Shown: positions 1 through 64,000 of the stretch, piece after piece
Position numbering within the stretch: the first letter of the stretch is position 1
How the letters are laid out: every line of letters begins with the position of its first letter
From: an uncultured Gammaproteobacteria bacterium
Lineage (GTDB): Bacteria; Patescibacteriota; Patescibacteriia; Magasanikbacterales; GWA2-37-8
Direction of reading: 5' to 3'
Assembly (NCBI GenBank): GCA_964510885.1
Contig: CAZEDL010000007.1
Location: 13,999 to 77,998 of the forward strand
DNA: 64,000 nucleotides
Notes under the pieces: generated by a model
What the model was told of the DNA's origin: nothing
Database searches by the model: none
The model's input: only the letters and a program-made list of their open reading frames with translations
Position numbers and translations under genes: made by a program

Positions 1-232
1 GGTAATATTTTGATCGTTCGGTACCAAGGCCCGGCTCTAGTTCAGTAAGAGCCGGGGTGACCGGCTTCAAGAGTCCGACGGCTTCTAAATTCGCAATTTC
101 GCGGCGAACCGCATTCAATTGCACCTCTACAATTCGAGCCAACTCGCGTAGATAAAACGGCTTGTTCGGTTCACGAAAAAATATCTGTAATAATTTTAAA
201 CGAGTCTTTGAGCCAAAAAAGTGTTCGAGCAT
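1..232 (-). CDS. Winged-helix/HTH transcriptional regulator, N-terminal part; the gene continues past the window start
   Basis: Reverse-strand translation from ATG at 232..230 gives MLEHFFGSKTRLKLLQIFFREPNKPFYLRELARIVEVQLNAVRREIANLEAVGLL..., an ArsR/PadR-like HTH pattern. There is no stop before position 1. Confidence 0.55.
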   Translation of the reverse strand, partial: MLEHFFGSKTRLKLLQIFFREPNKPFYLRELARIVEVQLNAVRREIANLEAVGLLKPVTPALTELEPGLGTERSKYY

Positions 233-432
233 ACATTACTATACGGCAGGCCCACAACAAGCTGGATCCCGGCCTCCTTTTGTCTAAATGTAAGGATAAA
301 TGCGGTACTGCAAAGCGTAGACGTTTCTGAATATCTATAGTATACTATTCTAAAAAATCAAAGTCAAAATCAACTCTTGCGCTGGAATCACGCACTACCC
401 GTCTTGTATGCCAGCCTAATCCCCGCATCTCT

Positions 433-2733
433 ATGGAAGAAATCCTGCGTCTCAATGAATTTTTTGTGGAGGGAGGTCACCCAGATCTATCACATGTCTT
501 ACTACATATCACCGAACCAAGCACTCCCGAAGAAAAGGCCAAGGGATACTTTTTTGCAGTCTGCGAAATCAACCAGGGTAACAAAGACTTTCTACAGACC
601 ATCCAGAGCGTGATTACCGACATTGAAAATAATTATTACGAACTTAGCGACAAAGCGGGCTCAGACAGTTTAGAAACAATCCTTGAAGAGGTAAATCAAA
701 CCCTGCCGCCACGCCCGAATCTGCATTGCCTAATTGGCGTCATTCGCAACCAAGAAATAATTTTCAGCTTCACTGGCCGGCCACTAGCTCTGTTCTTCTA
801 TAAAAACCGCGACGGACAGTATCAAAAAATGGATCTGGTAAATAGCTCCGAACCAGGCGCCGATGCTGATAACCAATTATTCAGCCAGGTAGTACAAGGA
901 AAAATCAGTCCTGGTGACTATTTATGTATCGGCACACCCCAATTTGCCGACTACTTTAGCGCCGATCGGCTTCAGAAAATTATCACTACCCGCCCACCTC
1001 GCCAAAGCGCCGAACATTTGGAACGAGTACTCAAAGAACTCCGCAATCAATCTTCATTTGGCGGATTAATCATGCAACTATCACGGCAAGAAGCCACCAC
1101 ACCATTCACTCCGAGGCCCCGTCCGAAACGTGAAGATTCTGCCCATTCGCTAACCAGCTTCTTTAGTACCGAAAAAAATACCGCTGCCACCCTCACTGCT
1201 TCTTGGTGGCCGCAAATTCAAGAAAAAATTTCGACCCAGCTCAGAAAAATGAGCTCAGCACCAACCGGAACTACCACTCCCCGCCCCGAGCTGGCAGAAA
1301 AATCTCACCCCAAAGCCGAAATTAGCTCTTCGCATCTGCGCCCGTATGTTTCAACTGCCCACGGTCGAGACCAAACCCGCGGCCTAACCTTCAACACTGA
1401 TCTCGCCTGGCGCATTGCTGGTGTACTCTGGCAAATTATTCGCTGGATTGGCACCGTACTATTCGAACTAGTGCTTGTGCTCGGCTCGCTAGTTGCTAGT
1501 CTTGGAAAAAATTTGATTCTGCTTGGTTTTGTCATTATCAATTACCAAGGACGGCGCAAAAATATCATCGAAGACTGGGGCAAACAATATCAGAGTCTAC
1601 GCTCCAACCTCGCAGAATTACCGCTCATCACCAAAATTCTAACCCTCGGAGTTATCGTTATAATGCTCATCTTTGGCGGCAGCTTGTTCGTTCTAAGGGT
1701 GCATCAAAAAAAGGCAGCGGCGCTCGCCACCTATAACACTGATCTTAAAGCCGTATCTGATAAAATCGACAGTGCTAAAAGCACCCTCGTATATGGCGAC
1801 GAAATTCAAGCCTTACACATTACTAACGAAGCAGAAGCCCTGCTTAAAGCCTTACCCTGCACCGAAAAAGATACGAAAATTCGCTGCGACGCTTTTAATG
1901 CCGATCTAGAATCGATTCGAGTAAAAGTGCGAAAAATCACGCCGTTGTCCCCCGAACTTCTCACCACCTGGGCCCTGCCAGCCGGAGTCCGCCTCACCGG
2001 ACTACTTAAACTCAACAACCAATTCCTGGCCTACGCTCCGACGAACCCCGAGCTCTTCAGTCACGACATATCAACCGGTGAGACCAAAGCAATTAATCTT
2101 AATTACAACTTAAATGGAATTGCGATTGGGGCTATCCCTAAAGAAAACGATTACGGCCTCCTGCTCGCAACCAATGGAGATCTCTTGCGGTTCGAACCAG
2201 CTGACGGAACCGTAAAAAAACTAGACATTTCCTATCCTCATGACAACCCTACTATCTCCGGATTCACCATTTACAACCGTCGCCTCTATACTCTCGACAG
2301 TAACAACCGGCAAATTTACAAACATGACACCATGAAAACCGGATTCGGGCCAGGCAAAGACTGGTTGAAAGATCCGTCTGGAAGCTTACAGGGTGGATCT
2401 GATATCGCAATTGACGGAGACATCTGGACAATAAGCAACACCGGCGAGATTAATAAATTTGTCAGCGGCCTGCCGGAATCATTCGAAGTCCTCGGCCTCG
2501 ATCCAGCTCTCGGCGAGGGTACCCGACTTTACACCTATACTGACCTCAATTTCATCTACATTCTTGACGGCAAAAATAAACGTATTATTATCGCCGATAA
2601 AGCCGGTAAACTTAAAACACAGCTCGTAGCGAATGCCTTTGAAAATCCAAGTGATATGGTGATCGACGAAGCGGCGCGGGTCGGCTACGCCGTTGATGGC
2701 GCCAAATTATATAAATTCAGCTTACCTTTATAA
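433..2733 (+). CDS. Large hypothetical membrane-anchored protein (766 aa): N-terminal globular domain, Pro/Ser-rich linker, 2 TM helices, C-terminal beta-propeller/NHL-like repeats
   Basis: Long uninterrupted ORF. Hydrophobic segments WRIAGVLWQIIRWIGTVLFELVLVLGSLVA and ILTLGVIVIMLIFGGSLFVL. C-terminal repeats such as LYTLDSNNRQIYKHD and IYILDGKNKRIIIADKAGK. No SD seen. Confidence 0.6.
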   Translation: MEEILRLNEFFVEGGHPDLSHVLLHITEPSTPEEKAKGYFFAVCEINQGNKDFLQTIQSVITDIENNYYELSDKAGSDSLETILEEVNQTLPPRPNLHCLIGVIRNQEIIFSFTGRPLALFFYKNRDGQYQKMDLVNSSEPGADADNQLFSQVVQGKISPGDYLCIGTPQFADYFSADRLQKIITTRPPRQSAEHLERVLKELRNQSSFGGLIMQLSRQEATTPFTPRPRPKREDSAHSLTSFFSTEKNTAATLTASWWPQIQEKISTQLRKMSSAPTGTTTPRPELAEKSHPKAEISSSHLRPYVSTAHGRDQTRGLTFNTDLAWRIAGVLWQIIRWIGTVLFELVLVLGSLVASLGKNLILLGFVIINYQGRRKNIIEDWGKQYQSLRSNLAELPLITKILTLGVIVIMLIFGGSLFVLRVHQKKAAALATYNTDLKAVSDKIDSAKSTLVYGDEIQALHITNEAEALLKALPCTEKDTKIRCDAFNADLESIRVKVRKITPLSPELLTTWALPAGVRLTGLLKLNNQFLAYAPTNPELFSHDISTGETKAINLNYNLNGIAIGAIPKENDYGLLLATNGDLLRFEPADGTVKKLDISYPHDNPTISGFTIYNRRLYTLDSNNRQIYKHDTMKTGFGPGKDWLKDPSGSLQGGSDIAIDGDIWTISNTGEINKFVSGLPESFEVLGLDPALGEGTRLYTYTDLNFIYILDGKNKRIIIADKAGKLKTQLVANAFENPSDMVIDEAARVGYAVDGAKLYKFSLPL

Positions 2734-2748
2734 TCAGCAAATAAATAT

Positions 2749-2780
2749 AAAAACTCCCCGTCAGTAACGGGGAGTTTTTT
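2749..2780. terminator. Bidirectional intrinsic terminator between the large ORF and rplL
   Basis: aaaaaCTCCCCGtcagtaaCGGGGAGtttttt: GC stem flanked by an A-run and a T-run. Confidence 0.7.
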
Positions 2781-2792
2781 GATTTCGAAGCC

Positions 2793-3173
2793 TTATTTAA
2801 GAACTACCTTACCACCAGCTTCTTCGATCTTTTTCTTCATCGCTTCGGCGTCTTCTTTCTTAACGCCTTCTTTTACCATCTTCGGAGCACCGTCTACCAG
2901 GGCTTTGGCATCAGCCAAACCAAGGCCGGTGATTTCTTTTACCACTTTGATCACATTGATCTTGTTAGCACCAGCATCGGTGAGCTCAACGTTGAATTCA
3001 GTTTTTTCTTCAGCCGGAGCGCCAGCAGCACCGCCAGCTGGAGCAGCCATCATCATGGCTGGAGCAGCCGCCGAGACGCCGAATTTTTCTTCCATGGCTT
3101 TAACGAGTTCAGCTAATTCCAAGACGGACAGCTGTTCTACATCGGTAATGATTTTCTGTAATTTGTCGTTCAT
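2793..3173 (-). CDS. rplL: 50S ribosomal protein L7/L12
   Basis: [33 protein letters not shown]... Ala/Pro hinge ... [33 protein letters not shown]. Canonical L7/L12. Confidence 0.95.
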
Positions 3174-3194
3174 AAATATAATAATAAATGGTTA

Positions 3195-3722
3195 TTAAGC
3201 CGCCTTTTTCTCTTTATAGGCGTTAAGAACATTGTAGAGACTGCGGACAATACCGGCATTGGCCATAACGAATCCGGAAATCGGAGCGTTGAGGGTGCCA
3301 ACAAGTTGTCCAAGCAACTGCTGTTTGGTCGGCAGAGCCGCCAAACTTTTTACACTAGCAGTAGGAATGAATTTATTTTCCAAAATACCACCGAAAATCG
3401 TTACGATCTCGTGAGTTTTGGCAAAATCATTAACTACTTTAGCAGCAGCGACTTCGTCCTGCATACCAAGAAAAGTAGCCACGCCACCCTGAAAGGTGTC
3501 AGTAGCCACATCTTTGATACCAGCTGCTTCAAGCGCTTTTTTAACGAGCGTCTTTTTGGCAGCAATCACCTCGACACCAGCGGTGCGAGCATTTTTGCGC
3601 AGCTCTTCACTTTGGGCGACCGTTAAGCCTTGAAAGTTGGCAAAGACAACCGCTTTCGCTGCTGCCAAGCTTTTGTGGAGCGCCCCGACTTCACCCTGTT
3701 TTTGTACTTTTGATTTAGGCAT
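3195..3722 (-). CDS. rplJ: 50S ribosomal protein L10
   Basis: The ORF is trimmed to internal Met MPKSKVQKQGEVGALHKSLAAAKAVVFANFQGLTVAQSEELRKNARTAGVEV... It lies directly upstream of rplL. Confidence 0.9.
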   Translation of the reverse strand: MPKSKVQKQGEVGALHKSLAAAKAVVFANFQGLTVAQSEELRKNARTAGVEVIAAKKTLVKKALEAAGIKDVATDTFQGGVATFLGMQDEVAAAKVVNDFAKTHEIVTIFGGILENKFIPTASVKSLAALPTKQQLLGQLVGTLNAPISGFVMANAGIVRSLYNVLNAYKEKKAA

Positions 3723-3865
3723 ACAAAATAAAAAATCTGTGCTTCCACAGACTTGAACATATCGGTAAATCTCGACCAAAAAACGGCTAATGTTAGCGGT
3801 TTTAGATTACCTCGGCAGGATAATTAACCGGATGTTGCACCGGCCCTGCTGTCTATGGTGAAATG
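3723..3865 (-). promoter_or_regulatory. Structured ~140-nt 5' leader of rplJ-rplL (candidate L10 autoregulatory/attenuator region)
   Basis: It lies between the consensus promoter and the rplJ start. It contains an imperfect hairpin AAAACCGCTaacattAGCCGTTTTTT. L10 leaders are known autoregulatory targets. Confidence 0.4.
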
Positions 3866-3894
3866 AGTATAGACTAATTTTAAAAACCTGTCAA
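3866..3894 (-). promoter_or_regulatory. Sigma70-type promoter for rplJ-rplL
   Basis: On the minus strand, TTGACA-17nt-TATACT. Confidence 0.7.
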
Positions 3895-3912
3895 CCGAGG
3901 GCTTCGCGCATC

Positions 3913-4593
3913 TTAGCTGATAACCGTTCCCCGGCACACTTTACCCTGAATAACCTTCTTCACATCTTCAAGATTCGTTCCCTTAACAAATGACACTTTA
4001 AGTTTTAGTTTCTGAGCCAGCTTCGCCGCCACTGGATCAAACGGGACATTCGCCCCCGGCGTCCACTTATCCCCAATAATATCGCGTAATTCTGCCCAAG
4101 ATACCCGTTCTAATTTGGTAGCATTCGGATTAGTGCGCGGATCAGCCGTATACACATAATCAATATTTGATAAATTGATTACTTCTTTAGCCTTGAAAGT
4201 TTTAGCCAAAAATACCGCGTCCGTGTCCGTAGAGCATCCCGGCTCATACCCCGCTGCGACAATGATCGGCTTAGTCGTACTAATTTTTTTATGCGGATTC
4301 AAGACTACTTCTTTGTAGGCCTTATCACCAAACATAAGTCGAACTAACTGAGCATTGAGCCGAGTCGTATGAATACCGATCCAGTCCAGAATATCATGAC
4401 TCGGATTAATTACATCCTTCAGTACGCCCTGATACGACCGAGCCGTACCTCCCCCACCAATAATCAATAAAAATTTCTGGCCGCGCACTACTTCTTCTAG
4501 AATCAACCGACGAAACTGTTTTAAAAAGTCCGCTTGAAATCCGCTCTGAGGAATAACAATCGATCCGCCGACAGACATTATTTTATAGGCCAT
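3913..4593 (-). CDS. pyrH: Uridylate (UMP) kinase
   Basis: MAYKIMSVGGSIV...FLLIIGGGGTARSYQGV...VAAGYEPGCSTDTDAVFLA. Amino-acid kinase fold with the UMPK glycine motif. Confidence 0.85.
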   Translation of the reverse strand: MAYKIMSVGGSIVIPQSGFQADFLKQFRRLILEEVVRGQKFLLIIGGGGTARSYQGVLKDVINPSHDILDWIGIHTTRLNAQLVRLMFGDKAYKEVVLNPHKKISTTKPIIVAAGYEPGCSTDTDAVFLAKTFKAKEVINLSNIDYVYTADPRTNPNATKLERVSWAELRDIIGDKWTPGANVPFDPVAAKLAQKLKLKVSFVKGTNLEDVKKVIQGKVCRGTVIS

Positions 4594-4792
4594 ATACAGA
4601 ATAATAAGTATACCAATTAAGGTGTAGATTAATGCGATCCATCAAAGAATCGATCGTAGCACGCCGCCCGTCTTTGTTCAACTTAGTATTCGGACGCTGC
4701 TTAAAGGCTTCAGGCTGACCAGCAAGCCATCGGCTGGGCGTCCGATAGGCAACTTTTCCCCGTTGTGCCCGGCGATTGCCATAGCCTTTCAT
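4583..4792 (-). CDS. Small basic hypothetical protein (69 aa), doubtful
   Basis: The ORF overlaps the pyrH start by 11 nt. It has a Lys/Arg-rich N-terminus, no recognisable family and no SD. Confidence 0.2.
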   Translation of the reverse strand: MKGYGNRRAQRGKVAYRTPSRWLAGQPEAFKQRPNTKLNKDGRRATIDSLMDRINLHLNWYTYYSVYGL

Positions 4793-4800
4793 ATATTACC

Positions 4801-5139
4801 TTACTTCTTAAGTAGCCACCCAGTGAACCACCCGATCACCGACATAGCAAGCGACCCGAAGAGCGCCGGTACAAACCCCTCCACCGTAAATCCTTTTACA
4901 ATCGTCGATACAAGCCAAAATAATCCGGCGTTGATAATAAAACTAAATAACCCCAAAGTCAGCAAATTTACTGGCAAGGTGAGCAACACAATCACCGGTC
5001 GCAAAATCGCATTGATAAGCCCAAGCACAATCGCCGCCACAATCGCAGCATACAAACTATCTACCCCAAAGCCAGGCAGATAATAAGCGATCAAAAGCAG
5101 CGCCCCAGCGTTAATAAGTAACCGCAATAAAAATTTCAT
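4801..5139 (-). CDS. DUF360 / phage-holin-4-like small membrane protein (YvlD family)
   Basis: MKFLLRLLINAGALLLIAYYLPGFGV...GLINAILRPVIVLLTLPVNLLTLGLFSFIINAGLFWLVS. Three to four TM helices in the characteristic DUF360 pattern. Confidence 0.7.
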   Translation of the reverse strand: MKFLLRLLINAGALLLIAYYLPGFGVDSLYAAIVAAIVLGLINAILRPVIVLLTLPVNLLTLGLFSFIINAGLFWLVSTIVKGFTVEGFVPALFGSLAMSVIGWFTGWLLKK

Positions 5140-5151
5140 ATCGTAATCATG

Positions 5152-5757
5152 TTACACACCGATCAGCAGGCGGAACAACCCATCAATAATCGGCGAGAGT
5201 AAATTGAATAAAAATAAGATAAAAATAATCACCAGCCAGGTACCATACCGATCCAAGAAATGCTTGATACCCTCTGCCTGGGCTGGCAGGAGCGCATACA
5301 AAACTTTCGACCCATCAAGCGGCGGCAGCGGCACCAAATTAAACACCATCAGCATCAGATTAGCATACACCACTTGAGCCAAAAATGGAGCCGCGGTGGT
5401 CGAGGGGAAAAGTCGCACCACTACTGCGAACATCGCCGCCAGGGCAAAATTAGCGAGCGGCCCGGCGATCCCAACGAGAGCCGGCCCCCATTTTTGATCG
5501 CGCAAATTATAGGGGTTATATGGCACGGGTTTCGCATATGCAAATACAAACCGCCCACCAGTCGCCACAAATAAAAATAGCGGCATAGCAATCGTACCAA
5601 TTGGATCAATATGCGCACGCGGATCAAGCGTCAAACGACCTGCATAGCGGGCTGTGGAGTCGCCAAGATACTCTGCCATCGCACCATGAGCATATTCATG
5701 CAAAATACTCGACGGCACAATAATTAAAAAATAGAATAGTAAGGCCAGAATATCCAT
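5152..5757 (-). CDS. M50 family (site-2 protease-like) zinc metalloprotease
   Basis: HEYAHGAMAEYLGD (HExxH) within a polytopic membrane protein. The size and topology fit SpoIVFB/RseP-like enzymes. Confidence 0.7.
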   Translation of the reverse strand: MDILALLFYFLIIVPSSILHEYAHGAMAEYLGDSTARYAGRLTLDPRAHIDPIGTIAMPLFLFVATGGRFVFAYAKPVPYNPYNLRDQKWGPALVGIAGPLANFALAAMFAVVVRLFPSTTAAPFLAQVVYANLMLMVFNLVPLPPLDGSKVLYALLPAQAEGIKHFLDRYGTWLVIIFILFLFNLLSPIIDGLFRLLIGV

Positions 5758-5968
5758 AACAGAAATACGTAAGCAAAATACGAATTAAAGTCGTATTTGG
5801 GAATAAATGAGGGTATACCTAGAGGTATATTGACAAAAACCTAGACCTAGCGTATCCTTATGAGCACTTACTATACCGTAACAAGCGGAAATGGGCAATG
5901 GAACTCTATTAGTCTCAGGCCCAACCACAAACTACTAATCCGCCAATTGGCGGACTAAATCACTCACT

Positions 5969-6139
5969 ATGAGCCGTACCTGCGCCCTCTGTGGCAAGCA
6001 AGCTGTCCGTGCCAATCACGTCAGCCATTCCAACCGCAAAGTGCCACGCCGCCAGAAGCCGAATTTACAGCTTCTGACCATTGCCGGACAGACTGTAAAA
6101 ACCTGCTCCAGCTGCCGCCGCACCTTAGCTAAAGCCTAA
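5969..6139 (+). CDS. rpmB: 50S ribosomal protein L28 (56 aa). It falls below the 60-aa ORF-track cutoff.
   Basis: Manual translation gives MSRTCALCGKQAVRANHVSHSNRKVPRRQKPNLQLLTIAGQTVKTCSSCRRTLAKA. This matches the L28 pattern M-R-C-x-x-GK-x-x-x-NxxSHSNxK...PNLQ. No obvious SD. Confidence 0.75.
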   Translation: MSRTCALCGKQAVRANHVSHSNRKVPRRQKPNLQLLTIAGQTVKTCSSCRRTLAKA

Positions 6140-6150
6140 TAAAATAAAAC

Positions 6151-6178
6151 AAAAAACTCCGATCATTCGGAGTTTTTT
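6151..6178. terminator. Intrinsic terminator after rpmB (bidirectional)
   Basis: aaaaaaCTCCGAtcatTCGGAGtttttt. Confidence 0.75.
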
Positions 6179-6350
6179 GTTTAGCGCGGTGAGCGGCTTA
6201 ACATGTTCCTTGACGCTAGGTGGTAGACCGCACCAGTGGCCCACGGGCCGCTGAAATATAGGTGAACCTAAGGAAAATGTTGTAGAACAATATTCGCCAC
6301 TCAGCACCAAACGAAGATACTATAGCAAAAATTTTTGAGGGTTGTCAAAA

Positions 6351-6929
6351 TTAGTCGGTTAAGCGCTTGTAATTGAAGATAACCTCACGACCGCCGAACC
6401 AATGATTAATTTCGTGTTTGGCTTCTTCCGGCGTTTCCGAGGCGTGGATCAGATTCATCACCGCACGTTTTTCAGTGTTGGCGACAGCCGGTGAATCAGC
6501 AGAATAATCGCCGCGGATCGTGCCCATATCAGCCAAGAACGGCAGGGTAGCACCACAAATTTTGCGCACCATATCTACCGCATGTACCCCTTCTACCACC
6601 ATACGCACGAGCGGTGCCGACACCATATAATCAACCAGCCATTTGCGCACCATTTTACCGATCTCAAGATCGTCAGCGGTGCCAAGTTCATCCACTGCTT
6701 TGAGGCCATATTTTTCGTAGGTCGACAACGTTTTTTGACCCACCCGGCGCATCCAAGCTTCATCTTTCGGGTAATGGTTATCAATCTGGTCGGTAGTTGG
6801 CTGGAACATTTCAAGAGCCACGATTTTAAGATCGCGACGTTCAAACCGGGCAATGATCTCGCCAATTAATCCTTTTTGCACGCCGTCAGGTTTAATCATG
6901 ACGTACGTTTGTTCTTTTTTGAAATTCAT
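6351..6929 (-). CDS. ndk: Nucleoside diphosphate kinase
   Basis: EQTYVMIKPDGVQKGLIGEIIARFERRDLKIVALEM... NDK N-terminal motif. It is a long form carrying an insertion. Confidence 0.85.
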   Translation of the reverse strand: MNFKKEQTYVMIKPDGVQKGLIGEIIARFERRDLKIVALEMFQPTTDQIDNHYPKDEAWMRRVGQKTLSTYEKYGLKAVDELGTADDLEIGKMVRKWLVDYMVSAPLVRMVVEGVHAVDMVRKICGATLPFLADMGTIRGDYSADSPAVANTEKRAVMNLIHASETPEEAKHEINHWFGGREVIFNYKRLTD

Positions 6930-6987
6930 ACGTGTGTGAGAAGTAAAATCCCTAAAACAAGGAAATAATCTATCTTAAAGTACCCCG

Positions 6988-7016
6988 AATATACCGAATA
7001 AATCGAAATTTGTCAA
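6988..7016 (-). promoter_or_regulatory. Sigma70-type promoter for ndk
   Basis: On the minus strand, TTGACA-17nt-TATATT immediately upstream of ndk. Confidence 0.6.
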
Positions 7017-7327
7017 TGGATCACTACAAACCGGAGCTGTGCCGTTTTTTGCCTAGCATCAGGAGTCACAAGTAGTGAGGCAAGCAATATTCCAACCTCG
7101 CCGATACTTCGTTCGAAACAATATCGTTTGATAGTCTTTTGTAACTTACGGATTTTCTGCCTCGTGACCGCAAGATCCGTAGCCAACTCACCTAAACGAC
7201 GGGTCTTTACTTCAATAAAGTAATAATCCTCGCCATGTTTGGCCACAATGTCGATCTCTCCGACCGGGCTATAGTAATTGCGCTCGATAACCATGAATCC
7301 GCGCTGAGTCAACCACCGACACGCCAC
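7013..7327 (-). CDS. yraN: YraN/UPF0102 family endonuclease
   Basis: WLTQRGFMVIERNYYSPVGEIDIVAKHGEDYYFIEVKTRR. Classic YraN core. Confidence 0.8.
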   Translation of the reverse strand: MACRWLTQRGFMVIERNYYSPVGEIDIVAKHGEDYYFIEVKTRRLGELATDLAVTRQKIRKLQKTIKRYCFERSIGEVGILLASLLVTPDARQKTAQLRFVVIH

Positions 7328-7401
7328 GGCTTCGCCCCATCGCCCCAGGCGTCGGGTATAGGTATCAGGTTTAATAGCAGGAGTTTGAAGAGGCGTACCG
7401 T

Positions 7402-7815
7402 TTAACGTTTAGGCTTCGGCAAGTAGCGCTCGCGGCGAGCCTTGAGGGCCTGCTCAGCTTTGATAGTCGGGAGCCGCTGCCGAGTATAGCGAATAATAGT
7501 AACTAACCAATATGCAAATACCCCGGCGGCAGGAAGAATCCAAAATCGCCACGCCAAAACCGGAATAATCTGTTGGCGGAGCCACAGCCAAATCACCCCA
7601 CATATACCCGCTGTCAGAGCGAGCGTTCCGTAGCGGCGCAGCAGTTCTTTTTTAGGAACCTCCGTTTCATAATACCGCCAGACAAACACCACCACTCCCG
7701 CCAAGACGAGCCCTAACACCACGGCCCATAAGGCGGTAGCCAGCCATCCCCGCGCAATATACGGTTGGCTGAACCAATAATCAAGTTTAAATAGATTTGT
7801 AATATTCATACTCAA
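7402..7815 (-). CDS. Hypothetical membrane protein (137 aa, ~4 TM)
   Basis: Hydrophobic helices and a basic C-terminus. No recognised family. Confidence 0.5.
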   Translation of the reverse strand: MSMNITNLFKLDYWFSQPYIARGWLATALWAVVLGLVLAGVVVFVWRYYETEVPKKELLRRYGTLALTAGICGVIWLWLRQQIIPVLAWRFWILPAAGVFAYWLVTIIRYTRQRLPTIKAEQALKARRERYLPKPKR

Positions 7816-7828
7816 AAATTAACAGTAA

Positions 7829-8374
7829 TTAACCTTTACGGAGAATAGCATAATAATGATAATCCCCTGCCGGTTCCTGGCCAGTAACCGTGAGTGCTCC
7901 TGGTACAAGGCCAGACAATGTCTCCGGGAGCACCAACCGATCAGGCGTCGGACCAACCGCTCCAAGATTCCGAGTCCACTCTACCACGACTACAAATCCA
8001 CCAGGCTTAATCAAACGCGCCGCCTCAGCCAGTGTTTCTTTCTGACCAGTGATGCGCGACAGAACATTTACAAAAAATACCCCGTCGAGCGTCCCTTCCG
8101 GAATCGCCGTTTTGCCCGAGAGTTCAATATCCGACCAAATCGTATGAATATTATCATACCCCTCGGCTCGGATACGGCCGCGGATATATTCTAACACCTC
8201 TTTCAAAATGTCAACTGCATATACGATCCCATTCTCTCCTACCAGTCGTGACAATGAAAAGATAAAATGTCCTGTCCGTCCACACCCAAAATCAGCCACA
8301 TGCATCCCGGGGCTAATTCCGGCTTTAATAAAAATTGCCTGCGGATCGACTAAGGCTACACCAGCATGACTCAT
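7829..8374 (-). CDS. Class I SAM-dependent methyltransferase
   Basis: VADFGCGRTGHFIFSLSRLVGENGIVYAVDI (motif I GxGxG) and a later acidic motif. Confidence 0.7.
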   Translation of the reverse strand: MSHAGVALVDPQAIFIKAGISPGMHVADFGCGRTGHFIFSLSRLVGENGIVYAVDILKEVLEYIRGRIRAEGYDNIHTIWSDIELSGKTAIPEGTLDGVFFVNVLSRITGQKETLAEAARLIKPGGFVVVVEWTRNLGAVGPTPDRLVLPETLSGLVPGALTVTGQEPAGDYHYYAILRKG

Positions 8375-8380
8375 AGCTAG

Positions 8381-8626
8381 CTACGAAGGAATCAAAAATC
8401 GGCCTACTGTGCCCTCCAAAAATCCGCCGAATAAATTAGTAATCACTAAAAATCCGATAAAAATAAAAGCCAAACCGATCAATTTATACATCAGGCGGCT
8501 GCCGCCGCTCGTGCCAAGATGCTCCTCAGCCCAGCTGATTGAACCAAAATTTTCAAAAAACCATTCGCTTTTTATAACGAGCAATACTCCTATCAGAGCC
8601 ACCACGAGCCCAATAATATAATGCAT
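8381..8626 (-). CDS. Small hypothetical membrane protein (81 aa, 2 TM)
   Basis: MHYIIGLVVALIGVLLVIKSEW...LIGLAFIFIGFLVITNLFGG. The ORF is non-overlapping. Confidence 0.45.
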   Translation of the reverse strand: MHYIIGLVVALIGVLLVIKSEWFFENFGSISWAEEHLGTSGGSRLMYKLIGLAFIFIGFLVITNLFGGFLEGTVGRFLIPS

Positions 8627-8694
8627 ACGAAGAAGCTTTAGGTTTAAAACAAAGACAGTATACCATTGTCTTGTTTTCTTGCCTAAAATCTGTG

Positions 8695-8777
8695 TGCCGG
8701 AGAGAGGACTCGAACCTCCATGGTCTTGCGACCGCTACCACCTCAAAGTAGTGCGTCTACCAATTTCGCCACCCCGG
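8695..8777 (-). tRNA. tRNA-Leu (anticodon GAG), class II with a long variable arm
   Basis: Reverse complement: GCCGGGGTGGCGAAATTGGTAGACGCACTACTTTGAGGTGGTAGCGGTCGCAAGACCATGGAGGTTCGAGTCCTCTCTCCGGCA. The cloverleaf folds with anticodon loop TTGAGGT, a GGTC/GACC variable stem and a TTCGAGT T-loop. Confidence 0.85.
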
Positions 8778-8791
8778 CTAATACTATACCT

Positions 8792-9556
8792 TTAAAACTT
8801 TCGATTCCGCCCCACAATCATTTGAGCCCGATAATTGGCCAGCTTGATCGTGAGCTTTACTTCTTTACTCAGCTTGCCGTCGGCTTCTACCGTAAACGGC
8901 TCCCGAGCCGTAATGGTCATATGCTCGAACGGAAAGATACTTGGCTCCTCATAGGTATACCCCCACCACCGCTTTTTTGTCAATGGTCGAAGGAAGGCTT
9001 CGAGCTTCCGATCCTGGGGATGAACCACCTGCTCAGCCTGCGGGGCTGTCGCTCTTGTCCAATAAAATGGCTTCAAATTACACACCACCACCTCCAGACG
9101 ATCTTTTGCGCTTACCACAAATCTCTCGTCATAACATACTTCCACCGGCGCCGGATGCACTCGGAGCTGACCGATAAAGTATCGCCCATTCATCCAACCG
9201 ACATCGAGTTCTTGTAGACGGCGTTTCGACAGCACATCGCAAGCATCAGCCCCAGTTGGGATACCAAGAATTTCAGCAATCGAGTTATTACCACCTACCG
9301 GCAAAAATCCAAAGGTACAGGGCAAATTGGCGCTGCGCGACAACACCGCACCGAACGTATCATCATTACCGGTGATCACGATCGTTTTAGCGCCACGCTT
9401 GATCTCTTCTTCAATAATCCCTTTTGCATCTGTATAATTATTGAGGCGAATAATTTTACCAGCGATCCCATGATCAGTTAACCGAACTTCGATCGCCTTC
9501 AGAATCGGCAAATATTTCTTATTACGTAAAAATTGGTCGTACAGGTAGACATACAT
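8792..9556 (-). CDS. Diacylglycerol/lipid kinase catalytic-domain protein (YegS/BmrU family)
   Basis: GAKTIVITGNDDTFGAVLSRSA...FLPVGGNNSIAEILGIPTGADACD. DAGK_cat-like motifs. Confidence 0.65.
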   Translation of the reverse strand: MYVYLYDQFLRNKKYLPILKAIEVRLTDHGIAGKIIRLNNYTDAKGIIEEEIKRGAKTIVITGNDDTFGAVLSRSANLPCTFGFLPVGGNNSIAEILGIPTGADACDVLSKRRLQELDVGWMNGRYFIGQLRVHPAPVEVCYDERFVVSAKDRLEVVVCNLKPFYWTRATAPQAEQVVHPQDRKLEAFLRPLTKKRWWGYTYEEPSIFPFEHMTITAREPFTVEADGKLSKEVKLTIKLANYRAQMIVGRNRKF

Positions 9557-9589
9557 ACCGCTAGGTCACTTACATTCTGCCGTTCGGAT

Positions 9590-10069
9590 TTAGACGAGTG
9601 GAGCGTCTTCCATCTTTTTCATCCCGCCGCTGCGCGGAGCCCGCGACCTACCCTCTGTTCCTTCGAGTCCCGGCATCGATACTTTTCCATATAGCAAAGC
9701 GCCAGCTTCAATCACCAGTACTCGCGCCTCGATATCACCGAGAATTTTAGCCGTCGCAGTGAGTTCAAGCGACTCCTTAACTTTTATATTTCCTTTGATC
9801 TCGCCGGCAATCTTAGCGCTACCGGCACGGACATTAGCCACAATTTTGGCTCCTGGTTCAACGAGTAAAAACCGGCTGGTAGTGACACTGCCCGACACCG
9901 AACCCTTCACCACAATATTGCCTTCCGAAGCAAAATCTCCCTCTACATTCACGGATGGTCCAACCACCGTTTCTACCTCATCAGGACGTTCCATCGACAT
10001 CATCATGTCATCATCAAGAAGCGGCATCGGCTCTGACAATGGTTTGGGGGGATTTTTTTGAAAAATCAT
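9590..10069 (-). CDS. Bactofilin-like polymer-forming cytoskeletal protein
   Basis: Beta-helical repeat region GPSVNVEGDFASEGNIVVKGSVSGSVTTSRFLLVEPGAKIVANVRAGSAKIAGEIKGNIKV (DUF583 pattern). Confidence 0.7.
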   Translation of the reverse strand: MIFQKNPPKPLSEPMPLLDDDMMMSMERPDEVETVVGPSVNVEGDFASEGNIVVKGSVSGSVTTSRFLLVEPGAKIVANVRAGSAKIAGEIKGNIKVKESLELTATAKILGDIEARVLVIEAGALLYGKVSMPGLEGTEGRSRAPRSGGMKKMEDAPLV

Positions 10070-10188
10070 ACTAGGTTAGAAGAAATAAAATTGATACAAA
10101 CAATCAATGGCAGACCAGAGTAGTATACTGCTCAAGACAAAAAATAACAAGCCGAAATAATTTTTTGCTTGGACACAAAAAGTATCTA

Positions 10189-11817
10189 TCACGCGGAAGG
10201 TGTCATTACTTCATTGCCAGGTTGTAAATCAAGCGGTAGCCACAGGCCAAATTCGCTACCTTTGCCAAGCCCTTTACTCTTAGCCCAAAATCTACCACTA
10301 TGTGCTTCAATGAACATGCGACATACGTATAACCCGAGGCCAGTACCATTTACATTAATCCCTTTCACATTCTCACCGCGATAAAATTTTTGGAAAAAAT
10401 TTACTTCGTCTTGACGGTTAAAACCAAGGCCATGATCTTGAACTCGGACGGTCACCCCAGCTGCATCATTCTCGACCACAACCGCAACAGCACCTGTGTC
10501 GGAATACTTAATTGCGTTATCGACAAAATTAAACACTACATGGCGAATCTTTTCTTCATCAAACACAAATGTCAAAGGCTGCAGCTTAGGCCGCTGAATT
10601 TTTAGCCCCTTCTGCTCGGCGCGATTTTCCAGTTCATCAATCACACTCTTTACCGTAGCGGATATATCAGCCTCTTTGAATACAAATTTAGTTCTCCCTT
10701 GTTCGATGCGGGTAATATCCAAAAATTCATCCACTAATTTCACGAGCCGCCCATTGCTTTCGTCGATATTATCTAGAACATCTTTCATTTTAGCGGTCAC
10801 TTTCCCATAGGCACCGTCATAAATTAATTCCACATACCCATTGATAATTGATAATGGCGTGCGCAGCTGATGCGATGCGATCGATAAAAACTCGGTCTTT
10901 TGGCGGTCGAGCATTTGCAGTCGGACATTTGCCTTCTCAAGTGCCGCCACCAATTTAGTGACTTCCAACCGTTCCTGAATCTCTTTCTTCACACTGGCTA
11001 CCAAAAAATACCCGAGCAAGGCAACTAGTATAGCGAACGACATTTTAAATAACAAAATCGACCATGATCCAGAAAACAAACCTTCGAGGAGCAGGATCAC
11101 GATCAAAATTGATACCACGCCTTCGGTGGCAATCACTTTGATATCAAACAGGCCATACTTAAGCACGGCCACCGCAGTCATGCTTAGGAATAAAAATGCA
11201 TATATCGGAGCAAACTTAACGAACGAATCGTTGTTAAAAAATAAAACCGGCACCATAATAGTCAGAATGGTTAAACCAAGCATCAGGGCACTGCCAACCA
11301 AGACACAGCCTAATTGTTGGCGCGCCACCCCATGCGAACCGCGTAATTTTTTAATGAGCTGATATATGGCACTCACTGTAAAAAAAGTTGTCAGGAGTGC
11401 AAACGGCATCATTCCCGGCCCTGGCTGAGCCTGCGCAAGGCCATTGTGCACTGCAATCCGAGTAAATGTAAAAGGCGACACCGTAATTCCCATCACCACA
11501 ATCGTTGCCATGATCGTCGCTATAAATTTATTACGGCTGAGCTGTATAGTCTTTTCCGGCAGTGTATGGGCAAGTAAAAACAAAAGCATACTCATAAGTG
11601 CTGCACTGCATACTGTCAGACGCGTCCACCACAGGTCAGCCACCGGTGTAACAGACAGATACGTAGCCACGAGCCAGGCAGACATCACTACTCCTAATGC
11701 AAAAAATAACCGATGAATAGCGGTTTTGCGGTCCTGATTCAAAACAAAACTAACTAATAGTACATTAAGGATGATGACCCCAAGCAGAATCAGCAAGCGT
11801 GTTGAAAACAGATCCAT
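10189..11817 (-). CDS. Sensor histidine kinase with an N-terminal multi-TM sensor domain
   Basis: H-box EFLSIASHQLRTPLSIINGYVELI. HATPase_c motifs NAIKYSDTGAVAVVV and GTGLGLYVCRMFIEAHSGRFWAKS. About 6-7 N-terminal TM helices. No adjacent response regulator. Confidence 0.85.
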   Translation of the reverse strand: MDLFSTRLLILLGVIILNVLLVSFVLNQDRKTAIHRLFFALGVVMSAWLVATYLSVTPVADLWWTRLTVCSAALMSMLLFLLAHTLPEKTIQLSRNKFIATIMATIVVMGITVSPFTFTRIAVHNGLAQAQPGPGMMPFALLTTFFTVSAIYQLIKKLRGSHGVARQQLGCVLVGSALMLGLTILTIMVPVLFFNNDSFVKFAPIYAFLFLSMTAVAVLKYGLFDIKVIATEGVVSILIVILLLEGLFSGSWSILLFKMSFAILVALLGYFLVASVKKEIQERLEVTKLVAALEKANVRLQMLDRQKTEFLSIASHQLRTPLSIINGYVELIYDGAYGKVTAKMKDVLDNIDESNGRLVKLVDEFLDITRIEQGRTKFVFKEADISATVKSVIDELENRAEQKGLKIQRPKLQPLTFVFDEEKIRHVVFNFVDNAIKYSDTGAVAVVVENDAAGVTVRVQDHGLGFNRQDEVNFFQKFYRGENVKGINVNGTGLGLYVCRMFIEAHSGRFWAKSKGLGKGSEFGLWLPLDLQPGNEVMTPSA

Positions 11818-11835
11818 ATAATGTACGCACCTCTT

Positions 11836-12723
11836 TTACCCCAAGAAGGCCAGTAATTTTTCGGTAAAGAGCTTGCTCTGTTCGAGCGGCGGGACATGAC
11901 CGGTCTCCGGGAAAATGACAACGGTAGCATGCGGGAGATGTCTAAACTGCGGCTGGCTTTTAGCCAGTGGAACAGAAGTATCTTTTTCTCCCCAGATGAT
12001 CAAGACAGGTTGAGACACTCCTGGCAGCTCGACAGACAGATCAAGCTGTTTCTTCAAGCGGAAAAAAGAGGTTAAAGCATTAATAAATAAAATTGGATGA
12101 GATAGTTGATTTCGGAAAATACTTTCGTAAAAATATTCAAAAAACGCATCAGTCATTATATTTTTATCAACGAGCGGCTCTGCTAAAAACTCCTTCATAT
12201 GCTCGCGCGTCGGTGATAAGGGTTTGGCCGCTAAAAATTCGGCAAACGGACGCAGCGATACTAGACGATGTGAAACCGGCAAAAAACGACTAAACCCAAG
12301 TGAATCAACCAGTACAATTTTATCTACCATCACCGCCTTGCGGAGGGCCAAGCGCAGCGCAATCCACCCACCGAAAGAATGACCGATCACACTTACTGAC
12401 TGCAGGCCAAGCTGCTTGATACACTGCTCTACCACCTGAGCAAAATCTGTCTCTAGATCAAGGGTAGCCGAACCGATTTTGGTTGAACCGCCACATTCAG
12501 GCAAATCAAGCGCGTAGACAGTGTACTCGCGAGCTAAGTCAGCAATAGTAGTATACCACATTCCCCAGCCAATGTTGGCTCCGTGGATAAGTACCAATGG
12601 TTTTCCAGTCCCGGCTCGCACATAATTAATCTGACGGGCACCTACCTGTACCTGTTCTAACACGACCGGAACACCGAGTGATGCGACTAAGACTTCTTCA
12701 TGAGTCATAAAGAAAAATAGCAA
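11836..12723 (-). CDS. Alpha/beta-fold hydrolase
   Basis: Nucleophile elbow VIGHSFGGWIAL (GxSxG) plus HGxxxG-like LVLIHGANIGW. It is the first gene downstream in the five-gene operon. Confidence 0.75.
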   Translation of the reverse strand: MLFFFMTHEEVLVASLGVPVVLEQVQVGARQINYVRAGTGKPLVLIHGANIGWGMWYTTIADLAREYTVYALDLPECGGSTKIGSATLDLETDFAQVVEQCIKQLGLQSVSVIGHSFGGWIALRLALRKAVMVDKIVLVDSLGFSRFLPVSHRLVSLRPFAEFLAAKPLSPTREHMKEFLAEPLVDKNIMTDAFFEYFYESIFRNQLSHPILFINALTSFFRLKKQLDLSVELPGVSQPVLIIWGEKDTSVPLAKSQPQFRHLPHATVVIFPETGHVPPLEQSKLFTEKLLAFLG

Positions 12724-13815
12724 TTATAAACGAGTATTCAGACTAAAAATATCATCGAATGATACCAGCCAGGAGCCCTGCACCGGATCATTTAGCGCGA
12801 TCCGGCGCGCCAAATAGGCGCAGAATCCCGAAGCAATCGTTACCGTGCTCACCAGTTGCGGCCGACCAACTAGTGTTTTGCCGATCTCGGCCACCGAATC
12901 AAGCGCGCGCTGTGGAATATGAGAAACACCAGCCAGAGCCACGGCATATTTATGTTTATCAGTGGTGCTTAGATCAGGCGACGTCAAAATATCATTCGGC
13001 ACCTGCCCAGCCCGGCCATTAAAAAAAGGAGTATTCGGATCACAATCATACCGCTCCACATCCAAAATGACCCGATCGCCAATATTGGTGACCATAATCA
13101 CCGGTATGCGGGCCTCACGCGCCATTTGGCGCAAATATATTTTCATGGCAAAGCTGTCGATAATTTCAAAAATCAACTGGGGCTTTGGATCACCTAGGAC
13201 AAATTCAGATAACACCTCGGGCTGCAGCCCAGCGGTCATGAAACTGAGCTCCGCATACGGGTCAATTTCATATATTTGCTCAGCCACAATACCTATTTTG
13301 CGCTGGCCGATCTGATCAATCCGCGCCCGAATACGATTTAAATTAGAGGTTTCAAGTGTATCGAATTCCGCCAGTTTGATCTGTTTCGCCATTCCGCTAT
13401 AAGCCAAAGCCGTAGCCACTCCACTCCCAACCGATAGCCCCACCGCACCAACGCGAAATGCCCGAATCGTCTCTTGTTCCTCCGCTGTAATCAAATTTCG
13501 ATTGCGATTAGTGCGTAGCGCCAAATACTCGGCCTCAGTCACCGTATGCACCAATCGTCCGCTCCAGGGATAATAAATCCAATTCCCGAGAAGTTTGCCG
13601 TCCGTGCCATTTAGACACTGCAGAATAAAGTCTGCGCGCTTATTGGCAAAAGCCGGGTCATTAATAAGTTCGGCATGAGTAATCTCAAATAACTCTGCCA
13701 GCTGCCCCTGATACATATCCTGTTCTTTCCAGATTGGGTATGACGCTCTTAAACGAATGAGGTCGCTATCCGTGTAAGAACCTTCTGTCAAAATAATCGG
13801 TCGGGCGTGTTCCAT
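12724..13815 (-). CDS. ThiF/MoeB/E1-like adenylyltransferase with a ~110-aa N-terminal extension
   Basis: Rossmann GxGxxG VGAVGLSVGSGVATALAYSG. ThiF signature DFDTLETSNLNRIR. No CxxC. Its stop abuts the hydrolase start. Confidence 0.75.
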   Translation of the reverse strand: MEHARPIILTEGSYTDSDLIRLRASYPIWKEQDMYQGQLAELFEITHAELINDPAFANKRADFILQCLNGTDGKLLGNWIYYPWSGRLVHTVTEAEYLALRTNRNRNLITAEEQETIRAFRVGAVGLSVGSGVATALAYSGMAKQIKLAEFDTLETSNLNRIRARIDQIGQRKIGIVAEQIYEIDPYAELSFMTAGLQPEVLSEFVLGDPKPQLIFEIIDSFAMKIYLRQMAREARIPVIMVTNIGDRVILDVERYDCDPNTPFFNGRAGQVPNDILTSPDLSTTDKHKYAVALAGVSHIPQRALDSVAEIGKTLVGRPQLVSTVTIASGFCAYLARRIALNDPVQGSWLVSFDDIFSLNTRL

Positions 13816-13823
13816 AAAAAAAG

Positions 13824-15344
13824 TTACGTTTTCTTAGTCCATTTTTGTTTACCACCGGGTTTAAAATGCTCTGGATGCTGATACTGCCATAGCACCAAAC
13901 GCGGCACCACTTTATGGCGAATCCCCGGATCAGCATAAAAATCACGCCACTCTGAGTTTTCTTCATGGAGTGTCTTAAGCACCGACTGATGGATCTGCTC
14001 TTCGAGAGGCGGGGCTGGCGTGATCCCAAATTTAAGTTCAACATTAATTTCTAAAAATTGATTTTGCTTGTCATCATAAGGCGCGCGCATTGTAAATTTA
14101 GTGGTCAAAGCCGATTCGAGGCTCGGATGTTCGAGCGCCCGGCGGATACTTTCCGGATAAATATTTACACTATAGATACTAACCGTCAGATCTTTGCGCT
14201 CATAGACATGCACGAATGGCAAATTCCACAAACTTGATTGTAATCCTGCCTGCATAAATTCAGCACCAAGATCCACGCCTTCAGCCTGGCATGCGGACTG
14301 CACTTGTCCCAAGGTATGAATCCCACCTCGATCTTTTAAATCGTAGCGAATGAGTGGCAACCCACTCGCACTCGAGCACCATAGCTCACCTGCTATATCT
14401 TCAAAATAATAAAATTCTGGAATAAATTGGGCCAACGTCGGAAATTGCGACGGCGCCCCAAATAACGACTGATACAACGGTTCATGACGCCGCGCCAACC
14501 GGCGCAACAGAATGGTGGCCGGAGTTTCATGGGCCATAGTGCCCATATCAGCCGTCCCATAATGATTAAATGACCCCGTCCACTCGTCAGTAATGCCACA
14601 CTGCCGATTAATATAATCTCGGAACGTCTCACTGAATCCTTCGGCTGCAAAGAAAAACCGAATTGGGTACTCACTCCAGCAGAGGCCCTCCCGAGCCCCC
14701 TCATCAATCAAATCCTTAACAAGCGGCGGATACCCACCAATGATTACCTGGTCATACTGTTTGCCGAGACGGCGAATCGCTTTCAGTGCTTCTTCTTTAT
14801 ATGCGCCGGGCGTAATAATACTCAGTTTATAGGGCCGTTTATCAGCTATATATTTGAGCGCCTGATACATATACATGCCCCCGATCCATACTCCGAGTGC
14901 GAAACAATTAATAAACAACGTGCGCCGCCGGTGGATCTGCCAATACTCACGGAATAGTAATTCCGCTGTCAAAGCAAACTGATCATCTTGAGCTTGGCTG
15001 CGCGGAAAATAGAATGGTTCCCCGGTGGAACCGGAAGTAGAGGCAATCATGTGCGGTCGGTCAGCCAAAACCCCATCCCAACATAATTCGGGCAACGGAT
15101 AGCGCTGCAGGTAATTTTCTTTGCTGGTCGGCGGCAACTTTGTAAAATCATTCCAGGTGCGAATGCTGGCCGGAGAAATCGACTGCTGACGTAAAAAATC
15201 CTTATAGGCCGGTACCCGGGCAGCCATCGCCTGAAATAGGCGCAGCATGCGGCGCTGCCCGCGCTCTAACCAATACGTTGCGGGAGCTGATTTTAATTGA
15301 TGCAAAAATATATCCGGCAAAGACGGATCAGACAGCAGAGGCAT
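13824..15344 (-). CDS. Adenylate-forming enzyme of the PaaK/CapK/F390-synthetase-like (ANL) family
   Basis: AMP-binding P-loop MIASTSGSTGEPFYFPRS. 506 aa. The substrate cannot be called. Confidence 0.7.
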   Translation of the reverse strand: MPLLSDPSLPDIFLHQLKSAPATYWLERGQRRMLRLFQAMAARVPAYKDFLRQQSISPASIRTWNDFTKLPPTSKENYLQRYPLPELCWDGVLADRPHMIASTSGSTGEPFYFPRSQAQDDQFALTAELLFREYWQIHRRRTLFINCFALGVWIGGMYMYQALKYIADKRPYKLSIITPGAYKEEALKAIRRLGKQYDQVIIGGYPPLVKDLIDEGAREGLCWSEYPIRFFFAAEGFSETFRDYINRQCGITDEWTGSFNHYGTADMGTMAHETPATILLRRLARRHEPLYQSLFGAPSQFPTLAQFIPEFYYFEDIAGELWCSSASGLPLIRYDLKDRGGIHTLGQVQSACQAEGVDLGAEFMQAGLQSSLWNLPFVHVYERKDLTVSIYSVNIYPESIRRALEHPSLESALTTKFTMRAPYDDKQNQFLEINVELKFGITPAPPLEEQIHQSVLKTLHEENSEWRDFYADPGIRHKVVPRLVLWQYQHPEHFKPGGKQKWTKKT

Positions 15345-15345
15345 A

Positions 15346-16419
15346 CTAGGCAGACACTGGTCTAAGATTCAGAACAGAACCAACCAACCCATGGGCAATA
15401 TCATCAGCCACCACGATCGTCGGACGCCGCGTAGTTTGACTCCCACTGAGAACCGCTTCCATACGCGGCGAGATTTCCCGAATTTTCTGAAGAATCCGCT
15501 CCGGACTATGAATCTGGTTTTGATACTGATCAACCACACTGATGAGCCCACCAGCATTCACAATATAATCAGGCGCATATATGATACCACGCTCACTCAG
15601 CGCTTCTCCTATCTCTGCGGCCGCCAATTGATTATTAGCGGAACCAACTACCGCCCGACAATTCAACCGACTGATAGTGTGCTGATTCAAGATGCCCCCA
15701 AGTGCACAGGGCGAAAAAATATCAACTGGCTCGCTATAGATATCATCCGCAGACACCACGCGAACATTCGGAAATTCTTGTTTGATCGCCGCTAGTTTGT
15801 CTTGGTCAACATCGCTGACAGTAATCAATTGGGCCTCGGTATACAGCAGCTTGATCAATTCACCGCCAGTTTTCCCTGCCCCCTGAATTGCAAATCTACG
15901 TCCAGTCAATTCAGATGATCCGAAGAGGTGACGAAGGCACACTCTAATCGCCTGCAAGACCCCATAGGCTGTAAAATAGGCCGCATTGACTCCGTCGCCG
16001 ATAATAAATTCACTCGCACTGCGCATCGAATGCACATCATCGGGCCCCACTCCGATATCTGATCCAGTTACAAACCGCCCGCCTAGACGATTTACCTGTG
16101 CGCCATATGCTTTGAAATAAGCCTCTCGATCAACGATCCCTCCTGGCGGTTCACACAGCACTGCTTTGGCTCCTCCATAGGGCAAACCAGCCATAATTGA
16201 TTTATAAGACATTAATTTTGATAACCTGAGAGCATCGCGGAGCGCATCTTGAAGATGTGCATATGACCAGACGCGCGTAGCGCCGAGTGACGGCACATGT
16301 TCGCGCTCATTATAAATAGCAATAAATCCTCTTAATCCGACCGCTGGATCATCTAGTTCCACCACCGCGGTATGTCCACTAAACTCTGGAAAACTTTGAA
16401 TATCAGCTTGATGCAACAT
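15346..16419 (-). CDS. Glu/Leu/Phe/Val-type amino-acid dehydrogenase (Leu/Phe-DH-like)
   Basis: Catalytic-Lys motif KSIMAGLPYGGAKAVL. NAD(P) Rossmann motif FAIQGAGKTGGELIKLL. Confidence 0.8.
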   Translation of the reverse strand: MLHQADIQSFPEFSGHTAVVELDDPAVGLRGFIAIYNEREHVPSLGATRVWSYAHLQDALRDALRLSKLMSYKSIMAGLPYGGAKAVLCEPPGGIVDREAYFKAYGAQVNRLGGRFVTGSDIGVGPDDVHSMRSASEFIIGDGVNAAYFTAYGVLQAIRVCLRHLFGSSELTGRRFAIQGAGKTGGELIKLLYTEAQLITVSDVDQDKLAAIKQEFPNVRVVSADDIYSEPVDIFSPCALGGILNQHTISRLNCRAVVGSANNQLAAAEIGEALSERGIIYAPDYIVNAGGLISVVDQYQNQIHSPERILQKIREISPRMEAVLSGSQTTRRPTIVVADDIAHGLVGSVLNLRPVSA

Positions 16420-16516
16420 ATTTAAATAACCCCCTTATTATACCCCAATCAGATGGCTTCTCCTATGTGGGGTAGCGGGACCCCCTTAGGAATCAAGGTA
16501 TTAAATAATAAAATAA

Positions 16517-17599
16517 CTAATCTTTGGCCGACACTATCGCCTGTGCTGGTTGCAAGCGTGGACTATGCCCGAGCCGCCGGGCAGTTTTCCCCAATCGGCA
16601 CAAAACATACGGTTGATAACCATCTGGAACAAACTTTTTTACCTGCGGAGCGGCCGGATCATCCGGATGCGCAGAGGCGCTAACCGCCGTCTGAAAACCA
16701 GCGCGCTCGGCGCGCAAGAGGGTCTGCATAAGCAGGCGGCCAAGCTCAAGCTGCTGCCTATGGCCCCGGCCGCGCGCACTAAAAATCAATAGTATCGGTG
16801 TCTCGTCGCTCAATAATTTTTCCTCTGCACCTCTAATTTTTCGCATCACATTAGTGCGCCGGATCACACGAGATGCCAACAACGATAATAACAAAGGAAA
16901 ACCCATCGTAAACCCAGGCATACCATCGGGTGCTGACGTTAAATTATGCCGTTTATACCGGGCAATCTCAGAGCGAAAATCAGCCCCGTCAAACAACCGG
17001 ACGCGCCAATCCATAATAATCCGAGCCAATTCTTGCCGTCTGGCGCTATCACTCACCACATCAATCCGTGCTTCGTCAGTAGACGATGGCAAAATCTGAG
17101 CCAAAGTATCGGGGCTGATTGCGGACGATTCGTAGGGGGCGCGATTAGTTTCACGCCGGGGAATAGAAAAAATCAAATGATCATGTGGCACAGGCAGCGT
17201 GGGAGCACGATCCGCAGGCATCGCCTCCGTCAGAGTAAGTTCCGCCACTGCTTTGGATGATTCTCCCGCTGGGAAATAGCGCACAGTAAATCGCATCCCA
17301 AAATAATCCCCCGCGACGATGATATTTTCTAGCGCGGCCCCGAGCGCTATATACAACAGTCGGCCATCGCCATCTGCCACCGGTAACTCAATCGCGGGAT
17401 TTCTATAGATAGTAATAATTCGATCGGATACAGCAAATTGCCACGGCTGGCTATTATGGCTTGAGGGAGCCAACACCGCATAGTTCAACAAAAAAAACAA
17501 CTGGTCTGCAGTTGTTCCGGACGCCGGAAAATCAGCCGGGCTGATTGTCCAGGCTTTATAATTTGGTTTCGACCTACCAGCAGTAAAAAACAAGTTCAT
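16517..17599 (-). CDS. Double-domain nitroreductase-family FMN oxidoreductase (Acg/SagB-like architecture)
   Basis: LAPSSHNSQPWQF, the nitroreductase FMN-binding signature. 360 aa, consistent with two nitroreductase-like halves. Confidence 0.6.
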   Translation of the reverse strand: MNLFFTAGRSKPNYKAWTISPADFPASGTTADQLFFLLNYAVLAPSSHNSQPWQFAVSDRIITIYRNPAIELPVADGDGRLLYIALGAALENIIVAGDYFGMRFTVRYFPAGESSKAVAELTLTEAMPADRAPTLPVPHDHLIFSIPRRETNRAPYESSAISPDTLAQILPSSTDEARIDVVSDSARRQELARIIMDWRVRLFDGADFRSEIARYKRHNLTSAPDGMPGFTMGFPLLLSLLASRVIRRTNVMRKIRGAEEKLLSDETPILLIFSARGRGHRQQLELGRLLMQTLLRAERAGFQTAVSASAHPDDPAAPQVKKFVPDGYQPYVLCRLGKTARRLGHSPRLQPAQAIVSAKD

Positions 17600-17705
17600 A
17601 CATTAGGTAGCAGCGCACCGCTATCTAATTGCCACTGTACTAAATTTTAAAAATTACTGCAATGAATTTGTCTAAATGGATTGACTTATTTTAAGAGCTA
17701 GCTCC

Positions 17706-19430
17706 TTACATTTCCTCCACCGGTTCAATGGTTAGTACAGTCAGAGCATTAATCAGCACCTGGCGCACCGCCATAGCCAGAGCCAACCGAGCCCTAGTCA
17801 CTTCGTGATCTTTAGAAATAATATCATGCTTGGCGTATAAATCGTTAAATGCTTGCGCCAGATCAAACGAATACTTAACTACCGCTGAAGGATTATATGC
17901 CGCCAGCGCTTTCTGCAATACTTCTTGGTACGAAGCGATCAAAATAAACAATTTTTTATCTTCGAGTGTTTCAAACTGTCGTACATCAACGGGCGTATTG
18001 GCAGTATTAAGTCCGGCAGATTTTTTAAGCAAACTATTAATACGCGCTACCACATATAACACATACGGCGCACTATACCCCTCGACACTCACTGCCTGAG
18101 TAACATCAAAACTAATATTCTTCCCCGCCTCGTGCTGCAACATGGTGAATTTAAGCACAGCCTGCGTAAGCTTATTAGCAAGAATAGTCACCCGGGCCGG
18201 AGTCCAATCAGGGTGCCGGGCGGTATTATCTTGGCGCAGCCGCTCAGCAATATCATCGCGCAGTTCTTCGTATAAAATCACATTACCAAGACGCGATGAC
18301 ATTTTTCCATCACTCCGGTTTACCAGCCCATACCCGATATGCGTCATTTTTTTATGAAACCCATACCGATCGAGCACAGCGAACAGTTGTTTGAAATAAA
18401 AATTTTGCTCAATGCCGGTAATATTAATACTTTCACTCGCATCTACTCGTTTGAATTTTTCTTCGGCCAGAGCCAAATCAGCTGTCATATACAGCCCAGC
18501 CCCAGTTCCTTTGCGCAGTAGCGCCACATCAAGGCCAGCATCCTTAAGGTCAATAATCACTGCCCCCTTATCCCCTACCTCAGCAATGCCTTTAGCCAAT
18601 AGCTCATCTACAATCTGCTGTCCGCGGGCTTTTACTTCACTCTCTAAAAACAACACGGTATGCCGGGCACTAAGTTCGCTGTGGAGTTCATCAAATCCCT
18701 CGAGGCTCCAGCCTCGAGTGGTTTCAAACAGCGGCCAAATCTCCGGATCATGGGCTTCTAATTTTTTCTGCAGTTCGTCAAGCTCCGCCTTCGTCTCTTC
18801 CTCATGCTCTTTTATATAAATACTCGCTTCGGCATAAATCTGCCCCAGCCACTTTTGCGTATTCTCGGGCGGCGCTTCATTACCATGAAATTTCTTGAGA
18901 CCCCACAGGCACTTCACCACATGCGCGCCAAAATCATTAATATAATTTACCGGCGTAATGTCATAGCCAGCGGCGCGATATAGCTGTACCAGGGTATTAC
19001 CAATGCAAACATTGCGCAAATGGCCAATATGAAATTCTTTGTGCGTATTTTGTGAGGGATATTCAATCACCACTTTGTGGCCAGCTCCAAGCGGCCAATG
19101 GCCATAATCGGCCCCCCGACTCAGCACCTCAGCCAACACCAATTCTGCAACCTTCGGCAGGCGCAGATAAAAATTAACATACGGCCCAGACATCGAAAAA
19201 TCTTGCACCAAATTGTCGCTCTCAATCTCCACTTTTTCTAGCATATTAAGCACGCGCTGCGCCGCTTCGGCCGGCTTAACCCCCCACGCTTTAGCGAGTG
19301 AAAAACACGGCAAACAAAAATCGCCCATATCAGCATTCGGCGGCACCGATAATCCTTTTACATCTTCAACGCCCGCTTTTTTAAGTAAGGCTTCAATGTG
19401 TTGTTTAAATGTATCGAGCATATAATACAC
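17706..19430 (-). CDS. argS: Arginyl-tRNA synthetase
   Basis: Class I HIGH motif KEFHIGHLRNVCIGN. ArgRS length and C-terminal DALR-like region. Confidence 0.9.
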   Translation of the reverse strand: MYYMLDTFKQHIEALLKKAGVEDVKGLSVPPNADMGDFCLPCFSLAKAWGVKPAEAAQRVLNMLEKVEIESDNLVQDFSMSGPYVNFYLRLPKVAELVLAEVLSRGADYGHWPLGAGHKVVIEYPSQNTHKEFHIGHLRNVCIGNTLVQLYRAAGYDITPVNYINDFGAHVVKCLWGLKKFHGNEAPPENTQKWLGQIYAEASIYIKEHEEETKAELDELQKKLEAHDPEIWPLFETTRGWSLEGFDELHSELSARHTVLFLESEVKARGQQIVDELLAKGIAEVGDKGAVIIDLKDAGLDVALLRKGTGAGLYMTADLALAEEKFKRVDASESINITGIEQNFYFKQLFAVLDRYGFHKKMTHIGYGLVNRSDGKMSSRLGNVILYEELRDDIAERLRQDNTARHPDWTPARVTILANKLTQAVLKFTMLQHEAGKNISFDVTQAVSVEGYSAPYVLYVVARINSLLKKSAGLNTANTPVDVRQFETLEDKKLFILIASYQEVLQKALAAYNPSAVVKYSFDLAQAFNDLYAKHDIISKDHEVTRARLALAMAVRQVLINALTVLTIEPVEEM

Positions 19431-19432
19431 GG

Positions 19433-19457
19433 TGTCATTCCCGCGCAGGCGGGAATC
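19433..19457. repeat. Family-1 palindromic repeat unit (TGTCATTCCCGCGCAGGCGGGAATC)
   Basis: ATTCCC-N8-GGGAAT hairpin with GTCA/TGAC flanks. It recurs at 25429-25582, 36348-36417, 37201-37224, 42792-42874 and 62210-62219. Confidence 0.8.
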
Positions 19458-19467
19458 CAGTCGCTTA

Positions 19468-20673
19468 CTAAATAATTTTCACAAAAAACCGATTCCCCTT
19501 CTGCACCACATCTCCAGGTTTCACTACCGCTTCAATCGTTTCGACTTTATCATCATTGATCTTAACACCACCTTGAGTAATCACCTGCCGCGCTTCAGAT
19601 TTACTTTTTACCATCTTGCTTTCCACCAACACCGTAACAATATCCATTTTCGACGGCGACAGATTAGGGATAGAATCCGGCACTTCTTTTTGCTGAATCA
19701 CCTCGACAAATCGGGCTTCTCCAGCCTTAGCAGCCGCCTCACCCAAAAATTGCTTGGTAATTTCATAGGCCAAACGCAGTTTAGCATCCCGGGGATTTTT
19801 CGCGCTCGCAATCTCCTCAACCGCGTCCATCGGCACGCGGGTGCAGAGTTCAAACCCAGGCCGGATCATCCCGTCGCTCCAGCGCATCACTTTGCCAAAC
19901 ATATCTTCCGGAGTATCCGACAAGGCAATCATATTCCCTTCGCTCTTACCCATTTTCTTACCACTGTCGTCAGCCAATAATTTTCCAGTCAGAACAAATT
20001 TTTCCTTATGTTTCATTTCTTTCATCAACGCGCGGCCGGCGAGCATGTTAAATGTCTGGTCGTTGCCGCCAATCTCACCGTCCACATCCATCGCCACACT
20101 GTCATAACCCTGCATCAATGGATATAAAAATTCATGCAAAAAAATAGGCTTTTCTTCTGTCACTCTTTTTTCAAACATATCCCGCTCCAGCATCTGCTGC
20201 ACCGTAAAATGACTGGATAATTCCACCACATCTGCAAACGTCATCTTAGCGAGCCATTCACTGTTGAATTTAATCTCTGCGGGATTGCTACCGCCAAAAT
20301 CAAGCACCGCTTCGGCTTGCTGTTTATACGCCGCACAATTCTTAAGCACTTCGTCACGCGTTAATTTTTTGCGCGCCGCACCTTTGTCAGTCGGATCACC
20401 AATCATGCCGGTAAAATCACCGATGAGCACAATCACCTTATGCCCCAAATCCTGAAACTCGCGCAACTTTAAGAGTGTGATGCCATGCCCAATATGGAGC
20501 GTATCAGCCGTAGGATCATAGCCAGTGTATAACACGAGCTGTTTACCTTCGTTCAATCGCGCCATTAAAAATTCCTTTTTAGGATAAATATTTTCTACGC
20601 CACGCGTTAAGAGAGTTTCAATTTTTTGTGAATCGTGTGATACGGACATATTGATATTAAGATAAACGAGCAA
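19468..20673 (-). CDS. tyrS: Tyrosyl-tRNA synthetase (with C-terminal S4 domain)
   Basis: TGYDPTADTLHIGHG (HIGH) and KKMGKSEGN (KMSKS). Start ambiguity: TTG at 20673 with a GAGG-like SD, or ATG at 20649. Confidence 0.9.
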   Translation of the reverse strand: MLVYLNINMSVSHDSQKIETLLTRGVENIYPKKEFLMARLNEGKQLVLYTGYDPTADTLHIGHGITLLKLREFQDLGHKVIVLIGDFTGMIGDPTDKGAARKKLTRDEVLKNCAAYKQQAEAVLDFGGSNPAEIKFNSEWLAKMTFADVVELSSHFTVQQMLERDMFEKRVTEEKPIFLHEFLYPLMQGYDSVAMDVDGEIGGNDQTFNMLAGRALMKEMKHKEKFVLTGKLLADDSGKKMGKSEGNMIALSDTPEDMFGKVMRWSDGMIRPGFELCTRVPMDAVEEIASAKNPRDAKLRLAYEITKQFLGEAAAKAGEARFVEVIQQKEVPDSIPNLSPSKMDIVTVLVESKMVKSKSEARQVITQGGVKINDDKVETIEAVVKPGDVVQKGNRFFVKII

Positions 20674-23413
20674 GGTCAGCCTCGAGTGTCGCTAATTTTT
20701 GCTCCGCCTCCGCTAATTTTTTCTTTTCGCTGTCCACCAACTTCGCCGGCGCATGCGAAGTAAAATCCTCATTCGCCAGTTTAGCCTGTTGGGCAGCAAC
20801 ATACGGTTTTACTTTGGCAATCTCCTTACTAAGGCGCTCTTTTTCTTTGGCCTTATCAACCCCCTCGCTCACATTAGCAAATACCATCACATCACCTACC
20901 GCAAACCCCACCGCTCCGTCTGGTTTTATGATGTCAGATTCAATGGTAAGTGTAGCGATGCCGGTGCGTAAATTCTGTATCAGCGATTTTTCTTGAGACA
21001 AGAGAGCAATTTTTCCTTTGGCGCTGATAGATACACTTATTTTTCGCGCCGGTTCCACTTTATATTCAGCGCGCAAAGCGCGTACTGACACCACAATATC
21101 ACGAATCAAATTAAAATCATCCAAAACCGCGGCATCTTGTTTCAGCTGCTCCAGAGCCGGCCATTTTTGAACTATTAACAACTGATCAGTGCCATACACT
21201 TCACTCCAAATCGCTTCGGTCACAAACGGCATGAACGGATGCCACAACTTCAAAATACTGTTGAGGGCATAATTCAGAATATCTGATTTATCACCTTCGA
21301 TTTTGGCGATCTCTAAATACCAATCCGCGAGCTGATCCCAAGTAAACGTACGCAAGAGCTCTCCCGCTGCCGAAAACTGATACTGATCAAGCGAAGTGCT
21401 CACGAGTTTCACCGTATCACTGAGCTGGCTCAAAAACCAACGGTCACTCAAGGTTTTAGCCGTCGGCTCGGCTATATCCGCCTTAGGATTATCAATCGTC
21501 AGCAGCATAAACCGGCAGATATTCCACAGCTTATTGGTAAAATTCCGGAACCCGGCAATCTTCTCTTCCGACAACTTAAGATCATTCCCCGGCCCGTTAC
21601 CAATGAGCAGCGACAACCGCGTGGCATCCGCCCCAAACTTCGCAATCATGTCGAGCGGATCGATAATGTTATCAAGCGTCTTACTCATCTTCCGCCCCTG
21701 TTCATCACGCACTAGCCCGTGCAAATACACCGTCTTAAAAGGCACATCCCCAATCGCATACGTAGTCATGAGTATCATACGCGCCACCCAGAAGAAAATA
21801 ATATCATAACCAGTCTCAAGCACACTGGTCGGATGAAACCGCGCAAAATCGGGTGAATTTTTCAACCACTCTTCGAGAGAAGAATAATTTTCAAAGCTAT
21901 CTTTAGATAATAAAGTAGAAAAAGTCCACAAGCCAGACGAAAACCAGGTATCAAGTGTATCGGGATCTTGCTCCAGAGCATTCCCACACTGCGGGCAAAC
22001 AACAATTTCATCAACAGACACAAGCGGCTGCGCACATTTCGGATTTCCCTGTTTACAGTAGTAAACAGGAATCTGATGCCCAAACCAAATCTGGCGACTG
22101 ATGCACCAATCGCGTAAATTATCTATCCAATGAAAATACGTTTTCTCAAATCGATCCGGAATAATCTTAATCTGCTCATTACGCACCACCGTCTGCATCA
22201 ACTCTTTCAGACTTACCATCTGCCCGTCTGTAACCCCCTTAATTCTTAGGTCTTTATTCTTAAATTCAAACGGTTTATTCACATCCACAAACCACTGCAC
22301 CTTCGGCAGCGGCTCCACCACATCTTTGAACCGATCAGACGTCCCCACATTCTGAGCAATATCTTCTTCTTTGATTAATAGATCCTGATCTTTCAGATAC
22401 GCCACAAATTTCTGCTGCGCTTCTTTAATCGTGAGCCTGGCATAGGCTGCTCCGCCACTGCGCATCATCTTGCCGTCTTCACCAATCACCTGAATCAGGC
22501 CGATCGGATCCGCCGCCAATCTACAGCGCTCATACATGTCAAAGTCAACCATGCTGTGTGCTGGCGTCACCCCAAGCGCACCGGTGCCAAAACTATCATC
22601 CACCCCGGCGTCCCCAATCACTTTTATAGTCAGCGTGTGGCCGGCCTGTCCCACATTGTTCACCGTAAACACCTGACCAATATACTGCTTCCACTTTCCT
22701 TCCGGATGCACAGCTACCGCGGTATCGCCGAGCTTGGTTTCGGGGCGGGTGGTAGCAATCGGAATCGGAAACTCATGGCTATATTTAAACGTATACAATT
22801 TCGCGGGCCGCTCCACATGCACCAATTCATCATCACTACAGGTTGATTGCCCTTTCACCGACCAATTCACCACCCGATAGCCTCGGTAAATGAGCCCGTC
22901 ATCATACATTTTTTTAAACACGAGTCGCACCGCCCGGCTGCGCACGGCATCAAGCGTATATGCTTCGCGGCTCCAATCAAGCGATGCGCCCATGCGTTTG
23001 CATTGATTCACGATCGTATCATGACTGTCTTTGGCAAATTGATTGACGCGTTCTAAAAATGCATCACGCCCTAATTCTTCCTTGGGCTTCGTGAAACCCT
23101 CATTTTTTATCAGTAGTGCTTCCACTTTTGATTCGGTAGCTATGGCCGCATGATCCGTCCCCGGCACCCAAAGCGCAGCTTCACCCTTCATCCGATGATA
23201 ACGAGCCAGCACATCTTCGATCGCCAGCATGGCTGCATGACCCATATGAAGCGTACCCGTTACATTTGGGGGCGGCAGCACCATGGAAAAATAAGAGGTT
23301 ACATTATCTTGCGCCGAATTATTTTGCGGTCCGAAAAAACCGCTCTGCTCGGAACGTTCATATACCTTGTTTTCATATTGTTTTGGGTCGTAGGCCTTTG
23401 GGAGCTCTTTCAT
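20657..23413 (-). CDS. valS: Valyl-tRNA synthetase
   Basis: PPPNVTGTLHMGHA (HIGH), GRKMSKTLDN (KMSKS), C-terminal coiled coil. 918 aa. Confidence 0.95.
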   Translation of the reverse strand: MKELPKAYDPKQYENKVYERSEQSGFFGPQNNSAQDNVTSYFSMVLPPPNVTGTLHMGHAAMLAIEDVLARYHRMKGEAALWVPGTDHAAIATESKVEALLIKNEGFTKPKEELGRDAFLERVNQFAKDSHDTIVNQCKRMGASLDWSREAYTLDAVRSRAVRLVFKKMYDDGLIYRGYRVVNWSVKGQSTCSDDELVHVERPAKLYTFKYSHEFPIPIATTRPETKLGDTAVAVHPEGKWKQYIGQVFTVNNVGQAGHTLTIKVIGDAGVDDSFGTGALGVTPAHSMVDFDMYERCRLAADPIGLIQVIGEDGKMMRSGGAAYARLTIKEAQQKFVAYLKDQDLLIKEEDIAQNVGTSDRFKDVVEPLPKVQWFVDVNKPFEFKNKDLRIKGVTDGQMVSLKELMQTVVRNEQIKIIPDRFEKTYFHWIDNLRDWCISRQIWFGHQIPVYYCKQGNPKCAQPLVSVDEIVVCPQCGNALEQDPDTLDTWFSSGLWTFSTLLSKDSFENYSSLEEWLKNSPDFARFHPTSVLETGYDIIFFWVARMILMTTYAIGDVPFKTVYLHGLVRDEQGRKMSKTLDNIIDPLDMIAKFGADATRLSLLIGNGPGNDLKLSEEKIAGFRNFTNKLWNICRFMLLTIDNPKADIAEPTAKTLSDRWFLSQLSDTVKLVSTSLDQYQFSAAGELLRTFTWDQLADWYLEIAKIEGDKSDILNYALNSILKLWHPFMPFVTEAIWSEVYGTDQLLIVQKWPALEQLKQDAAVLDDFNLIRDIVVSVRALRAEYKVEPARKISVSISAKGKIALLSQEKSLIQNLRTGIATLTIESDIIKPDGAVGFAVGDVMVFANVSEGVDKAKEKERLSKEIAKVKPYVAAQQAKLANEDFTSHAPAKLVDSEKKKLAEAEQKLATLEADLARLS

Positions 23414-23414
23414 A

Positions 23415-23699
23415 TCAATTCTTTGGGGTAGACTTAGGCCGGACAGTCGCAGACTCCAGCTCAGCTAAATCTGATTCAAGATTGGGAAATATCAATGCCA
23501 ACGCAATACCAGGGTGATCTTTTTTAAACTCTTTTATTGATTTTTTTAACAGTTGTAAGTAACCAGCAAGCATATGCGGTTCACTGCCAATAGCCAGCCT
23601 CGCAGCTTCAAAACTCGCATTGATTTGAGCTATATCTTGCTGAACTTCAGAGGAAAAATCAATTACTTCGATCGATGAGCCACCGGTTGCTTCTAACAT
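23415..23699 (-). CDS. Hypothetical small protein (94 aa)
   Basis: Non-overlapping ORF ending 2 nt before the valS start. No family match, no SD. Confidence 0.3.
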   Translation of the reverse strand: MLEATGGSSIEVIDFSSEVQQDIAQINASFEAARLAIGSEPHMLAGYLQLLKKSIKEFKKDHPGIALALIFPNLESDLAELESATVRPKSTPKN

Positions 23700-23766
23700 A
23701 GGTTAAATACGATAAAATATTTCAATATAGTACTAAACCAAGCCAAAAAGAGCAAGCCAAAAATGA

Positions 23767-23795
23767 TTGACACAAATTAAAAAATATGCTATAGT
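23767..23795 (+). promoter_or_regulatory. Consensus sigma70-type promoter upstream of the high-GC gene
   Basis: TTGACA-17nt-TATAGT. Confidence 0.7.
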
Positions 23796-23807
23796 GCTTA
23801 GTTGCTA

Positions 23808-23836
23808 TTATGTCTAAATTAGAATTTAGACATAAA
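23808..23836. promoter_or_regulatory. Perfect 13-3-13 palindrome (candidate operator) just downstream of the -10 element
   Basis: TTATGTCTAAATT-AGA-AATTTAGACATAA. Confidence 0.55.
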
Positions 23837-24027
23837 ATAGTAATTAAATAATAGTTATATTTAAGGCAAATTAAGGTTTGTACCTTAACAATTCAGTTGG
23901 CTAAATACCAATAACTTAAAAATGTACGCGCAGACTAAAGAATTAAAATTCTAATTTTTTGATCTGCGCGTATCAACGCGTAAACAATTAACAAGGCCTG
24001 TCCAGGCTGTAGAAAAGGAGGCATATC

Positions 24028-25242
24028 GTGCCAAAACCGTACGACGAGAAACTGCAAAAGTTCAGAACCACACAGGAGGCGGATATCCGCCAAGGAAGGC
24101 TCATACGGCTCATTCCTCAGAAGGAGGAGCGCATCAAAACAACGCTCCAAGACCTCAGGAACCAGAGTGATCGCCGGGTCGCTATCCTGGCAGGTAAGCT
24201 CCTGGCAGAGCGAACCGCCCTCTCAACCCAAGACGCCCAGTTTGAGGCTGTGAAACTCGTGGGGGAGGAGATCTGGGCCGAAGGCGAAGAGGCCAAGGCC
24301 GAGGCGGAGAGGTGGCTCCAGGGCCAGCTCACCACCCCTCTTAACGTCCACGAAACAGCAGAGCTGACACGTCGAAGCAGAGAAGAGGAAGAGCGTCTGG
24401 AGGCCATTTACCAGGCCGAGATCTCGGCCGAACAGGCCCGCCTCGCCGAGGAGCCACCAAGCCGGACCACGGTGCCGGAGCGCACAATGGATCCGACCAT
24501 GTTCCACGGCAGGGCTCTCCCGGTCCTCGAGACGGACGATATGGAGGAGGCGGGCCCGGCTCCAACCGCGCTGGACACCCTTCCCCCGCAGGAAAGAGAG
24601 CTGGCCTCGGTCATTGTGGACCAGGCTGGGATCGAATCCCGGGTCCACCCCCTCAGCCCGCACCGTCCTCCAACGACGGCGCACCGGATGATCGGGGAAG
24701 CGCCCCACCCCGCCAACCAGACTCCCATCGAGCCACTGGCGGCCACACCCAGGCGTGCGGCCACCCAGAACGAGGTCGATACCCTGGTGCGACGAGGCCC
24801 CGCTCCCAAGGAGCGATGGCACCTGAACGATAAGCAAAAATCCGTGCTATGGGTTTTGATCTTGGTGGGAGTGCTGGTGGGTGGAGGAGGATGCCTTGCG
24901 TGGCTTGTCAACAAGCTATCCACCTCGGAGCGTCCCGCCGCCGCCCGGGTGCTGAACCAAACCGCTCCCGAAATCACGCCCGCCATGCAGCGGGCGATCG
25001 ACAAGGCGGTGGCCACTGAGGTCGCCGCCAAGACAGCGGAGTGGGAGAAGAGATTCACCCTGCGCAGCGAGGTCCGCGCGCTCATCATGAGCGAGGTGAG
25101 CACCCAGCTCCCCCCGGAGCAGCCAGCGCCCCCGCGCCCCCGGCCGCTGCGCCCCCGGCCGCTGCCCGACTTCGACAAGGGCCGCCAGCCTGACAGGCCC
25201 GGCCTCCGGTACCCGTTTACCACCACGAGGCCACGCCGCTAA
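24028..25242 (+). CDS. Hypothetical Pro-rich single-pass membrane protein encoded in a high-GC island (404 aa)
   Basis: GTG start with a perfect AAGGAGG SD 6 nt upstream. Charged N-terminal region, TM helix VLWVLILVGVLVGGGGCLAWLV, PRPRPLRPRPLP tail. ~65% GC with AGA/AGG Arg codons, unlike neighbouring genes. Confidence 0.6.
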   Translation: MPKPYDEKLQKFRTTQEADIRQGRLIRLIPQKEERIKTTLQDLRNQSDRRVAILAGKLLAERTALSTQDAQFEAVKLVGEEIWAEGEEAKAEAERWLQGQLTTPLNVHETAELTRRSREEEERLEAIYQAEISAEQARLAEEPPSRTTVPERTMDPTMFHGRALPVLETDDMEEAGPAPTALDTLPPQERELASVIVDQAGIESRVHPLSPHRPPTTAHRMIGEAPHPANQTPIEPLAATPRRAATQNEVDTLVRRGPAPKERWHLNDKQKSVLWVLILVGVLVGGGGCLAWLVNKLSTSERPAAARVLNQTAPEITPAMQRAIDKAVATEVAAKTAEWEKRFTLRSEVRALIMSEVSTQLPPEQPAPPRPRPLRPRPLPDFDKGRQPDRPGLRYPFTTTRPRR

Positions 25243-25313
25243 CCACGACCAACCCACCCCCCCACACCGCTCCGATCTAATCGGAGCCCAGCCTATCGGG
25301 GTGGAACGACTAA

Positions 25314-25399
25314 TCCAGGCCAGCCAGCGTCCACCCCTCCTGACCGATCGAGTCTCTCGATAGTTCAGGAGGACGCTCGCTGCCTGGATTTTTTGTTTT
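25314..25399 (+). terminator. GC-rich intrinsic terminator after the high-GC gene
   Basis: TCCAGGCCAGCCAGCG...CGCTCGCTGCCTGGA followed by TTTTTTGTTTT. Confidence 0.6.
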
Positions 25400-25428
25400 C
25401 TAAACATGATAATAAAAGGGGTTACTCC

Positions 25429-25582
25429 ATTCGCACGAGCTCATTCGGAATGACAAATAAAGAGTAAAGTGACCAGATTCGCGCCTGCGCGGGAATGACA
25501 ATTGGCCGGACAGAGATTCCTCACATTCGTTCGGAATGACAAGTGTTTGGACAGAGATCCTTCGCTCCGCTCAGGATGACAA
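25429..25582 (+). repeat. Tandem array of four family-1 hairpin units (ATTC-N14-19-GGAATGACAA), separated by 14-20-nt spacers ending in GACAGAG/GACCAG
   Basis: Units at 25429-25456, 25477-25501, 25516-25552 and 25557-25582. Unit 2 (ATTCGCGCCTGCGCGGGAATGACAATTGG) is near-identical to dispersed copies. The unit-4 loop TTCGCTCCGCTCAG recurs at 36348. Confidence 0.8.
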
Positions 25583-25910
25583 TTGAAAATAACAAAAAAC
25601 ACAAAAAAAATACTTCAATCACTACAACGCTCACCACCCCGCACCATTGCGCAGCTGAGGCCATCTGGCCCCGGTGAACAGAAGCGGCCGGCAGAGCAGG
25701 CGCTGCTGTTTGAGGCCCAACGGGCCGAGTTCAGGGCCCGAGCTTCGACGCGCCGTTGGCAGCGGCCGAGTGAAGCACCGGTTCGGTGGTTTTTTGGGCC
25801 TGTCCTCCGGATGAGGATACTTTTTTGCCATCAAAAAAGTAACATACCACTCACCAAAAGGTGGTTTACGGTCGGAGACAAAAAGTCACACACCGTCACA
25901 AAACACCAAA

Positions 25911-25939
25911 GTTGACACGATAATAATCACCTGTTATAA
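25911..25939 (+). promoter_or_regulatory. Consensus sigma70 promoter for the DHH-family gene
   Basis: TTGACA-17nt-TATAAT. Confidence 0.75.
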
Positions 25940-25996
25940 TCACGCGTTCTTGCTAAAATAAGCCTAAGAACCCTGCCTTCATAGGCATGAAATCCT

Positions 25997-27157
25997 ATGG
26001 CCCTGACTCCCTCCGAACAATTCAACCATCTGATCGGGCAGAGCCAGCAGATCCTGATTGTTTTCAGCCCCGGAACTGCCCTCGATGCGATCGCGAGCAG
26101 CCTCGCTCTCAAGCGCTGGCTGGAGAAAAAAAACAAGCGGGCCGATGTGGCCGCCGCTGGTTTTGTGTTGCCTAAAAATGCCCGCTTCCTGCCCGGCAGC
26201 AGCGACATCAAACCCCTACTTCAAGAATTACAAAAATTCATTATCAAAATTGATGTCTCGAATGCCCCGCTTGAAACCTTAAGCTACGATGTGAGCGGCA
26301 ATACCCTATCGATTTATCTCACTCCAAAGAGCGGCCTGCTCAGCAAAAACGAACTGCGCACGGCGCAATCAACCTTTAAATACGATTTAATAATTACCCT
26401 TAACACACCCGACCTGGCCGCACTCGGCACCGTTTTTTCTGCCAACCCCGATTTATTTTACCGCACCCCGCTCGTAAATATCGATTACCACGCCACCAAT
26501 GAACATTACGGCCAGGTAAATCTGGTAGACATCACCGCCACTTCGGTAGCCGAAACTCTGACGCATGTACTGAAACAAATCGATGAAGCGGCTTGCGATA
26601 CCGGCGTAGCCACCGCCCTCTTGACCGGCATGGTGGCCGCCACGCACAGTTTCAAAAATGCCAACGTCACGCCGCAAGCCCTGCAACTCGCCAGCAATCT
26701 GATCAAGCAAGGCGCGGAACGTGAAACCGTAATCCACCACCTCTATCATGCCCATTCGCTCACCACACTCAAGCTCTGGGGCCATGCCCTGACGCATTTA
26801 CAAAATGATGGCGAAACCGGCCTCGTCTGGGCCAGCCTGACCCGCGATGATTTCGTCCGCTCCGGAGCCAGTGAACAGGACCTATATGGCATCATTGAAG
26901 AACTAATCAACAATTCTCCCGAAGCCAAAGTAACGGCTTTATTTTACGAATCCACTCTCCCCAACTCTAACACTATTCATTGTCTCGTTAGCAGCGGCAA
27001 ACATGCTAATGCCAGCGAACTCCTTAAATCATTCAACCCAACCGGAGATAAAAAACAAGCCAGCATTGTGCTGACGGAAAAAACTTTGAAAGAAGCGGAA
27101 ACTATAGTGCTCTCTGTCATTAAAAACAACCTAAATAATAAATTGGGTTCCACTTAA
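25997..27157 (+). CDS. DHH/DHHA1-family phosphoesterase-like protein (NrnA-like) with degenerate catalytic motifs
   Basis: NIDYHATNEH resembles DHH motif III (usually IDHH). C-terminal SSGKHANA resembles the DHHA1 GGGH motif. Motif I is degenerate (FSPGTALDAIAS). Confidence 0.5.
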   Translation: MALTPSEQFNHLIGQSQQILIVFSPGTALDAIASSLALKRWLEKKNKRADVAAAGFVLPKNARFLPGSSDIKPLLQELQKFIIKIDVSNAPLETLSYDVSGNTLSIYLTPKSGLLSKNELRTAQSTFKYDLIITLNTPDLAALGTVFSANPDLFYRTPLVNIDYHATNEHYGQVNLVDITATSVAETLTHVLKQIDEAACDTGVATALLTGMVAATHSFKNANVTPQALQLASNLIKQGAERETVIHHLYHAHSLTTLKLWGHALTHLQNDGETGLVWASLTRDDFVRSGASEQDLYGIIEELINNSPEAKVTALFYESTLPNSNTIHCLVSSGKHANASELLKSFNPTGDKKQASIVLTEKTLKEAETIVLSVIKNNLNNKLGST

Positions 27158-27182
27158 TCAATTCACTCTAAAAAAAATAAAA

Positions 27183-27257
27183 GAATCTGGAATTTCGAAT
27201 TTGAATCTAGCACGAAACAGCCAGACACATACATTCTAAATTCCAGATTCCAAATTC
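27183..27257. repeat. Long palindromic element (family 3) downstream of iPGM copy 1
   Basis: The right arm ATTCTAAATTCCAGATTCCAAATTC is identical to the copy at 28913-28937. The left arm GAATCTGGAATTTCGAAT is complementary. An A/T run follows. Confidence 0.75.
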
Positions 27258-27267
27258 TTCACGCCAA

Positions 27268-28851
27268 CTACACCAAACTCCTCCCCGTCATCTCCGGCGG
27301 CTGAGGCAGACCCATAAGCGATAATACCGTCGGCGCCACATCGGCCAAAATTCCAACTGGTGATAACAAGCTAAGATCGCCTTCCAGGGCATCTCCCGAC
27401 GGCCCAGCCGTGCCCTGAAAATCTTTGCCGATAATCAAGAGCGGCACCGGGCTCGTGGAATGTTCTTTATCGATCTCGCCCGTCTGCAAATTAAGCACAC
27501 ATTCGGCATTGCCATGATCGGCTGTCATCACCACCACGCCGCCTTTGGCGAGCGTATGATCTACCACCTCTTTAAACGCCTGATCACACGCTTCAATCGC
27601 TTTGATACTTGCTTCGAGGTTCCCAGTGTGCCCCACCATATCCGGGTTGGCAAAATTCATTGCCACGAAATCAAACTGCCCACTATCGATCGCTTTGGCC
27701 GCTTCTTTAGCCACTGCACGCACCGACATTTCAGGCGCGTCGGCATAACTAGCCACCTTGGGCGAGGGCACGAGCACACGCTCTTCGCCAGGGAATGCCG
27801 TTTCTACCGTCCCGTTCAAGAAGAACGTCATGTGCGCATACTTTTCCGTCTCGGCAATATGAACTTGCTTTAAGCCGGCCTTACTCACTGTCTCGGCCAG
27901 CGAATTAGTCACAATAATCGGCGGATAGGCCACAATCACCGGCAATTCTTTTTCATATTCCGTCATGGTAACAAACCATAATTTATCATAATATGTGCGC
28001 TCAAATTTGTGGAATCCCGGCAACACAAACGCCTGCGTCAATTGCCTAGCCCGATCCGGACGAAAATTGAAGAATATAACGGCATCACCATTTTCAATCC
28101 TAGCCACCGGTTTCCCGCCGTCGGTAAGTACCGTCGGCACGAATTCTTCATCATAATTTTTTTGTTCATAGCTTGCTTCCACCGCCGCCACCGGATCAGT
28201 CGCCGTGCGTTCGGCCACCCCCTCAGTCATTGCCCGATAGGCTTTTTCTACCCTGTCCCAACGATTGTCGCGATCCATAGCATAATACCGGCCAGATAGA
28301 GTCGCGATCTTGCCTACCTTGAGACTTTTCAGTTTCGCCTGCAACTCTTTCACTATACCAAGGCCCGAATTAAATACCATGTCACGCCCATCAAGAATAG
28401 CGTGCACGAATACTTCTTTGGACAGTCCTTGAGCTTTACATAATTCCAAGAGAGCAGACAGGTGTTCATCGCTGGCATGTACATTACCCGACCCAACCAG
28501 CCCCACCAGATGCAATTTACTCTTATTCGCGCGCACTTTTTCAACTGCTTTCAAAAATGCCGGATTGGTAAAAAACTCTTGACTGCTAATCTCTTGGTTA
28601 ATGCGCGGACACGATTGATAATATACGCGGCCCGCCCCGATATTCAGATGCCCCACTTCAGAATTTCCCATTTCTTGCGGCATGATGCCAACTTCCATCC
28701 CCGAGGCATAGAGCGTCATCACCGGATAATTTTTCACGTACGATAAAAAATTCGGAATAGTAGCACGAGTGATAGCATTCCCCTCGCTGTCCGGGGCTAC
28801 ACCCCAGCCGTCAAAGACGGTCAGCACTACTGGTTTATAATTATAAGGCAT
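27268..28851 (-). CDS. gpmI: 2,3-bisphosphoglycerate-independent phosphoglycerate mutase (copy 1)
   Basis: MPYNYKPVVLTVFDGWGVA..., catalytic-Ser region GNSEVGHLNIGAGR, C-terminal phosphotransferase domain. 527 aa. Confidence 0.9.
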   Translation of the reverse strand: MPYNYKPVVLTVFDGWGVAPDSEGNAITRATIPNFLSYVKNYPVMTLYASGMEVGIMPQEMGNSEVGHLNIGAGRVYYQSCPRINQEISSQEFFTNPAFLKAVEKVRANKSKLHLVGLVGSGNVHASDEHLSALLELCKAQGLSKEVFVHAILDGRDMVFNSGLGIVKELQAKLKSLKVGKIATLSGRYYAMDRDNRWDRVEKAYRAMTEGVAERTATDPVAAVEASYEQKNYDEEFVPTVLTDGGKPVARIENGDAVIFFNFRPDRARQLTQAFVLPGFHKFERTYYDKLWFVTMTEYEKELPVIVAYPPIIVTNSLAETVSKAGLKQVHIAETEKYAHMTFFLNGTVETAFPGEERVLVPSPKVASYADAPEMSVRAVAKEAAKAIDSGQFDFVAMNFANPDMVGHTGNLEASIKAIEACDQAFKEVVDHTLAKGGVVVMTADHGNAECVLNLQTGEIDKEHSTSPVPLLIIGKDFQGTAGPSGDALEGDLSLLSPVGILADVAPTVLSLMGLPQPPEMTGRSLV

Positions 28852-28855
28852 AAAA

Positions 28856-28937
28856 AATCTGGAATCTGGAATTTAGAATCTAGAATATAGAGAACAGTAC
28901 TGAAAAAATACTATTCTAAATTCCAGATTCCAAATTC
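28856..28937. repeat. Long palindromic element (family 3) downstream of iPGM copy 2
   Basis: A >=19-bp stem GGAATCTGGAATTTAGAAT / ATTCTAAATTCCAGATTCC around a ~33-nt loop. The T-run on the minus strand fits a terminator for gene 2. Confidence 0.75.
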
Positions 28938-28946
28938 TAAATTCAA

Positions 28947-30521
28947 TCACCAGAGCACCCTCCCCGTCATCTCTCCCGGAATGGCTATCTCCATACTTTT
29001 TAAAACACTCGGCGCCACATCAGCCAAACTGCCAGCGCGCAAGTGTTGTCCGCCCTTTAAGCCAAGCGCCGTGAGCCGCTCCGGCGGAGCCACCACCACA
29101 AATGGCACGGGATTACGCGAATGCTCAGTATCTATTTCTCCGGTTTTAATATTTTTCATCTCTTCGGCATTGCCATGATCCGCAGTGATAAAAACGGTAG
29201 CACCTGTAGCAAGGGCAGCACTAACAACTCGTTCTAAGGCTACATCGAGCACCCTAATCGATTCTTCTGTCGCTCCTAATTGGCCAGTATGACCAAGCAT
29301 ATCCGCATTGGCAAAATTTGCCGCTAACAAATCATACTGCTTGCTCTCGAGCGCTTTAATCAAGGCTTCGGCAATAGCAGCTGCCTGCATGGCTGGCTTA
29401 TCGGTGAAACGCTCCACACTATCAGAGGGTATTTTTAACCAGGTTATATTGCCTGAATGATCGGCATAACCACCATTAAAAAAATAAGTTATATGGGCAA
29501 ATTTTTCCGATTCAGCCACATATAGTTGTCGCCGCTCACCAAGCTGATTCACGAAGCCGCCCACCACATCGCGACTCGGAAAAGCCGTCAAGACCCCCGG
29601 CAAATCAGGGCCAAAATCCGTCATCGCCACAAATCTAATATGTGCCGGCATCCGGACACGGTCGAAGCTGGCCGCATTAGCCTTTGTGAAATCTGGCTGA
29701 ACAAAAGCTTTAGTTAGCTGGCGCGCCCGGTCGCTGCGCAAATTAAAAAAGAATACTACATCATTATCCTCCACCGGGCCAACTGGCTTGCCTTGGTCAG
29801 TTACCATCACTGTTGGCGCAACAAACTCATCGCTCTCGCCGCGATTATACGCCTCGGCGATAGCCGCTTCAGCCGTAGTAGTCGTATGCCGAGCCGAACC
29901 ATTAACAATTGCATTATAGGCCTGCTCCGTGCGCTGCCAATTTTTATTTCGATCCATGCTATAGAGCCGCCCACAAATACTAGCGATTTGTTCGCTCCCA
30001 TGACAGCGATCGCGTAATTTTTTTAGATACTGCAGAGCATCATGCTCACCTGAATCGCGTCCATCGGTAAATAAATGTAAATATACTTTTGTTATCCCTT
30101 CTCGTGACAACAGATCAAGCAGTGCATACACATGCTCGGGCGAACTGTGGGCACTATTGTGGTTGCTAAGCAAGCCCATCACATGGGCCGCCGTATTATA
30201 TTTTTTAAGATGATGCACCGCTTCATGAAATGCTGTATTTTTAAAAAATGTACCGTCTTCAATCGCCTCCGAGACATATAACGCATCCTGCTTCACCACC
30301 CGGCCCGCCCCCAAATTTAAATGTCCGGCTTCGCTATTACCCTCTTGCCCCTCGAACAAACCAACCGCCGCACCACTGGCCGCAAGCTCGGTATGCGGAT
30401 ACGTCTTTAACCACTCAAAAAAATGCGGTGCCGTGCGGGCCGAAATAGCTGATACATCGTGGTCAGTGGCTGGGCAGCCCCAGCCGTCTAATATCAAGAG
30501 CAACGTGGGAGAAGGTGTCAT
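28947..30521 (-). CDS. gpmI: 2,3-bisphosphoglycerate-independent phosphoglycerate mutase (copy 2, diverged paralog)
   Basis: MTPSPTLLLILDGWGCPA... GNSEAGHLNLGAGR. 524 aa, the same domain order as copy 1 but a clearly diverged sequence. Confidence 0.9.
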   Translation of the reverse strand: MTPSPTLLLILDGWGCPATDHDVSAISARTAPHFFEWLKTYPHTELAASGAAVGLFEGQEGNSEAGHLNLGAGRVVKQDALYVSEAIEDGTFFKNTAFHEAVHHLKKYNTAAHVMGLLSNHNSAHSSPEHVYALLDLLSREGITKVYLHLFTDGRDSGEHDALQYLKKLRDRCHGSEQIASICGRLYSMDRNKNWQRTEQAYNAIVNGSARHTTTTAEAAIAEAYNRGESDEFVAPTVMVTDQGKPVGPVEDNDVVFFFNLRSDRARQLTKAFVQPDFTKANAASFDRVRMPAHIRFVAMTDFGPDLPGVLTAFPSRDVVGGFVNQLGERRQLYVAESEKFAHITYFFNGGYADHSGNITWLKIPSDSVERFTDKPAMQAAAIAEALIKALESKQYDLLAANFANADMLGHTGQLGATEESIRVLDVALERVVSAALATGATVFITADHGNAEEMKNIKTGEIDTEHSRNPVPFVVVAPPERLTALGLKGGQHLRAGSLADVAPSVLKSMEIAIPGEMTGRVLW

Positions 30522-30859
30522 ACCCGTAATAATTTTTTATTGCGACGATGCCGATATTTATCGCGTGTCGATTTTTTGGCCATATTTTTGGCAAAGGCTG
30601 TCGACAGGTCAACACCGGTTTGATTCGCCAAGCAGAGTAGTACAAATAGCACATCCGCCATTTCATCGGCAAGATCGTGCTTGTGGTCAGTTTTTTTAAA
30701 GCTCTGCTCACCATATCGGCGCACCACTATCCGGGCCAATTCACCGACTTCCTCCATCAATTGGCCAAGATTAGTCAGTTCCGAAAAATAACGGACGCCA
30801 ACTGTTTTGATCCACTCATCTACCTGTGCTTGCATGTCCGCCATGGTTGGCTTCGTCAT
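30518..30859 (-). CDS. MazG-like nucleotide pyrophosphohydrolase (single-domain)
   Basis: QLMEEVGELARIV...DLADEMADVLFVLLCLANQTGVDL. The EExxE/DxxD metal-binding helix pattern of MazG/NTP-PPase. Confidence 0.7.
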   Translation of the reverse strand: MTKPTMADMQAQVDEWIKTVGVRYFSELTNLGQLMEEVGELARIVVRRYGEQSFKKTDHKHDLADEMADVLFVLLCLANQTGVDLSTAFAKNMAKKSTRDKYRHRRNKKLLRV

Positions 30860-30874
30860 ATCAGGGGCTACAAA

Positions 30875-32300
<1,426 letters not shown>

Positions 32301-32344
32301 TGAGTTCAGAACTGCCTTACTATAACATACTTATACTGAGTCTA

Positions 32345-32372
32345 AAAGAGTCCCGATGTAATCGGGACTCTT
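32345..32372 (-). terminator. Intrinsic terminator downstream of the SIMPL-domain gene
   Basis: GAGTCCCGAT-tacat-ATCGGGACTC followed by TTTTAG on the minus strand. Confidence 0.6.
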
Positions 32373-32401
32373 ATCTATAATATGGCTAATGTAAGATATT
32401 T

Positions 32402-33340
32402 TTACCACCGACTCCAGCGGCTGGTTGGCGACATAATTTCATATGTTACACTCACATTCATCACCACATCTTTGCTGCCAGCGGGAGCACCAGACGAAGC
32501 GGATGCTTCAGGGGAAAGAGGAGTGTCAACTGCCTTCGAAACTGCCGCTCCATAAAAAATTGGATAGTCAGAACCCTCATATTCAGAGTACGTCACCACA
32601 CTCTTCAAACGCACCCCGAGCGTTTCAGCGAGCTTTACCGCCTTCATTTGAGCATCTTGAAGCGCCTTATCGCGAGCGACGGTTTTAAGATTATCAGTAT
32701 CGTCAATGGTAAATTGCAACTCCCCCACCTGATTAGCACCATACTTTCCAGCAAGCGACAATACGGCCGGAATCATATTCAAATCACGAATTTTTACCTG
32801 CAGACTGCTGTCGACATGATAGCCGCGAAGTTCCGGCGCTTTGTCGGGTACTGCGGTATATTCCGGACGAATGCTGTAACCCGTCTTAAGATCCTTGTCA
32901 TCAATGCCAAGTGCGCGCACTTCTTTCAAAATCGGATCCATCACCGATTTATTATTCTTCTGGGCAGTCGCGACATCTTTATCGGTGTTACCATACCCGA
33001 GGCTTGTCACTGCAATATCATTGTTACCAGTGACTTTGCCAGTGCCGTTCACCGTAATCGTGCGTTCAGATTTATCAGCCAGGCCAATCGTCTCGTAATT
33101 CTTTATATTACTGTGGATGAGCGTACCGATATAAAAAATGATATACACCAGGAGTACGCCGCCAAGCGTCATGAGAATTTTTTTACCAAAAGCTCCGTTG
33201 CAGCACCAGAGCGAATGGCATTTTTTCATAAATGGACTATCCATATCATCCGTGCCGGGACGCATGTCTCGGCGCGGGGTTGCAGTTGATTTTGTTGTCG
33301 TCGTTGGCATACGATTCACCTTTCTGAATCGCTCCCGCAC
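32402..33340 (-). CDS. SIMPL/DUF541-domain protein (periplasmic or membrane-anchored)
   Basis: N-terminal TM (ILMTLGGVLLVYIIFYIGTLI), then ITVNGTGKVTGNNDIAVTSLGYG...GYSIRPEY...QVGELQFTID, typical of DUF541. Confidence 0.65.
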   Translation of the reverse strand: MRERFRKVNRMPTTTTKSTATPRRDMRPGTDDMDSPFMKKCHSLWCCNGAFGKKILMTLGGVLLVYIIFYIGTLIHSNIKNYETIGLADKSERTITVNGTGKVTGNNDIAVTSLGYGNTDKDVATAQKNNKSVMDPILKEVRALGIDDKDLKTGYSIRPEYTAVPDKAPELRGYHVDSSLQVKIRDLNMIPAVLSLAGKYGANQVGELQFTIDDTDNLKTVARDKALQDAQMKAVKLAETLGVRLKSVVTYSEYEGSDYPIFYGAAVSKAVDTPLSPEASASSGAPAGSKDVVMNVSVTYEIMSPTSRWSRW

Positions 33341-33391
33341 GGGTGGCGACTCTATTTAAAATAAATTGATAAAATTAGTATAACACAAAAT

Positions 33392-34585
33392 TTATTTTTT
33401 TCGTAGCACTTCAATCCCTGGTAAATCTTGGCCGCTTAAAAATTCGAGCATAGCGCCGCCGCCGGTCGACACCAAATCAATATCTGCAATCAAATGTAAT
33501 TTTTTAAGTACTTCCACCGTCTCACCGCCGCCACACACGCCAAACGCCGACCCTTTAGAACGCGCCGCAATGATCCGCGCGATCGCTTCCGTGCCATACT
33601 GATACGGAGCCTGTTCAAAATAACCAAGCGCACCATTCCACAAGATAGTATTCGCCGTCTTTATATGCTGAGAGAATAATTCCACCGTGCGCGGCCCCAC
33701 ATCATAAATCGCCTCATCTTTAGACAATGCCAAGAGAGTCTCGCCGATCTCTACCACCCGCACCTGCGTGCCATCTTTAGAACCCACCACCACATCAATT
33801 GGCAGCACTACTTTTTTCTCAGCGGCGTATAATCGCGCTTCATCATAGAGCGAGGTATCAGCTAAGGACCCGCCAATCCCGTGGCCGCGAGCAGCCAGAC
33901 ACGTATTTGCCACTCCGCCGCCAAGTAATACCCGATCAGCGAGCGGTAATAATTTTTTAAGTACCGGAATTTTGGTTTCCATCTTCGCACCACCGAGCAC
34001 TAGCACCAATGGTTCTTTTGGCTCCGTCATCACCCGAGTCAACCCGGTAACTTCTACTTCCAAAAGGAGCCCCGCATACGCCGGCAAAAATTCCGCCACA
34101 CCCGACACCGATGCAGCCGGACGGTGGCTGACCCCAAACCCGTCGAGCACAAACAAATCAGCCAATTTTATAAAATCTCGTGCTAGGGTGCCAGTATTAC
34201 TGGCTTCATCTGGAAAAAATCTAATATTTTCAAGCAACATAACGGCACCGGGAGGCAGGCGGGAAATTTTTTGATTGGCAGCTGCCCAAAAATGCGGGCC
34301 GGGCTCATCGGCAAACCATTCCACGCTCTGACCCAGTTCCCGCGACAGATATGCTGCTATTGGCTCAAGTGATAGTTTTTTATCCACCCCTTCCGGCCGA
34401 CCAAGATGGCTCGTTATAATCACGATTGCACCCTTAGCAGATAAATAGGCAATGGTAGCAAGCCCCTGTGACAATTTAAAATCATCAGTGATCTGCCCGT
34501 TTAAAATCGGTACATTAAAATCCGATCGAAGCAGTACGCGGCGGCGATACAAATTTTTTACTTGAGTGATAGATGGCAACCGCAT
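33392..34585 (-). CDS. pgk: Phosphoglycerate kinase
   Basis: VLLRSDFNVPI... and the conserved hinge and ATP-binding regions. 397 aa. Confidence 0.95.
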   Translation of the reverse strand: MRLPSITQVKNLYRRRVLLRSDFNVPILNGQITDDFKLSQGLATIAYLSAKGAIVIITSHLGRPEGVDKKLSLEPIAAYLSRELGQSVEWFADEPGPHFWAAANQKISRLPPGAVMLLENIRFFPDEASNTGTLARDFIKLADLFVLDGFGVSHRPAASVSGVAEFLPAYAGLLLEVEVTGLTRVMTEPKEPLVLVLGGAKMETKIPVLKKLLPLADRVLLGGGVANTCLAARGHGIGGSLADTSLYDEARLYAAEKKVVLPIDVVVGSKDGTQVRVVEIGETLLALSKDEAIYDVGPRTVELFSQHIKTANTILWNGALGYFEQAPYQYGTEAIARIIAARSKGSAFGVCGGGETVEVLKKLHLIADIDLVSTGGGAMLEFLSGQDLPGIEVLRKK

Positions 34586-34646
34586 AATAAAAAATATGGC
34601 AGTAGTATACCATATTTTTAAAACTCATTCATCTCAGAAATTTGCC

Positions 34647-35684
34647 TCAATTACTCAACTGCTCGTAACCCGGTTGATCCGGCCACACATATTCGGAAAA
34701 AATCCAATCCGCCACATCGCGCGCTTCGGTAAACCGAGATTCATTGGTGGCGCTGCCAAACACAATCACTCGAATCGGGTGATGAGCCTCAGTTTCAAAC
34801 TGCATCGCCACATTATAAAGTGAGTTATTAATAAAACCGGTTTTTCCAACCACCTGATTTTTGTCATACTCGCTTGGAATCCATTTGGTTAATAGCCAAT
34901 TAGTGCTCCAGATGCGGCGCTTCTTCGCTTGGCCGATCGGCTTGGCATAGTATTCGCCAATTTCGAGTATAGAACGAATACGATCGTTCTTTAGTGCTAC
35001 TTCGAGCAAACGGCCAACATCAATCACATTGCCAACATTCTGCTCATCAAGCCCGGTTGGCTCCACCACTTTTACAGACGTGAGATGCAACTCCGCAGCC
35101 TTGGCATTCAATCGTTCCACAAATTCGGCCTGCGTCAGCCCACTCTCGCGAACCAGGGCATTGATGGCAGTATTCGACGATCCAACGAGCGCAATATGAA
35201 ACAAATCTTCAAGAGTATATTTTTCACCGACATTAATATGATGGCTACTGCCATCAGAATCAGCTTCTGTGACCACCGTAGTACTCGCCCACCGCATCGG
35301 CAAATCTACGAGCACCAAACTCGTCAACAACTTGCTAATACTGGCGAGCGAGCGAATTTCGGTGCTATTTTTTTCGTATAAAATGGTATCAGTTCGATCA
35401 TCAAGCGCGATCACACTCTCCGCCGTAAGCGTAGAAGGAAAGGTCGACGTTGGATTTTTTAACAGCGGCACGAGTGGCCGACTCGGCGGGAGTTGGTCCA
35501 AAATCACATCACCCCCAACTGGCTGACGCTCGCCGGCCCGCGGCAAAAATGAGATCTGACCACCGACTGCCTGTTTACTGGCATATACGGAACCAGCCAA
35601 CAGAAAAAGCACCCCGAGCACGATCGGCCCGAGCCATGATACGGCCGAACCGGCACGCTGTTTAACAGTCATTTGTTCATCCAT
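34647..35684 (-). CDS. D-alanyl-D-alanine carboxypeptidase (S11, PBP5-like)
   Basis: SxxK in SLASISKLLT, KTG in VGKTGFINNS, N-terminal signal/TM. Confidence 0.75.
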   Translation of the reverse strand: MDEQMTVKQRAGSAVSWLGPIVLGVLFLLAGSVYASKQAVGGQISFLPRAGERQPVGGDVILDQLPPSRPLVPLLKNPTSTFPSTLTAESVIALDDRTDTILYEKNSTEIRSLASISKLLTSLVLVDLPMRWASTTVVTEADSDGSSHHINVGEKYTLEDLFHIALVGSSNTAINALVRESGLTQAEFVERLNAKAAELHLTSVKVVEPTGLDEQNVGNVIDVGRLLEVALKNDRIRSILEIGEYYAKPIGQAKKRRIWSTNWLLTKWIPSEYDKNQVVGKTGFINNSLYNVAMQFETEAHHPIRVIVFGSATNESRFTEARDVADWIFSEYVWPDQPGYEQLSN

Positions 35685-35688
35685 ACCG

Positions 35689-36261
35689 TCAGGTTTGATT
35701 AGTCTCGGCAGCAGCGCTAGCAGCCTTTGGATTCAGCACCGGGGCTAAAAATTCATGAGTATGCAGCTGTTCATACTCCGGCAATTCAGCAACGCTCGCC
35801 ACCCCAATATGCCGCAAATAATTAATCGTTACCATATATTTAGGAAGCAGATTCAAATCGTCCCCCACTTCTTCCACCAGTCCTCGCAGCATCAAATTGC
35901 GCAAAATAACCGAACAATTTACGCCGCGCAGCTGCTCTATCTCCGGCCGGGTGAGCGGCCCGCAATATGAAATCACCGTCAACGTCTCTAATTGCGGCCG
36001 AGTCAATTCGCCAGTAATCTCACTGCGCAAAAACCGTTCCACCAATTCCTGGTGCTCGGGCTTCGTGATCAGTTGGTAGTCGCTGCCATTATGCATCAAC
36101 ATAAGGCCCGACTCTTGGGCGTCATATCGTGCCTTCAAAACCTGTAGCGCTGTCACCACTTCCATTTCATCGGCTGCCACCGCTTTGCTTAATTGTTTTA
36201 CCGATACTGGTGCAGCCACCACGAGCAGTACTGCTTCGAGCGCTGGAACTAAACTTGCCAT
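35689..36261 (-). CDS. scpB: Segregation and condensation protein B
   Basis: LEAVLLVVAAPVSVKQLSKAV...GLMLMHNGSDYQLITKPE...TLTVISYCGPLTRPEIEQLRGVN. ScpB tandem winged-helix pattern. Confidence 0.85.
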   Translation of the reverse strand: MASLVPALEAVLLVVAAPVSVKQLSKAVAADEMEVVTALQVLKARYDAQESGLMLMHNGSDYQLITKPEHQELVERFLRSEITGELTRPQLETLTVISYCGPLTRPEIEQLRGVNCSVILRNLMLRGLVEEVGDDLNLLPKYMVTINYLRHIGVASVAELPEYEQLHTHEFLAPVLNPKAASAAAETNQT

Positions 36262-36347
36262 ACGTTATAAATTTATAGAAATTAGCCAGTAAGTTTAACT
36301 GACTACTTCAAACCATTGTCTAAACTTTTCTAAAAATCTTCATTCTT

Positions 36348-36417
36348 TGTCATTCTGAGCGGAGCGAAGAATCTTTACTCGTTTAGTGAAGATCCTTCAC
36401 TGCGTTCAGGATGACAA
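36348..36417. repeat. Two family-1 hairpin units in inverted orientation (BIME-like pair) between scpB and scpA
   Basis: TGTCATTCTGAGCGGAGCGAAGAATC ... GATCCTTCACTGCGTTCAGGATGACAA. Confidence 0.8.
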
Positions 36418-36452
36418 CGGACAAAACTATCTATCAGTTTGAAGACTCATCA

Positions 36453-37148
36453 TTATACTCTTTCAAGTACCAGCTCGGCAAACGTATCAGGTTGGCTGAC
36501 CACAATCTCTTGCCGCTTACACAATTCAAGCAGGGCTAAAAAGTGGACAATGATTTCTGTTTTATGCGGCCGCTCACCAAGCAGATGGCTGAAATGAAAT
36601 TTCTCAAGCTCTTTCAACCGCTCCCGAATAGACGCCAACGTCTCTTTGATCGACACAGTGCGATCAATTGAAAGTTGCGGCAAGGTGGGCAGCGGCTTCC
36701 AGCGTTTCAAGAGCATAGTCATCGCCCGGTGCAGCGCTGAAGCCCCTGCCTTTTCGGGAAACGTGGGCTCAAGGGCCGGCACCTTAGTTGCTTCGAGCCG
36801 TCCATAGCACTGCGCCGCATCGCTCCACCGATCGCGAATCAATTCGCTGGCATCCACATAGCGCTTATACAATTTAAGCTGATCCACGAGCCCCGGCCCT
36901 CCGTCTTCTTCCGCGGGATACAAATACGGCAATAAGACGCGCGATTTCAAATACAATAACCGGCTCGCCAGCACCAAAAAATCTGCCATGCTTTCGGAGC
37001 GATCATCGAGTTTTTCGAGTTCTGCCAAATAGTGCTCCGTAATCTCAGTCAGTGAAATATCAGTGATCGGCAAATTTTCCTCAGTCACGAGTTTAAGGAG
37101 CAAATCAAGCGGCCCTTCAAATTGAGCAATTTTTACGGTGGTCGACAT
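36453..37148 (-). CDS. scpA: Segregation and condensation protein A
   Basis: KIAQFEGPLDLLLKLVTEENLPITDISLTEITEHYL. ScpA N-terminal kleisin motif. Confidence 0.85.
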   Translation of the reverse strand: MSTTVKIAQFEGPLDLLLKLVTEENLPITDISLTEITEHYLAELEKLDDRSESMADFLVLASRLLYLKSRVLLPYLYPAEEDGGPGLVDQLKLYKRYVDASELIRDRWSDAAQCYGRLEATKVPALEPTFPEKAGASALHRAMTMLLKRWKPLPTLPQLSIDRTVSIKETLASIRERLKELEKFHFSHLLGERPHKTEIIVHFLALLELCKRQEIVVSQPDTFAELVLERV

Positions 37149-37200
37149 ACCATTATAAAGTCATTCATCGGCGGAGGGAGGAGAGAAGCCTCTCTCAAAT

Positions 37201-37224
37201 TGTCATTCCCGCCTGCGCGGAAAT
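37201..37224. repeat. Family-1 hairpin unit between scpA and aspS
   Basis: TGTCATTCCCGCCTGCGCGGAAAT. Confidence 0.75.
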
Positions 37225-37241
37225 GATAGACAAAACCAAAA

Positions 37242-38639
37242 TCACTTAGCGATACTAACATGCACCTCTTTCAAACTTTTCTCCGGCAGAATGGTGGGCG
37301 CACCCATGAGTAGGTCACGCGCATCACCTGTCTTCGGGAATGCAATCACTTCGCGAATATTCGGTTCATTGCTAAACAACATCGCAATGCGATCAATCCC
37401 GGGAGCAAACCCGCCATGTGGCGGCGCCCCAAACGTGAACGCTTCGAGCATATGGCCAAATCGTTCCTGCTGTTCGGCTTCACTAATTTTTAAGAGATCA
37501 AAAATCTTTTTCTGCAAGGCGCGTTCGTGAATCCGAATACTGCCAGAACTAAGCTCATATCCATTTAACACCAAGTCGTAAGCATTAGCACGAATATTCA
37601 TCAGATCCTCGCCAGCCATAAATTTAGCCTTGTCTTCTTCTTTGATCGAACAGAACGGGTGATGCTTGGCCGCAATATTCCCCTCGTCATCTTTTTCAAA
37701 CATCGGGAAATCGAGAATCCAGGCAAACGCAAATTCATTGGGATCATTTTTATCCTGGCGTAGATCAGGTTTATCCGTGCCGTATGTGTCGATACATTCT
37801 TGGTAGGTAAGGCGTGGAAATGGCAGCGTCGTAATCTTTTTCTCCGGCGCCACCTGTTTCACGAGTTCAATAAACATCGCTTCAGTATAGCTAAGTACAT
37901 CCTCCTGCGTCACAAATGACATTTCAAAATCAAGCTGGGTAAATTCTGGCTGGCGATCGCCACGCTGATCTTCATCGCGAAAGCACCGCGCGATCTGGAA
38001 ATACCGCTCGAATCCAGCCACCATGCTCAGCTGCTTAAACTGTTGCGGCGATTGAGGCAAGACATAAAATTTCCCTGGGTGAAGGCGACTTGGCACAATA
38101 TATTCCCGCGAACCTTCCGGCGTCCCTTTCATCATGATCGGTGTTTCAATCTCCACAAAATCATGATCATGCATGTACTTCCGGAAAAAAGTAATGATCT
38201 GGTCGCGGCGACGAATATTTTTCTGCATGCGCTCACTGCGTAGATCAAGATAGCGATATTTAAGCCGGAGCTCTTCACTAATTGGCGTCGTATCTTTATC
38301 AATTTCAAAGGGCGGTGTTTCGGCAGTATTCAGCACAAACAATTCTTTGAGTAAAACTTCGATCGTGCCGGTTGGCATAGCAAGGTTCTTTTGCTTTTCA
38401 CCGCGTTCCTTCACGATGCCACGCACCTCTATCACCCATTCCGGGCGCACTTCTTTGAGCCGCTCTTGCGATGCCGCATCAAGCTCCGCCGGCACGCCAA
38501 CCAGCTGGGCAATGCCAGAGCGATCACGCAAATCCAAAAACACGATCTTGCCCATATTGCGGCGAGCATTGACCCAACCCTTAAGAGTCACCTCTTCACC
38601 AATTTTAGCCGCCGTTTCCACCGTTAAAATACGTTTCAT
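37242..38639 (-). CDS. aspS: Aspartyl-tRNA synthetase, short form lacking the GAD insertion domain
   Basis: Motif 2 FRDEDQRGDRQPEFTQLDFEMSF is near-identical to bacterial AspRS. Motif 3 GAPPHGGFAPGIDRIAM. YGTDKPDLR runs directly into WILDFPMFE with no ~130-aa GAD insertion. 465 aa. Confidence 0.85.
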   Translation of the reverse strand: MKRILTVETAAKIGEEVTLKGWVNARRNMGKIVFLDLRDRSGIAQLVGVPAELDAASQERLKEVRPEWVIEVRGIVKERGEKQKNLAMPTGTIEVLLKELFVLNTAETPPFEIDKDTTPISEELRLKYRYLDLRSERMQKNIRRRDQIITFFRKYMHDHDFVEIETPIMMKGTPEGSREYIVPSRLHPGKFYVLPQSPQQFKQLSMVAGFERYFQIARCFRDEDQRGDRQPEFTQLDFEMSFVTQEDVLSYTEAMFIELVKQVAPEKKITTLPFPRLTYQECIDTYGTDKPDLRQDKNDPNEFAFAWILDFPMFEKDDEGNIAAKHHPFCSIKEEDKAKFMAGEDLMNIRANAYDLVLNGYELSSGSIRIHERALQKKIFDLLKISEAEQQERFGHMLEAFTFGAPPHGGFAPGIDRIAMLFSNEPNIREVIAFPKTGDARDLLMGAPTILPEKSLKEVHVSIAK

Positions 38640-38720
38640 ATAATATACCTTGACAAAATTAGTCTACAAAGGAATAATAAAGAGCTCTTTAATGTCTCAA
38701 TAATGAGACGAGGAGGAACA

Positions 38721-38861
38721 CATGTACACCACGTACACCGAGACCCCCGGCCACCCTAATGAGGTCGGCCAAAAGAACTTCGTTAAATTTGCAGGAGGCA
38801 TGGCGGCCGTGCTTATTAGCGCCGCGCTCCTGCTCGCGCTAATACGCGCGCTTTTCAAATA
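38721..38861 (+). CDS. Candidate small membrane peptide (46 aa), below the ORF-track cutoff
   Basis: ATG with a strong GAGGAGG SD 5 nt upstream. MYTTYTETPGHPNEVGQKNFVKFAGGMAAVLISAALLLALIRALFK: one TM helix. Divergent from aspS, convergent with gap. Confidence 0.4.
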
Positions 38862-38922
38862 GTGCTCGGCATCACCCCCCCTCAAAGCACAGCCCTTGCC
38901 ACGCGCAAGGGCTGTAACATTT

Positions 38923-39930
38923 TTACTGATTTCCAAACTTCTCGGCCATCTCAATCAGCCGGTGCGCATACCCATATTCATTATCATACCACGCCACCAC
39001 TTTCACCAAATTTCCGCCCACCACATTCGTCAGTTTCAAATCAACCGTGGCCGAGTTGCTATTAGCAATAAAATCCGACGAAACCAATTCTTCTTCAGTA
39101 CATCCCAAAATACCTTTGAATTGAGCGCTGTTAGCAGCTGCTACGAGCGCCGCATTTACTTCTTCAATCGTCACATCTTTTTTAAGCACTGCCGTAATAT
39201 CAGATAGCGACACCGTTGGCACCGGCACCCGGAAGGCGACACCATCAAACTTCCCCTTGAGCGACGGAATCGCTTCGGTGGTAGCAATCGCTGCTCCGGT
39301 CGTCGTCGGCGTAATATTCTCGGCCGCCGCCCGCGCCCGGCGCAAATCTTTGTGAGGCCCATCTTGAATATTTTGATCAGCCGTATACCCATGCACCGTG
39401 GTCATCATCGCCTTTTCAATCCCAAATGATTCTTCAAGCACCGCCATCACCGGCGAAATACAATTGGTGGTGCACGACGCGTTATTAATAACCGTCGACG
39501 ATTCTGTCTTAAGATCATCCGAATTCACGCCAAGAACGTACGTCGGCACGCCGCCTTTGGCGGGCGCGCTCACCACCACTTTCTTAGCACCAGCTTTAAT
39601 GTGCATCTCCGCTCCTTCCTTAGTCGTAAAGCGGCCTGTGCACTCAAGAACGACATCTACCTCTAGCACACCCCACGGCAAGGCCGCCGGATCTTTTTCC
39701 GCATACACAGGAATCTTTACCCCATCCACAATTATATTTTTTTCATCATACGTCACGTCATGTTCATACGTGCCATACGAGGTATCATGCTTGAGTAAAT
39801 GTGCTAATGTCTTGGTATCCGTCAAATCATTAATCCCAACAAATGAAATATTCTTTTTTCCAAATCCAGCTCGGAAGGCCTGGCGGCCAATACGGCCAAA
39901 ACCATTAATCGCAAGATTAGTCATAAGCAC
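38923..39930 (-). CDS. gap: Glyceraldehyde-3-phosphate dehydrogenase (type I)
   Basis: NLAINGFGRIGR NAD-binding motif, catalytic ASCTTNC. Confidence 0.95.
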   Translation of the reverse strand: MLMTNLAINGFGRIGRQAFRAGFGKKNISFVGINDLTDTKTLAHLLKHDTSYGTYEHDVTYDEKNIIVDGVKIPVYAEKDPAALPWGVLEVDVVLECTGRFTTKEGAEMHIKAGAKKVVVSAPAKGGVPTYVLGVNSDDLKTESSTVINNASCTTNCISPVMAVLEESFGIEKAMMTTVHGYTADQNIQDGPHKDLRRARAAAENITPTTTGAAIATTEAIPSLKGKFDGVAFRVPVPTVSLSDITAVLKKDVTIEEVNAALVAAANSAQFKGILGCTEEELVSSDFIANSNSATVDLKLTNVVGGNLVKVVAWYDNEYGYAHRLIEMAEKFGNQ

Positions 39931-39960
39931 ACAATTAAGTGACTAGTAGGTAAGAGATAG

Positions 39961-41139
39961 TTACAGAACGCGGGCAAAAAAACACTTCAAATATTCTCCT
40001 TCGGTAAACGACACGAGCTCGGGATGATCGATGCCATGCGTATACGTTTCCAAAATCTGCACCGTTCGTCCAGCACGCGCCGCCGCTTCACTCAGCATAA
40101 ATCTGAAGTCCTGCAGGGTCACATGCGCCGAGCACGACGCCGTTACCAGAATACCGTTTTGAGGCAAAATTCGCAAGGCCATTTCGTTGATTTTTCGATA
40201 CCCATGCAAGCCTTCCTTTACCTTGTGCCGATCTTTCACAAAGGCTGGCGGATCAAGGATAATCACGTCAAATTCGCCCACCGTTCGATCAGCCAAGTAT
40301 TCCTTCACGTCGGCCGCGATAAACTCGGCTTTCGCAGCAGGCAACTTATTCAACTTCACATTCGCCTCGGCCATTTCAAGGGCCGGCACCGACGCATCTA
40401 CACTCACGACCGACTCGGCTCCCGCTGCCAAAGCATACACACTAAATCCACCTGTATACGAAAAACAATTCAACACTTTTTTCCCATTCACATATTTTGT
40501 CAGCGTCTGCCGCTTATCTCGTTGATCCAAAAAGAAACCGGTCTTTTGGCCTTGCTTTACATCAACCAAAAACTGCCACCCATTTTCCAGAATGGTAATC
40601 TGATCCGGAACTTCCCCATACAGTACCCCGGTGACTTCGATCGGCGCGCGCTCTTTACGCTCTCGCACATCCGAACGCTCGTAAATCCCTTTAGGTTTTA
40701 CGGCTGTCGCCAGTGCTTCAACAATTTCTTTTTTCCACTTCGCAATCCCCGCCGTGTGACACTGCACTACTAAGTAATCAGCATACTTATCTACTATTAA
40801 ACCAGGAAGCCAATCGTTCTCCGCGTGCACCAATCGATAAGCGTTCGTCGCTTTTGACACTACCAACTCTTGGCGCAAATCGTACGCAGCCTGAATTCGT
40901 TTTTTAAAAAAATCAACATTAACTTCTTCATTGTCAACAAAGCCCCACAACCGGACCGCCATCTGGGAGTATGAATTAAAGTACCCAGCCGCCAAAAAGC
41001 TACCATTTTCATCCACCAACCGCACCGGCTCCCCGCTCATCAAGCCTTCGGGAATAGCCTGCAACGCCCCCGAAAACACCCACGGATGTCGCCCCCGAAT
41101 CGGCCCCAGCCGCTGCGTTTTGACAGTTAATGCAACCAT
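39961..41139 (-). CDS. rlmI: PUA-domain class I SAM-dependent rRNA methyltransferase (RlmI/RlmK-like)
   Basis: N-terminal PUA-like region. FSYTGGFSVYA (SAM motif I) and ILDPPAF (motif IV DPP). Confidence 0.7.
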   Translation of the reverse strand: MVALTVKTQRLGPIRGRHPWVFSGALQAIPEGLMSGEPVRLVDENGSFLAAGYFNSYSQMAVRLWGFVDNEEVNVDFFKKRIQAAYDLRQELVVSKATNAYRLVHAENDWLPGLIVDKYADYLVVQCHTAGIAKWKKEIVEALATAVKPKGIYERSDVRERKERAPIEVTGVLYGEVPDQITILENGWQFLVDVKQGQKTGFFLDQRDKRQTLTKYVNGKKVLNCFSYTGGFSVYALAAGAESVVSVDASVPALEMAEANVKLNKLPAAKAEFIAADVKEYLADRTVGEFDVIILDPPAFVKDRHKVKEGLHGYRKINEMALRILPQNGILVTASCSAHVTLQDFRFMLSEAAARAGRTVQILETYTHGIDHPELVSFTEGEYLKCFFARVL

Positions 41140-41200
41140 AATAAATAAAGTAAAGGTAAGGCATAAATCTTAACATAGATAAAAATATTGGTCCAAATGG

Positions 41201-41229
41201 TTGACAAAAGAACCTTTTTTTGCTATAAC
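41201..41229 (+). promoter_or_regulatory. Consensus sigma70 promoter driving the high-GC lipoprotein gene
   Basis: TTGACA-17nt-TATAAC. Confidence 0.7.
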
Positions 41230-41353
41230 TTCGTCAAAATAACTTTACAAAATTAGACAATTACTCATCTCAACCAGCCAAGCCGTTAAACCAATACCGA
41301 CTCGGCTGGTGGAGCAATCTCGCTTCTACCAGACCGCTACCAAGGAGGTAGTC

Positions 41354-41893
41354 ATGATCCGACAGAACGCACGCACGATCGCCACCCTCAGCATCGCCCT
41401 CGGCCTCACAGGATGCGGGGCTGATGCACCCGGCGGGGGCGGCAACACCTGCACCGACTTCGACGTGAGCGTCGACTCGACGAGCCCGAGCGGCACGGTC
41501 ACGGCCGGACAGCAGGCGGACGTGATCCACTTCAACGTGAAGGGCTGCACGGGCTTCACCCTGATGAACCTCTTCACCTGGGCTTCCGGGAACAGCTCCC
41601 CCTACCTGGACGGAGTCCCCTACCAGGTGATCGGTCTCAGCGACGGCATGATCTACCAGAACTGGCAGACCGCGAACGGAGCGGCCCACCTGGGCGCCGC
41701 GGACGACACCAACTACGTGGCCCTCTCCACCGGGTCGGTCTACAAGCTGGTGCTGGGCCTGCCGGCGGGCCTGCCCTCTGGTACCACGATGCAGTGGCAC
41801 CCCGCCGGCTTCCACTACAAGGACACCGACGGCATGACCCACGACGGCAGCGCACCGCCCACCGCGGTCGGCAACACGCTGACGATCAAGTAG
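41354..41893 (+). CDS. Hypothetical lipoprotein encoded by a high-GC, high-GC3 island
   Basis: AGGAGG SD then ATG. MIRQNARTIATLSIALGLTGCGAD (signal plus LTGC lipobox). GC3 is near 90% (atc/aac/gac/ctg codons), unlike host genes. A GC-rich terminator follows. Confidence 0.65.
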   Translation: MIRQNARTIATLSIALGLTGCGADAPGGGGNTCTDFDVSVDSTSPSGTVTAGQQADVIHFNVKGCTGFTLMNLFTWASGNSSPYLDGVPYQVIGLSDGMIYQNWQTANGAAHLGAADDTNYVALSTGSVYKLVLGLPAGLPSGTTMQWHPAGFHYKDTDGMTHDGSAPPTAVGNTLTIK

Positions 41894-41997
41894 TCGCGGT
41901 CCAAAGCGCCGCGATGAGCAAGGGCTGACCAGCGCCGTTCGCTGGCCAGCCCGCCTTTCTCTAAAATCATAAACAACGACTTACGATTTGAGAGAAT

Positions 41998-42028
41998 AAA
42001 AAAATTCCGGCTTAACCGGAATTTTTTT
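41998..42028. terminator. Bidirectional intrinsic terminator between the lipoprotein gene and tsf
   Basis: aaaAATTCCGGcttaACCGGAATTttttttt. Confidence 0.75.
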
Positions 42029-42038
42029 ATTGCATTTT

Positions 42039-42680
42039 TTACAACTGCGCGTTCACCTCATCCGCAAAATTCACTGATTTCTTTTCAATCCCCTCACCCA
42101 GTTCATAGCGTACAAACCGGCGAATACTAATCTTCTCACCAATCTCGGCTGTCTTTTCTACCAAGAGCTGCTGAATTTTTTTACTATCATCTTTGATATA
42201 CAGCTGCTCGAGCAAACAAATTTCTTCGTAAAATTTGTCGATTTTACCTTTCAGAATATTTTCAATAATATTGGCTGGTTTGCCCTGGGACTTCAGCTGA
42301 TCAGCATATATCTCTTTTTCTTTTTCAACGAGTTCGGCTGGCACTGATTCGCGATCCAAATATTTCGGATTAGCGGCCGAGATATGCAAACAAATTTCTT
42401 TGACTAAATCTTTGAATGCATCCGTGCGGGCCACAAAATCAGTTTCGGAATTCACTTCGACCAAGACACCAATGCGCCCGCCGCCGTGAATATAACTCGC
42501 CACCATGCCTTCGCTGGCGACGCGATCTGCCTTTTTGGCAGCTTTTACAATCCCTTTTTTGCGCAAAATTTCACTGGCTTTGTCTACGTCGCCACCAGCT
42601 TCTTCAAGCGCGTTTTTGCAATCCATCATGCCGGCGCCAGTCGCGGCGCGCAGCTTAGCAATGTCGGCTGCTGTTGCCAT
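42039..42680 (-). CDS. tsf: Elongation factor Ts (short form)
   Basis: MATAADIAKLRAATGAGMMDCKNALEEAGGDVDKASEILRKKG. Canonical EF-Ts UBA-like N-terminus. Confidence 0.9.
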   Translation of the reverse strand: MATAADIAKLRAATGAGMMDCKNALEEAGGDVDKASEILRKKGIVKAAKKADRVASEGMVASYIHGGGRIGVLVEVNSETDFVARTDAFKDLVKEICLHISAANPKYLDRESVPAELVEKEKEIYADQLKSQGKPANIIENILKGKIDKFYEEICLLEQLYIKDDSKKIQQLLVEKTAEIGEKISIRRFVRYELGEGIEKKSVNFADEVNAQL

Positions 42681-42791
42681 ATAGTTGTAATTAGAAGTTG
42701 AGTAAATTAGGTAAAAATATAATCAGATACCCTGATTATAAAATACCTGAGTAAAAATCTCAATTGTCGTAGTATCAGGCGGGTCAATAGA

Positions 42792-42874
42792 CTGTCATCC
42801 CCGCGTAGGCGGGGATGACAGTCACAGACAACTGGAGAAACCATTCTAGATTCCCGCTTTCGCGGGAATGACAA
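42792..42874. repeat. Two family-1 hairpin units between tsf and rpsB
   Basis: CTGTCATCCCCGCGTAGGCGGGGATGACAG ... GATTCCCGCTTTCGCGGGAATGACAATTGG. The second ends identically to array unit 2. Confidence 0.8.
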
Positions 42875-42895
42875 TTGGATTAATTGGGGAAGCAA

Positions 42896-43744
42896 CTAGA
42901 CGCTTTCCGAAACTTTCAACGCGCGTTTTTCTTTTTTCGGCGCAGATTTTTCTGCCGATTTTTCTTTGACTGGAGCATCACTCATCAGTGGCATAGCCGC
43001 TTTAGCCGGCATCTCTTTCATTTGCTGAACTGGAGCTTCAGCTTTAATCTTGGCCGCAATCTCTTTACCTTCAATCACCGCATCAGCCATGAGATTGGCC
43101 ATCATTTGAATCGAATTTACCGCATCATCATTAGCTGGAATGATATAGGTGGCTTTAGTCGGGTCCACATTAGTATCACAGACAGCGACAACTGGCACAC
43201 CCACGCGGCGAGCTTCGGTCACTGCCGTTTTTTCAACACGCAGGTCGGCAATAAACAACGCATCTGGAATGCCATTGATACCGATAAGACCGCTCAGGTA
43301 CTTATCCATCTTGGTCAATTGTTTTTTGAACGTTGATTGTTCTTTTTTGGTATATTTTTCAATTTCACCCGTGGCTACCTGATCACGCAGCATCTTATAT
43401 TTCTTCAACCGGCGCTGGCATTCTTCAAAGTTGGTCAGGAGACCACCAATCCAGCGTTCTACCAAAAACGGCATACCGGCGCGTTCAGCCGCGGCTTTAA
43501 TAATACTGCGGGCCTGGCGCTTGGTGCCAACAAATAAAATCACTTTGCCCTGACTAGCCATGGTTTTCACAGCGGCCAAGGTTTTTTCTAATTCTTCGGT
43601 CGTTTTGTCTAAATCAATGACGTGGATACCATTTTTGGTTCCAAAAATATATGGCTGCATTTTAGGATGCCATTTGGATCCCTGGTGGCCGAAATGCACG
43701 CCGGCCTTAAGCATCTCAAGTAGAGACGGTAACTGTTGTGACAT
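42896..43744 (-). CDS. rpsB: 30S ribosomal protein S2 (with C-terminal extension)
   Basis: LLEMLKAGVHFGHQGSKWHPKMQPYIFGTKNGIHVIDLDKT... Confidence 0.9.
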   Translation of the reverse strand: MSQQLPSLLEMLKAGVHFGHQGSKWHPKMQPYIFGTKNGIHVIDLDKTTEELEKTLAAVKTMASQGKVILFVGTKRQARSIIKAAAERAGMPFLVERWIGGLLTNFEECQRRLKKYKMLRDQVATGEIEKYTKKEQSTFKKQLTKMDKYLSGLIGINGIPDALFIADLRVEKTAVTEARRVGVPVVAVCDTNVDPTKATYIIPANDDAVNSIQMMANLMADAVIEGKEIAAKIKAEAPVQQMKEMPAKAAMPLMSDAPVKEKSAEKSAPKKEKRALKVSESV

Positions 43745-43859
43745 AGGTTGTGTCCTTATTACTTCCTCTCAGCCTAACCCCGCGAGTGGTCGCAGGGAGG
43801 ATACAAACGGGCTGATGAGTGATAAATAATACTGCCTAAAGGGCAGTTATAACCCCCGG
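43745..43859 (-). promoter_or_regulatory. Structured 5' leader of rpsB-tsf (candidate S2 autoregulatory region)
   Basis: About 110 nt between the promoter and rpsB. Hairpins ACTGCCCTTTAGGCAGT and CCCTGCGACCACTCGCGGGG. SD GAGGAAG. Confidence 0.35.
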
Positions 43860-43888
43860 AGTATATAAGATTAGCCAAAATAAGTCAA
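43860..43888 (-). promoter_or_regulatory. Sigma70-type promoter for rpsB-tsf
   Basis: On the minus strand, TTGACT-17nt-TATACT. Confidence 0.65.
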
Positions 43889-43962
43889 GTAGAGGATTGA
43901 CTTATTCAATGGATATGATAAGGTGCGCTGTCCAGAATCTGGACACAGAGGAAAAAAATAAG

Positions 43963-44661
43963 ATGAAGATGGTTAAAATTTTTTTTCCGGGCTATGCCCA
44001 CGACGACACTGCTCACTTTCAACTTCAAGATCGGGCAATCCATTACCGATCAAAAAGTTGGTTGGGCTGGCAAACCCTTGGCAATAAAGCCGAGGTGAGC
44101 GCTCGACTCCTCCACGGAATATTGAATAACCTAGCAGACGATCAGGGTGTGGAAGTTGTAGCCCACTCGCTCGGCTGCCTAATAGCCGTGTGGGCGATCA
44201 CCCTCCTGCCTGCAGACAAGCGCAAACAGATCACCCAGCTCACCCTAGTAGCACCCACCGGCTTCTGTAATCGCCGACGGTTCCTGACCTTCTGGTTCCT
44301 GTTCATCCTGGTCGGCTGGCGCGGACATCTAGCCGCCCTCCTAGGGCTCTTGTTCCCAAAACACGGTGCCCTGGTGCCGCCTTCGGTAGCAACGCGCCTG
44401 TATGGGCACCGGCATGAAACCGGAGAAATAGTCCACGACTCGTCTGTTGCATTTCTCCAGCTGGTGCTCGGGCTCTACCCGAATGCCTTGGCCAGACTGT
44501 TGGCTCAGGGCTTCGACCGGGACAAAATTACCATGGTCGGTGGGACGCACGATGCCTGCGTGAATGCCCAGTGGGTCCACGACGAAGCCGCCACGGCTGA
44601 GACGAGTTACCACGAGCTGCCAGTCGCCCACTGCGGCCACCCCACCACCTTCCCCTACTGA
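43963..44661 (+). CDS. Alpha/beta-hydrolase-fold protein (esterase/lipase-like), moderately GC-rich
   Basis: The start is moved to MKMVKIFFPGYAHDD (GAGGA SD 11 nt upstream; the ORF track starts at 43897). Nucleophile elbow VVAHSLGCLIAV. C-terminal HDACV...CGH region. Confidence 0.55.
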   Translation: MKMVKIFFPGYAHDDTAHFQLQDRAIHYRSKSWLGWQTLGNKAEVSARLLHGILNNLADDQGVEVVAHSLGCLIAVWAITLLPADKRKQITQLTLVAPTGFCNRRRFLTFWFLFILVGWRGHLAALLGLLFPKHGALVPPSVATRLYGHRHETGEIVHDSSVAFLQLVLGLYPNALARLLAQGFDRDKITMVGGTHDACVNAQWVHDEAATAETSYHELPVAHCGHPTTFPY

Positions 44662-44764
44662 GGCCAACCCTCAATTCCTCACGAGACCCTGCTCTCGCTT
44701 CCCCCACTGCCCCAATACTATTGAGACAGTGCAAGGAGACCAATTTCGAGAGCAGATAAAAAAT

Positions 44765-44796
44765 AAAATCGATCCCTCACATAGGGGATCGATTTT
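44765..44796. terminator. Bidirectional intrinsic terminator after the hydrolase gene
   Basis: AAAATCGATCCC-tcacatag-GGGATCGATTTT with a T-run. Confidence 0.7.
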
Positions 44797-44888
44797 ATTA
44801 ATCAATAAACCGCAGTCCTATACAAAAACTTATTTTTGTATAGAATATATTTACCAGAAATTTTTCTGGCAACTCCAGGAGTTTGATA

Positions 44889-45134
44889 ATGTTACGTAAA
44901 ATTGTCAGTTCGTTTATAATGATCTGTCTGTGCATGGGAGGTTCGAATAACGACATCCCAAGCGCCGGCGGGCAGAACGCACAAGCCTGCATGTGCATCT
45001 GCAAACCCGGCTGTGACACAGGAGAATACTGTGTGCAGAAGGGCTGCAGCTGTAGCTGCAAAAAAATCCCTACTCCTCCTAACGAGCCGCTGCCGGCACC
45101 CGAAAGTAAACCGGTGTGCGAGACACAGAAGTAG
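44889..45134 (+). CDS. Secreted Cys-rich small protein (81 aa; 12 Cys in ~50 mature residues)
   Basis: AGGAG SD. MLRKIVSSFIMICLCMGGSNNDIPSAGGQNAQA (signal, AxA site), then CMCICKPGCDTGEYCVQKGCSCSCKKIPTPPNEPLPAPESKPVCETQK. The ORF track starts 6 nt earlier at TTG. Confidence 0.55.
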   Translation: MLRKIVSSFIMICLCMGGSNNDIPSAGGQNAQACMCICKPGCDTGEYCVQKGCSCSCKKIPTPPNEPLPAPESKPVCETQK

Positions 45135-45143
45135 GACTGCATC

Positions 45144-45188
45144 GGGCCCGGCAGCCAGCTGGTTGCCGGGCCCCCTTCTCTTTATTAT
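45144..45188 (+). terminator. GC-rich intrinsic terminator after the Cys-rich peptide gene
   Basis: GGGCCCGGCAGCCAGC-TGGTTGCCGGGCCC followed by CCTTCTCTTTATTAT. Confidence 0.6.
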
Positions 45189-45283
45189 AGAGGCCGATGC
45201 TTGCCCAGCTAACTCTTTTAGAGTAAACTAACCACGCCTGACCAGGCGTTTCTTTAATTGCAGAAGCCACCCATTTTTACCAT

Positions 45284-47359
45284 ATGACCGAAAAAAACTC
45301 CTCCGCAGATTCCACCTATAGCGCCAAAAACATTACCGTTCTCGAAGGCCTTGAGGCCGTCCGCCGCCGACCCGGCATGTATATCGGCTCCACCGGCAGT
45401 GTTGGCTTGCACCACCTGATTTGGGAAGTCGTCGATAACTCTATCGACGAAGCCATGGCCGGCTACGCCAGCAAAATTTACATCACCCTTCTCCCCGACC
45501 ACACCGTGGAAGTGCGCGACAATGGCCGCGGCATCCCGGTGGATATCCATCCGCAGAAAAAAATCAGCGCCCTCGAAATTGTCATGACCGTACTCCACGC
45601 CGGTGGCAAATTTGGCGACGGCGGCTATAAAATCTCGGGTGGTCTGCATGGCGTCGGCGCCTCGGTGGTAAACGCCCTGTCTAAACATATGAAAGCCGTG
45701 GTGCATCGCGACGGCGAAATTTGGGAACAAGAATATAAAATCGGCGTCCCAGTGAAAAAAGTACGGAGCATCGGCAAATGCAAAGACACAGGCACCACCA
45801 CCACCTTCCGCCCCGACGATACCATTTTTGAAACCGTAAACTTTGAATGGAAAACCATTATCGATCACCTGCGCCAGCACTGCTACCTCACCAAAGGCAT
45901 CCACATGATCATCAGCGATCAGCGCAGCGCCGAAGAAAAAAAAGCAGATTCGACCGCCCTTGATTTCCCCAACCCAACCTACCAATTCTATTTCGAAGGC
46001 GGCGTCGGTTCATACGTCAAATACCTGAATCACAACAAAGAAGCCAAACACGACAATGTTTTTTATATCGAAAAAGAAGCCGAAGGCGTGCATGTCGAAG
46101 TGGCACTCCAATACAACAACGATTTTTCCGAACTGCTCTACGCCTTCACCAATAATATCTACAACCCAGATGGCGGCACCCACGTAGCCGGCTTCCGCAC
46201 CGCCCTCACCCGCAGTCTCAACACCTATGGTCGCAATAAAGGTTTCCTCAAAGAAAAAGATGCCAACCTGAGCGGTGAAGATGCGCGCGAAGGATTGACC
46301 GCAGTTGTCTCAATCAAAATCCGCGAGCCGCAATTCGAAGGTCAGACCAAAGGCAAGCTCGGCAACACCGAAGCCAAAACTGCCGTGGAAACCGTGCTCG
46401 GCGATGCCCTCTTGGTCTACCTCGAAGAACACCCCAAAGACGCCGAAGCCATCATCGGCAAATGTTTGCTCGCTGCCCGCGCTCGCGCCGCTGCCAAAAT
46501 TGCCCGCGATACTATTTTGCGTAAAGGCGCCCTCGAAGGCTTCACCCTCCCTGGAAAACTCGCCGATTGCTCCAGCAAAAATGCCGAAGATTCAGAATTA
46601 TTCATTGTCGAAGGAGACTCGGCCGGTGGCTCTGCCAAACAAGGCCGCGATCGCCACACCCAGGCCATTCTCCCGCTACGCGGTAAAGTATTGAACGTCG
46701 AGCGCGCGCGCCTTGATAAAATTCTTGGCAACAACGAACTCAAATCGCTCATCATCGCCCTCGGCACCAACATCGGTGAACAATTTGATATCACCAAACT
46801 CCGCTATCACCGCATCGTCATCATGACCGATGCCGACGTTGACGGCGCCCATATCCGCACCCTGCTCCTCACTTTCTTCTACCGCTACTTCCCCGACCTC
46901 ATCAACCAAAGCCATGTCTATATTGCGCAGCCCCCACTCTACAGCCTCAAGTATGGCAAAGAAATGAAGTACGCCTACAACGACCAAGAAAAAGCCGAAG
47001 TCCTGTCTGACATCGAAAAAACCAAAGCTGAAAAAACCGCTGCCAAAGTTGAAAAATCTAAAGCCGCTGCCGCGGAGGCCGGTGAAGACATTGCTACCGA
47101 AGCTGGCGACGACACCGAATCACTCGTCATTGGTGGGGTCAAAGTAAATATTCAGCGCTATAAAGGTTTAGGAGAAATGAACCCCGAACAGCTCTGGGAA
47201 ACCACCATGGATCCCACCCGCCGCCTGATGAAACTAGTCACGGTCGAAGACGCCGCGGTTGCCAACGAAACCTTCGAAATCTTGATGGGCGACGAAGTCG
47301 AGCCCCGCAAAAAATTCATCCAGACGCATGCTAAGCAGGTGCAGAATTTAGATATTTAA
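45284..47359 (+). CDS. gyrB: DNA gyrase subunit B
   Basis: LEAVRRRPGMYIGSTG, LHHLIWEVVDNSIDEAMAGY (GHKL ATPase), TOPRIM EGDSAGGSAKQGRDR. 691 aa. Confidence 0.95.
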   Translation: MTEKNSSADSTYSAKNITVLEGLEAVRRRPGMYIGSTGSVGLHHLIWEVVDNSIDEAMAGYASKIYITLLPDHTVEVRDNGRGIPVDIHPQKKISALEIVMTVLHAGGKFGDGGYKISGGLHGVGASVVNALSKHMKAVVHRDGEIWEQEYKIGVPVKKVRSIGKCKDTGTTTTFRPDDTIFETVNFEWKTIIDHLRQHCYLTKGIHMIISDQRSAEEKKADSTALDFPNPTYQFYFEGGVGSYVKYLNHNKEAKHDNVFYIEKEAEGVHVEVALQYNNDFSELLYAFTNNIYNPDGGTHVAGFRTALTRSLNTYGRNKGFLKEKDANLSGEDAREGLTAVVSIKIREPQFEGQTKGKLGNTEAKTAVETVLGDALLVYLEEHPKDAEAIIGKCLLAARARAAAKIARDTILRKGALEGFTLPGKLADCSSKNAEDSELFIVEGDSAGGSAKQGRDRHTQAILPLRGKVLNVERARLDKILGNNELKSLIIALGTNIGEQFDITKLRYHRIVIMTDADVDGAHIRTLLLTFFYRYFPDLINQSHVYIAQPPLYSLKYGKEMKYAYNDQEKAEVLSDIEKTKAEKTAAKVEKSKAAAAEAGEDIATEAGDDTESLVIGGVKVNIQRYKGLGEMNPEQLWETTMDPTRRLMKLVTVEDAAVANETFEILMGDEVEPRKKFIQTHAKQVQNLDI

Positions 47360-47362
47360 GCT

Positions 47363-47788
47363 ATGAGTGAAAATCCAACCCAATATGAACTACAAAAAAA
47401 ACAAGCCCTCACTCAAATCGTCGCCGAAACAGGTCTTAGTGGCGACTACTTTAACGAGTTCGGACAAATTTTGCAGGCTTTTTTATCACTTGATCGCACT
47501 GAAGCACTAGATTGGATTGCCGAGCTGGCCAAGACTAGTCCCCTTAAAAAATATTCAGATCGTTTTTCAAACGAAGTGTATCCCGAATTTTCGATCACCG
47601 AAAAAAATGCCGCTGCTATCGCTCGCCTCGATGACATAATCGACGAAATTAACGCGTTACTAAGGCAACCCAAGCTTGATATTGATCGCTGCCTAACTCT
47701 CTGCGCTGAAGCCGAGCTGCTTGTTTTCGGAAAAAAAGATGGACCAGGCAGGACAACAGAGGTTGCTAACTATCTTAATCAAGCCTAG
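47363..47788 (+). CDS. Hypothetical protein (141 aa)
   Basis: It starts 4 nt after the gyrB stop. No recognised family. Confidence 0.45.
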   Translation: MSENPTQYELQKKQALTQIVAETGLSGDYFNEFGQILQAFLSLDRTEALDWIAELAKTSPLKKYSDRFSNEVYPEFSITEKNAAAIARLDDIIDEINALLRQPKLDIDRCLTLCAEAELLVFGKKDGPGRTTEVANYLNQA

Positions 47789-47868
47789 CCCTTGACTTTT
47801 TACGCCATCTATTATAAGATAACCCCATTACTACAGCCCACGGGCTGTTTTAAAAAACCTAAAATAAT

Positions 47869-48063
47869 ATGTCTTTTGTAGCATCTATCAAAAATTACCT
47901 AGTTGGCTCCTACGCCGAAATGAAAAAAGTCACCTGGCCGACCCGCCAGCAAACCATCAATTACAGCTTGCTCGTAATCGTTTTAAGCGTTGGATTAGCC
48001 GCTTTTTTTGCCGCCCTCGATTACGCGTTTAACTTAGGAATTACTACCTTGATTAATCGTTAA
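47869..48063 (+). CDS. secE: Preprotein translocase subunit SecE
   Basis: EMKKVTWPTRQQTINYSLLVIVLSVGLAAFFAALDYAF. SecE signature (KKVxWPxR plus one TM). Confidence 0.85.
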   Translation: MSFVASIKNYLVGSYAEMKKVTWPTRQQTINYSLLVIVLSVGLAAFFAALDYAFNLGITTLINR

Positions 48064-48083
48064 ATTTAGTAAAAAGCCTAGAA

Positions 48084-48152
48084 GACTCGGAAGGCCAGGA
48101 AGCTTTGGAATATGACCCCTAGCCTCCCCGGCTTCCGAAGCCTCCCAAGCCT
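48084..48152. repeat. Family-2 repeat (GGAAGC/CCAAGC-rich hairpin plus tail) between secE and nusG
   Basis: GACTCGGAAGGCCAGGAAGCTTTGG...CCCCGGCTTCCGAAGCCTCCCAAGCC. Confidence 0.7.
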
Positions 48153-48161
48153 TACAAAACT

Positions 48162-48707
48162 ATGGCCAAACAAACACTCAACCTCGGTCGGCGCTGGTAC
48201 GTGCTCCACACCTATAGTGGGTACGAAGAAAACGTGAAGAGCAACCTCTTGCAACGCGTGGAATCGTTCGACATGCAAGACAAAATCTTCAACGTTTTAG
48301 TGCCAAAAGAAAAGAAAATCAAAATCAAAAGTGGTAAGCGCGTCAGCATCGAAGAAAAAATCTTTCCGGGCTATGTTCTCGTCGAAATGGTGGTTACCGA
48401 TGATTCCTGGTATGTAGTTCGTAACACCCCGAATGTAACTGGCTTTATCGGCTCCGGCACTACTCCGACACCAATCGACCAAAAAGAAATCGACAGCCTG
48501 TTGAAACGCGTAAACACTACCGAAGCCCAACACAAGATTGATGTTGAAACCGGCGACGTGGTCCGCATTGTGGACGGCCCGTTCAAAAACTTCGAAGGCA
48601 AAGTCAGCGCAGTGGATCAGGAACGTGGCCGCATCAAAGTCATGGTATCCATGTTTGGCCGCGAAACCCCGGTGGAGCTCGATGCTCTTCAAGTTAAAAA
48701 AGCTTAA
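48162..48707 (+). CDS. nusG: Transcription termination/antitermination factor NusG
   Basis: RRWYVLHTYSGYEENVKSNL (NGN) ... GDVVRIVDGPFKNFEGKVSAVD (KOW). Confidence 0.9.
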   Translation: MAKQTLNLGRRWYVLHTYSGYEENVKSNLLQRVESFDMQDKIFNVLVPKEKKIKIKSGKRVSIEEKIFPGYVLVEMVVTDDSWYVVRNTPNVTGFIGSGTTPTPIDQKEIDSLLKRVNTTEAQHKIDVETGDVVRIVDGPFKNFEGKVSAVDQERGRIKVMVSMFGRETPVELDALQVKKA

Positions 48708-48718
48708 ATAAACGGCGG

Positions 48719-48788
48719 GGAAGGCTCGGAAGGCCGGGGATGCTTGGAAAAACAACCCAAGCATCCCCGGCTTCCCAAGCCTCCAAGC
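48719..48788. repeat. Family-2 repeat between nusG and rplK
   Basis: GGAAGGCTCGGAAGGCCGGGGATGCTTGG-aaaaacaa-CCCAAGCATCCCCGGCTTCCCAAGCCTCCAAGC. Clear hairpin. Confidence 0.75.
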
Positions 48789-48869
48789 TGAAGCAGTACT
48801 TGCTCTAACTAGAGGCTTCTCAATGTACTCCTCCCAGCTACCATCTAACACCTAACTCCTACAATTACT

Positions 48870-49295
48870 ATGGCTAAAAAAGTATTAGCGCTCATCAAAC
48901 TCCAAATCGTTGGTGGCGCCGCCAATCCAGCGCCTCCAGTTGGTCCGGCGCTTGGTCAGCACGGCGTGAACATCGCCGGTTTCTGTAAAGAATTCAACGA
49001 CAAAACCCAAGATAAAAAAGGTGAGGTCGTGCCAGTCATCATCTCGGTCTACTCTGATCGCAGCTTCAGCTTCATCATGAAGACCCCGCCAGTACCAGAA
49101 CTGATCAAAAAGGCCGCTGGTATCAAAAAGGGCTCTGGCAAACCACTTCAGGAAAAAGTCGGTAAAATCACCAAAGCCCAGGTAAAACAAATCGCTGAAA
49201 AGAAACTCCCAGATCTTAACTGCAGCACCGTCGAATCCGCCATGCGCATGGTCGAAGGCACTGCCAAACAAATGGGAGTAACCATCGAAGGCTAA
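48870..49295 (+). CDS. rplK: 50S ribosomal protein L11
   Basis: [43 protein letters not shown]... Confidence 0.95.
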
Positions 49296-49311
49296 AAACA
49301 AAAAGTAATTA

Positions 49312-49338
49312 AATCCGGCCTATATACTGGCCGGATTT
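49312..49338. terminator. Bidirectional intrinsic terminator after rplK
   Basis: ATCCGGCC-tatatact-GGCCGGAT then TTTTTATTTT. rplK is followed by no rplA. Confidence 0.7.
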
Positions 49339-49904
49339 TTATTTTCTCTTTGTGTGATCCTCGATAGGACTAAATCAAGCACCTCATCTGGAGCAAGACA
49401 GCTCGTGTCAATACGACTATACCCAGAAAAATTTTGAAAATAATTTTCTGTTTCTTGACGCAAAGTGTCCCAATAAGTGCATTGATCGGCCATCGCGCCA
49501 AGGCGCTCACGCAATCTTTTTAAAATTAACCCTGAATCACACACCAAATGAATGATCTGCACATCATCTGGCAGCGGCACTTTGCGTGCCAGTCTATCTA
49601 TAATGTCCAAAATACGGTCGCGTTCACTAGCACTAATTTTACCCGATAAATACTGTGCCGCAGTAAAGGGAAACTGAAATTGCAAACAACGCTCCAGCAC
49701 CACATCAGTTCGACTCCGATTAAAATCACGCTGTGCGAAATACTCACAAAACCATTCATTAGCGCGCACCTTATCAACTTCTATATCGCGAGGAATTTGT
49801 TTCCACCCTTCTTCGAACACTACTGCATACCCTAATTTTGACAACCTGCCTAATACAGTGGTTTTACCGCTACAGCTATCACCAACCAATACTACAAGTG
49901 GCAT
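49320..49904 (-). CDS. P-loop nucleoside/nucleotide kinase-like protein (possibly the deoxynucleoside kinase family)
   Basis: Walker A VVLVGDSCSGKTTV. ERCLQF resembles the dNK ERS motif. LID-like RLRERLG. Confidence 0.45.
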   Translation of the reverse strand: MPLVVLVGDSCSGKTTVLGRLSKLGYAVVFEEGWKQIPRDIEVDKVRANEWFCEYFAQRDFNRSRTDVVLERCLQFQFPFTAAQYLSGKISASERDRILDIIDRLARKVPLPDDVQIIHLVCDSGLILKRLRERLGAMADQCTYWDTLRQETENYFQNFSGYSRIDTSCLAPDEVLDLVLSRITQRENKNPASI

Positions 49905-49921
49905 ACCAAAACCAGCTAAAA

Positions 49922-51055
49922 TTAAAAAATCAGCATGGCATCGCCAAAACTATAAAATCGATACTGATCTTCCACCGCTTTCTTATAGCATTCAAGCGTA
50001 AACTCCCGATCACCGATAAACGCACTGACCAGCATAATCAAGGTTGATTTCGGCAAATGAAAATTAGTAACGAGCGCATCAATGACGTTAAACTCAAACC
50101 CTGGCGTAATAAAAATATTTATTTCGCCCGTATACGGTCGCACCACTTCGCCATTTTCAATCGGGCAGCTAGCAGCAACCCCCTCAAGCGTGCGCACGGT
50201 AGTAGTGCCAACCGCTACCACTCGCCTACCCTCACGTTTGGCTGCATTTATAAGTTCAGCATTCTTAGCAGTTAGCTCCACCCATTCACTGTGCATCTTA
50301 TGTTCAGACACATCATCACTTTTCACCGGTAAAAATGTTCCGAGGCCAACATGAAGTGTCACCTCAGCAAACTGCACGCCTTTATCTTTTAACCGCTCGA
50401 TGAGCTCCGGTGTAAAATGAAACCCGGCGGTCGGCGCCGCCACCGACCCTTCATGCTTCGCATACACCGTTTGGTACCGCTCACTTACTTCTTCTTTATT
50501 CATTGCTCCGTGCTCCTTTTGAACATAGGGCGGCACCGGCACTTCGCCATACTTATTTGCTTTAGTACGCACCGTCGCATCATCTTCGTTAAATTGCACC
50601 AGAATCGTCCCATCTTTATCCTTGGCAATTACCTCGGCTACAAAATCTTCGGCAAACACTACTTTCATACCCAGGCGAAGTTTACGCCCAGGCTTCGCCA
50701 GTACTTTCCACACCCCAAAATTCTCCATCGGCCGAACCAAAAAAACTTCGACTCGCGGAGCATTTAAAATCACATCGCTAAAGGGTGAATCTGATCGGCC
50801 CGTGGTTTTGGGCAATCCATCACTTACTTCATCAAGGGTCACTACGCCCTGCAGCCGGGCTTTAAATACCTTTGAATTATTCCAGACCACCAAATCTCCA
50901 GCCTGAAGATAATCAACAATATCGTAAAAATGCCGATGATTAAGAGCCTTATGCACCCGATCCACCACCATTAGCCTCGAACTATCACGCGGCTCGAGTG
51001 GCACCTGTGCAATTCGGATGGACGGTAAAAAATAATCAAAATCAGATGTTTTCAT
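49922..51055 (-). CDS. queA: S-adenosylmethionine:tRNA ribosyltransferase-isomerase
   Basis: MKTSDFDYFLPSIRIAQVPLEPRDSSRLMVV. Canonical QueA N-terminus, ~370 aa. Confidence 0.85.
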   Translation of the reverse strand: MKTSDFDYFLPSIRIAQVPLEPRDSSRLMVVDRVHKALNHRHFYDIVDYLQAGDLVVWNNSKVFKARLQGVVTLDEVSDGLPKTTGRSDSPFSDVILNAPRVEVFLVRPMENFGVWKVLAKPGRKLRLGMKVVFAEDFVAEVIAKDKDGTILVQFNEDDATVRTKANKYGEVPVPPYVQKEHGAMNKEEVSERYQTVYAKHEGSVAAPTAGFHFTPELIERLKDKGVQFAEVTLHVGLGTFLPVKSDDVSEHKMHSEWVELTAKNAELINAAKREGRRVVAVGTTTVRTLEGVAASCPIENGEVVRPYTGEINIFITPGFEFNVIDALVTNFHLPKSTLIMLVSAFIGDREFTLECYKKAVEDQYRFYSFGDAMLIF

Positions 51056-51058
51056 AAA

Positions 51059-51092
51059 GGCTAGGGAGGCTTAGGAAGCTAGGCAAGCTTGG
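51059..51092. repeat. Family-2 repeat (inverted orientation), left flank of the four-helix-bundle gene
   Basis: GGCTAGGGAGGCTTAGGAAGCTAGGCAAGCTTGG. Its reverse complement resembles CTTCCGAAGCCTCCCAAGCC. Confidence 0.65.
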
Positions 51093-51444
51093 AATAATTT
51101 AAATTCTTAATCAGACCATTTAACAAATAAGCAACTTCATTAACCCTCTTAAGCATAAAAATAAACTGTTCCAAATTAATATATTCTAACGACTGAGCCA
51201 ATTCAAGATAACACTGACATTCATTGAGAGAGCCTTTTGAAATATAAAGAAACTTAAGAAAATCCTTATCAGTTGGTTTACCTCTGCCTTCAGCAATATT
51301 AGCTAACACGGAAACAGCTGCACGTCGAAATTGACTCGTTAGGCCGAACATTTCCTCTCTCGGAAAATGATTCGTCAATCGATAACTTAATTTAACAAAC
51401 TCAAAACCTTTTTTCCAAACTAGCAAATTATGGTAATCCTGCAT
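51079..51444 (-). CDS. Four-helix-bundle protein (TIGR02436-like, also known as the 23S-IVS-encoded protein family)
   Basis: NLLVWKKGFEFVKLSYRLTNHFPREEMFGLTSQFRRAAVSVLANIAEGRGK...SKGSLNECQCYLELA. Characteristic family pattern. Confidence 0.75.
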   Translation of the reverse strand: MQDYHNLLVWKKGFEFVKLSYRLTNHFPREEMFGLTSQFRRAAVSVLANIAEGRGKPTDKDFLKFLYISKGSLNECQCYLELAQSLEYINLEQFIFMLKRVNEVAYLLNGLIKNLNYSKLA

Positions 51445-51453
51445 ATAAAATTT

Positions 51454-51486
51454 GCAAGCCTCCCGAGCATCCCAAGCCTTCCCAGC
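51454..51486. repeat. Family-2 repeat, right flank of the four-helix-bundle gene
   Basis: GCAAGCCTCCCGAGCATCCCAAGCCTTCCCAGC. Confidence 0.65.
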
Positions 51487-51488
51487 AT

Positions 51489-52367
51489 TTACCTCAAATA
51501 CTTCGCCCGATTCAGATTATGCTCATCAAGCGTCTTGCCATAGTACATCTTGCCATCGGTGCCAGTTAAAAAATACCAATAATTGTTGGTTTCCGGGTGG
51601 AGCGCCGCTTTGATCGCTTCAATGCTCGGATTACAAATCGGCCCCGGTGGCAAGCCCGGATACTTATACGTATTCCAGGGCGAATCGATCGCTCGTTCCT
51701 GATCGGTGGTAAATACATCGCCAGTCCGATCAACGGCATAATGGACACTTGAATCCACCTGCAGCGCCCAGCCTTTTTTATACCGGCGCCACAAAATATC
51801 GGATACAATGGCCCGGTCTTCCGGATGCCTAGTTTCTTTTTCGATGATACTGGCCATAGTCATCACATCAGGCACAGTCACATCGGACATTACTTCTCCA
51901 AGCGGTGCCGTGGCACCGCTGCCATCGTCCGGAAACACACTGGTCATTTCCGTCTCCCGCTCGGCTAATAATTTTTTGATGACATCCACCAGGGTGGCAT
52001 CACGAAATACCCGGTATGTCTCTGGAGCCAGATACCCTTCATAAGAAATCGTGCCGGGTTTACGGCTTATTAACTCGAGCCCCTGAATGGCGTCAGGAAA
52101 CGGTGGCCCGGCGCGCAAGGCGCGCACTACAGCTGGCTTGCCAGTGATAGCAAACACTTCATCGGTAGTGCTGGCAAATCCTTTCACAACTAAATAATCT
52201 GCCACTTGGCGCAAAGTCCAGCCCGGAATAATTGTCAGGGTAACTTCTTCACGGGGCGGAATCACGGCAGGTGGCGGAGCAATTCGGTGAATACGGCGCC
52301 AAACCACAACACTAACTATAACCAAAAAAAATACGGCGACCAGAGAAAATTTACGATTAAAAGTCAT
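51489..52367 (-). CDS. mltG: Endolytic murein transglycosylase MltG (YceG family)
   Basis: N-terminal TM, YceG-like core, conserved C-terminal YYFLTGTDGKMYYGKTLDEHNLNRAKY. Confidence 0.75.
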   Translation of the reverse strand: MTFNRKFSLVAVFFLVIVSVVVWRRIHRIAPPPAVIPPREEVTLTIIPGWTLRQVADYLVVKGFASTTDEVFAITGKPAVVRALRAGPPFPDAIQGLELISRKPGTISYEGYLAPETYRVFRDATLVDVIKKLLAERETEMTSVFPDDGSGATAPLGEVMSDVTVPDVMTMASIIEKETRHPEDRAIVSDILWRRYKKGWALQVDSSVHYAVDRTGDVFTTDQERAIDSPWNTYKYPGLPPGPICNPSIEAIKAALHPETNNYWYFLTGTDGKMYYGKTLDEHNLNRAKYLR

Positions 52368-52401
52368 AGTATTTTTAAAATGCTAATAATTCGTAAACCA
52401 G

Positions 52402-53091
52402 TTAAACCCCATTCCAATGGGCTCTGGCCCACTCCAGCCGCTCCGGAAGCCCAATGTCGATCCACGGGCGATCAGACACATACACATCCAAATTCTTTAA
52501 GTGCGGGAACATCTCATACTCGATACTAAAAGCGGCTGGTTCGGGAAACTGCTCACTTATGGAAGCGTTAAATAAATACAATCCACCGTTTATAATACCC
52601 ATTTCGTGCTGCCCTTCTTTTTCTTTAAATTCCAGCAAATGGTATGCCTCATCATACACCAAGGTTCCATATGAAGCAGCATCGTCAACCTTAGAGCCTA
52701 AAATAATACCATCACAATGAGGACGCAATCGCCCACACATATCTTTGATATCAATGGTGGTTAAAATATCGCCGTTAAATATTAGCGTTGGCTCATCCGG
52801 CCGAGGCAAAAAAGTATACGCGTACTTAATCGCTCCACCAGTGCCGAGCCGTTCGGGCTCCACGGCGTAAATAATTCTAACTCCGTTTACCGTATCACCT
52901 AATTCTTTTTTCAAGACATTAGACAAATGGCCAGCGGCCAACACCACTTCGCCAACGCCAAGCTCTTTAATCTTCTCTAGTTGCCACTCAAACACTGTTT
53001 TCCCTTTTATCGGTAGCAAAACTTTCGGAATATCTTTGGTAATCTCACCGAGCCGAGTTGACAAGCCGCCGCATAAAATCACTGCATTCAT
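52402..53091 (-). CDS. Sugar-phosphate nucleotidyltransferase (NTP_transferase fold)
   Basis: MNAVILCGGLSTRLGEITKDIPKVLLPI (GxGxRL motif) ... GTGGAI. The sugar specificity cannot be called. Confidence 0.7.
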   Translation of the reverse strand: MNAVILCGGLSTRLGEITKDIPKVLLPIKGKTVFEWQLEKIKELGVGEVVLAAGHLSNVLKKELGDTVNGVRIIYAVEPERLGTGGAIKYAYTFLPRPDEPTLIFNGDILTTIDIKDMCGRLRPHCDGIILGSKVDDAASYGTLVYDEAYHLLEFKEKEGQHEMGIINGGLYLFNASISEQFPEPAAFSIEYEMFPHLKNLDVYVSDRPWIDIGLPERLEWARAHWNGV

Positions 53092-53621
53092 AGCACAAAA
53101 AATTTACCGACTTGAGTAACGAGCGCTGCCACCGCGCAGCCGCCGACAATATCAAGTGGGTAGTGTACCCCGGCAAACACCCGTCCAAAGGAAACAACCA
53201 CCGCCAAAATTAATAGCGCAGGCCAAAAAGGCATATAAAAAGCGTGACCAAGAAACACCAGCAGCCAGGCCGTCATAGCGTGATCCGACGGAAATGACTT
53301 CCAACTCATTAACGGTGTGAACAGGAGTCGGCTACGTGGATTTGATACATGCGGCCTCGGTTCACGCACCATAAGACCTATGAATACATTAAGTACCCAG
53401 GCTGCTACCCAGGCAACTACAGAGATTGCCGCTGCCAAAAACAAACGCATCGCATCTTCCACTATGTATGCATACATCCCTAACCCATACACTGCCACCA
53501 TTACTAAAATGGCATATTCTGCGCTAAATCGGCCGACAGTATCAAGAATCGGGCTTTTGCCGACCCATTTATTTACCCAAAAAAATATTTTTTGATTCCA
53601 ATTCATAGTAGATACAGGCAT
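53088..53621 (-). CDS. PAP2-family phosphatase (membrane)
   Basis: KxxxxxxRP (LMVREPRP), PSDH (FPSDHAM), SRxxxxxHxxxD (FGRVFAGVHYPLDI). The ORF is trimmed to Met MPVSTM so it does not run through the tRNA. Confidence 0.7.
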   Translation of the reverse strand: MPVSTMNWNQKIFFWVNKWVGKSPILDTVGRFSAEYAILVMVAVYGLGMYAYIVEDAMRLFLAAAISVVAWVAAWVLNVFIGLMVREPRPHVSNPRSRLLFTPLMSWKSFPSDHAMTAWLLVFLGHAFYMPFWPALLILAVVVSFGRVFAGVHYPLDIVGGCAVAALVTQVGKFFVL

Positions 53622-53740
53622 AAATATGGTAGCAGTTTTGCTACCCTCTGGCAAACCTAAAACCAACCTCCCCTCTTGAAAAAAACCCTTAGCATGGTAC
53701 ACTTCTCCCGACCATCCAGGGGGCTTGCGTATTGTCTTTA

Positions 53741-53816
53741 GGGCCTGTAGCTCAGGGGTTAGAGCGCCACCCTTATAAGGTGGATGTCGATGGTTCAATT
53801 CCATCCAGGCCCACCA
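53741..53816 (+). tRNA. tRNA-Ile with a UAU anticodon, CCA encoded
   Basis: GGGCCTGTAGCTCAGGGGTTAGAGCGCCACCCTTATAAGGTGGATGTCGATGGTTCAATTCCATCCAGGCCCACCA. The body is near-identical to bacterial tRNA-Ile(GAU). Anticodon stem CCACC/GGTGG, loop CTTATAA, positions 34-36 TAT. Confidence 0.8.
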
Positions 53817-53846
53817 ACCAAACTATATATACTAGCTTCTACTATT

Positions 53847-54158
53847 ATGGGGATACCTTCTCTTGGCGGTGGGCTTAGACTTCCAGGCGGCAACCTCGGC
53901 CTCAATCGCCCTGGAGGGCTTGGAGGCAATAAACCAATCAGCAGCATCAGCCAAAATCGAGCCGTCAACAATATTGCCGCACATCCAAAAATTGCCCATG
54001 TCTATCAAAGCGGCGATAAAACCAGTCTATATGGTGCAGGGCAAGCGGCCGGTCATGGCAGCGCGGTCAGCATAACGCAGATGGGGAAAAAGCCGGGCAT
54101 CAGTGCCACCATGCGCGCGGGCAGCGGCAGCAAGCCAATTATACCAATTATAAAATAA
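53847..54158 (+). CDS. Gly-rich low-complexity hypothetical protein (doubtful)
   Basis: MGIPSLGGGLRLPGGNLGLNRPGGLGGNKP... No SD. The longer ORF-track version overlaps the tRNA. Confidence 0.2.
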   Translation: MGIPSLGGGLRLPGGNLGLNRPGGLGGNKPISSISQNRAVNNIAAHPKIAHVYQSGDKTSLYGAGQAAGHGSAVSITQMGKKPGISATMRAGSGSKPIIPIIK

Positions 54159-54163
54159 GTTCC

Positions 54164-55135
54164 ATGACTACCCGAGCTCAAAATTTTACTGTTTCCGAAA
54201 CCGATATCCGCCCCCGGCTTGATATTTTTTTATCGGCCGAAGCAGACTTGAGCCGCTCCCAAATCCAAAAACTCATTAAATCAGGCCAAGTTTTGGTGAA
54301 CAATAAACCTGCCGGTAAGACCGGGCAACCTCTGCCACCGGGAGCAACGGTGACAATTACGCCAGCGCCAAATAAGACTACCACCCCTGACAGACTTAAG
54401 ACTAAAAAAACGATCGCCGCCGCACCAAATTTAAAAATTATTGCGGCGACCGACGACTATATCGTAATTGATAAACCAACCGGACTCCTGACCCACCCTA
54501 CCCTGGCCAATGAGCCAAACAGCGTTGCCAGTTTCCTCGTCAAAAAATATCCGGAATTAAAAAATGTCGGCGATGATCCGGTGCGCCCCGGCATTGTTCA
54601 CCGCCTTGATAAGGAAGCCTCGGGATTATTGGTGGTAGCCCGGACACCAGCCATGTTTGAACACCTAAAAAATCAATTTAAAAACCGCTCCATTGGTAAA
54701 GAATATACCGTACTAGCCCACGGCAAAGTCGCCAAGGATTGGGATGAGATTAAATTCCGTATTTCACGAGGTGATACTAATGAACGGATGGCCGCCCAGC
54801 CGACACTAGTGCGAGGCGAGGCCAGCACCCTCGGCAAAGAAGCTCTTACCGAATTTTTGGTCGACAAACGGTTTGTTAATTTTACCCTTTTAAAAGTCAC
54901 CATTCACACCGGCCGCATGCATCAGATCCGGGTTCACCTGCTCGCCTATAATCACCCGGTCGTAGGCGACCCCTTATACAAACAAAAAAAACGTAAATCC
55001 ATCTGGGATGCCAAATTAGGCCGCTTATTCTTGCACTGCAACCGCCTATCGTTCGTGGATTTGAATGGAGAGACCCAAGAATTCAACTCCGCTCTCCCCC
55101 CTGAACTAAGCGCATTTTTAACTACCCTAAGCTAA
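54164..55135 (+). CDS. rluD: RluA-family pseudouridine synthase with N-terminal S4 domain (RluD-like)
   Basis: S4 region RLDIFLSAEADLSRSQIQKLIKSGQVLVN. Catalytic HRLDKEASGLLVVART. Confidence 0.8.
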   Translation: MTTRAQNFTVSETDIRPRLDIFLSAEADLSRSQIQKLIKSGQVLVNNKPAGKTGQPLPPGATVTITPAPNKTTTPDRLKTKKTIAAAPNLKIIAATDDYIVIDKPTGLLTHPTLANEPNSVASFLVKKYPELKNVGDDPVRPGIVHRLDKEASGLLVVARTPAMFEHLKNQFKNRSIGKEYTVLAHGKVAKDWDEIKFRISRGDTNERMAAQPTLVRGEASTLGKEALTEFLVDKRFVNFTLLKVTIHTGRMHQIRVHLLAYNHPVVGDPLYKQKKRKSIWDAKLGRLFLHCNRLSFVDLNGETQEFNSALPPELSAFLTTLS

Positions 55136-55145
55136 CCCGATTGTT

Positions 55146-55754
55146 ATGGATTCTTCAGCTCAGCACCGCGGCCTACTCGTCATTATCTCTTCCCCATCAG
55201 GCGGCGGCAAAGATTCGGTTATCAACGCGCTATTAAAAATCTTCCCGAGCTCCACCCGCTTTATCACCACCACTTCACGCCCCCCTCGCCCAGGCAACCG
55301 CGAAGGCGTTGATTATTACTTTATCAGCCCAGAAGAATTTCAACGTCGCATCGAACAACAAAAATTTCTAGAATGGAATTTTTATGCTGGCAATTACTAC
55401 GGCACCGAAGCCAAACACCTGGCTGACCTACAAACCAAATTCGATTTGATTCTCACCCAGATCGAAGTCAACGGCAAACACCACCTTGATCAGGCCGGAG
55501 TCGAAAACCTGTCCATCTTCCTTCTGCCAGAAAGCCTCGAGACCCTCGGCAAACGCATCGCTGCTCGCGGCGGCGTTAGCCCCGAATCACTGGCCGAACG
55601 CCTCGCTATCGCCAAGCAAGAAATTGCCGCTTCTTCGGACTATGATTATTGCGTAGCTAACCGCGAAGGCGCGCTAGCCGAAACCGTGGCTAAAGTTAGC
55701 GAAATTATCAAGGAACATCTGGCTAATCGCATAGGTATTGACAAAACCGCTTAA
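55146..55754 (+). CDS. gmk: Guanylate kinase
   Basis: LLVIISSPSGGGKDSVINALLK (P-loop) ... YYFISPEEFQRRIEQQKFLEWNFYAGNYYGT. Confidence 0.85.
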   Translation: MDSSAQHRGLLVIISSPSGGGKDSVINALLKIFPSSTRFITTTSRPPRPGNREGVDYYFISPEEFQRRIEQQKFLEWNFYAGNYYGTEAKHLADLQTKFDLILTQIEVNGKHHLDQAGVENLSIFLLPESLETLGKRIAARGGVSPESLAERLAIAKQEIAASSDYDYCVANREGALAETVAKVSEIIKEHLANRIGIDKTA

Positions 55755-55864
55755 ACTGGCTAGAATAAGCCGACTTTAACGCTAACTGGTTACCCGAATA
55801 TAGACACGATTAGCCACTGTCTACAGCCGTTTAACCACTTAGCCCTAACCTCTATTTAACTCAT

Positions 55865-56224
55865 ATGAGCGAAATGACCGCTAATAGCACTGCAATGCCA
55901 ACCTACAAACCAGGCATGGTGGTGAAAGTGCACCAAAAAATTAAAGAAACCAACGCCAAAGGCGAAGAGAAAGAACGTATTCAGATCTACGAAGGCACCA
56001 TTATCGCCGTCCGCCACGGCAAAGAAGCCGGCGCCACCGTCACGGTGCGCAAAGTATCCGAAGGCATCGGCGTCGAAAAAATCTTCCCGATCCTTTCACC
56101 AATGGTTGCCAAAATGGAAATCGTCAAACAATTTGCTGTCCGCCGCGCCAAACTCAACTACCTCCGCGACAAAGATTTCAAACGCAAGATGAACGAAATC
56201 AAAGACGATAAAGCCAAAAAATAA
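55865..56224 (+). CDS. rplS: 50S ribosomal protein L19
   Basis: KERIQIYEGTIIAVRHGKEAGATVTVRKVSEGIGVEKIFPILSPMVAKMEIVKQFAVRRAKLNYLR. Confidence 0.9.
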   Translation: MSEMTANSTAMPTYKPGMVVKVHQKIKETNAKGEEKERIQIYEGTIIAVRHGKEAGATVTVRKVSEGIGVEKIFPILSPMVAKMEIVKQFAVRRAKLNYLRDKDFKRKMNEIKDDKAKK

Positions 56225-56235
56225 TCTATACTTAT

Positions 56236-56267
56236 TAAAAATCTCTCGAAAAAACGAGAGATTTTTT
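56236..56267. terminator. Bidirectional intrinsic terminator after rplS
   Basis: aaaaATCTCTCGaaaaaaCGAGAGATtttttt. Confidence 0.75.
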
Positions 56268-56291
56268 ATTAGGTACTTTTTTTAGACACTA

Positions 56292-56663
56292 TTATTCTGT
56301 TACTAACGAAGGCTGGCGTGCCTCAAAATTATACGAATTAATGATTTCTTGCCGCCCTTCAACATCGATATGAAATGTCTCACCAACTTTTTCTAAAACC
56401 CCACTTACCCGTGATTCATTTCTGGAGTGATAGGCATTATCAGGTCCTAACTGGATAAGATTGAGAGAAACTCTGTCGCCAATAAAAGCATCTAAATCAG
56501 AAAATTTTCTAATTTCAGTAGGTTTTTCTGCCATCTCTGGCACATCGTCTATCCTTAACTCTACAGTTCCGGCAACTTCTTTTACTCCACCAGACTGCTT
56601 TTTATCACCTTTATTAAACCAGGCCATTTCTTCTGAAGAGAATCCGGCGGCTTTTTTTTCCAT
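56292..56663 (-). CDS. Hypothetical protein (~123 aa)
   Basis: The ORF is trimmed to MEKKAAGFSSEEMAWF to avoid a 22-nt overlap with the uvrA stop. No family match. Confidence 0.4.
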   Translation of the reverse strand: MEKKAAGFSSEEMAWFNKGDKKQSGGVKEVAGTVELRIDDVPEMAEKPTEIRKFSDLDAFIGDRVSLNLIQLGPDNAYHSRNESRVSGVLEKVGETFHIDVEGRQEIINSYNFEARQPSLVTE

Positions 56664-56701
56664 AGATTTGTTATTAAAAATAAAGATATTTACATTGTAA
56701 A

Positions 56702-59485
56702 TTACAAAAACCGTCCTGTCCAACTCGTCTTAACCTTCTTAACCTCTTCCGGTGTTCCCACCGCCACAATCTCCCCTCCCCCATTCCCACCCTCCGGACC
56801 AAGATCAATCACCCAATCACTGGAACGAATCACATCCACATTATGTTCAATAATGACAACACTGTTCCCCTTATCAACCAACTGTCCAAGCACCTGGAGC
56901 AACCGCTTAATATCTTCGAAATGAAGCCCAGTGGTCGGTTCGTCCAAAATATACAGCGTCTTACTGGTCGCATGGCGCGATAATTCCAGTGACAATTTAA
57001 TACGCTGCGCCTCACCGCCAGACAAAGTCGTAGCCGGCTGCCCGAGTTCAATATACCCAAGGCCAACATCACGCAAGACATTCAATTTTTCCGCGATTGG
57101 CGACAGGTCGCGGAAGAAAGCATACGCTTCTTCCACCGTCATTTTCAACACGTCACTAATATTTTTATTGCGATAATGAATTTCGAGCGCCTCACGATTA
57201 TAGCGTTTACCCTGGCATTCGGCGCACTCCACATACACATCAGCCAAAAATTGCATCGGGATGCGGATATACCCATCCCCCGAACAGGCTTCACAGCGCC
57301 CACCACCTTTGACATTAAAGCTGAATTTGCCAGCATCATAGCCGCGCATCCGCGCTTCGGGCAGCGAAGCAAACAAGTCACGGATCAAATTAAAGATACC
57401 GGTATAGGTCGCCGGATTACTGCGCGGCGTGCGCCCGATTGGGCTCTGATCGATGCTAATTACTTTATCAATTTGGGACAATCCTTTGATCGCTTTGTGG
57501 GCGCCCGGCTCTTCTTTGGCGCGATAAAAATATTTAGCCAACGCCTTACTTAAAATATCAATAATCAATGTTGATTTACCTGATCCGGACACACCAGTAA
57601 TCGATACCAGTTTGTTAAGGGGAATATCGACATCGATATTTTTTAGGTTATGCGCACTCGCACCAACAATTGTCAGACATGGCTGAGCCGCGCCCTTTTT
57701 GACCGACTTCTTCTTGCGAGTAATCGTAGCCTTACCCCACAGATATTCAGCCGTTAGAGATTGTTTAGATTTCTTAAATTCAGCAATCGTACCTTGCGCC
57801 ACCACCTGCCCGCCATACACGCCGGCACCCGGCCCGATATCGATGATATAATCCGCTTCGTACATCATAGCTGCATCATGCTCCACCACAATCACCGAAT
57901 TCCCAAGCTCCATCAGATACCGAAGCGTAGCCACCAGCTTTTCATTATCTCGCGGGTGCAGGCCAACCGACGGTTCATCAAGAATATAAATCACGCCGGT
58001 CAGACCAGATGACAATTGGGTAGCCAAGCGGACACGCGTAATTTCACCACCCGACAAAGTGTTCATCGCCCGATCAAGATTCAAATACCCAAGGCCGACC
58101 CGCTCTAAATTCGTCAGCCGCGGCGTCATTTCTTTCACAATCGAAATAGCAATCGGCGACTTACAATCTTTCATCTTTGCTTTAATCGTGGCAATAATCT
58201 CGGTGATGCTCATGGCCGCAATATCCGAAATGGTTAAATCACCAATCCGAACGGCGAGCGATTCAGCGCGCAGGCGTTTGCCTTGGCATACCGAGCACAC
58301 CTTCTCGCGCATATACTGCTCAATCTCTTTGCGCACATATTCAGAACTAGTCTCCAGATGTTTCGCCATCAGGTCAGGAATCACGCCCGAGAACACCACC
58401 TTGCGCCCATCCACCTCATACGATTCTTCGCCTGATCCATACAAAATAACATTTAAAATTTTCGGCGACAGATCCATCACCGGGGTCTGCAATGAAAACT
58501 GATGGCGTTCGGCCACGGCCGCCAATATTTTTTGATACTGCTGATGATTGCCAGTGATGCGCGTCCACGGCTGAATGGCACCTTCCGCCAGCGTGAGGCG
58601 CATATTGGGTATCACGAGGGCGGCATCCACTTCCATAGTAATCCCGAGCCCTGTGCAGCGCTGGCAAGCCCCATAGGGGCTATTAAAGCTAAAACTACGC
58701 AAATCTAATACTGGCAGGCTGCGCCCGCAGCGACTACATAATCCAACCGTAGAAAACAAAGTGTCTTCGCCATCGCGCGACACCACCACGAGCCCATCAC
58801 TGAGATCAATCGCTGATTCAATCAGCCGATTCGGATCCTGCTTTTTTACCGAAGCAATCCGGCCAATTAATAAATCCACAGTATAGGTGGATTGCTTATC
58901 AAAATGATACCCGGGCAGATCATTGATCTTCACTAGCTCACCATCAATCCGGAGCCATTCAAAACCCGATTTTTCTACTTGTTCTATCAGCGCTCGCTCG
59001 TCGACTGCTCCCTGGCGGATAAGCGGTGAATACACGGCCAATTCGCCACCCCGCGCCAAGGCACGCACCGCTTCAGTGATCTCTCCGGCCGTTTTAGTCT
59101 CGACTAAAATATGGCAATCCGGACAATACTGCGTACCCACCCGCGCAAAGAGCAAGCGCAAGTAATCATAAATTTCCGTCACCGTTCCCACCGTGGAGCG
59201 CGGATTCTGGGTGAAAACTTTTTGATCAATCGCAATAGTCGGCGACAACCCCTCCATCGCATCCACGTCCGGCTTATCCCGCGTTTCCATAAATTGCCGC
59301 GCATAGCTCGACAATGATTCAGCATAGCGCCGCTGGCCTTCGGCATAGATCGTGTCGAACGCCAAACTTGATTTACCTGATCCGGACAAACCAGTGATCA
59401 CCACTAATTTATTCTTTGGGATAGTTAAACTGATATTTTTGAGGTTGTGCACCCGGGCTCCTTTGATAATGAGCTGTTCAGACAT
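56702..59485 (-). CDS. uvrA: Excinuclease ABC subunit A
   Basis: MSEQLIIKGARVHNLKNISLTIPKNKLVVITGLSGSGKSSLAFDTIYAEGQRRY, two ABC modules, Zn-finger Cys clusters. 927 aa. Confidence 0.95.
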   Translation of the reverse strand: MSEQLIIKGARVHNLKNISLTIPKNKLVVITGLSGSGKSSLAFDTIYAEGQRRYAESLSSYARQFMETRDKPDVDAMEGLSPTIAIDQKVFTQNPRSTVGTVTEIYDYLRLLFARVGTQYCPDCHILVETKTAGEITEAVRALARGGELAVYSPLIRQGAVDERALIEQVEKSGFEWLRIDGELVKINDLPGYHFDKQSTYTVDLLIGRIASVKKQDPNRLIESAIDLSDGLVVVSRDGEDTLFSTVGLCSRCGRSLPVLDLRSFSFNSPYGACQRCTGLGITMEVDAALVIPNMRLTLAEGAIQPWTRITGNHQQYQKILAAVAERHQFSLQTPVMDLSPKILNVILYGSGEESYEVDGRKVVFSGVIPDLMAKHLETSSEYVRKEIEQYMREKVCSVCQGKRLRAESLAVRIGDLTISDIAAMSITEIIATIKAKMKDCKSPIAISIVKEMTPRLTNLERVGLGYLNLDRAMNTLSGGEITRVRLATQLSSGLTGVIYILDEPSVGLHPRDNEKLVATLRYLMELGNSVIVVEHDAAMMYEADYIIDIGPGAGVYGGQVVAQGTIAEFKKSKQSLTAEYLWGKATITRKKKSVKKGAAQPCLTIVGASAHNLKNIDVDIPLNKLVSITGVSGSGKSTLIIDILSKALAKYFYRAKEEPGAHKAIKGLSQIDKVISIDQSPIGRTPRSNPATYTGIFNLIRDLFASLPEARMRGYDAGKFSFNVKGGGRCEACSGDGYIRIPMQFLADVYVECAECQGKRYNREALEIHYRNKNISDVLKMTVEEAYAFFRDLSPIAEKLNVLRDVGLGYIELGQPATTLSGGEAQRIKLSLELSRHATSKTLYILDEPTTGLHFEDIKRLLQVLGQLVDKGNSVVIIEHNVDVIRSSDWVIDLGPEGGNGGGEIVAVGTPEEVKKVKTSWTGRFL

Positions 59486-59487
59486 AT

Positions 59488-60924
59488 TTAATCGTGTGAA
59501 ATGCCAAACTTTTTAAAATATACATCCTGATCTTTCTGAGTACTGCTTCCAAAAAACTGACTAATGTCGCTAATTTTTGCCGCTTCAATTTGCATAAGCA
59601 CGCCATCGCGGACATCTTCCACTTTCAAAAAATAACTATTGGGAATATCTTTCCAATGCTGAGCAAAAAAGAAATCGTCCCCTAAATCTTCACCCAACCT
59701 ACCAATAAAATGTCGTTGTCCTCGGCCAATATGGAAGCTCTCATTCATAAAAAAAGACACAACCAAACCCCGAAACGTACCACCCTTAACCTCACAATCT
59801 TTAACGGCTTTATCGAGTATGTCATTATCAACACTTACAACAAAATTTTGTAGTTTTTCATCTACATTTGAAGGCTTCAACCCAAGCGAAGCAATTGACG
59901 AATTAGTCATCGACACTGAAAAACTAGTAGTTTGCGTACAAATCCCGTAGAGATCACCGATACTATTGACAGGCGGATCATTCCATTCACGCGTAAGAAA
60001 ATCTGGAAATAATTCTTTGGCCAAAGAATTATGAGTTACCGTTATAAAAATATTGCCTTCTTGACAGCTATATTCATTACTGCGCGCATCAAAAAGACAT
60101 GATGAATTTTTATTCCCCTTACGGTCGCAATAATCACCCCAACATGTTTGCTTGCCTAAATCTTTTACATAAAAACGCTTACCACAATAAAAGTTACGCT
60201 CATTTTTATCTTCCGGCCTCTCATTGAAAAATGTTGCACTGTATCTAATATCCGACGGAGGATTTTCAATCGGCAGCGACTGCGCTTCGGTACCTCGCGC
60301 AAAAGCGAAACTTTGAAGATTCTTTATCTTATCTGACATTTGCGAACAAAATTTCGGCATAATTGCCTGTGGCTTCAGCATCCACACGCTCGGCAACCGG
60401 AAATTCACCAAATTGGGATTAATCGTATTGAGTATCACATACGACATGTAGGCAATAAACAGCCCAATCAGCGCGCCCCCAATCCGCGTCTTCGCACCGC
60501 TAATCACTTCAGAACTGCCTCCCGAAACTGCCCATTGGATCCCAGACACAATCAGCACAATTACCGCCACCACCCCCGCAAGGCCAATCGCATACCGGTA
60601 CATCTGTAGAATAAACACACCAAGATCAGCAAATTTGCGCTGGCCGCCAAACGAAATAGAGGTTACGGTTTGCCCACCCGGCAGACATTTACCCCACTCT
60701 TCACCCGGACAATTTTTCAGGTCCGGCACCCAGCCATCTTTTAAATCTTCGTCAGAAGCGTTCGGATTAAACGCGCGCCGAGAATCAACACAGTCATTTT
60801 TCTTCCAACACAGCGGATTAAACTCCGGTATAGGTATAAGCGGTTCCTGTGCCAATGCCAACCCTGGCAGCAGTGTGGCGAGCACTATACCCACCAAAAA
60901 ACCTGTCAAAATAAATCTCCGCAT
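59488..60924 (-). CDS. Hypothetical secreted/membrane protein with Cys-rich extracytoplasmic regions and a central 2-TM hairpin
   Basis: Signal peptide MRRFILTGFLVGIVLATLLPGLALAQ. CWKKNDC...NCPGEEWGKC. TM pair VFILQMYRYAIGLAGVVAVIVLIVSGIQW / GALIGLFIAYMSYVILNTI. Later C-rich stretch CGKRFYVKDLGKQTCWGDYCDRKGNKNSSC. The start is moved to the second Met to avoid overlapping the upstream gene. Confidence 0.5.
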   Translation of the reverse strand: MRRFILTGFLVGIVLATLLPGLALAQEPLIPIPEFNPLCWKKNDCVDSRRAFNPNASDEDLKDGWVPDLKNCPGEEWGKCLPGGQTVTSISFGGQRKFADLGVFILQMYRYAIGLAGVVAVIVLIVSGIQWAVSGGSSEVISGAKTRIGGALIGLFIAYMSYVILNTINPNLVNFRLPSVWMLKPQAIMPKFCSQMSDKIKNLQSFAFARGTEAQSLPIENPPSDIRYSATFFNERPEDKNERNFYCGKRFYVKDLGKQTCWGDYCDRKGNKNSSCLFDARSNEYSCQEGNIFITVTHNSLAKELFPDFLTREWNDPPVNSIGDLYGICTQTTSFSVSMTNSSIASLGLKPSNVDEKLQNFVVSVDNDILDKAVKDCEVKGGTFRGLVVSFFMNESFHIGRGQRHFIGRLGEDLGDDFFFAQHWKDIPNSYFLKVEDVRDGVLMQIEAAKISDISQFFGSSTQKDQDVYFKKFGISHD

Positions 60925-60935
60925 AAAATGTAGAG

Positions 60936-61694
60936 CTAAAAACCTTGTAAAAATGTATCCCACACGGCAAATGGGATCACCCCTTCTACTTTTTCTCCGT
61001 TGATAAAAAAGGTCGGGGTCCCGCGCACGCCAAAGCGGGAACCATCCACATAATCACGATTCACTGCCGTACGTGCTGCCGGCGCTGCCAGACAGGCCGA
61101 CAACACAGCCCCATCAAGATCATTAGCCTCGACAATCTGGAGTTGGGTAGCCGCATCAAGCTGATCAGGCAAGATATCCTGCTTTGCAAACAACCAATCC
61201 TGCACCGGCCAATACTTGCCCTGAGCGCCAGCGCAATAAACCAATTCCGACAACTGCGAGGCTCCCGGATGGGTAGTCTCTACCGGAAAATGGCGCATAA
61301 TATATTTAATTTTAGTTGGGTATTTTTGCAAAATCTGTTTAATTATCGGGGCTGCCTCTCTGCAATTGGGGCATTTAAAGTCAGTAAACTCGACAATCGT
61401 AAGCGGCGCCCCGCCATTGCCCTGATACGGACTGCTTGTATTCTCCAAAATCGCCCGCTCTGTAGCAGATAGTACGGAAGTCCGCAGGCTGTCGGCTTGA
61501 TTCCCAGTACTAAAGCCGGCAAAAAGGCCCTGTGACAAGCCGGTAGACTGACCACTTCGGATGTCACGCCAAAATCGAGCTGTAATCAAGATGAACAAAA
61601 AAACGGCCGTCGCTACAAAGACTGCTAAAATTAGCAATAAAATCCCCCACCACCGCCAATACCATGAGCGAGGTACCGAGGTCATTTCCTCCAT
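60936..61694 (-). CDS. DsbA-like thiol-disulfide oxidoreductase with N-terminal TM anchor
   Basis: Thioredoxin-fold CxxC active site TDFKCPNCREAAPII. N-terminal TM WWGILLLILAVFVATAVFLFILI. Confidence 0.75.
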   Translation of the reverse strand: MEEMTSVPRSWYWRWWGILLLILAVFVATAVFLFILITARFWRDIRSGQSTGLSQGLFAGFSTGNQADSLRTSVLSATERAILENTSSPYQGNGGAPLTIVEFTDFKCPNCREAAPIIKQILQKYPTKIKYIMRHFPVETTHPGASQLSELVYCAGAQGKYWPVQDWLFAKQDILPDQLDAATQLQIVEANDLDGAVLSACLAAPAARTAVNRDYVDGSRFGVRGTPTFFINGEKVEGVIPFAVWDTFLQGF

Positions 61695-61753
61695 ATTTAA
61701 GCGGTTAAAGAATGACCATAGTATACCATTCTACCCCATTTGGGCAAGGGTTA

Positions 61754-61782
61754 TTGACAGCCTCGGCCCGCTCTGCTATACT
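61754..61782 (+). promoter_or_regulatory. Consensus sigma70 promoter for rpmE
   Basis: TTGACA-17nt-TATACT. Confidence 0.7.
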
Positions 61783-61843
61783 CGTCGTACCTAAATAAAG
61801 CCTCTATATTTTACTACTGGTGCCACCGGCATCATCGCTTATT

Positions 61844-62152
61844 ATGAAACCGAAGATCCATCCTGAATTTTATACTGATACCGCTGTCACCTGTGCCTGC
61901 GGCAATGCCTTTACCACCGGCAGCACCCTCAAAGAAATCCGCGTGGAATTATGCAGCCAGTGCCACCCGTTCTACACCGGTAAACAGAAATTTGTAGATA
62001 CCGCCCGCCGCGTCGAGAAATTCCAAGAAAAAGCCGAAAAAATTTCCGCAGCCGCTGCTATGCGCAAAGGTAAGAAGGTTAAGAAAGCCGCTTCAGTAGC
62101 CAAAAAGAAAGCTAAGGCTGAGACAAAAACAGACGTCGCTTCCGAAAAATAG
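61844..62152 (+). CDS. rpmE: 50S ribosomal protein L31 with a Lys-rich C-terminal extension
   Basis: [48 protein letters not shown]. The ORF track starts earlier; it is trimmed here to the canonical MKPKIHP. Confidence 0.9.
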
Positions 62153-62164
62153 GTACCATCATCT

Positions 62165-62196
62165 AAAAAACAGACTACTCTTTTGGTCTGTTTTTT
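62165..62196 (+). terminator. Intrinsic terminator after rpmE
   Basis: aaaaaaCAGACtactcttttgGTCTGtttttt. Confidence 0.7.
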
Positions 62197-62231
62197 GTTA
62201 CATTTTAGGTGTCATTCCGAGATAAGACAAA

Positions 62232-63321
<1,090 letters not shown>

Positions 63322-63335
<14 letters not shown>

Positions 63336-64000
63336 ATCAAAAACCGAGAGCATTCGAGGTGTGCGGAACAGCTCGTTTTCAACCTTCAAACATCAGCTCG
63401 ATTTTGATGTTCTCTTGTCAGCGGCGCTTAAACGCTCCAAAGAGTTTCTCTACGCTCACGACGAATACTGCCTATCGGCGGCCGAAACTCGGCGCTTCAA
63501 ATCCTACCTAAAAGACTACACTAACGGTTACTCCCTGGCCGCCATTATCGGACATAAAGAATTTTATGGCCGGAATTTTTATGTTAATAAGCAGGTGCTT
63601 ATCCCCCGCCCCGACACCGAAATACTGGTCTTGGCCGCTATCACAAAAATTAATTCCCTGGCCGACAAAAACCTGACCCTGATTGATGTCGGCACCGGCA
63701 GCGGCTGTATTCCAATTTCTATAAAAAAAGAGGTGAACAAAAAAAATATCCCTACCATTGCAATTGATATTTCCCCGGCCGCCCTTACTATAGCCAAAAC
63801 TAACGCCAAGCAGCGCGCTACGAAAATATCATTTGTACAGGGCAGCCTGCTCTCGCCGGTACTTAGTACCACAAACAAAAAATTAAAATCTTCAACCATT
63901 ATTATCACCGCCAATCTCCCATACCTAACAGAAAAACAGCTCCGCTCCGAGCCCTCAATCCGGCGCGAACCCCGCCTCGCCCTCGTTGCCAAAGACCATG
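63322..64000 (+). CDS. prmC: Release-factor glutamine N5-methyltransferase (PrmC/HemK), 5' part; the gene continues past the window end
   Basis: Manual translation from ATG 63322 (14-nt overlap with prfA): ...[33 protein letters not shown]...[15 protein letters not shown]. No stop before 64000. Absent from the ORF track because it is open-ended. Confidence 0.8.

Follow-up and report, generated by a model that had tools for sequence, protein, structure and literature searches.

A GC-rich predicted lipoprotein gene in a conserved rlmI-tsf slot of Magasanikbacteria: foreign-looking composition in an apparently resident island

Atypical G + C content is routinely taken as a sign of recent horizontal transfer, and in the amelioration model of Lawrence and Ochman a compositionally atypical 'alien' islet is reportedly one that was acquired by such transfer. 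Among the rapidly changing surface lipoproteins of bacteria that lack a wall or depend on a host, the Vsp and Vlp families of Mycoplasma vary by repeats, by phase-variable promoters or by site-specific inversion among multiple paralogues. The surface proteins of the candidate phyla radiation probably mediate attachment to host cells and are almost entirely uncharacterised. In Lyme-disease Borrelia, the vls lipoprotein cassettes have a G + C content of about 49% in genomes of about 29%, which the authors attribute to selection (PMC11499132).

The locus described here, a predicted lipoprotein gene of Magasanikbacteria, which belong to the candidate phyla radiation, lies in a window of 64,000 nt (the whole stretch of DNA that was analysed, to which all coordinates refer). 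It resembles an alien islet in its sharp jump in G + C content and GC3, its non-host codons, its probably surface-exposed product and its site between housekeeping operons. Unlike such an islet, it is present in the same slot of three other species (L085, L003 and L004), has kept its composition despite a saturated backbone, and comes without a detected donor, mobility gene or flanking repeat. With vls it shares that both are surface lipoprotein loci with an elevated G + C content that is conserved across species despite sequence divergence (PMC11499132). However, the vls coding strand is G-rich (skew about 0.5) and has G runs and adjacent silent cassettes, whereas the coding strand of the lipoprotein gene is C-rich (skew -0.10) and no extra copy was detected in the loci searched; there is no sequence or fold relationship between the two. 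No G-quadruplex motif is present on either strand of the lipoprotein gene and, given also the negative skew, a vls-like G-rich recombination substrate was rejected. Like Vsp and Vlp, the product is a small lipoprotein whose gene has a strong promoter of its own, and its signal peptide and lipobox are conserved where the mature part is hypervariable, but the gene is single-copy in the approximately 1.2 Mb searched and has no repeats or invertible elements nearby.

The ORF (41354-41893, plus strand, 179 aa) has a G + C content of 0.67, with 0.57, 0.52 and 0.92 at the first, second and third codon position, and G or C is the last base of 164 of its 179 sense codons. With a mean GC3 of 0.49 (sd 0.063, maximum 0.65) in the other 60 ORFs of the window, the gene stands at z = 6.8, and the GC3 of about 90% given in an earlier, sequence-only reading of this DNA is borne out. 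The sole other GC3 outlier among the ORFs of the window is ORF 24028-25242 (GC3 0.77). In 50-nt steps, the G + C content rises from 0.28-0.40 to 0.58-0.74 at about position 41290 and drops back to 0.36 at about 41955.

The codon choice of the gene runs opposite to that of the host, and its composition is foreign-looking. Asparagine is encoded by AAC in 28:0 cases, where the host picks AAT in 77%, and AAG/GAG/CAG are used 44:3, where the ribosomal-protein genes of the host favour AAA and GAA. In rplK, rplL and rplS, NAC codons are favoured alongside AAA and GAA and GC3 is about 0.5, for which reason translational selection in a highly expressed gene was rejected. A similarly high GC3 in highly expressed native genes, which the sequence-only reading had named as evidence that would speak against it, was thus not found, because the codon choice is opposite to that of the host, including its ribosomal-protein genes. 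The preference for C- over G-ending codons in the gene and in the backbone gave rho = 0.83 with n = 8, which was judged too weak for use. Selection for a particular mRNA fold was also rejected: no specific structure beyond composition was seen, the native coding sequences folding no better than their synonymous-codon permutations (z = +0.3, -1.4 and +0.3).

Upstream of the gene lies a host-type extended -10 promoter on the plus strand, with TTGACA at 41201-41206, TG at 41221-41222 and TATAAC at 41224-41229 (17-nt spacer). With 7 occurrences in the window where 0.85 would be expected, the pattern TTGACA-N14-TGNTANNNT is enriched, and several of these copies lie upstream of native ORFs; the promoter of the lipoprotein gene itself is conserved in L085, L003 and L004. 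A strict sigma-70 scan missed it because the last base of the -10 element is a C. What had been called a textbook TTGACA-17-TATAAC promoter does have these elements and is of host type, although 'textbook' is slightly generous for a -10 element that ends in C.

The 5' leader (41230-41353, plus strand) is AT-rich over its first 55 nt or so and contains an imperfect inverted repeat (41269-41288/41295-41314). No Rfam family was found in the leader or in the 3' region, where the terminator alone gave chance matches below threshold. A block of the leader (41297-41351) is conserved with L085 at 75% identity in 40-nt windows, and long stretches are identical, for example CTCGGCTGGTGGAGCAATC and CCAGACCGCTACCAAGGAGGTAG; in contrast, the coding sequences of the window and L085 are just 34% identical in protein. 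The AGGAGG Shine-Dalgarno sequence noted earlier is present at 41343-41348 (plus strand), 5 nt before the ATG, and is conserved in L085. In the fold of the window sequence, the ribosome-binding site may be covered by a hairpin (CUACC/GGUAG) that is not robust in L085.

The predicted signal peptide (41354-41416, plus strand) ends in TLSIALGLTGC, so that Cys21, the last residue of an L-T-G-C lipobox, would be the lipidated N-terminus, in agreement with the earlier reading. The window protein and all three homologues pass a PROSITE PS51257-type rule, and the sequence criteria for bacterial lipoproteins (K/R near the N-terminus, here R3 and R7, a hydrophobic core, a lipobox [LVI][ASTVI][GAS]C and a Cys at 15-35) all apply. 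The ORFs scanned in the window contained neither Lgt nor signal peptidase II. The Pfam LPAM_1 match is weak (E = 0.23) and was given no weight by itself. The mature part (41417-41890, plus strand) consists of a Gly-rich tether followed, in an AlphaFold2 model, by an 11-stranded all-beta domain (about 145 aa; mean pLDDT 74.7; blocks over residues 41-180 at 64-93). Invariant across the four sequences are, among others, C21, C33, C65 and ANGAAH at 107-112. A DsbA-like protein is encoded at 60936-61694 of the same window, and the mature lipoprotein has C33 and C65 as two further invariant cysteines.

No significant match to Pfam, NCBIfam or PDB sequences was obtained for the lipoprotein. The top PDB fold matches of the model are sandwiches of the cohesin and carbohydrate-binding type, namely type I-III cohesins, DUF4466 and the N-terminal sandwiches of GH123 and GH33, to which it is similar in size and all-beta architecture. 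These matches are weak (TM 0.35-0.5, identity 5-15%) and have no significant counterpart at the sequence level; that the domain shares a beta-sandwich fold class with such modules is plausible from the model. A likely role would be that of a cell-surface binding module for a host cell, a partner or a ligand.

Gene callers had chosen an antisense ORF (41270-41842) at this position instead. It is a stop-free shadow of the kind that GC3-rich genes usually have, with a low-complexity translation rich in Arg, Gly and Val, and it was rejected as a real gene because it is the plus frame that has the GC3 signature, the lipobox and the homologues. The lipobox in 4/4 members, the invariant cysteines and ANGAAH motif and the confident beta-sandwich model indicate that the lipoprotein gene is a real protein-coding gene. 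The true 179-aa product is missing from a collection of 15 billion proteins, and since gene callers took the antisense shadow ORF, GC-rich genes of this kind are likely to be under-counted.

Downstream, the 146 nt of the 3' region fold with z = -8.1. A first GC-rich hairpin (41893-41915, plus strand) overlaps the stop codon and has a counterpart in L085. A second (GGGCTGACCAGCG/CGCTGGCCAGCCC; 41922-41952, plus strand), followed by CCTTTCTCT, has arms of 13 nt that are 92% complementary, and L085 keeps the stem-loop while its inner stem differs in sequence. An AT-rich bidirectional intrinsic terminator with a perfect 16-bp stem (41995-42031) comes next and is shared with the convergent tsf; its stem is flanked by A and T runs, and equivalents are present in L085, L003 and L004. 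This is the order of GC-rich hairpin and shared AT-rich terminator that had been described before. An integron cassette was rejected: the second hairpin contains GTTCGCT, a misfit to the attC core consensus GTTRRRY, and the unit is solitary and fixed in position across species.

The slot is bordered on the left by an rlmI-type rRNA methyltransferase gene (39961-41139, minus strand; Pfam PUA_3 and Methyltrans_SAM), which is syntenic in L085 and L003, and on the right by tsf, encoding elongation factor Ts (42039-42680, minus strand; Pfam EF_TS, E = 6.6e-44), syntenic in L085, L003 and L004. The gene is thus indeed a plus-strand gene among minus-strand neighbours, and its homologues in the three other lineages likewise lie between rlmI and tsf on the strand opposite to both. 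Comparative genomics of the rlmI-tsf interval, as proposed in the sequence-only reading, hence showed an equally GC-rich homologue in the slot of each. At the borders of the island no integrase, tRNA gene or direct repeats were found (the nearest tRNA genes are at 8695 and 53741), and neither the island nor its edges are repeated in the 64-kb window. Of the marks of a recent island, deviation from the host composition is present (GC3 0.92 against 0.49 +/- 0.06); absence in close relatives, donor-lineage homologues and mobility signatures are not.

An exhaustive search of 1.84 billion representative sequences returned two homologues only, P0001 (E = 1.9e-6) and P0002 (E = 1.1e-4), both of them syntenic Magasanikbacteria genes, and all known relatives of the lipoprotein are in three related Magasanikbacteria genomes. 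No donor homologue was found in these representatives or, by profile, among 5.8 billion clusters; a single-sequence search may overlook a donor sequence that is no more than 25% identical. Homologues were likewise absent from the phage, plasmid, viral and JGI metagenome sets, and with zero matches a phage or plasmid origin was rejected; in the JGI metagenomes both a search with the exact 5' leader sequence and a protein profile search were empty. No closer relatives were obtained through the 90%-identity clusters of Tsf, RlmI, RpsB and AspRS. A six-frame profile search of about 1.2 Mb, including the 64-kb window and 48 kb of the three relatives, gave no second copy of the gene, and by blastn no part of 41181-41990 has a second copy in the window, the best chance match being 18 nt. 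A diversity-generating retroelement was rejected, as there is no template repeat in the 64-kb window and the variation is protein-wide rather than a C-terminal patch.

The lipoprotein genes of L085, L003 and L004 have a GC3 of 0.91, 0.89 and 0.88, respectively, against 0.36-0.49 for tsf, rlmI, rpsB, gap and aspS of these lineages and 0.36-0.54 for the backbones overall. Between lineages, the neighbouring genes are 71-89% identical in protein and the lipoproteins about 30%. Synonymous differences in the neighbouring genes of the window, L085 and L003 are saturated (pS 0.65-0.79), and at 4-fold sites of the backbone the G/C-versus-A/T state has nearly all decayed (retained fraction E = 0.06, 0.15 and 0). 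A neutral island that had begun at 100% GC would now be expected at 0.55-0.74 at 4-fold sites; the observed value is 0.86-0.93, in a comparison of four genomes, all metagenome-assembled, with 30-38 comparable 4-fold sites per pair at about 30% identity. The GC3 of codons with a changed amino acid (0.92) is the same as that of unchanged codons, and 70% of the codons have changed their amino acid yet still end in G or C.

Lipoprotein dN was 7.7, 5.7, 5.3 and 5.3 times tsf dN in four genome pairs that cover a 13-fold range of divergence. Lipoprotein divergence thus tracks that of the backbone, and the sequence changes 5-8 times faster than the neighbouring tsf. Because these ratios are steady, and because the promoter, the leader and the 3' hairpin are shared with L085, the closest relative, descent looks vertical, and we infer that the gene has probably been inherited in this way. 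The closest pair, L003 and L004, behaves differently along its length: the mature part is 93-100% identical and the signal-peptide part 55-72%, the profile breaking just past the signal peptide and at the stop codon, and the mature-domain DNA is more similar than the two backbones are. At 4-fold sites of the mature region, about 30 G/C-A/T differences would be expected for this pair and 2 are seen; for G-C swaps the figures are 11.7 and 4. That G/C-to-A/T changes have been lost in excess of swaps is only marginally supported (p ~0.06), and the low silent divergence is in part due to a more recent common ancestry of the segment. The pattern across the four lineages suggests a fixation bias against G/C-to-A/T change in the lipoprotein gene. 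The L004 allele was identical, or differed by 1 base, in three independent samples.

What needs explaining is why the island has not drifted to the host composition. The window is metagenome-derived and its composition switches abruptly, as it would in an assembly or binning chimera of a Magasanikbacteria genome and a high-GC organism. However, a Logan contig (run SRR16481186) is 100% identical to positions 39218-41797 and therefore spans the left junction, contigs from two sequencing runs cover the island at 24028, one of them across both of its junctions, and three genomes from other studies have the same layout with homologous proteins. The artefact considered in the sequence-only reading is thereby already refuted by independent assemblies, and we give it practically no weight. 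Repeated independent import from a high-GC pool would mean that each lineage swapped in a diverged homologue, for instance from the host of these epibionts, and that GC3 is high because the alleles evolved in a high-GC organism. Composition and codon use opposite to those of the host fit such import, as do sharp borders within which the ribosome-binding site of the gene and the T-poor GC hairpins lie; razor-sharp and extending over untranslated hairpins, the borders resemble those of an inserted fragment, not diffuse biased gene conversion. It is also in favour of import that GC-rich islets come and go, with an extra gene of L004 missing in L003 and a GC-rich asparaginase-like gene of L005 adjoining a low-GC paralogue, and that L003 and L004 resemble each other more in their mature-domain DNA than in their backbones. 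Against it stand the lack of any homologue outside the syntenic slot in the sets listed above, the divergence that follows the backbone, and the fact that window and L085 are homologous in the promoter, the leader, the ends of the signal peptide and the 3' hairpin. In addition, the borders are free of integrase, tRNA gene and direct repeats, and there is no obvious mechanism for the precise in-frame replacement of a 30%-identical allele without donor flanking homology. Import is in our opinion unlikely, and the earlier conclusion of repeated acquisition from a high-GC donor is not supported, given that no donor was found and that the only relatives are equally GC-rich genes in the same slot; of that interpretation, the anatomy and the foreign-looking composition stand and the recent, repeated import does not.

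An alternative within the lineage is a gene-conversion expression site, in which promoter, leader and signal peptide are fixed and the mature segment is rewritten from GC-rich silent copies, and in which recombination would require the GC richness, a proposal made for Borrelia vls. In its favour, the product is a predicted surface lipoprotein, its high G + C content has been kept although the sequences diverge, a feature shared with vls (PMC11499132), and the two breaks in identity between L003 and L004 lie close behind the signal peptide and at the stop codon. But the 1.2-Mb search gave no second copy, the C-rich strand without G-quadruplex motif differs from vls, and the L004 allele was stable over three samples, which makes a conversion site improbable. 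Little is also to be said for one ancient transfer whose composition has so far failed to drift to that of the host, which would need no maintaining force. A foreign-looking gene common to the whole subclade does suggest one event in a common ancestor, but with saturated silent sites in the backbone all alleles exceed the neutral expectation, and the codons with changed amino acids still end in G or C. A much lower local mutation rate, for its part, is contradicted by the dN, which is 5-8 times that of tsf. Such a transfer is already disfavoured, and we regard it as very improbable. The same slot, the equal G + C content, the conserved flanking elements, the scaling of divergence and the lack of a donor all indicate that the island is old and resident. 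The reading we prefer, with a probability of roughly 0.5, is that of a clade-restricted, fast-evolving beta-sandwich surface lipoprotein whose GC richness is kept by an ongoing bias against G/C-to-A/T change.

Under this preferred reading of a maintained, resident gene, the locus would be a single-gene unit in which transcription from the host-type promoter yields a leader of about 125 nt, provided with a strong ribosome-binding site, and stops at the two GC hairpins and the terminator held in common with tsf. By way of its signal peptide and lipobox, the product would pass through Sec, lipidation and cleavage by signal peptidase II, after which Cys21 would serve as lipid anchor and the Gly-rich tether would hold the domain of about 145 aa outside the membrane. 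The gene would have been fixed in the rlmI-tsf slot before the split of the four sampled lineages, within one Magasanikbacteria subclade, and have been inherited together with its promoter, while a segment of the mature domain may have been swapped between lineages at least once. Either selection on composition or GC-biased repair of an often-recombining segment could produce the bias against fixation of G/C-to-A/T changes. We know of no mechanism that holds a single bacterial gene at a GC3 of 0.9, and it is only tentatively that we suggest a compositional domain at a GC3 of about 0.9 in a genome of about 0.5, maintained locally by selection or GC-biased repair past silent saturation. The rule of thumb on atypical G + C content appears to fail here, since an old island with a fixed position remains unadjusted to its host. 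Should the maintenance prove real, the locus would be a natural test case in which to weigh selection, biased gene conversion and mutation as determinants of bacterial base composition.

The lipoprotein gene may belong to a broader class of orphan, GC-rich envelope genes of Magasanikbacteria, together with the island at 24028, the extra gene of L004 and the islands of L005. The product of the 24028 island, for which a secreted or surface location had been proposed, has one internal hydrophobic segment and no signal peptide, and is not a classical secreted protein. No relatives of it were found at all, and as an orphan it neither supports nor refutes a common donor. The extra GC-rich gene of L004 is lipoprotein-like, and the flanking NusG and GyrB proteins of L003, where it is missing, are about 98-99% identical to those of L004; it was rejected as a paralogue of the lipoprotein because the profile comparison matches the signal peptide only. 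In L005, the GC-rich asparaginase-like gene lies directly beside its low-GC paralogue.

The lipoprotein gene (ORF 41354-41893 (+), product 179 aa) had a G + C content of 0.67, with 0.57, 0.52 and 0.92 at codon positions 1, 2 and 3, respectively, and 164 of its 179 sense codons ended in G or C. The 60 other ORFs of the window had a mean GC3 of 0.49 (sd 0.063, maximum 0.65), making the gene an outlier by 6.8 sd and bearing out the GC3 of about 90%, unlike that of the housekeeping genes, described in the sequence-only reading. The sole further GC3 outlier among the window ORFs was ORF 24028-25242 (0.77). In 50-nt steps, the G + C content stepped up at about 41290, from 0.28-0.40 to 0.58-0.74, and returned to 0.36 at about 41955.

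All features listed in that reading were found: the promoter TTGACA, 17-nt spacer, TATAAC (41201-41229), the AGGAGG ribosome-binding site (41343-41348), the LTGC lipobox (Cys21), a GC hairpin (41922-41952) and an AT-rich bidirectional terminator shared with tsf (41995-42031). An additional GC hairpin, the first of two, overlaps the stop codon (41893-41915). The promoter was missed by a strict promoter scan because its -10 hexamer has a final C. The pattern TTGACA-N14-TGNTANNNT matched 7 times in the window (0.85 expected), several times 5' of native ORFs, and this promoter class is the host's own. A Logan contig from run SRR16481186 was 100% identical to window 39218-41797 and thus crosses the left junction of the island; the segment is not a chimera. 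On this contig, automatic calling had chosen an antisense shadow ORF (window 41270-41842 (-); L002 1-528) over the lipoprotein gene. Neither the 179-aa lipoprotein nor a 194-aa GTG-start version was present in the 15-billion-protein collection.

Judged by its Tsf, RpsB, RlmI, GAPDH and AspRS proteins, the window belongs to Candidatus Magasanikbacteria, candidate phyla radiation. The nearest genomes were L085 (GCA_964585245.1; neighbouring-gene proteins 77-89% identical) and L003 and L004 (71-83% protein identity), the latter two being a close pair with 98% identical Tsf. The lipoprotein had no family match in Pfam, NCBIfam, PHROG or PDB sequences, and no match among 5.8 billion protein clusters. 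Exhaustive phmmer against 1.84 billion representatives identified two proteins as relatives, P0001 (E = 1.9e-6) and P0002 (E = 1.1e-4), both lipoproteins encoded in the same genomic place. The rlmI-tsf interval was compared as proposed in the sequence-only reading: in L085 the P0001 gene lies between rlmI and tsf on the strand opposite to both, in L003 a third homologue lies between tsf and rlmI, and in L004 the P0002 gene lies 3' of tsf in convergent orientation, on a contig that stops short of rlmI. The four lipoproteins have in common the lipobox cysteine, two more invariant cysteines, an ANGAAH motif and several invariant Gly, Asp, Trp and His positions. The GC3 of the four genes was 0.92, 0.91, 0.89 and 0.88, in genomes with an overall G + C content of 0.45-0.48 and a neighbouring-gene GC3 of 0.36-0.54. 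The conclusions are drawn from these four metagenome-derived genomes, whose alignable stretches are short and whose site counts are small.

A recent import does not agree with these data: equally GC-rich homologues hold the rlmI-tsf slot, while backbone silent sites are saturated. Comparing window, L085 and L003, pS of the neighbouring genes was 0.65-0.79 and the memory of G/C versus A/T state at backbone 4-fold sites had decayed (retained fraction E 0.06, 0.15 and 0). For a neutral island already present in the common ancestor, even one starting from 100% GC, the expected 4-fold GC is 0.55-0.74; in the lipoprotein genes 0.86-0.93 was observed. The lipoproteins are 29-34% identical. Between window and L085, the 114 codons with a changed amino acid had a GC3 of 0.92, equal to that of the 59 unchanged codons, which indicates codon turnover under a G/C-favouring regime. 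Lipoprotein dN exceeded tsf dN by factors of 7.7, 5.7, 5.3 and 5.3 in four genome pairs (tsf dN 0.012 to 0.166); lipoprotein divergence scales with that of the backbone. The promoter is common to window and L085, as are a leader block of about 55 nt containing long runs of identity (e.g. CCAGACCGCTACCAAGGAGGTAG) and similar N- and C-terminal lipoprotein residues; the second 3' hairpin is retained structurally with an altered inner stem. Together with the dN scaling, these common elements point to vertical inheritance of the whole unit, with fast evolution of the protein.

In the close pair L003 and L004, 60-nt windows of the flanking genes had a DNA identity of 0.80-0.98, with about 0.9 as the typical value. 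Within the lipoprotein gene, identity was 93-100% over the region for the mature domain and 55-72% over that for the signal peptide. The 934 backbone 4-fold sites contained 69 G-C swaps and 360 G/C-A/T differences. At the 85 4-fold sites of the mature region, 4 swaps were observed versus 11.7 expected, and 2 G/C-A/T differences versus about 30. This suggests an about 3-fold more recent common ancestry of the mature segment, which could reflect exchange between lineages. The further deficit of G/C-losing changes, about 5-fold, is suggestive at a marginal p of about 0.06.

An AlphaFold2 model of the lipoprotein, built from a three-sequence alignment, had a mean pLDDT of 74.7 (block means 64-93 over residues 41-180) and contained an 11-strand all-beta domain, with residues 1-32 (signal peptide and Gly-rich tether) disordered. 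Foldseek matched cohesin modules, a DUF4466 protein and glycosidase sandwich domains at TM-scores of 0.35-0.5, too weak for a family assignment by fold; viral-protein matches were equally weak. The presence of a DsbA-like oxidoreductase gene (60936-61694) fits a possible disulfide joining the conserved cysteines in the extracytoplasmic domain. From fold class, location and rapid evolution we infer a putative role in binding or adhesion.

We put at roughly 50% the probability of the following reading: a fast-evolving surface lipoprotein is encoded by a resident gene restricted to this clade, and an ongoing fixation bias that disfavours G/C-to-A/T changes maintains the gene's G + C richness. This bias may stem from selection on composition, for which the Borrelia vls cassettes (about 49% G + C in genomes of about 29%; PMC11499132) offer a precedent, or from GC-biased repair in a recombining segment. 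The vls cassettes are a G-rich substrate, whereas the lipoprotein gene has a skew of -0.10 and no G-quadruplex motif, so a vls-like G-rich substrate was rejected. Amino-acid use is mildly shifted, with Gly+Ala+Arg+Pro at 0.27-0.30 versus 0.26 in the backbone and Phe+Tyr+Met+Ile+Asn+Lys at 0.16-0.20 versus 0.26, so that the compositional pressure reaches beyond third codon positions. The GC borders are very sharp, which counts against a diffuse process; in L003 and L004 they match the lipoprotein coding sequence almost exactly. No paper describing such GC maintenance was found in the literature searched. A high-GC pool that escaped detection is unlikely to have supplied the gene repeatedly, the shared promoter, leader, termini and hairpin pointing to vertical descent. 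It is quite improbable that the gene is an expression site supplied by silent cassettes lying outside the examined sequence; a six-frame profile search of the examined sequence yielded no silent copy. An old transfer whose composition has merely yet to approach the host's is contradicted by the silent-site saturation and is very improbable, and an assembly artefact, which the sequence-only reading had allowed for, is practically negligible given the Logan contig.

That reading had also considered that highly expressed native genes might have a high GC3. Ribosomal-protein genes had a GC3 of about 0.5 and favour AAA/GAA despite 72-84% NAC, and expression-driven codon bias was rejected; in the lipoprotein gene, AAG, GAG and CAG prevail 44:3. 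Throughout the window (e.g. 48870-49295, 2793-3173 and 55865-56224), the choice of NAC or NAT depends strongly on strand and expression level, the 72-84% of rplK, rplL and rplS comparing with about 20% in most minus-strand genes. Also rejected were a DGR target (template repeat absent from the window), an integron cassette or mobile islet (no attC-type core, housekeeping flanks, no flanking repeats), a phage or plasmid origin, and selection for one particular mRNA fold.

From the loci compared, GC-rich islets encoding envelope proteins appear to recur in the Magasanikbacteria group. Island 1 of the window (23767-25400) has a host-type promoter TTGACA-17-TATAGT (23767-23795), an AT-rich leader of about 230 nt with two palindromes, the ORF at 24028-25242 (404 aa, one internal hydrophobic segment) and a long GC hairpin as terminator (25312-25390). 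Its protein is an orphan, matching itself only among 5.8 billion clusters, and two Logan contigs from two runs were 100% identical to the island, one spanning both junctions. Cumulative GC skew declines steadily over the entire window, which probably makes both islands lagging-strand (head-on) genes. In L004, secE-nusG and gyrB flank an extra GC-rich, lipoprotein-like ORF (6159-6596 (-), 145 aa, GC3 0.83, near-lipobox FLWGC) that carries a TTGACT promoter and a GC hairpin of its own and is no paralogue of the rlmI-tsf family. L003 lacks it (6307-6670), though NusG and GyrB on either side show about 98-99% protein identity. Two GC-rich islands are present in L005, Magasanikbacteria GW2011_GWC2_37_14 (G + C 0.39): a GC-rich asparaginase-like gene adjoining a low-GC paralogue (4916-6019 (+) and 6214-7242 (+)) and, 7 kb away, a GC-rich gene for a multi-pass membrane protein (13028-13750 (-)). 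The absence of the extra gene from L003, together with the islets of L005 and the window, indicates that some islets are gained or lost quickly, the rlmI-tsf gene being stable.

Near the lipoprotein gene of L085, two low-GC genes (7404-8636; GC3 0.16 and 0.25) between gap and rlmI, absent from the window, form an islet of opposite compositional sign. Between rpsB and gyrB, the window has an alpha/beta-hydrolase-like gene (43897-44661 (+)) with a moderately raised GC3 of 0.65; its counterpart in L085 (12648-13484 (-)) is inverted, only 29% identical and of host composition (GC3 0.41), so that this site resembles a further variable slot. A Cys-rich 83-aa ORF (44883-45134 (+); CMCICKPGC...CSCSCKK) with a hydrophobic N-terminus and no Pfam match separates the hydrolase-like gene from gyrB. 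A family of REP-like intergenic palindromes, roughly TGTCATTCCCGCG-loop-CGCGGGAATGACA, has 3 or 4 copies just downstream of island 1 (25440-25600) and others at 37195-37225 (-), 42793-42822, 42850-42876 and near 36347 and 62209; spurious ORFs across these repeats translate as 'SFPRKRES'.

Follow-up and report, generated by a model that had tools for sequence, protein, structure and literature searches.

A candidate exported cysteine-rich peptide gene in a conserved expression slot beside gyrB of a Magasanikbacteria-like bacterium

What does a short, cysteine-rich open reading frame (ORF) beside gyrB encode, and can its surroundings help to assign a role to a product that resembles no known protein? 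This question is raised by a locus within the 64,000 nucleotides of DNA that were analysed here (the window). An earlier note had proposed a secreted Cys-rich peptide encoded in its own terminator-bounded mini-locus, and this proposal is borne out by a strong Shine-Dalgarno (SD) sequence, a tripartite signal peptide, and a promoter and terminators that are conserved in a related locus, called L083 here. The neighbours had also been named correctly, with the peptide ORF lying between an alpha/beta-hydrolase gene and gyrB, and rpsB upstream. The following features are referred to below, residues being those of the 81-aa peptide.

42896-43744, minus strand: rpsB, with tsf also upstream on the minus strand
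43909-44661, plus strand: alpha/beta (serine) hydrolase gene (Pfam PF06821 Ser_hydrolase, E 7.9e-6; DUF676, E 2e-4)
44689-44755, plus strand: extended hairpin (about 67 nt) within the 3' UTR of the hydrolase, immediately ahead of its terminator (fold z -6.2 in the window, -2.8 in L083)
44762-44799, no strand assigned: intrinsic terminator of the hydrolase unit, a perfect 15-bp stem flanked by an A-run and a T-run (fold z -6.7)
44818-44843: perfect 11-bp palindrome CTATACAAAAA/TTTTTGTATAG (fold z -5.2)
44819-44846, plus strand: promoter-like site TATACA-16-TAGAAT for the peptide gene
44851-44872, plus strand: hairpin CCAGAA/UUCUGG, close to where the peptide mRNA is predicted to begin (z -1.2 in the window, not significant)
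44877-44881, plus strand: Shine-Dalgarno AGGAG, 7 nt before the ATG, as read from the sequence
44889-45134, plus strand: peptide ORF, from ATG 44889 to the stop at 45134, 81 aa plus stop
residues 1-17/19: signal peptide
residues 20-33: Gly/Asn/Gln linker
residues 34-57 (nt 44988-45059): 8-Cys core CxCxC-x3-C-x5-C-x4-CxCxC
residues 58-81: Pro-rich tail with Cys77
45144-45173, plus strand: intrinsic terminator of the peptide unit, 13 bp with 11 GC pairs, then CCUUCUCUUU (fold z -5.4)
45234-45249, plus strand: small hairpin with the conserved GGCGTTTCTTTAATTGC motif, in the gyrB leader, where the conserved frame ends on the right
45284-47359: gyrB, downstream of the peptide gene
60936-61694: DsbA-like gene (Thioredoxin_4, E 7.7e-25; transmembrane anchor, CPNC motif)

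The genomic setting can be placed by means of gyrB. Its best matches are metagenome-assembled genomes of Patescibacteria/CPR, and the annotation Candidatus Magasanikbacteria is borne by partial GyrB proteins that share 67-74% identity with the query; judged by these matches, the DNA comes from a CPR bacterium resembling Magasanikbacteria. The closest GTDB representative (L003), with a GyrB 82% identical to that of the window, shows collinearity with the window that extends from GAPDH to a queuosine-synthesis gene and takes in tsf, rpsB, gyrB, secE, nusG and L11. Its rpsB-gyrB spacer measures 282 bp, and window positions 43801-45323, which hold the hydrolase and the peptide, have no counterpart there. 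Relative to this closest collinear genome, the hydrolase and peptide segment is an insertion; no target-site duplication or terminal repeats were found at it. In other relatives, the region upstream of gyrB encodes a 320-aa protein to which no function was assigned and FtsW, and a search for further alleles of the slot through close gyrB relatives returned none, their upstream regions carrying other genes. The hydrolase itself has no signal peptide and belongs to a transcription unit separate from that of the peptide gene. It has only one homologue among 5.8 billion proteins (P0006, 58% identical), which is encoded in the syntenic locus L083.

The product of ORF 44889-45134 is MLRKIVSSFIMICLCMGGSNNDIPSAGGQNAQACMCICKPGCDTGEYCVQKGCSCSCKKIPTPPNEPLPAPESKPVCETQK, and gene calls on two Logan contigs give the identical 81 aa. 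It holds 11 Cys, at residues 13, 15, 34, 36, 38, 42, 48, 53, 55, 57 and 77. The earlier note had placed all 11 after an AQA cleavage site; this count is right for the full 81 aa, but the 48 residues after AQA contain nine, and Cys13 and Cys15 lie in the hydrophobic (h-) region of the signal peptide. Within the core of residues 34-57, 8 of 24 residues are Cys (33%), arranged around two CxCxC motifs, and one Tyr is the single aromatic residue, whereas the mature peptide as a whole is only about 15% Cys. Its net charge is 0 (6 K versus 6 D/E). Set against the 0.85% Cys of the long ORFs in the window, the 11 Cys in 81 aa stand out, and no other window ORF of at least 40 aa has a higher Cys content. 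Composition alone is nevertheless not decisive for a gene, because spurious antisense ORFs in the window reach 7 Cys in 72-80 aa.

Additional insight is gained from the N-terminus, which is tripartite, with R3 and K4 in the n-region, a 12-residue h-region (I5-M16) and small residues at positions 15-19. The peptide thus has the charged n-region, the h-region of 10-15 residues and the small residues at -3 and -1 that characterize a Sec type I signal peptide. A signal-peptide heuristic is passed by both the window peptide and the L083 peptide, against a base rate of 2.3% among window ATG ORFs and 0.7% in shuffled sequence. Candidate positions under the -3/-1 rule are C15-M16-G17/G18 (CMG/G) and G17-G18-S19/N20 (GGS/N). 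By this rule, cleavage around residues 17-19 is more likely than cleavage at the AQA proposed earlier, since AQA occupies residues 31-33, 17 residues past the end of the hydrophobic core, and residues 17-19 are the more usual position. The 12-residue h-region is too short for a stable membrane anchor. A lipoprotein (type II) signal was considered and rejected, as there is no lipobox, taken as [LVI][ASTVI][GAS]C ending the h-region: Cys13 is preceded by I-M-I and Cys15 by I-C-L, so that neither has G, A or S at -1.

The hydrolase-peptide-gyrB block occurs in only one other population, from a groundwater metagenome. This is L083, whose GyrB is 89% identical to that of the window; two further contigs, L089 and L090 (the latter labelled as groundwater metagenome), are nearly identical to it. 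The order in L083 is hydrolase, structured 3' UTR, terminator, promoter, 5' hairpin, SD, small ORF, terminator, gyrB-leader hairpin and gyrB. Its promoter, TATACA-17-TATATT, lies at the place equivalent to that of the window, a CCAGG/CCUGG hairpin (z -2.7) takes the same position as the window hairpin at 44851-44872, and its SD, AAGGAGAGG, stands 4 nt ahead of its ATG. The 44689-44755 hairpin folds independently to the same architecture in both loci, with an invariant outer stem and inner stems in which 4 pairs are altered on both sides. Rfam gave no credible match for the structures flanking the peptide ORF, this hairpin included.

The terminators are similarly well preserved. That of the hydrolase is kept in L083 with one compensatory pair. 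It had been described earlier as a strong bidirectional terminator, and the perfect 15-bp hairpin with its A- and T-runs agrees with this, but there is no convergent gene for it to serve. The downstream GC-rich palindromic terminator, also seen earlier, corresponds to the 13-bp stem at 45144-45173; L083 retains 13 of its 13 pairs, 2 of them through double-compensatory changes and 3 through compatible changes on one side. The perfect 11-bp hairpin that had been suggested as a possible operator exists and overlaps the predicted -35/-10 region. An operator role was rejected, as it finds no support in conservation: in L083, the sole relative with the locus, the left arm (-35 region) is kept and the right arm is not.

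When the two loci are aligned, the part from the hydrolase stop to the peptide ATG gives a z of 11.9 and that from the peptide stop to the gyrB ATG a z of 10.9, compared with 2.1 for the ORF nucleotides and 0.8 for the peptides. The frame of the slot (promoter, 5' hairpin, SD, terminators) is conserved and its coding content is not. The small ORF of L083 encodes 57 aa, MKKLVACLVAASLIFASNGFAEDKKPTPPPKENKAKEVIKKIIRSIADASAKERTES, with a canonical signal peptide followed by a Lys-rich part and no Cys in the mature part; a weak match links its N-terminus to the regions of Asr, Spy and MarB that hold their signal peptides. Since the alleles do not share the Cys framework, their products must differ in both fold and chemistry.

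How this difference arose can be considered in light of the divergence of the surrounding genes. At 4-fold degenerate sites, window and L083 are 60% identical in gyrB and 36% identical in the hydrolase, and because the latter equals random expectation (0.36), neutral sites in the cassette are saturated. Drift alone would make an unconstrained peptide unalignable, and neither diversifying selection nor cassette replacement is required. With the hydrolase synonymous sites saturated, plain fast divergence and replacement of the slot content cannot be separated. All of the SNPs among L083, L089 and L090 (29 of 29) fall in gyrB, and there is consequently no dN/dS estimate for the slot.

Database searches characterize the peptide as a new orphan in the loose class of small secreted Cys-rich peptides. 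A word-indexed search of 5.8 billion proteins matched it only to itself, and a full HMMER scan of 1.84 billion representatives returned the peptide itself and two spurious repeat-protein matches (an ankyrin-repeat protein and an archaeal surface protein). There were no matching families in Pfam at E<=1 or in NCBIfam at E<=10, and no PDB match by phmmer at E<=10. Neither peptide nor hydrolase has a match in PADLOC or PHROGs, and membership of an anti-phage defence or phage protein family was discarded accordingly. Searches with the peptide by tblastn against phages and plasmids and by a JGI metagenome scan returned nothing, and tblastn found no paralogue in the window or in 88 loci. A JGI scan with the conserved gyrB-leader 17-mer gave 120 matches, mostly random, of which the only real one, L147, is the same record as L089.

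Structure prediction adds a tentative picture of the mature peptide. Two AF2 single-sequence runs gave models of low confidence (pLDDT 55 and 62), both of which put beta strands on CMCIC, EYCVQK, CSCSCK and VCET, again with low confidence, and the best Foldseek match of these models in the PDB has an E of 3.6 and a TM of 0.27, figures too weak to speak for or against a disulfide-rich mini-protein fold such as knottin, defensin, hepcidin or EGF-like. The metallothionein, bacteriocin and adhesin-fragment candidates of the earlier note hence receive no sequence or fold match. That note had also advised a check for co-occurrence with a DsbA-like gene; the gene is present at 60936, but it lies 16 kb away and overlaps the gene for a different exported protein with 12 Cys. 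A functional link with the peptide was rejected on account of this distance and of its co-operonic arrangement with the other exported protein, and the DsbA-like gene supports only a genome-wide disulfide-forming capacity, not a local link.

Taken with moderate confidence, our preferred reading is that a lineage-restricted peptide, exported via Sec and probably cross-linked by disulfides, is encoded in an expression slot that is itself conserved but varies in content. A pre-peptide of 81 aa would be produced from a lineage-restricted monocistronic gene and exported via the Sec pathway, and signal peptidase I would cut it, probably near residues 17-19 and not at AQA33. The mature, charge-neutral peptide of about 62 aa would then consist of the flexible Gly/Asn/Gln linker, the 24-residue 8-Cys core and the Pro-rich tail with a ninth Cys. 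The core would most likely be oxidised outside the cell, a membrane-anchored DsbA-like CPNC oxidoreductase being encoded elsewhere in the genome, and could form a small disulfide cross-linked beta module. One point against full disulfide pairing is the odd number of mature Cys (nine); it is conceivable that the odd Cys77, or the CxCxC motifs, make intermolecular links, either to the peptide itself or to other surface proteins. It can be hypothesized that the product serves as a strain-specific accessory surface or extracellular factor. The conserved expression slot (promoter, 5' hairpin, SD, terminator) travels with the alpha/beta-hydrolase gene beside gyrB.

Several alternatives have to be weighed against this, beginning with whether the ORF is a functional coding gene at all. 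It could be a chance or very young de novo ORF, with only the transcript or the flanking structures of importance, and the lack of a database homologue would agree with this. So would its codon usage, with a score of -12.4 bits where 81-codon windows of the long ORFs in the window reach 25.8 +/- 10.4, a synonymous-only score about 2 SD low and one antisense frame scoring about as well; atypical codon usage also fits a young or acquired gene. The antisense 114-aa ORF at 44798-45142 has no signals, is not conserved, and was rejected. In the only relative, the flanking structures are conserved and the ORF sequence is not, which is formally the pattern that the earlier note had said would count against it. 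We read this as variable coding content rather than as non-coding sequence, because in each allele the transcript is occupied by an ORF with an SD in front and a signal peptide at its start. In both, that ORF takes up the greater part of the stretch between promoter and terminator (from base composition, open frames of 81 and 57 codons have a chance of about 0.026 x 0.077), and a signal-peptide-like start has a base rate of just 0.7-2.3%. Moreover, a function in the RNA only predicts a conserved interior, and the interior is not conserved. A non-coding locus is, in our view, quite unlikely. The ORF is credible because SD, signal peptide, promoter, terminator and a second signal-peptide ORF in the slot of the relative combine, and that the slot encodes exported peptides is held with high confidence. 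The peptide gene is very probably real but an orphan, and purifying selection on the peptide cannot be judged, there being no homologue to compare. A related alternative retains the gene and moves its start: the NCBI record calls a 66-aa product from the internal Met16, which removes the signal peptide and would leave a cytosolic, metallothionein-like protein that is not exported and, Cys-rich and without a signal peptide, resembles classical metallothioneins. This start at ATG 44934 has no SD-like sequence ahead of it, whereas ATG 44889 has AGGAG 7 nt ahead; the Logan gene calls are of 81 aa, and there is no match to a metallothionein family. The missing SD and the SD-plus-signal-peptide layout of the syntenic L083 ORF both argue against Met16, and we regard an unexported 66-aa product as very unlikely.

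For an exported product, the main rival to disulfide cross-linking is an extracellular or surface metal-thiolate binder, similar to a metallothionein, in which the reduced 8-Cys core would chelate Cu(I), Zn, Cd or another thiophilic metal in anoxic groundwater, the usual habitat of these bacteria. Cores rich in CxC characterize metal-thiolate proteins more than they do disulfide scaffolds, CXC being the predominant metallothionein cluster and CXCXC occurring in yeast and nematode metallothioneins (PMC4862169). The composition typical of metallothioneins (small size, about 30% Cys in CxC/CxxC, few aromatics) is indeed found in residues 34-57, with their 33% Cys, CxC/CxCxC motifs and single aromatic, and the related locus comes from a groundwater metagenome. 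However, no metallothionein profile was matched even at E<=1, and membership of the bacterial family was rejected on this ground (Metallothio_Pro PF02069 and other families) and because the SD-supported start gives a signal peptide. To our knowledge, bacterial metallothioneins are cytosolic and lack signal peptides, unlike the peptide described here. Genes for metal resistance or transport are absent within +/-15 kb, an extracytoplasmic oxidase of the DsbA-like kind is encoded in the genome, and the sister allele in L083, with a mature part free of Cys, shows that metal handling is not what the slot is dedicated to. A metal-binding role is therefore considered unlikely. It could also be speculated that the gene encodes a bacteriocin or RiPP precursor directed against competitors (a Sec-dependent bacteriocin, ranthipeptide, sactipeptide or similar), as the locus is strain-specific and hypervariable and its product small, secreted and Cys-rich. 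Bacteriocin and pheromone loci typically show diverse alleles between flanks that are conserved, and the difference between window and L083 resembles this. Yet the neighbours are housekeeping genes, and no radical-SAM, lanthipeptide synthetase, peptidase-ABC exporter or immunity gene was found within +/-15 kb; the ORFs scanned from 27 to 63 kb are housekeeping or without domains of these kinds or of metal resistance or transport. No small membrane immunity ORF beside the peptide gene is supported, its neighbours being the hydrolase and gyrB. A RiPP precursor (ranthipeptide/SCIFF, sactipeptide or lanthipeptide) was rejected, since there is neither a maturase (radical SAM/SPASM, LanB/C/M) nor an exporter nearby and no NCBIfam or Pfam precursor family is matched, and the peptide has a Sec signal peptide instead of a leader peptide. 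A class II or Sec-dependent bacteriocin was set aside in view of the mature net charge of 0 and the lack of an adjacent immunity gene. An antimicrobial precursor of either kind appears highly improbable.

Comparison with known systems places the preferred reading, an exported and probably disulfide cross-linked peptide, into context. Theta-defensins, protegrins and hepcidin are disulfide-ladder beta-hairpin peptides and are strongly cationic. By analogy, the symmetric CxCxC...CxCxC arrangement could pair antiparallel strands through cross-strand disulfides, and the AF2 models have strands on both motifs; the peptide differs in its net charge of 0 and the absence of a fold match, and its models are of low confidence. 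A way for a peptide with an odd number of Cys to cross-link may be offered by the Anopheles lectins CTL4/CTLMA2, in which a signal peptide is likewise shortly followed by CXCXC and this motif forms interchain disulfides (PMC6811590). In secreted lectins, CXCXC forms promiscuous intermolecular disulfides, and it is uncommon outside Zn sites (PMC6811590). Those proteins are eukaryotic and carry a C-type lectin domain, whereas the peptide has two CxCxC motifs, no further domain and no homology to them. Metallothioneins (bacterial BmtA/SmtA and MymT, and fungal Cu-metallothioneins) are alike in a short, Cys-dense CxC/CxCxC core that is Lys-rich and has almost no aromatics (PMC4862169), and the peptide differs from them by its Sec signal peptide, its Pro-rich tail, the absence of a profile match at E<=1 and the absence of a metal-gene context.

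With regard to the arrangement of the locus, comC and agrD are pheromone/bacteriocin-type allelic peptide cassettes between conserved flanks. The slot resembles them in its conserved regulatory frame (flanks with z of about 11-12) around an unalignable exported peptide (z 0.8-2.1); here, however, no cognate processing, export or sensor gene is nearby, and two alleles are known. CPR/Patescibacteria are thought to live attached to other cells, and exported, strain-variable, Cys-rich proteins of these bacteria are prime candidates for mediating cell contact. For CPR genomes, strain variation among secreted Cys-rich proteins has been described, although for much larger proteins (PMC4736985). The likeness to those of Peribacteria extends to CPR origin, signal peptide, high Cys, strain-level variation and one disulfide-bond protein encoded in the genome; theirs average about 1,655 aa, a very large size, and occur in clusters, whereas the 81-aa peptide is a singleton without similarity to anything (PMC4736985).

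A wider proposal, which we put forward tentatively and think rather doubtful, is that of an rpsB/gyrB-adjacent slot for secreted peptides in a CPR lineage, in which the frame and the upstream structured RNA are under purifying selection and the content is replaced or diversifies extremely rapidly between close relatives. Its products would be the unique 8+1-Cys peptide of the window and the unrelated, Lys-rich helical peptide of the relative, and in these episymbiotic, ultra-small bacteria it might serve strain identity or interaction with a host, or be a place where genes arise de novo. The reading of a variable slot rests on two alleles and thus a single comparison, and with these two the peptide gene amounts for now to an ordinary small orphan ORF, though its signals are unusually clean. 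If the proposal is correct, the locus would be a minimal case, a single, well-delimited transcription unit of about 300 nt with a peptide content that differs wholly between two close populations, and a tractable one in which to study turnover or de novo origin of accessory surface or secreted factors. The window peptide would in that case also present a new cysteine framework, CxCxC-x3-C-x5-C-x4-CxCxC.

In the cassette formed by the alpha/beta hydrolase gene and the peptide slot, a structural signal lies 3' of the hydrolase gene. It is conserved between the window and L083, the sole other locus with the hydrolase-peptide-gyrB arrangement, where a different peptide is encoded.

44689-44755 (+), L083 1009-1072: extended hairpin of ~67 nt, located between the hydrolase stop codon and the terminator

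The outer stem of this hairpin (UGCUCUCG/CGAGAGCA) does not differ between the two loci, and four double-compensatory pairs fall in the inner stems. Folded by itself, the hairpin gives a z of -6.2 in the window and -2.8 in L083, and folding it together with the terminator gives -9.0 and -4.8, respectively. A search of Rfam with the hairpin returned no match. The element could serve to stabilise the 3' UTR, act as a small RNA, or attenuate read-through into the peptide gene.

The SD of the peptide gene (GGAG) is itself pairable with a CUCC directly upstream, giving a small ACUCC/GGAGU hairpin at window positions 44873-44885 (+). This hairpin would sequester the SD; it is absent from L083.

Variation in the cassette may be compared with that in the adjoining gyrB. 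Among L083 and its near-identical copies from different assemblies, L089 and L090, we identified 29 and 12 SNPs, all within gyrB and nearly all synonymous, and none in the 1.5 kb that carries hydrolase and peptide slot. This confinement suggests co-assembly of gyrB reads from co-existing strains, with the cassette deriving from one strain only. Between the window and L083, 4-fold synonymous sites of the hydrolase (43909-44661 versus 261-986) are 36% identical, which equals random expectation and indicates saturation, whereas those of the neighbouring gyrB are 60% identical. On the basis of this difference, cassette and gyrB may have diverged along separate histories; recombination, or a stronger codon constraint in gyrB, would be examples of a cause.

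A further ORF lies just downstream of gyrB.

47363-47788 (+): 141-aa ORF, starting 4 nt past the gyrB stop codon

This ORF has zero matches in Pfam, PADLOC, and PHROGs, and it is missing from L003, the closest collinear genome, and from two other relatives (L084 and L085), in all of which secE directly follows gyrB; consequently, gyrB is bordered by lineage-specific insertions at both ends.

Elsewhere in the window, the DsbA-like gene overlaps its neighbour by 28 nt.

60936-61694 (-): DsbA-like gene, with a TM anchor and a CPNC active site
59488-60963 (-): gene for a 491-aa exported protein, with a signal peptide and 12 Cys

The 491-aa protein carries a pilin-like hydrophobic segment (GGSS...GAK...ALIGLFI), and together the two products look like a dedicated oxidase-substrate pair.

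Four further features were identified.

53741-53816 (+): tRNA-Ile with a UAU anticodon (ARAGORN call; Rfam tRNA score, 74.8 bits)
27268-28851 (-) and 28947-30521 (-): tandem pair of cofactor-independent phosphoglycerate mutase genes, both full-length (iPGM_N + Metalloenzyme)
41300-41900: GC-rich island (65-68% GC versus 48% window-wide) between a methyltransferase gene and tsf
51079-51444 (-): 23S rRNA intervening-sequence protein family gene (PF05635) in a ribosomal-protein/queuosine neighbourhood

In most bacteria AUA is decoded by a CAU tRNA carrying the lysidine modification, so that the use of a UAU-anticodon tRNA-Ile for this codon is an uncommon route. Two such mutase genes side by side are unexpected for a small CPR genome. 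Within the GC-rich island, ORFs of ~190 aa overlap on both strands and have no match in Pfam; the equivalent position in L003 holds a GC-rich gene that is non-alignable with the island. A homologous member of the PF05635 family occurs in another relative between nusG and L11 (L086, 8282-8674).

What the first reader, a model, noticed from the sequence alone, without database searches (positions are those of the whole stretch)
53741..53816. tRNA-Ile carrying a UAU anticodon on a canonical tRNA-Ile(GAU)-type body
The cloverleaf is unambiguous. Its body (acceptor GGGCCTG, D arm GCTCAGGGGTTAGAGC, T arm GGTTCAATTCC) is the classic bacterial tRNA-Ile, but positions 34-36 read TAT. Decoding AUA with tRNA-Ile(UAU) instead of lysidine-modified tRNA-Ile(CAU)/TilS is rare in bacteria and is known from only a few lineages. 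Discrimination against AUG requires special modification or ribosome features.
Basis: seen in the sequence. Interest (0 to 1): 0.65.

Follow-up and report, generated by a model that had tools for sequence, protein, structure and literature searches.

The report
Patescibacterial isoleucine tRNA with UAU anticodon
This is a real isoleucine tRNA gene that reads the rare AUA codon directly through a UAU anticodon; textbooks call this rare in bacteria, but it turns out to be the usual arrangement in the ultra-small Patescibacteria (CPR) to which this genome belongs.

Summary
Window 53741-53816 (+) is a canonical 76-nt tRNA (Rfam 74.8 bits, ARAGORN Ile/tat) with T at position 34 and an encoded CCA.

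T34 is not an error. Syntenic orthologues in Magasanikbacteria MAGs also carry TAT, with compensatory stem changes.

AUA is rare but used (4.7 per 1000 codons, in 26 of 37 genes). It aligns with Ile in homologues as often as AUU/AUC do, so this tRNA decodes AUA as Ile.

The rarity claim matches the literature (17-19 genomes) but not sequence space:
At least 58 hits are named Patescibacteria; 16 are Planctomycetota.
- Of 80 metagenome loci chosen only by FtsH similarity, 60 hold a tRNA-Ile(UAU). It lies downstream of ftsH in 31 of the 32 loci with at least 4.5 kb of downstream sequence.
- None of these loci has tilS, which sits upstream of ftsH in the cultured Saccharibacterium Southlakia.

Whether this genome itself lacks tilS and tRNA-Ile2(CAU) cannot be tested from 64 kb; there is none in the window. 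The "GAU-type body" claim is only weakly supported.

Verdict: a new member of a known kind, lineage-typical, of moderate interest.

The parts
53741..53816 (+). tRNA-Ile(UAU) gene, 76 nt, with encoded 3' CCA (53814-53816)
   Evidence: ARAGORN. Rfam tRNA 74.8 bits, E = 1.5e-14. Sequence read.
53774..53776 (+). Anticodon T34-A35-T36 within the loop C32-U33-U34-A35-U36-A37-A38 (53772-53778)
   Evidence: TAT is conserved in the syntenic orthologues L086, L078 and L085.
53676..53703 (+). Promoter-like site (TTGAAA, 16 nt spacer, TG-TACACT) ending 38 bp upstream of the tRNA
   Evidence: Consensus scan. The count is not above the shuffle expectation (3 found against 1.6 +/- 1.3). It is only positionally plausible.
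53088..53621 (-). PAP2-family phosphatase, the upstream divergent neighbour. The listed ORF runs to 53804 and overlaps the tRNA, but homology starts at about residue 65, so the real start is probably Met62 or Met67 (53621 or 53606).
   Evidence: L086 has the same neighbour.
54164..55135 (+). RluA-family pseudouridine synthase with an N-terminal S4 domain (RluD/RluC-like), co-directional, 348 bp downstream of the tRNA. It belongs to a gene-order block conserved in Patescibacteria.
   Evidence: TIGR00005 202.6 bits; RluD model below its cut-off. Pfam S4 + PseudoU_synth_2. Synteny.
55146..55754 (+). Guanylate kinase (context gene)
   Evidence: TIGR03263 164.7 bits. Same order in L078.
55865..56224 (+). 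Ribosomal protein bL19 (rplS), the last member of the conserved tRNA-Ile(UAU) ... rlu ... rplS block
   Evidence: Pfam Ribosomal_L19, 104 bits. Adjacent to the tRNA block in 13 tRNA-selected loci and 14 ftsH-selected loci.

Best explanation
The gene encodes a functional minor isoleucine tRNA whose anticodon is UAU in the DNA. It reads the rare AUA codon by direct U34-A pairing and is charged by IleRS.

It is not an oddity of this genome. It is the lineage-typical AUA decoder of Patescibacteria (CPR); the window comes from a Magasanikbacteria-like member. The gene is inherited vertically inside an old gene-order block: ftsH, tRNA-Ile(UAU), tRNA-Val, an RluA-family synthase, rplS, then more tRNAs. 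The window keeps the part tRNA-Ile(UAU) ... rlu ... rplS.

Most likely it replaces the TilS / lysidine tRNA-Ile2(CAU) system rather than duplicating it.

Shown here: the gene, its conservation, the use of AUA as Ile, and the distribution.
Inferred: charging by IleRS, absence of tilS genome-wide, and the way AUG misreading is avoided. By analogy with Mycoplasma mobile and the B. subtilis suppressor, that would be an unmodified or minimally modified U34, with discrimination by the ribosome.
For: The tRNA is real and canonical.

AUA use: 63 of 13,449 codons (4.7 per 1000; 7.5% of Ile codons), present in 26 of 37 family-supported genes, including valS, pgk and eno.

AUA meaning: AUA columns align with Ile 51% and Met 9% in homologues. 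AUU/AUC columns give 52% Ile; AUG columns give 33% Met.

The window is chromosomal housekeeping DNA with CPR hallmarks.

Nearest relatives are Magasanikbacteria MAGs with the same gene order around a TAT tRNA:
- L086: NusG 86% identity, QueA 70%.
- L078: UvrA 59% identity, bL19 66%.

58 hits are named Patescibacteria, and about 25 more are unnamed or doubtfully labelled MAGs, many with CPR synteny.

The family is functional: 119 distinct sequences, A73 in 120 of 121, and stems 93-100% paired with many compensatory pair types.

Independent sample: of 80 metagenome loci chosen only by FtsH similarity (54-70% identity), 60 hold tRNA-Ile(UAU). It lies downstream of ftsH in 31 of the 32 loci with at least 4.5 kb of downstream sequence.

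Undercount: only 9 of those 60 tRNAs fit the strict pattern, so the genome scan undercounts heavily.

TilS:
- No PP-loop ORF was found.
- No E. coli TilS similarity (best E = 2.3) in 1.58 Mb covering the window and 200 loci.
- Ten ORFs tested just upstream of ftsH gave NUDIX, NYN, S1 or no family match, none TilS.
- In the cultured Saccharibacterium Southlakia, tilS lies directly upstream of ftsH, is essential, and only one tRNA-Ile is annotated.

Literature precedent for UAU replacing TilS.
Against: The rest of this genome could not be read, so tilS and a tRNA-Ile2(CAU) may lie outside the 64 kb.

At least one Patescibacterium (Southlakia) has an essential TilS, so the phylum is not uniformly tilS-free.

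Some bacteria carry both systems: L. casei, Cyanothece and Ferrimonas.

Absence of tilS next to ftsH is positional evidence only. If tilS were placed at random, only about 1.6-2 copies would be expected in the 1.58 Mb sampled.

The ftsH-selected loci carry no taxonomy and descend from a query that already had the arrangement.

Aminoacylation, the modification state of U34 and the IleRS type are all unobserved.
Confidence: 0.62

Rival explanations
1. Redundant decoder. The genome also encodes TilS and tRNA-Ile2(CAU), and the UAU tRNA is an additional, possibly dispensable AUA reader, as proposed for Lactobacillus casei, Cyanothece and Ferrimonas.
For: Such double systems exist. A cultured Saccharibacterium has an essential TilS. 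The window covers only a small part of the genome. CAT tRNAs of uncertain identity lie near UAU genes in some loci.
Against: No tilS was found in the window or in 200 related loci, including its conserved position upstream of ftsH. The TilS-positive Southlakia has only one annotated tRNA-Ile. The CAT tRNAs next to UAU genes look like initiator plus elongator Met and are only about 63% identical to the window's UAU tRNA. Deep conservation of the UAU gene argues for an essential role.
Confidence: 0.3
2. Recent G34-to-T (or C34-to-T) mutation, sequencing error or pseudogene. On this reading the gene is a damaged tRNA-Ile(GAU) copy, comparable to the laboratory B. subtilis tRNA-Ile1 G34U suppressor.
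For: The body resembles E. coli tRNA-Ile(GAU) most closely (83-84%). The B. subtilis suppressor shows that one step suffices.
Against: TAT is shared by syntenic orthologues whose neighbouring proteins are only 40-86% identical, and by well over 170 further distinct tRNAs with compensatory stem changes. The gene is not in an rRNA operon. The cloverleaf is intact.
Confidence: 0.02
3. Codon reassignment. The UAU tRNA carries another amino acid (for example Met, as in many mitochondria), so AUA is not Ile here.
For: None specific. CPR lineages are known for other code changes (my own knowledge, not tested here).
Against: AUA columns match Ile 51% and Met 9%, indistinguishable from AUU/AUC columns. 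A73 and an Ile-like body are present. All three stop codons are in use.
Confidence: 0.02

Closest known systems
Mycoplasma mobile tRNA-Ile2(UAU) decoding system (Taniguchi et al. 2013, PMC3575796)
   Same: A bacterial, genomically encoded UAU anticodon on an Ile tRNA that reads AUA. A37 and A38 are present, so t6A37 is possible. No tilS is seen nearby.
   Different: In M. mobile four points were shown experimentally: U34 is unmodified, IleRS carries Arg865, the ribosome rejects AUG, and tilS is absent. None of these could be tested here. That paper derives the gene from a CAU gene, whereas this body is closer to GAU-type tRNA-Ile. The lineages differ (Tenericutes against Patescibacteria).
tRNA-Ile3(UAU) of Bifidobacterium and Neorickettsia (tRNAscan-SE 2.0, PMC8450103; Taniguchi 2013)
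   Same: A UAU tRNA present instead of tRNA-Ile2(CAU) in free-standing chromosomal genes.
   Different: Those genomes have a eukaryote-type IleRS and a documented lack of tilS. The ileS gene of this organism is not in the window.
B. subtilis tilS-deletion suppressor, tRNA-Ile1 G34U (Fabret 2011; Kohrer 2014, PMC3919564)
   Same: A tRNA-Ile(GAU)-like body carrying U34. It shows that unmodified U34 can read AUA with only weak AUG binding.
   Different: That is a laboratory point mutation in an rRNA-operon copy. Here the gene is ancient, conserved and has its own locus.
Canonical TilS / lysidine tRNA-Ile2(CAU) system
   Same: The same task: decoding AUA as Ile without reading AUG.
   Different: That system needs C34 and the PP-loop enzyme TilS. 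Here position 34 is T, and no TilS was found in the window or in related loci.
Eukaryotic tRNA-Ile(UAU) with a pseudoU-A-pseudoU anticodon; archaeal tRNA-Ile(UAU) of Nanoarchaeum and Korarchaeum
   Same: An encoded UAU anticodon for AUA. The archaeal cases also come from reduced-genome, symbiotic lineages.
   Different: Different domains of life. The eukaryotic modification is made by Pus1 and depends on an intron. No intron is present here.

Membership tests
Bacterial tRNA-Ile(UAU) AUA decoder ('tRNA-Ile3', M. mobile type) | Canonical cloverleaf tRNA with an encoded anticodon UAU | tested here: met
Bacterial tRNA-Ile(UAU) AUA decoder ('tRNA-Ile3', M. mobile type) | Isoleucine identity (charged by IleRS) | tested here: inconclusive
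   A73, U12-A23, C4-G69, A37 and A38 are present. The best E. coli match is tRNA-Ile(GAU) at 83-84%. Aminoacylation itself cannot be tested.
Bacterial tRNA-Ile(UAU) AUA decoder ('tRNA-Ile3', M. mobile type) | AUA codons are used in the genome and mean Ile | tested here: met
   4.7 per 1000 codons, in 26 of 37 genes. AUA columns are 51% Ile and 9% Met in homologues.
Bacterial tRNA-Ile(UAU) AUA decoder ('tRNA-Ile3', M. mobile type) | Genome lacks tilS and tRNA-Ile2(CAU) | tested here: inconclusive
   None in the 64-kb window and none in 200 related loci.
Bacterial tRNA-Ile(UAU) AUA decoder ('tRNA-Ile3', M. mobile type) | IleRS adapted to UAU (Arg at the E. coli Trp905 position, or a eukaryote-type IleRS) | not testable with these tools
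   ileS is not in the window or in any fetched locus.
Bacterial tRNA-Ile(UAU) AUA decoder ('tRNA-Ile3', M. mobile type) | U34 state, and AUG rejection by the ribosome | not testable with these tools
   Needs tRNA mass spectrometry and ribosome binding assays.
tRNA-Ile2(CAU) / lysidine system | C at position 34 of the gene | tested here: not met
   T at 53774, conserved in orthologues.
tRNA-Ile1(GAU) | G at position 34; usually located in the 16S-23S spacer | tested here: not met
   T34. The neighbours are PAP2 and rluD-like genes, with no rRNA in the window.
Spontaneous G34U suppressor of a tRNA-Ile1 gene (B. subtilis type) | A recent single-base change with near-identical GAU paralogues | tested here: not met
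   UAU is conserved across deeply diverged genomes. Same-locus GAU genes in L092 and L105 are only 73-77% identical to the window tRNA.

The most novel reading that the evidence does not exclude
The UAU tRNA is the ancestral, radiation-wide AUA decoder of Patescibacteria, and TilS is retained or regained only in some lineages such as host-associated Saccharibacteria. Its U34 is made AUG-proof by a dedicated modification written by the RluA-family pseudouridine synthase that sits beside it in the conserved ftsH, tRNA-Ile(UAU), tRNA-Val, rluA, rplS block. This would be pseudoU34, convergent with the eukaryotic pseudoU-A-pseudoU anticodon. The first half alone (lineage-wide replacement of TilS) I put at about 0.5. 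The full reading, including the pseudouridine mechanism, is much less likely.
Probability: 0.07. Interest if true: 0.8.

Novelty: new member of a known kind. Interest (0 to 1): 0.4.

Why it matters
Reviews and recent papers still describe bacterial tRNA-Ile(UAU) as a handful of exceptions to the universal TilS / lysidine rule.

If a radiation as large as Patescibacteria routinely encodes UAU, and has largely dropped TilS, three things follow:
- TilS is not the near-universal, essential bacterial enzyme it is taken to be, for example as an antibacterial target or a marker gene.
- AUA/AUG discrimination by a U34 anticodon must be solved in thousands of lineages with unusual, reduced ribosomes.
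- The mixed state within Saccharibacteria (TilS in Southlakia, UAU in environmental relatives) offers a natural system for studying how the switch happens.

For this window alone the practical meaning is modest. The tRNA is normal for its lineage and should be annotated as tRNA-Ile(UAU), not flagged as an error.

Tried and rejected
Locating the source genome:
- The look-up of encoding contigs found QueA and enolase not on record.
- NusG is on record only on a 1.9-kb Logan contig of SRR16481186.
- So the rest of the genome could not be inspected.

TilS searches, all negative:
- PP-loop motif scans of the window and all loci.
- E. coli TilS tblastn over 1.58 Mb.
- Pfam scans of ORFs upstream of ftsH.

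IleRS:
- A ValS-paralogue search found only ValS and LeuRS. The L022 ORF beside a Dormibacterota UAU tRNA is LeuRS.

Literature:
- No paper in the library links tilS, lysidine or tRNA-Ile(UAU) with CPR or Patescibacteria.
- The Minisyncoccus supplements hold no gene table.
- Suzuki & Numata 2014 is not held.

Body-type test:
- Identity to the E. coli Ile1, Ile2 and Met bodies favours Ile1 for this tRNA but is uninformative across the family.

RluA-family neighbour:
- No NCBIfam equivalog reached its cut-off, so the substrate is unknown.

Rejected readings:
- Sequencing error, because of the conservation.
- Mobile-element or phage origin, because the context is housekeeping and syntenic.
- Codon reassignment.

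Full report
OBSERVATION

ARAGORN finds two tRNAs in the window: tRNA-Leu(gag) at 8694-8778 (-) and tRNA-Ile(tat) at 53741-53816 (+). Rfam's tRNA model scores the second at 74.8 bits (E = 1.5e-14), full length, with no non-canonical pair.

Read directly, the gene has these parts:
- acceptor stem GGGCCTG / CAGGCCC
- U8 A9
- D arm GCTC-AGGGGTTA-GAGC
- anticodon arm CCACC-CTTATAA-GGTGG, with U34 A35 U36 at 53774-53776
- variable loop ATGTC
- T arm GATGG-TTCAATT-CCATC
- discriminator A73
- an encoded CCA

A sigma-70-like site (TTGAAA, 16 nt, TG-TACACT) ends 38 bp upstream. The scan as a whole is not above its shuffle expectation, so I treat this as positional plausibility only.

The 238-aa ORF on the opposite strand that overlaps the tRNA is a PAP2 phosphatase. 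Its homology begins near residue 65, so its real start (Met62 or Met67, at 53621 or 53606) lies outside the tRNA.

WHAT GENOME THIS IS

The window is ordinary chromosomal housekeeping DNA. It holds:
- rplJ with its L10 leader
- argS, tyrS and valS
- two gpmI genes, eno, pgk and gap
- aspS, scpAB, rlmI, tsf, rpsB, gyrB and nusG
- queA, mltG, gmk, rplS, uvrA and prfA

Several features are typical of ultra-small Patescibacteria (CPR):
- an archaeal-type UMP kinase
- a 465-aa AspRS
- a 213-aa EF-Ts
- many ORFs with no family match

A tblastn of the tRNA's neighbours against loci fetched from species genomes shows that the nearest relatives are Magasanikbacteria MAGs:
- L086 has NusG (86% identity), QueA (70%), MltG, a nucleotidyltransferase and PAP2, followed by a tRNA-Ile(UAU). 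This is the window's order.
- L078 and L085 have the tRNA next to the RluD-like gene, gmk, rplS, uvrA (59% identity) and the 491-aa hypothetical protein.

The four orthologous tRNAs all read TAT but differ in acceptor and anticodon stems by paired changes. This disposes of the sequencing-error refutation.

WHAT THE tRNA DOES

In 37 family-supported genes, AUA accounts for 63 of 13,449 codons. That is 4.7 per 1000 codons and 7.5% of Ile codons. It occurs in 26 of the 37 genes, including valS (10 times), pgk and eno. AUA is therefore rare but unavoidable.

Where window proteins align with homologues, AUA positions face Ile in 51% of cells and Met in 9%. This is the same profile as AUU/AUC positions (52% Ile) and unlike AUG positions (33% Met). 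AUA means Ile here, and an AUA-reading Ile tRNA is required. This gene is the only candidate in the window.

No tilS, no other PP-loop ATPase and no CAT-anticodon tRNA lie in the 64 kb.

HOW RARE IT IS

The literature held here treats bacterial tRNA-Ile(UAU) as exceptional:
- 19 species in tRNADB-CE
- 17 genomes (Bifidobacterium, Mycoplasma, Neorickettsia) in the tRNAscan-SE 2.0 survey
- 'rare cases' in a 2026 preprint

I found no paper connecting it, or tilS, with CPR.

The sequence collections say otherwise. One scan of 185,579 species genomes used a deliberately strict pattern (TAGCTCA .. GAGC N6 CTTATAA .. GGTTCNANTCC). By record title the hits are:
- 58 named Patescibacteria (Saccharibacteria, Dojkabacteria/WS6, Peri-/Peregrinibacteria, Parcubacteria/Paceibacterota, Magasanik-, Woese-, Falkow-, Kuenen-, Buchanan-, Nealson-, Yanofsky-, Levyi-, Moraniibacteria, Microgenomates, Minisyncoccia)
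- 13 third-party assemblies labelled 'uncultured Gammaproteobacteria' and 12 unnamed 'bacterium' MAGs, many with CPR-type synteny such as ValS about 50% identical to the window's
- 16 Planctomycetota
- 7 Ignavibacteria or Bacteroidota
- 2 Dormibacterota
- 2 Actinomycetota
- 10 others

The 121 tRNAs comprise 119 distinct sequences. A73 is present in 120 of 121. The acceptor, anticodon and T stems, which the pattern did not constrain, are 93-100% paired with four to six pair types per position. This is a functional, diverging gene family.

SWITCH OR REDUNDANCY?

The genome itself is out of reach:
- QueA and enolase products are not on record.
- NusG is on record only on a 1.9-kb Logan contig.

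So I looked for indirect evidence.

In the cultured Saccharibacterium Southlakia epibionticum, the Tn-seq gene table lists TilS (294 aa). It is essential at the later time points, lies directly upstream of ftsH, and only one tRNA-Ile is annotated in the genome. Patescibacteria are therefore not uniformly tilS-free, and the classical tilS-ftsH linkage exists in the phylum.

In four of the tRNA-selected loci (L044, L055, L069, L111), ftsH is instead followed directly by tRNA-Ile(UAU), with no TilS upstream.

To remove the selection on the tRNA, I fetched 80 metagenome loci by FtsH similarity alone (54-70% identity to the L055 FtsH). The results:
- 60 of the 80 contain a tRNA-Ile(UAU).
- It lies downstream of ftsH in 31 of the 32 loci with at least 4.5 kb of downstream sequence.
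- It lies within 1 kb in 43 of the 62 loci with at least 1 kb of downstream sequence, and on the same strand in 36 of those.
- It is never upstream of ftsH.
- The 60 tRNAs are 58 distinct sequences, and only 9 fit my strict scan pattern. Many have C38 or U38. The genome scan therefore undercounts several-fold.
- None of the 80 loci has a PP-loop ORF.
- Of ten ORFs just upstream of ftsH, four are NUDIX, one NYN and two S1-domain proteins; three have no significant family match. None is TilS.
- E. coli TilS finds nothing (best E = 2.3) in 1.58 Mb comprising the window and all 200 loci.

This is positional rather than genome-wide evidence. The ftsH query came from a locus that already had the arrangement. 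Even so, the pattern is TilS with ftsH and no UAU tRNA in Southlakia, against a UAU tRNA with ftsH and no TilS in environmental relatives. That pattern favours replacement over redundancy. I put replacement at roughly 0.6-0.65 and redundancy at 0.3.

BODY TYPE

Against all complete E. coli genomes, the best match is the rRNA-spacer tRNA-Ile(GAU) at 83-84% identity, with three places per genome. Locus L121 confirms the 16S-Ile-Ala-23S context.

In my global alignment, identity to the window tRNA is:
- 81% to E. coli tRNA-Ile(GAU)
- 73% to E. coli ileX (CAU)
- 70% to E. coli elongator Met
- 77% and 73% to the CPR tRNA-Ile(GAU) genes that share a locus with a UAU gene (L092 and L105)
- about 63% to the CAT tRNAs beside UAU genes, which look like initiator and elongator Met

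Over all 120 UAU tRNAs, however, the mean identities to the three E. coli bodies are equal (0.72, 0.71, 0.71).

It does fit the B. subtilis precedent, in which a tRNA-Ile1 G34U mutant rescues a tilS deletion. It fits less well the CAU-to-UAU route proposed for M. mobile.

MECHANISM

Shown:
- an intact, conserved tRNA gene with UAU
- AUA used as Ile
- lineage-wide distribution

Inferred from established knowledge (Taniguchi 2013; Kohrer 2014):
- U34 pairs with the A of AUA.
- t6A37 is expected on A37 after U36.
- IleRS must accept UAU.
- AUG misreading must be limited either by the ribosome or by a U34 modification.

None of these steps can be tested with sequence from this window.

A SIDE OBSERVATION

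In many Patescibacteria the tRNA sits in a conserved block: ftsH, tRNA-Ile(UAU), tRNA-Val(GAC or UAC), an RluA-family pseudouridine synthase, rplS, tRNA-Leu(GAG), Val, Phe, Gly.
- The synthase is near the tRNA in 15 of the 120 tRNA-selected loci. It is co-directional and downstream in 12 of them, and in all 13 of the ftsH-selected loci where both lie within 1 kb.
- In Parcubacteria and Saccharibacteria the enzyme lacks the S4 domain (about 215-235 aa) and reaches no NCBIfam equivalog.
- In the window and its Magasanikbacteria relatives it has an S4 domain and looks RluD/RluC-like.
- The window keeps the remnant: tRNA-Ile(UAU), a 103-124-aa ORF with no family match, rlu, gmk, rplS.

This linkage may be no more than an old translation-gene cluster. 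It also permits the speculative idea that the enzyme pseudouridylates the anticodon, as in eukaryotic tRNA-Ile(pseudoU-A-pseudoU). I give that idea a low probability.

VERDICT

- Observation: confirmed.
- Interpretation: partly supported.
- The thing is a new member of a known kind, bacterial tRNA-Ile(UAU) AUA decoders, and it is typical for its lineage rather than aberrant.
- The broader point is that this supposedly rare solution is the norm across a very large uncultured radiation and is anchored in a conserved gene block. I could not find this described. It is worth a systematic genome-wide survey.
- For this single locus the interest is moderate (0.4).

Noticed in passing
L013, L018, L021, L043, L045, L073, L118, L119, L120 (Planctomycetota loci): Giant tRNA gene arrays, 17-35 tRNA genes within 8 kb or less. 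They carry both Ile(GAU) and Ile(UAU), and some genes get odd 4-base 'anticodons' from ARAGORN. The UAU tRNA there is always flanked by Lys(UUU) and Lys(CUU).
   Followed up: no
L044, L055, L069, L111; L122-L201: ftsH is followed by tRNA-Ile(UAU) in most Patescibacteria-like loci (31 of the 32 with at least 4.5 kb downstream). tilS, which precedes ftsH in Southlakia and many other bacteria, is absent there. The ORFs upstream of ftsH are NUDIX, NYN or S1 proteins.
   Followed up: yes
window 54164-55135; L026, L034, L037, L041, L053, L069, L070, L083, L115, L122-L148: An RluA-family pseudouridine synthase is co-located with tRNA-Ile(UAU)/tRNA-Val and rplS across several Patescibacteria classes. 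It lacks the S4 domain in most lineages and has it in the Magasanikbacteria-like ones. It reaches no equivalog model, so its substrate is unknown.
   Followed up: partly
L055 2489-3958: A TruD-family pseudouridine synthase lies divergently next to ftsH and tRNA-Ile(UAU) in one Saccharibacteria locus.
   Followed up: no
L123, L124, L128, L132, L141, L143 and many of L146-L201: Many tRNA-Ile(UAU) genes next to ftsH have C or U at position 38 (loops CTTATAC or CTTATAT) instead of the A38 seen in the window tRNA. Only 9 of 60 fit the strict search pattern.
   Followed up: partly
window 24028-25242: A locally GC-rich stretch (55% against about 47%) holds a 404-aa charged, Pro-rich ORF with one hydrophobic segment and no family match. 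Several long overlapping ORFs lie on the opposite strand.
   Followed up: partly
window 27268-28851 and 28947-30521: Two tandem paralogues of cofactor-independent phosphoglycerate mutase (gpmI) sit upstream of eno in a reduced genome.
   Followed up: no
window 3913-4593; 37242-38639; 42039-42680: An archaeal-type UMP kinase (TIGR02076), a short 465-aa AspRS matched in two stretches (the usual insertion domain is missing) and a 213-aa EF-Ts. These are reduced or atypical versions of core genes.
   Followed up: no
window 51079-51444: A four-helix-bundle protein of the '23S rRNA intervening sequence protein' family (TIGR02436) lies between queA and mltG, with no rRNA nearby.
   Followed up: no
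window 12724-17599: A cluster of a ThiF/Rv1355c-like adenylyltransferase, a 506-aa ORF with no family match, a Trp/Glu-dehydrogenase-like protein and an Acg-family FMN oxidoreductase. This is unexpected metabolic content for a CPR genome.
   Followed up: no
window 59488-60963; L078 925-2316: A 491-aa protein with faint T4SS-pilin and DUF6112 hits is conserved next to uvrA in a Magasanikbacteria relative (28% identity).
   Followed up: no
L160 1832-1905; L164 2439-2512: An unusual CAT-anticodon tRNA (D arm GTTCAA..GAAC, short variable region) lies directly upstream of ftsH. In L164 it coexists with tRNA-Ile(UAU). Whether it is Met or Ile2 was not resolved.
   Followed up: no
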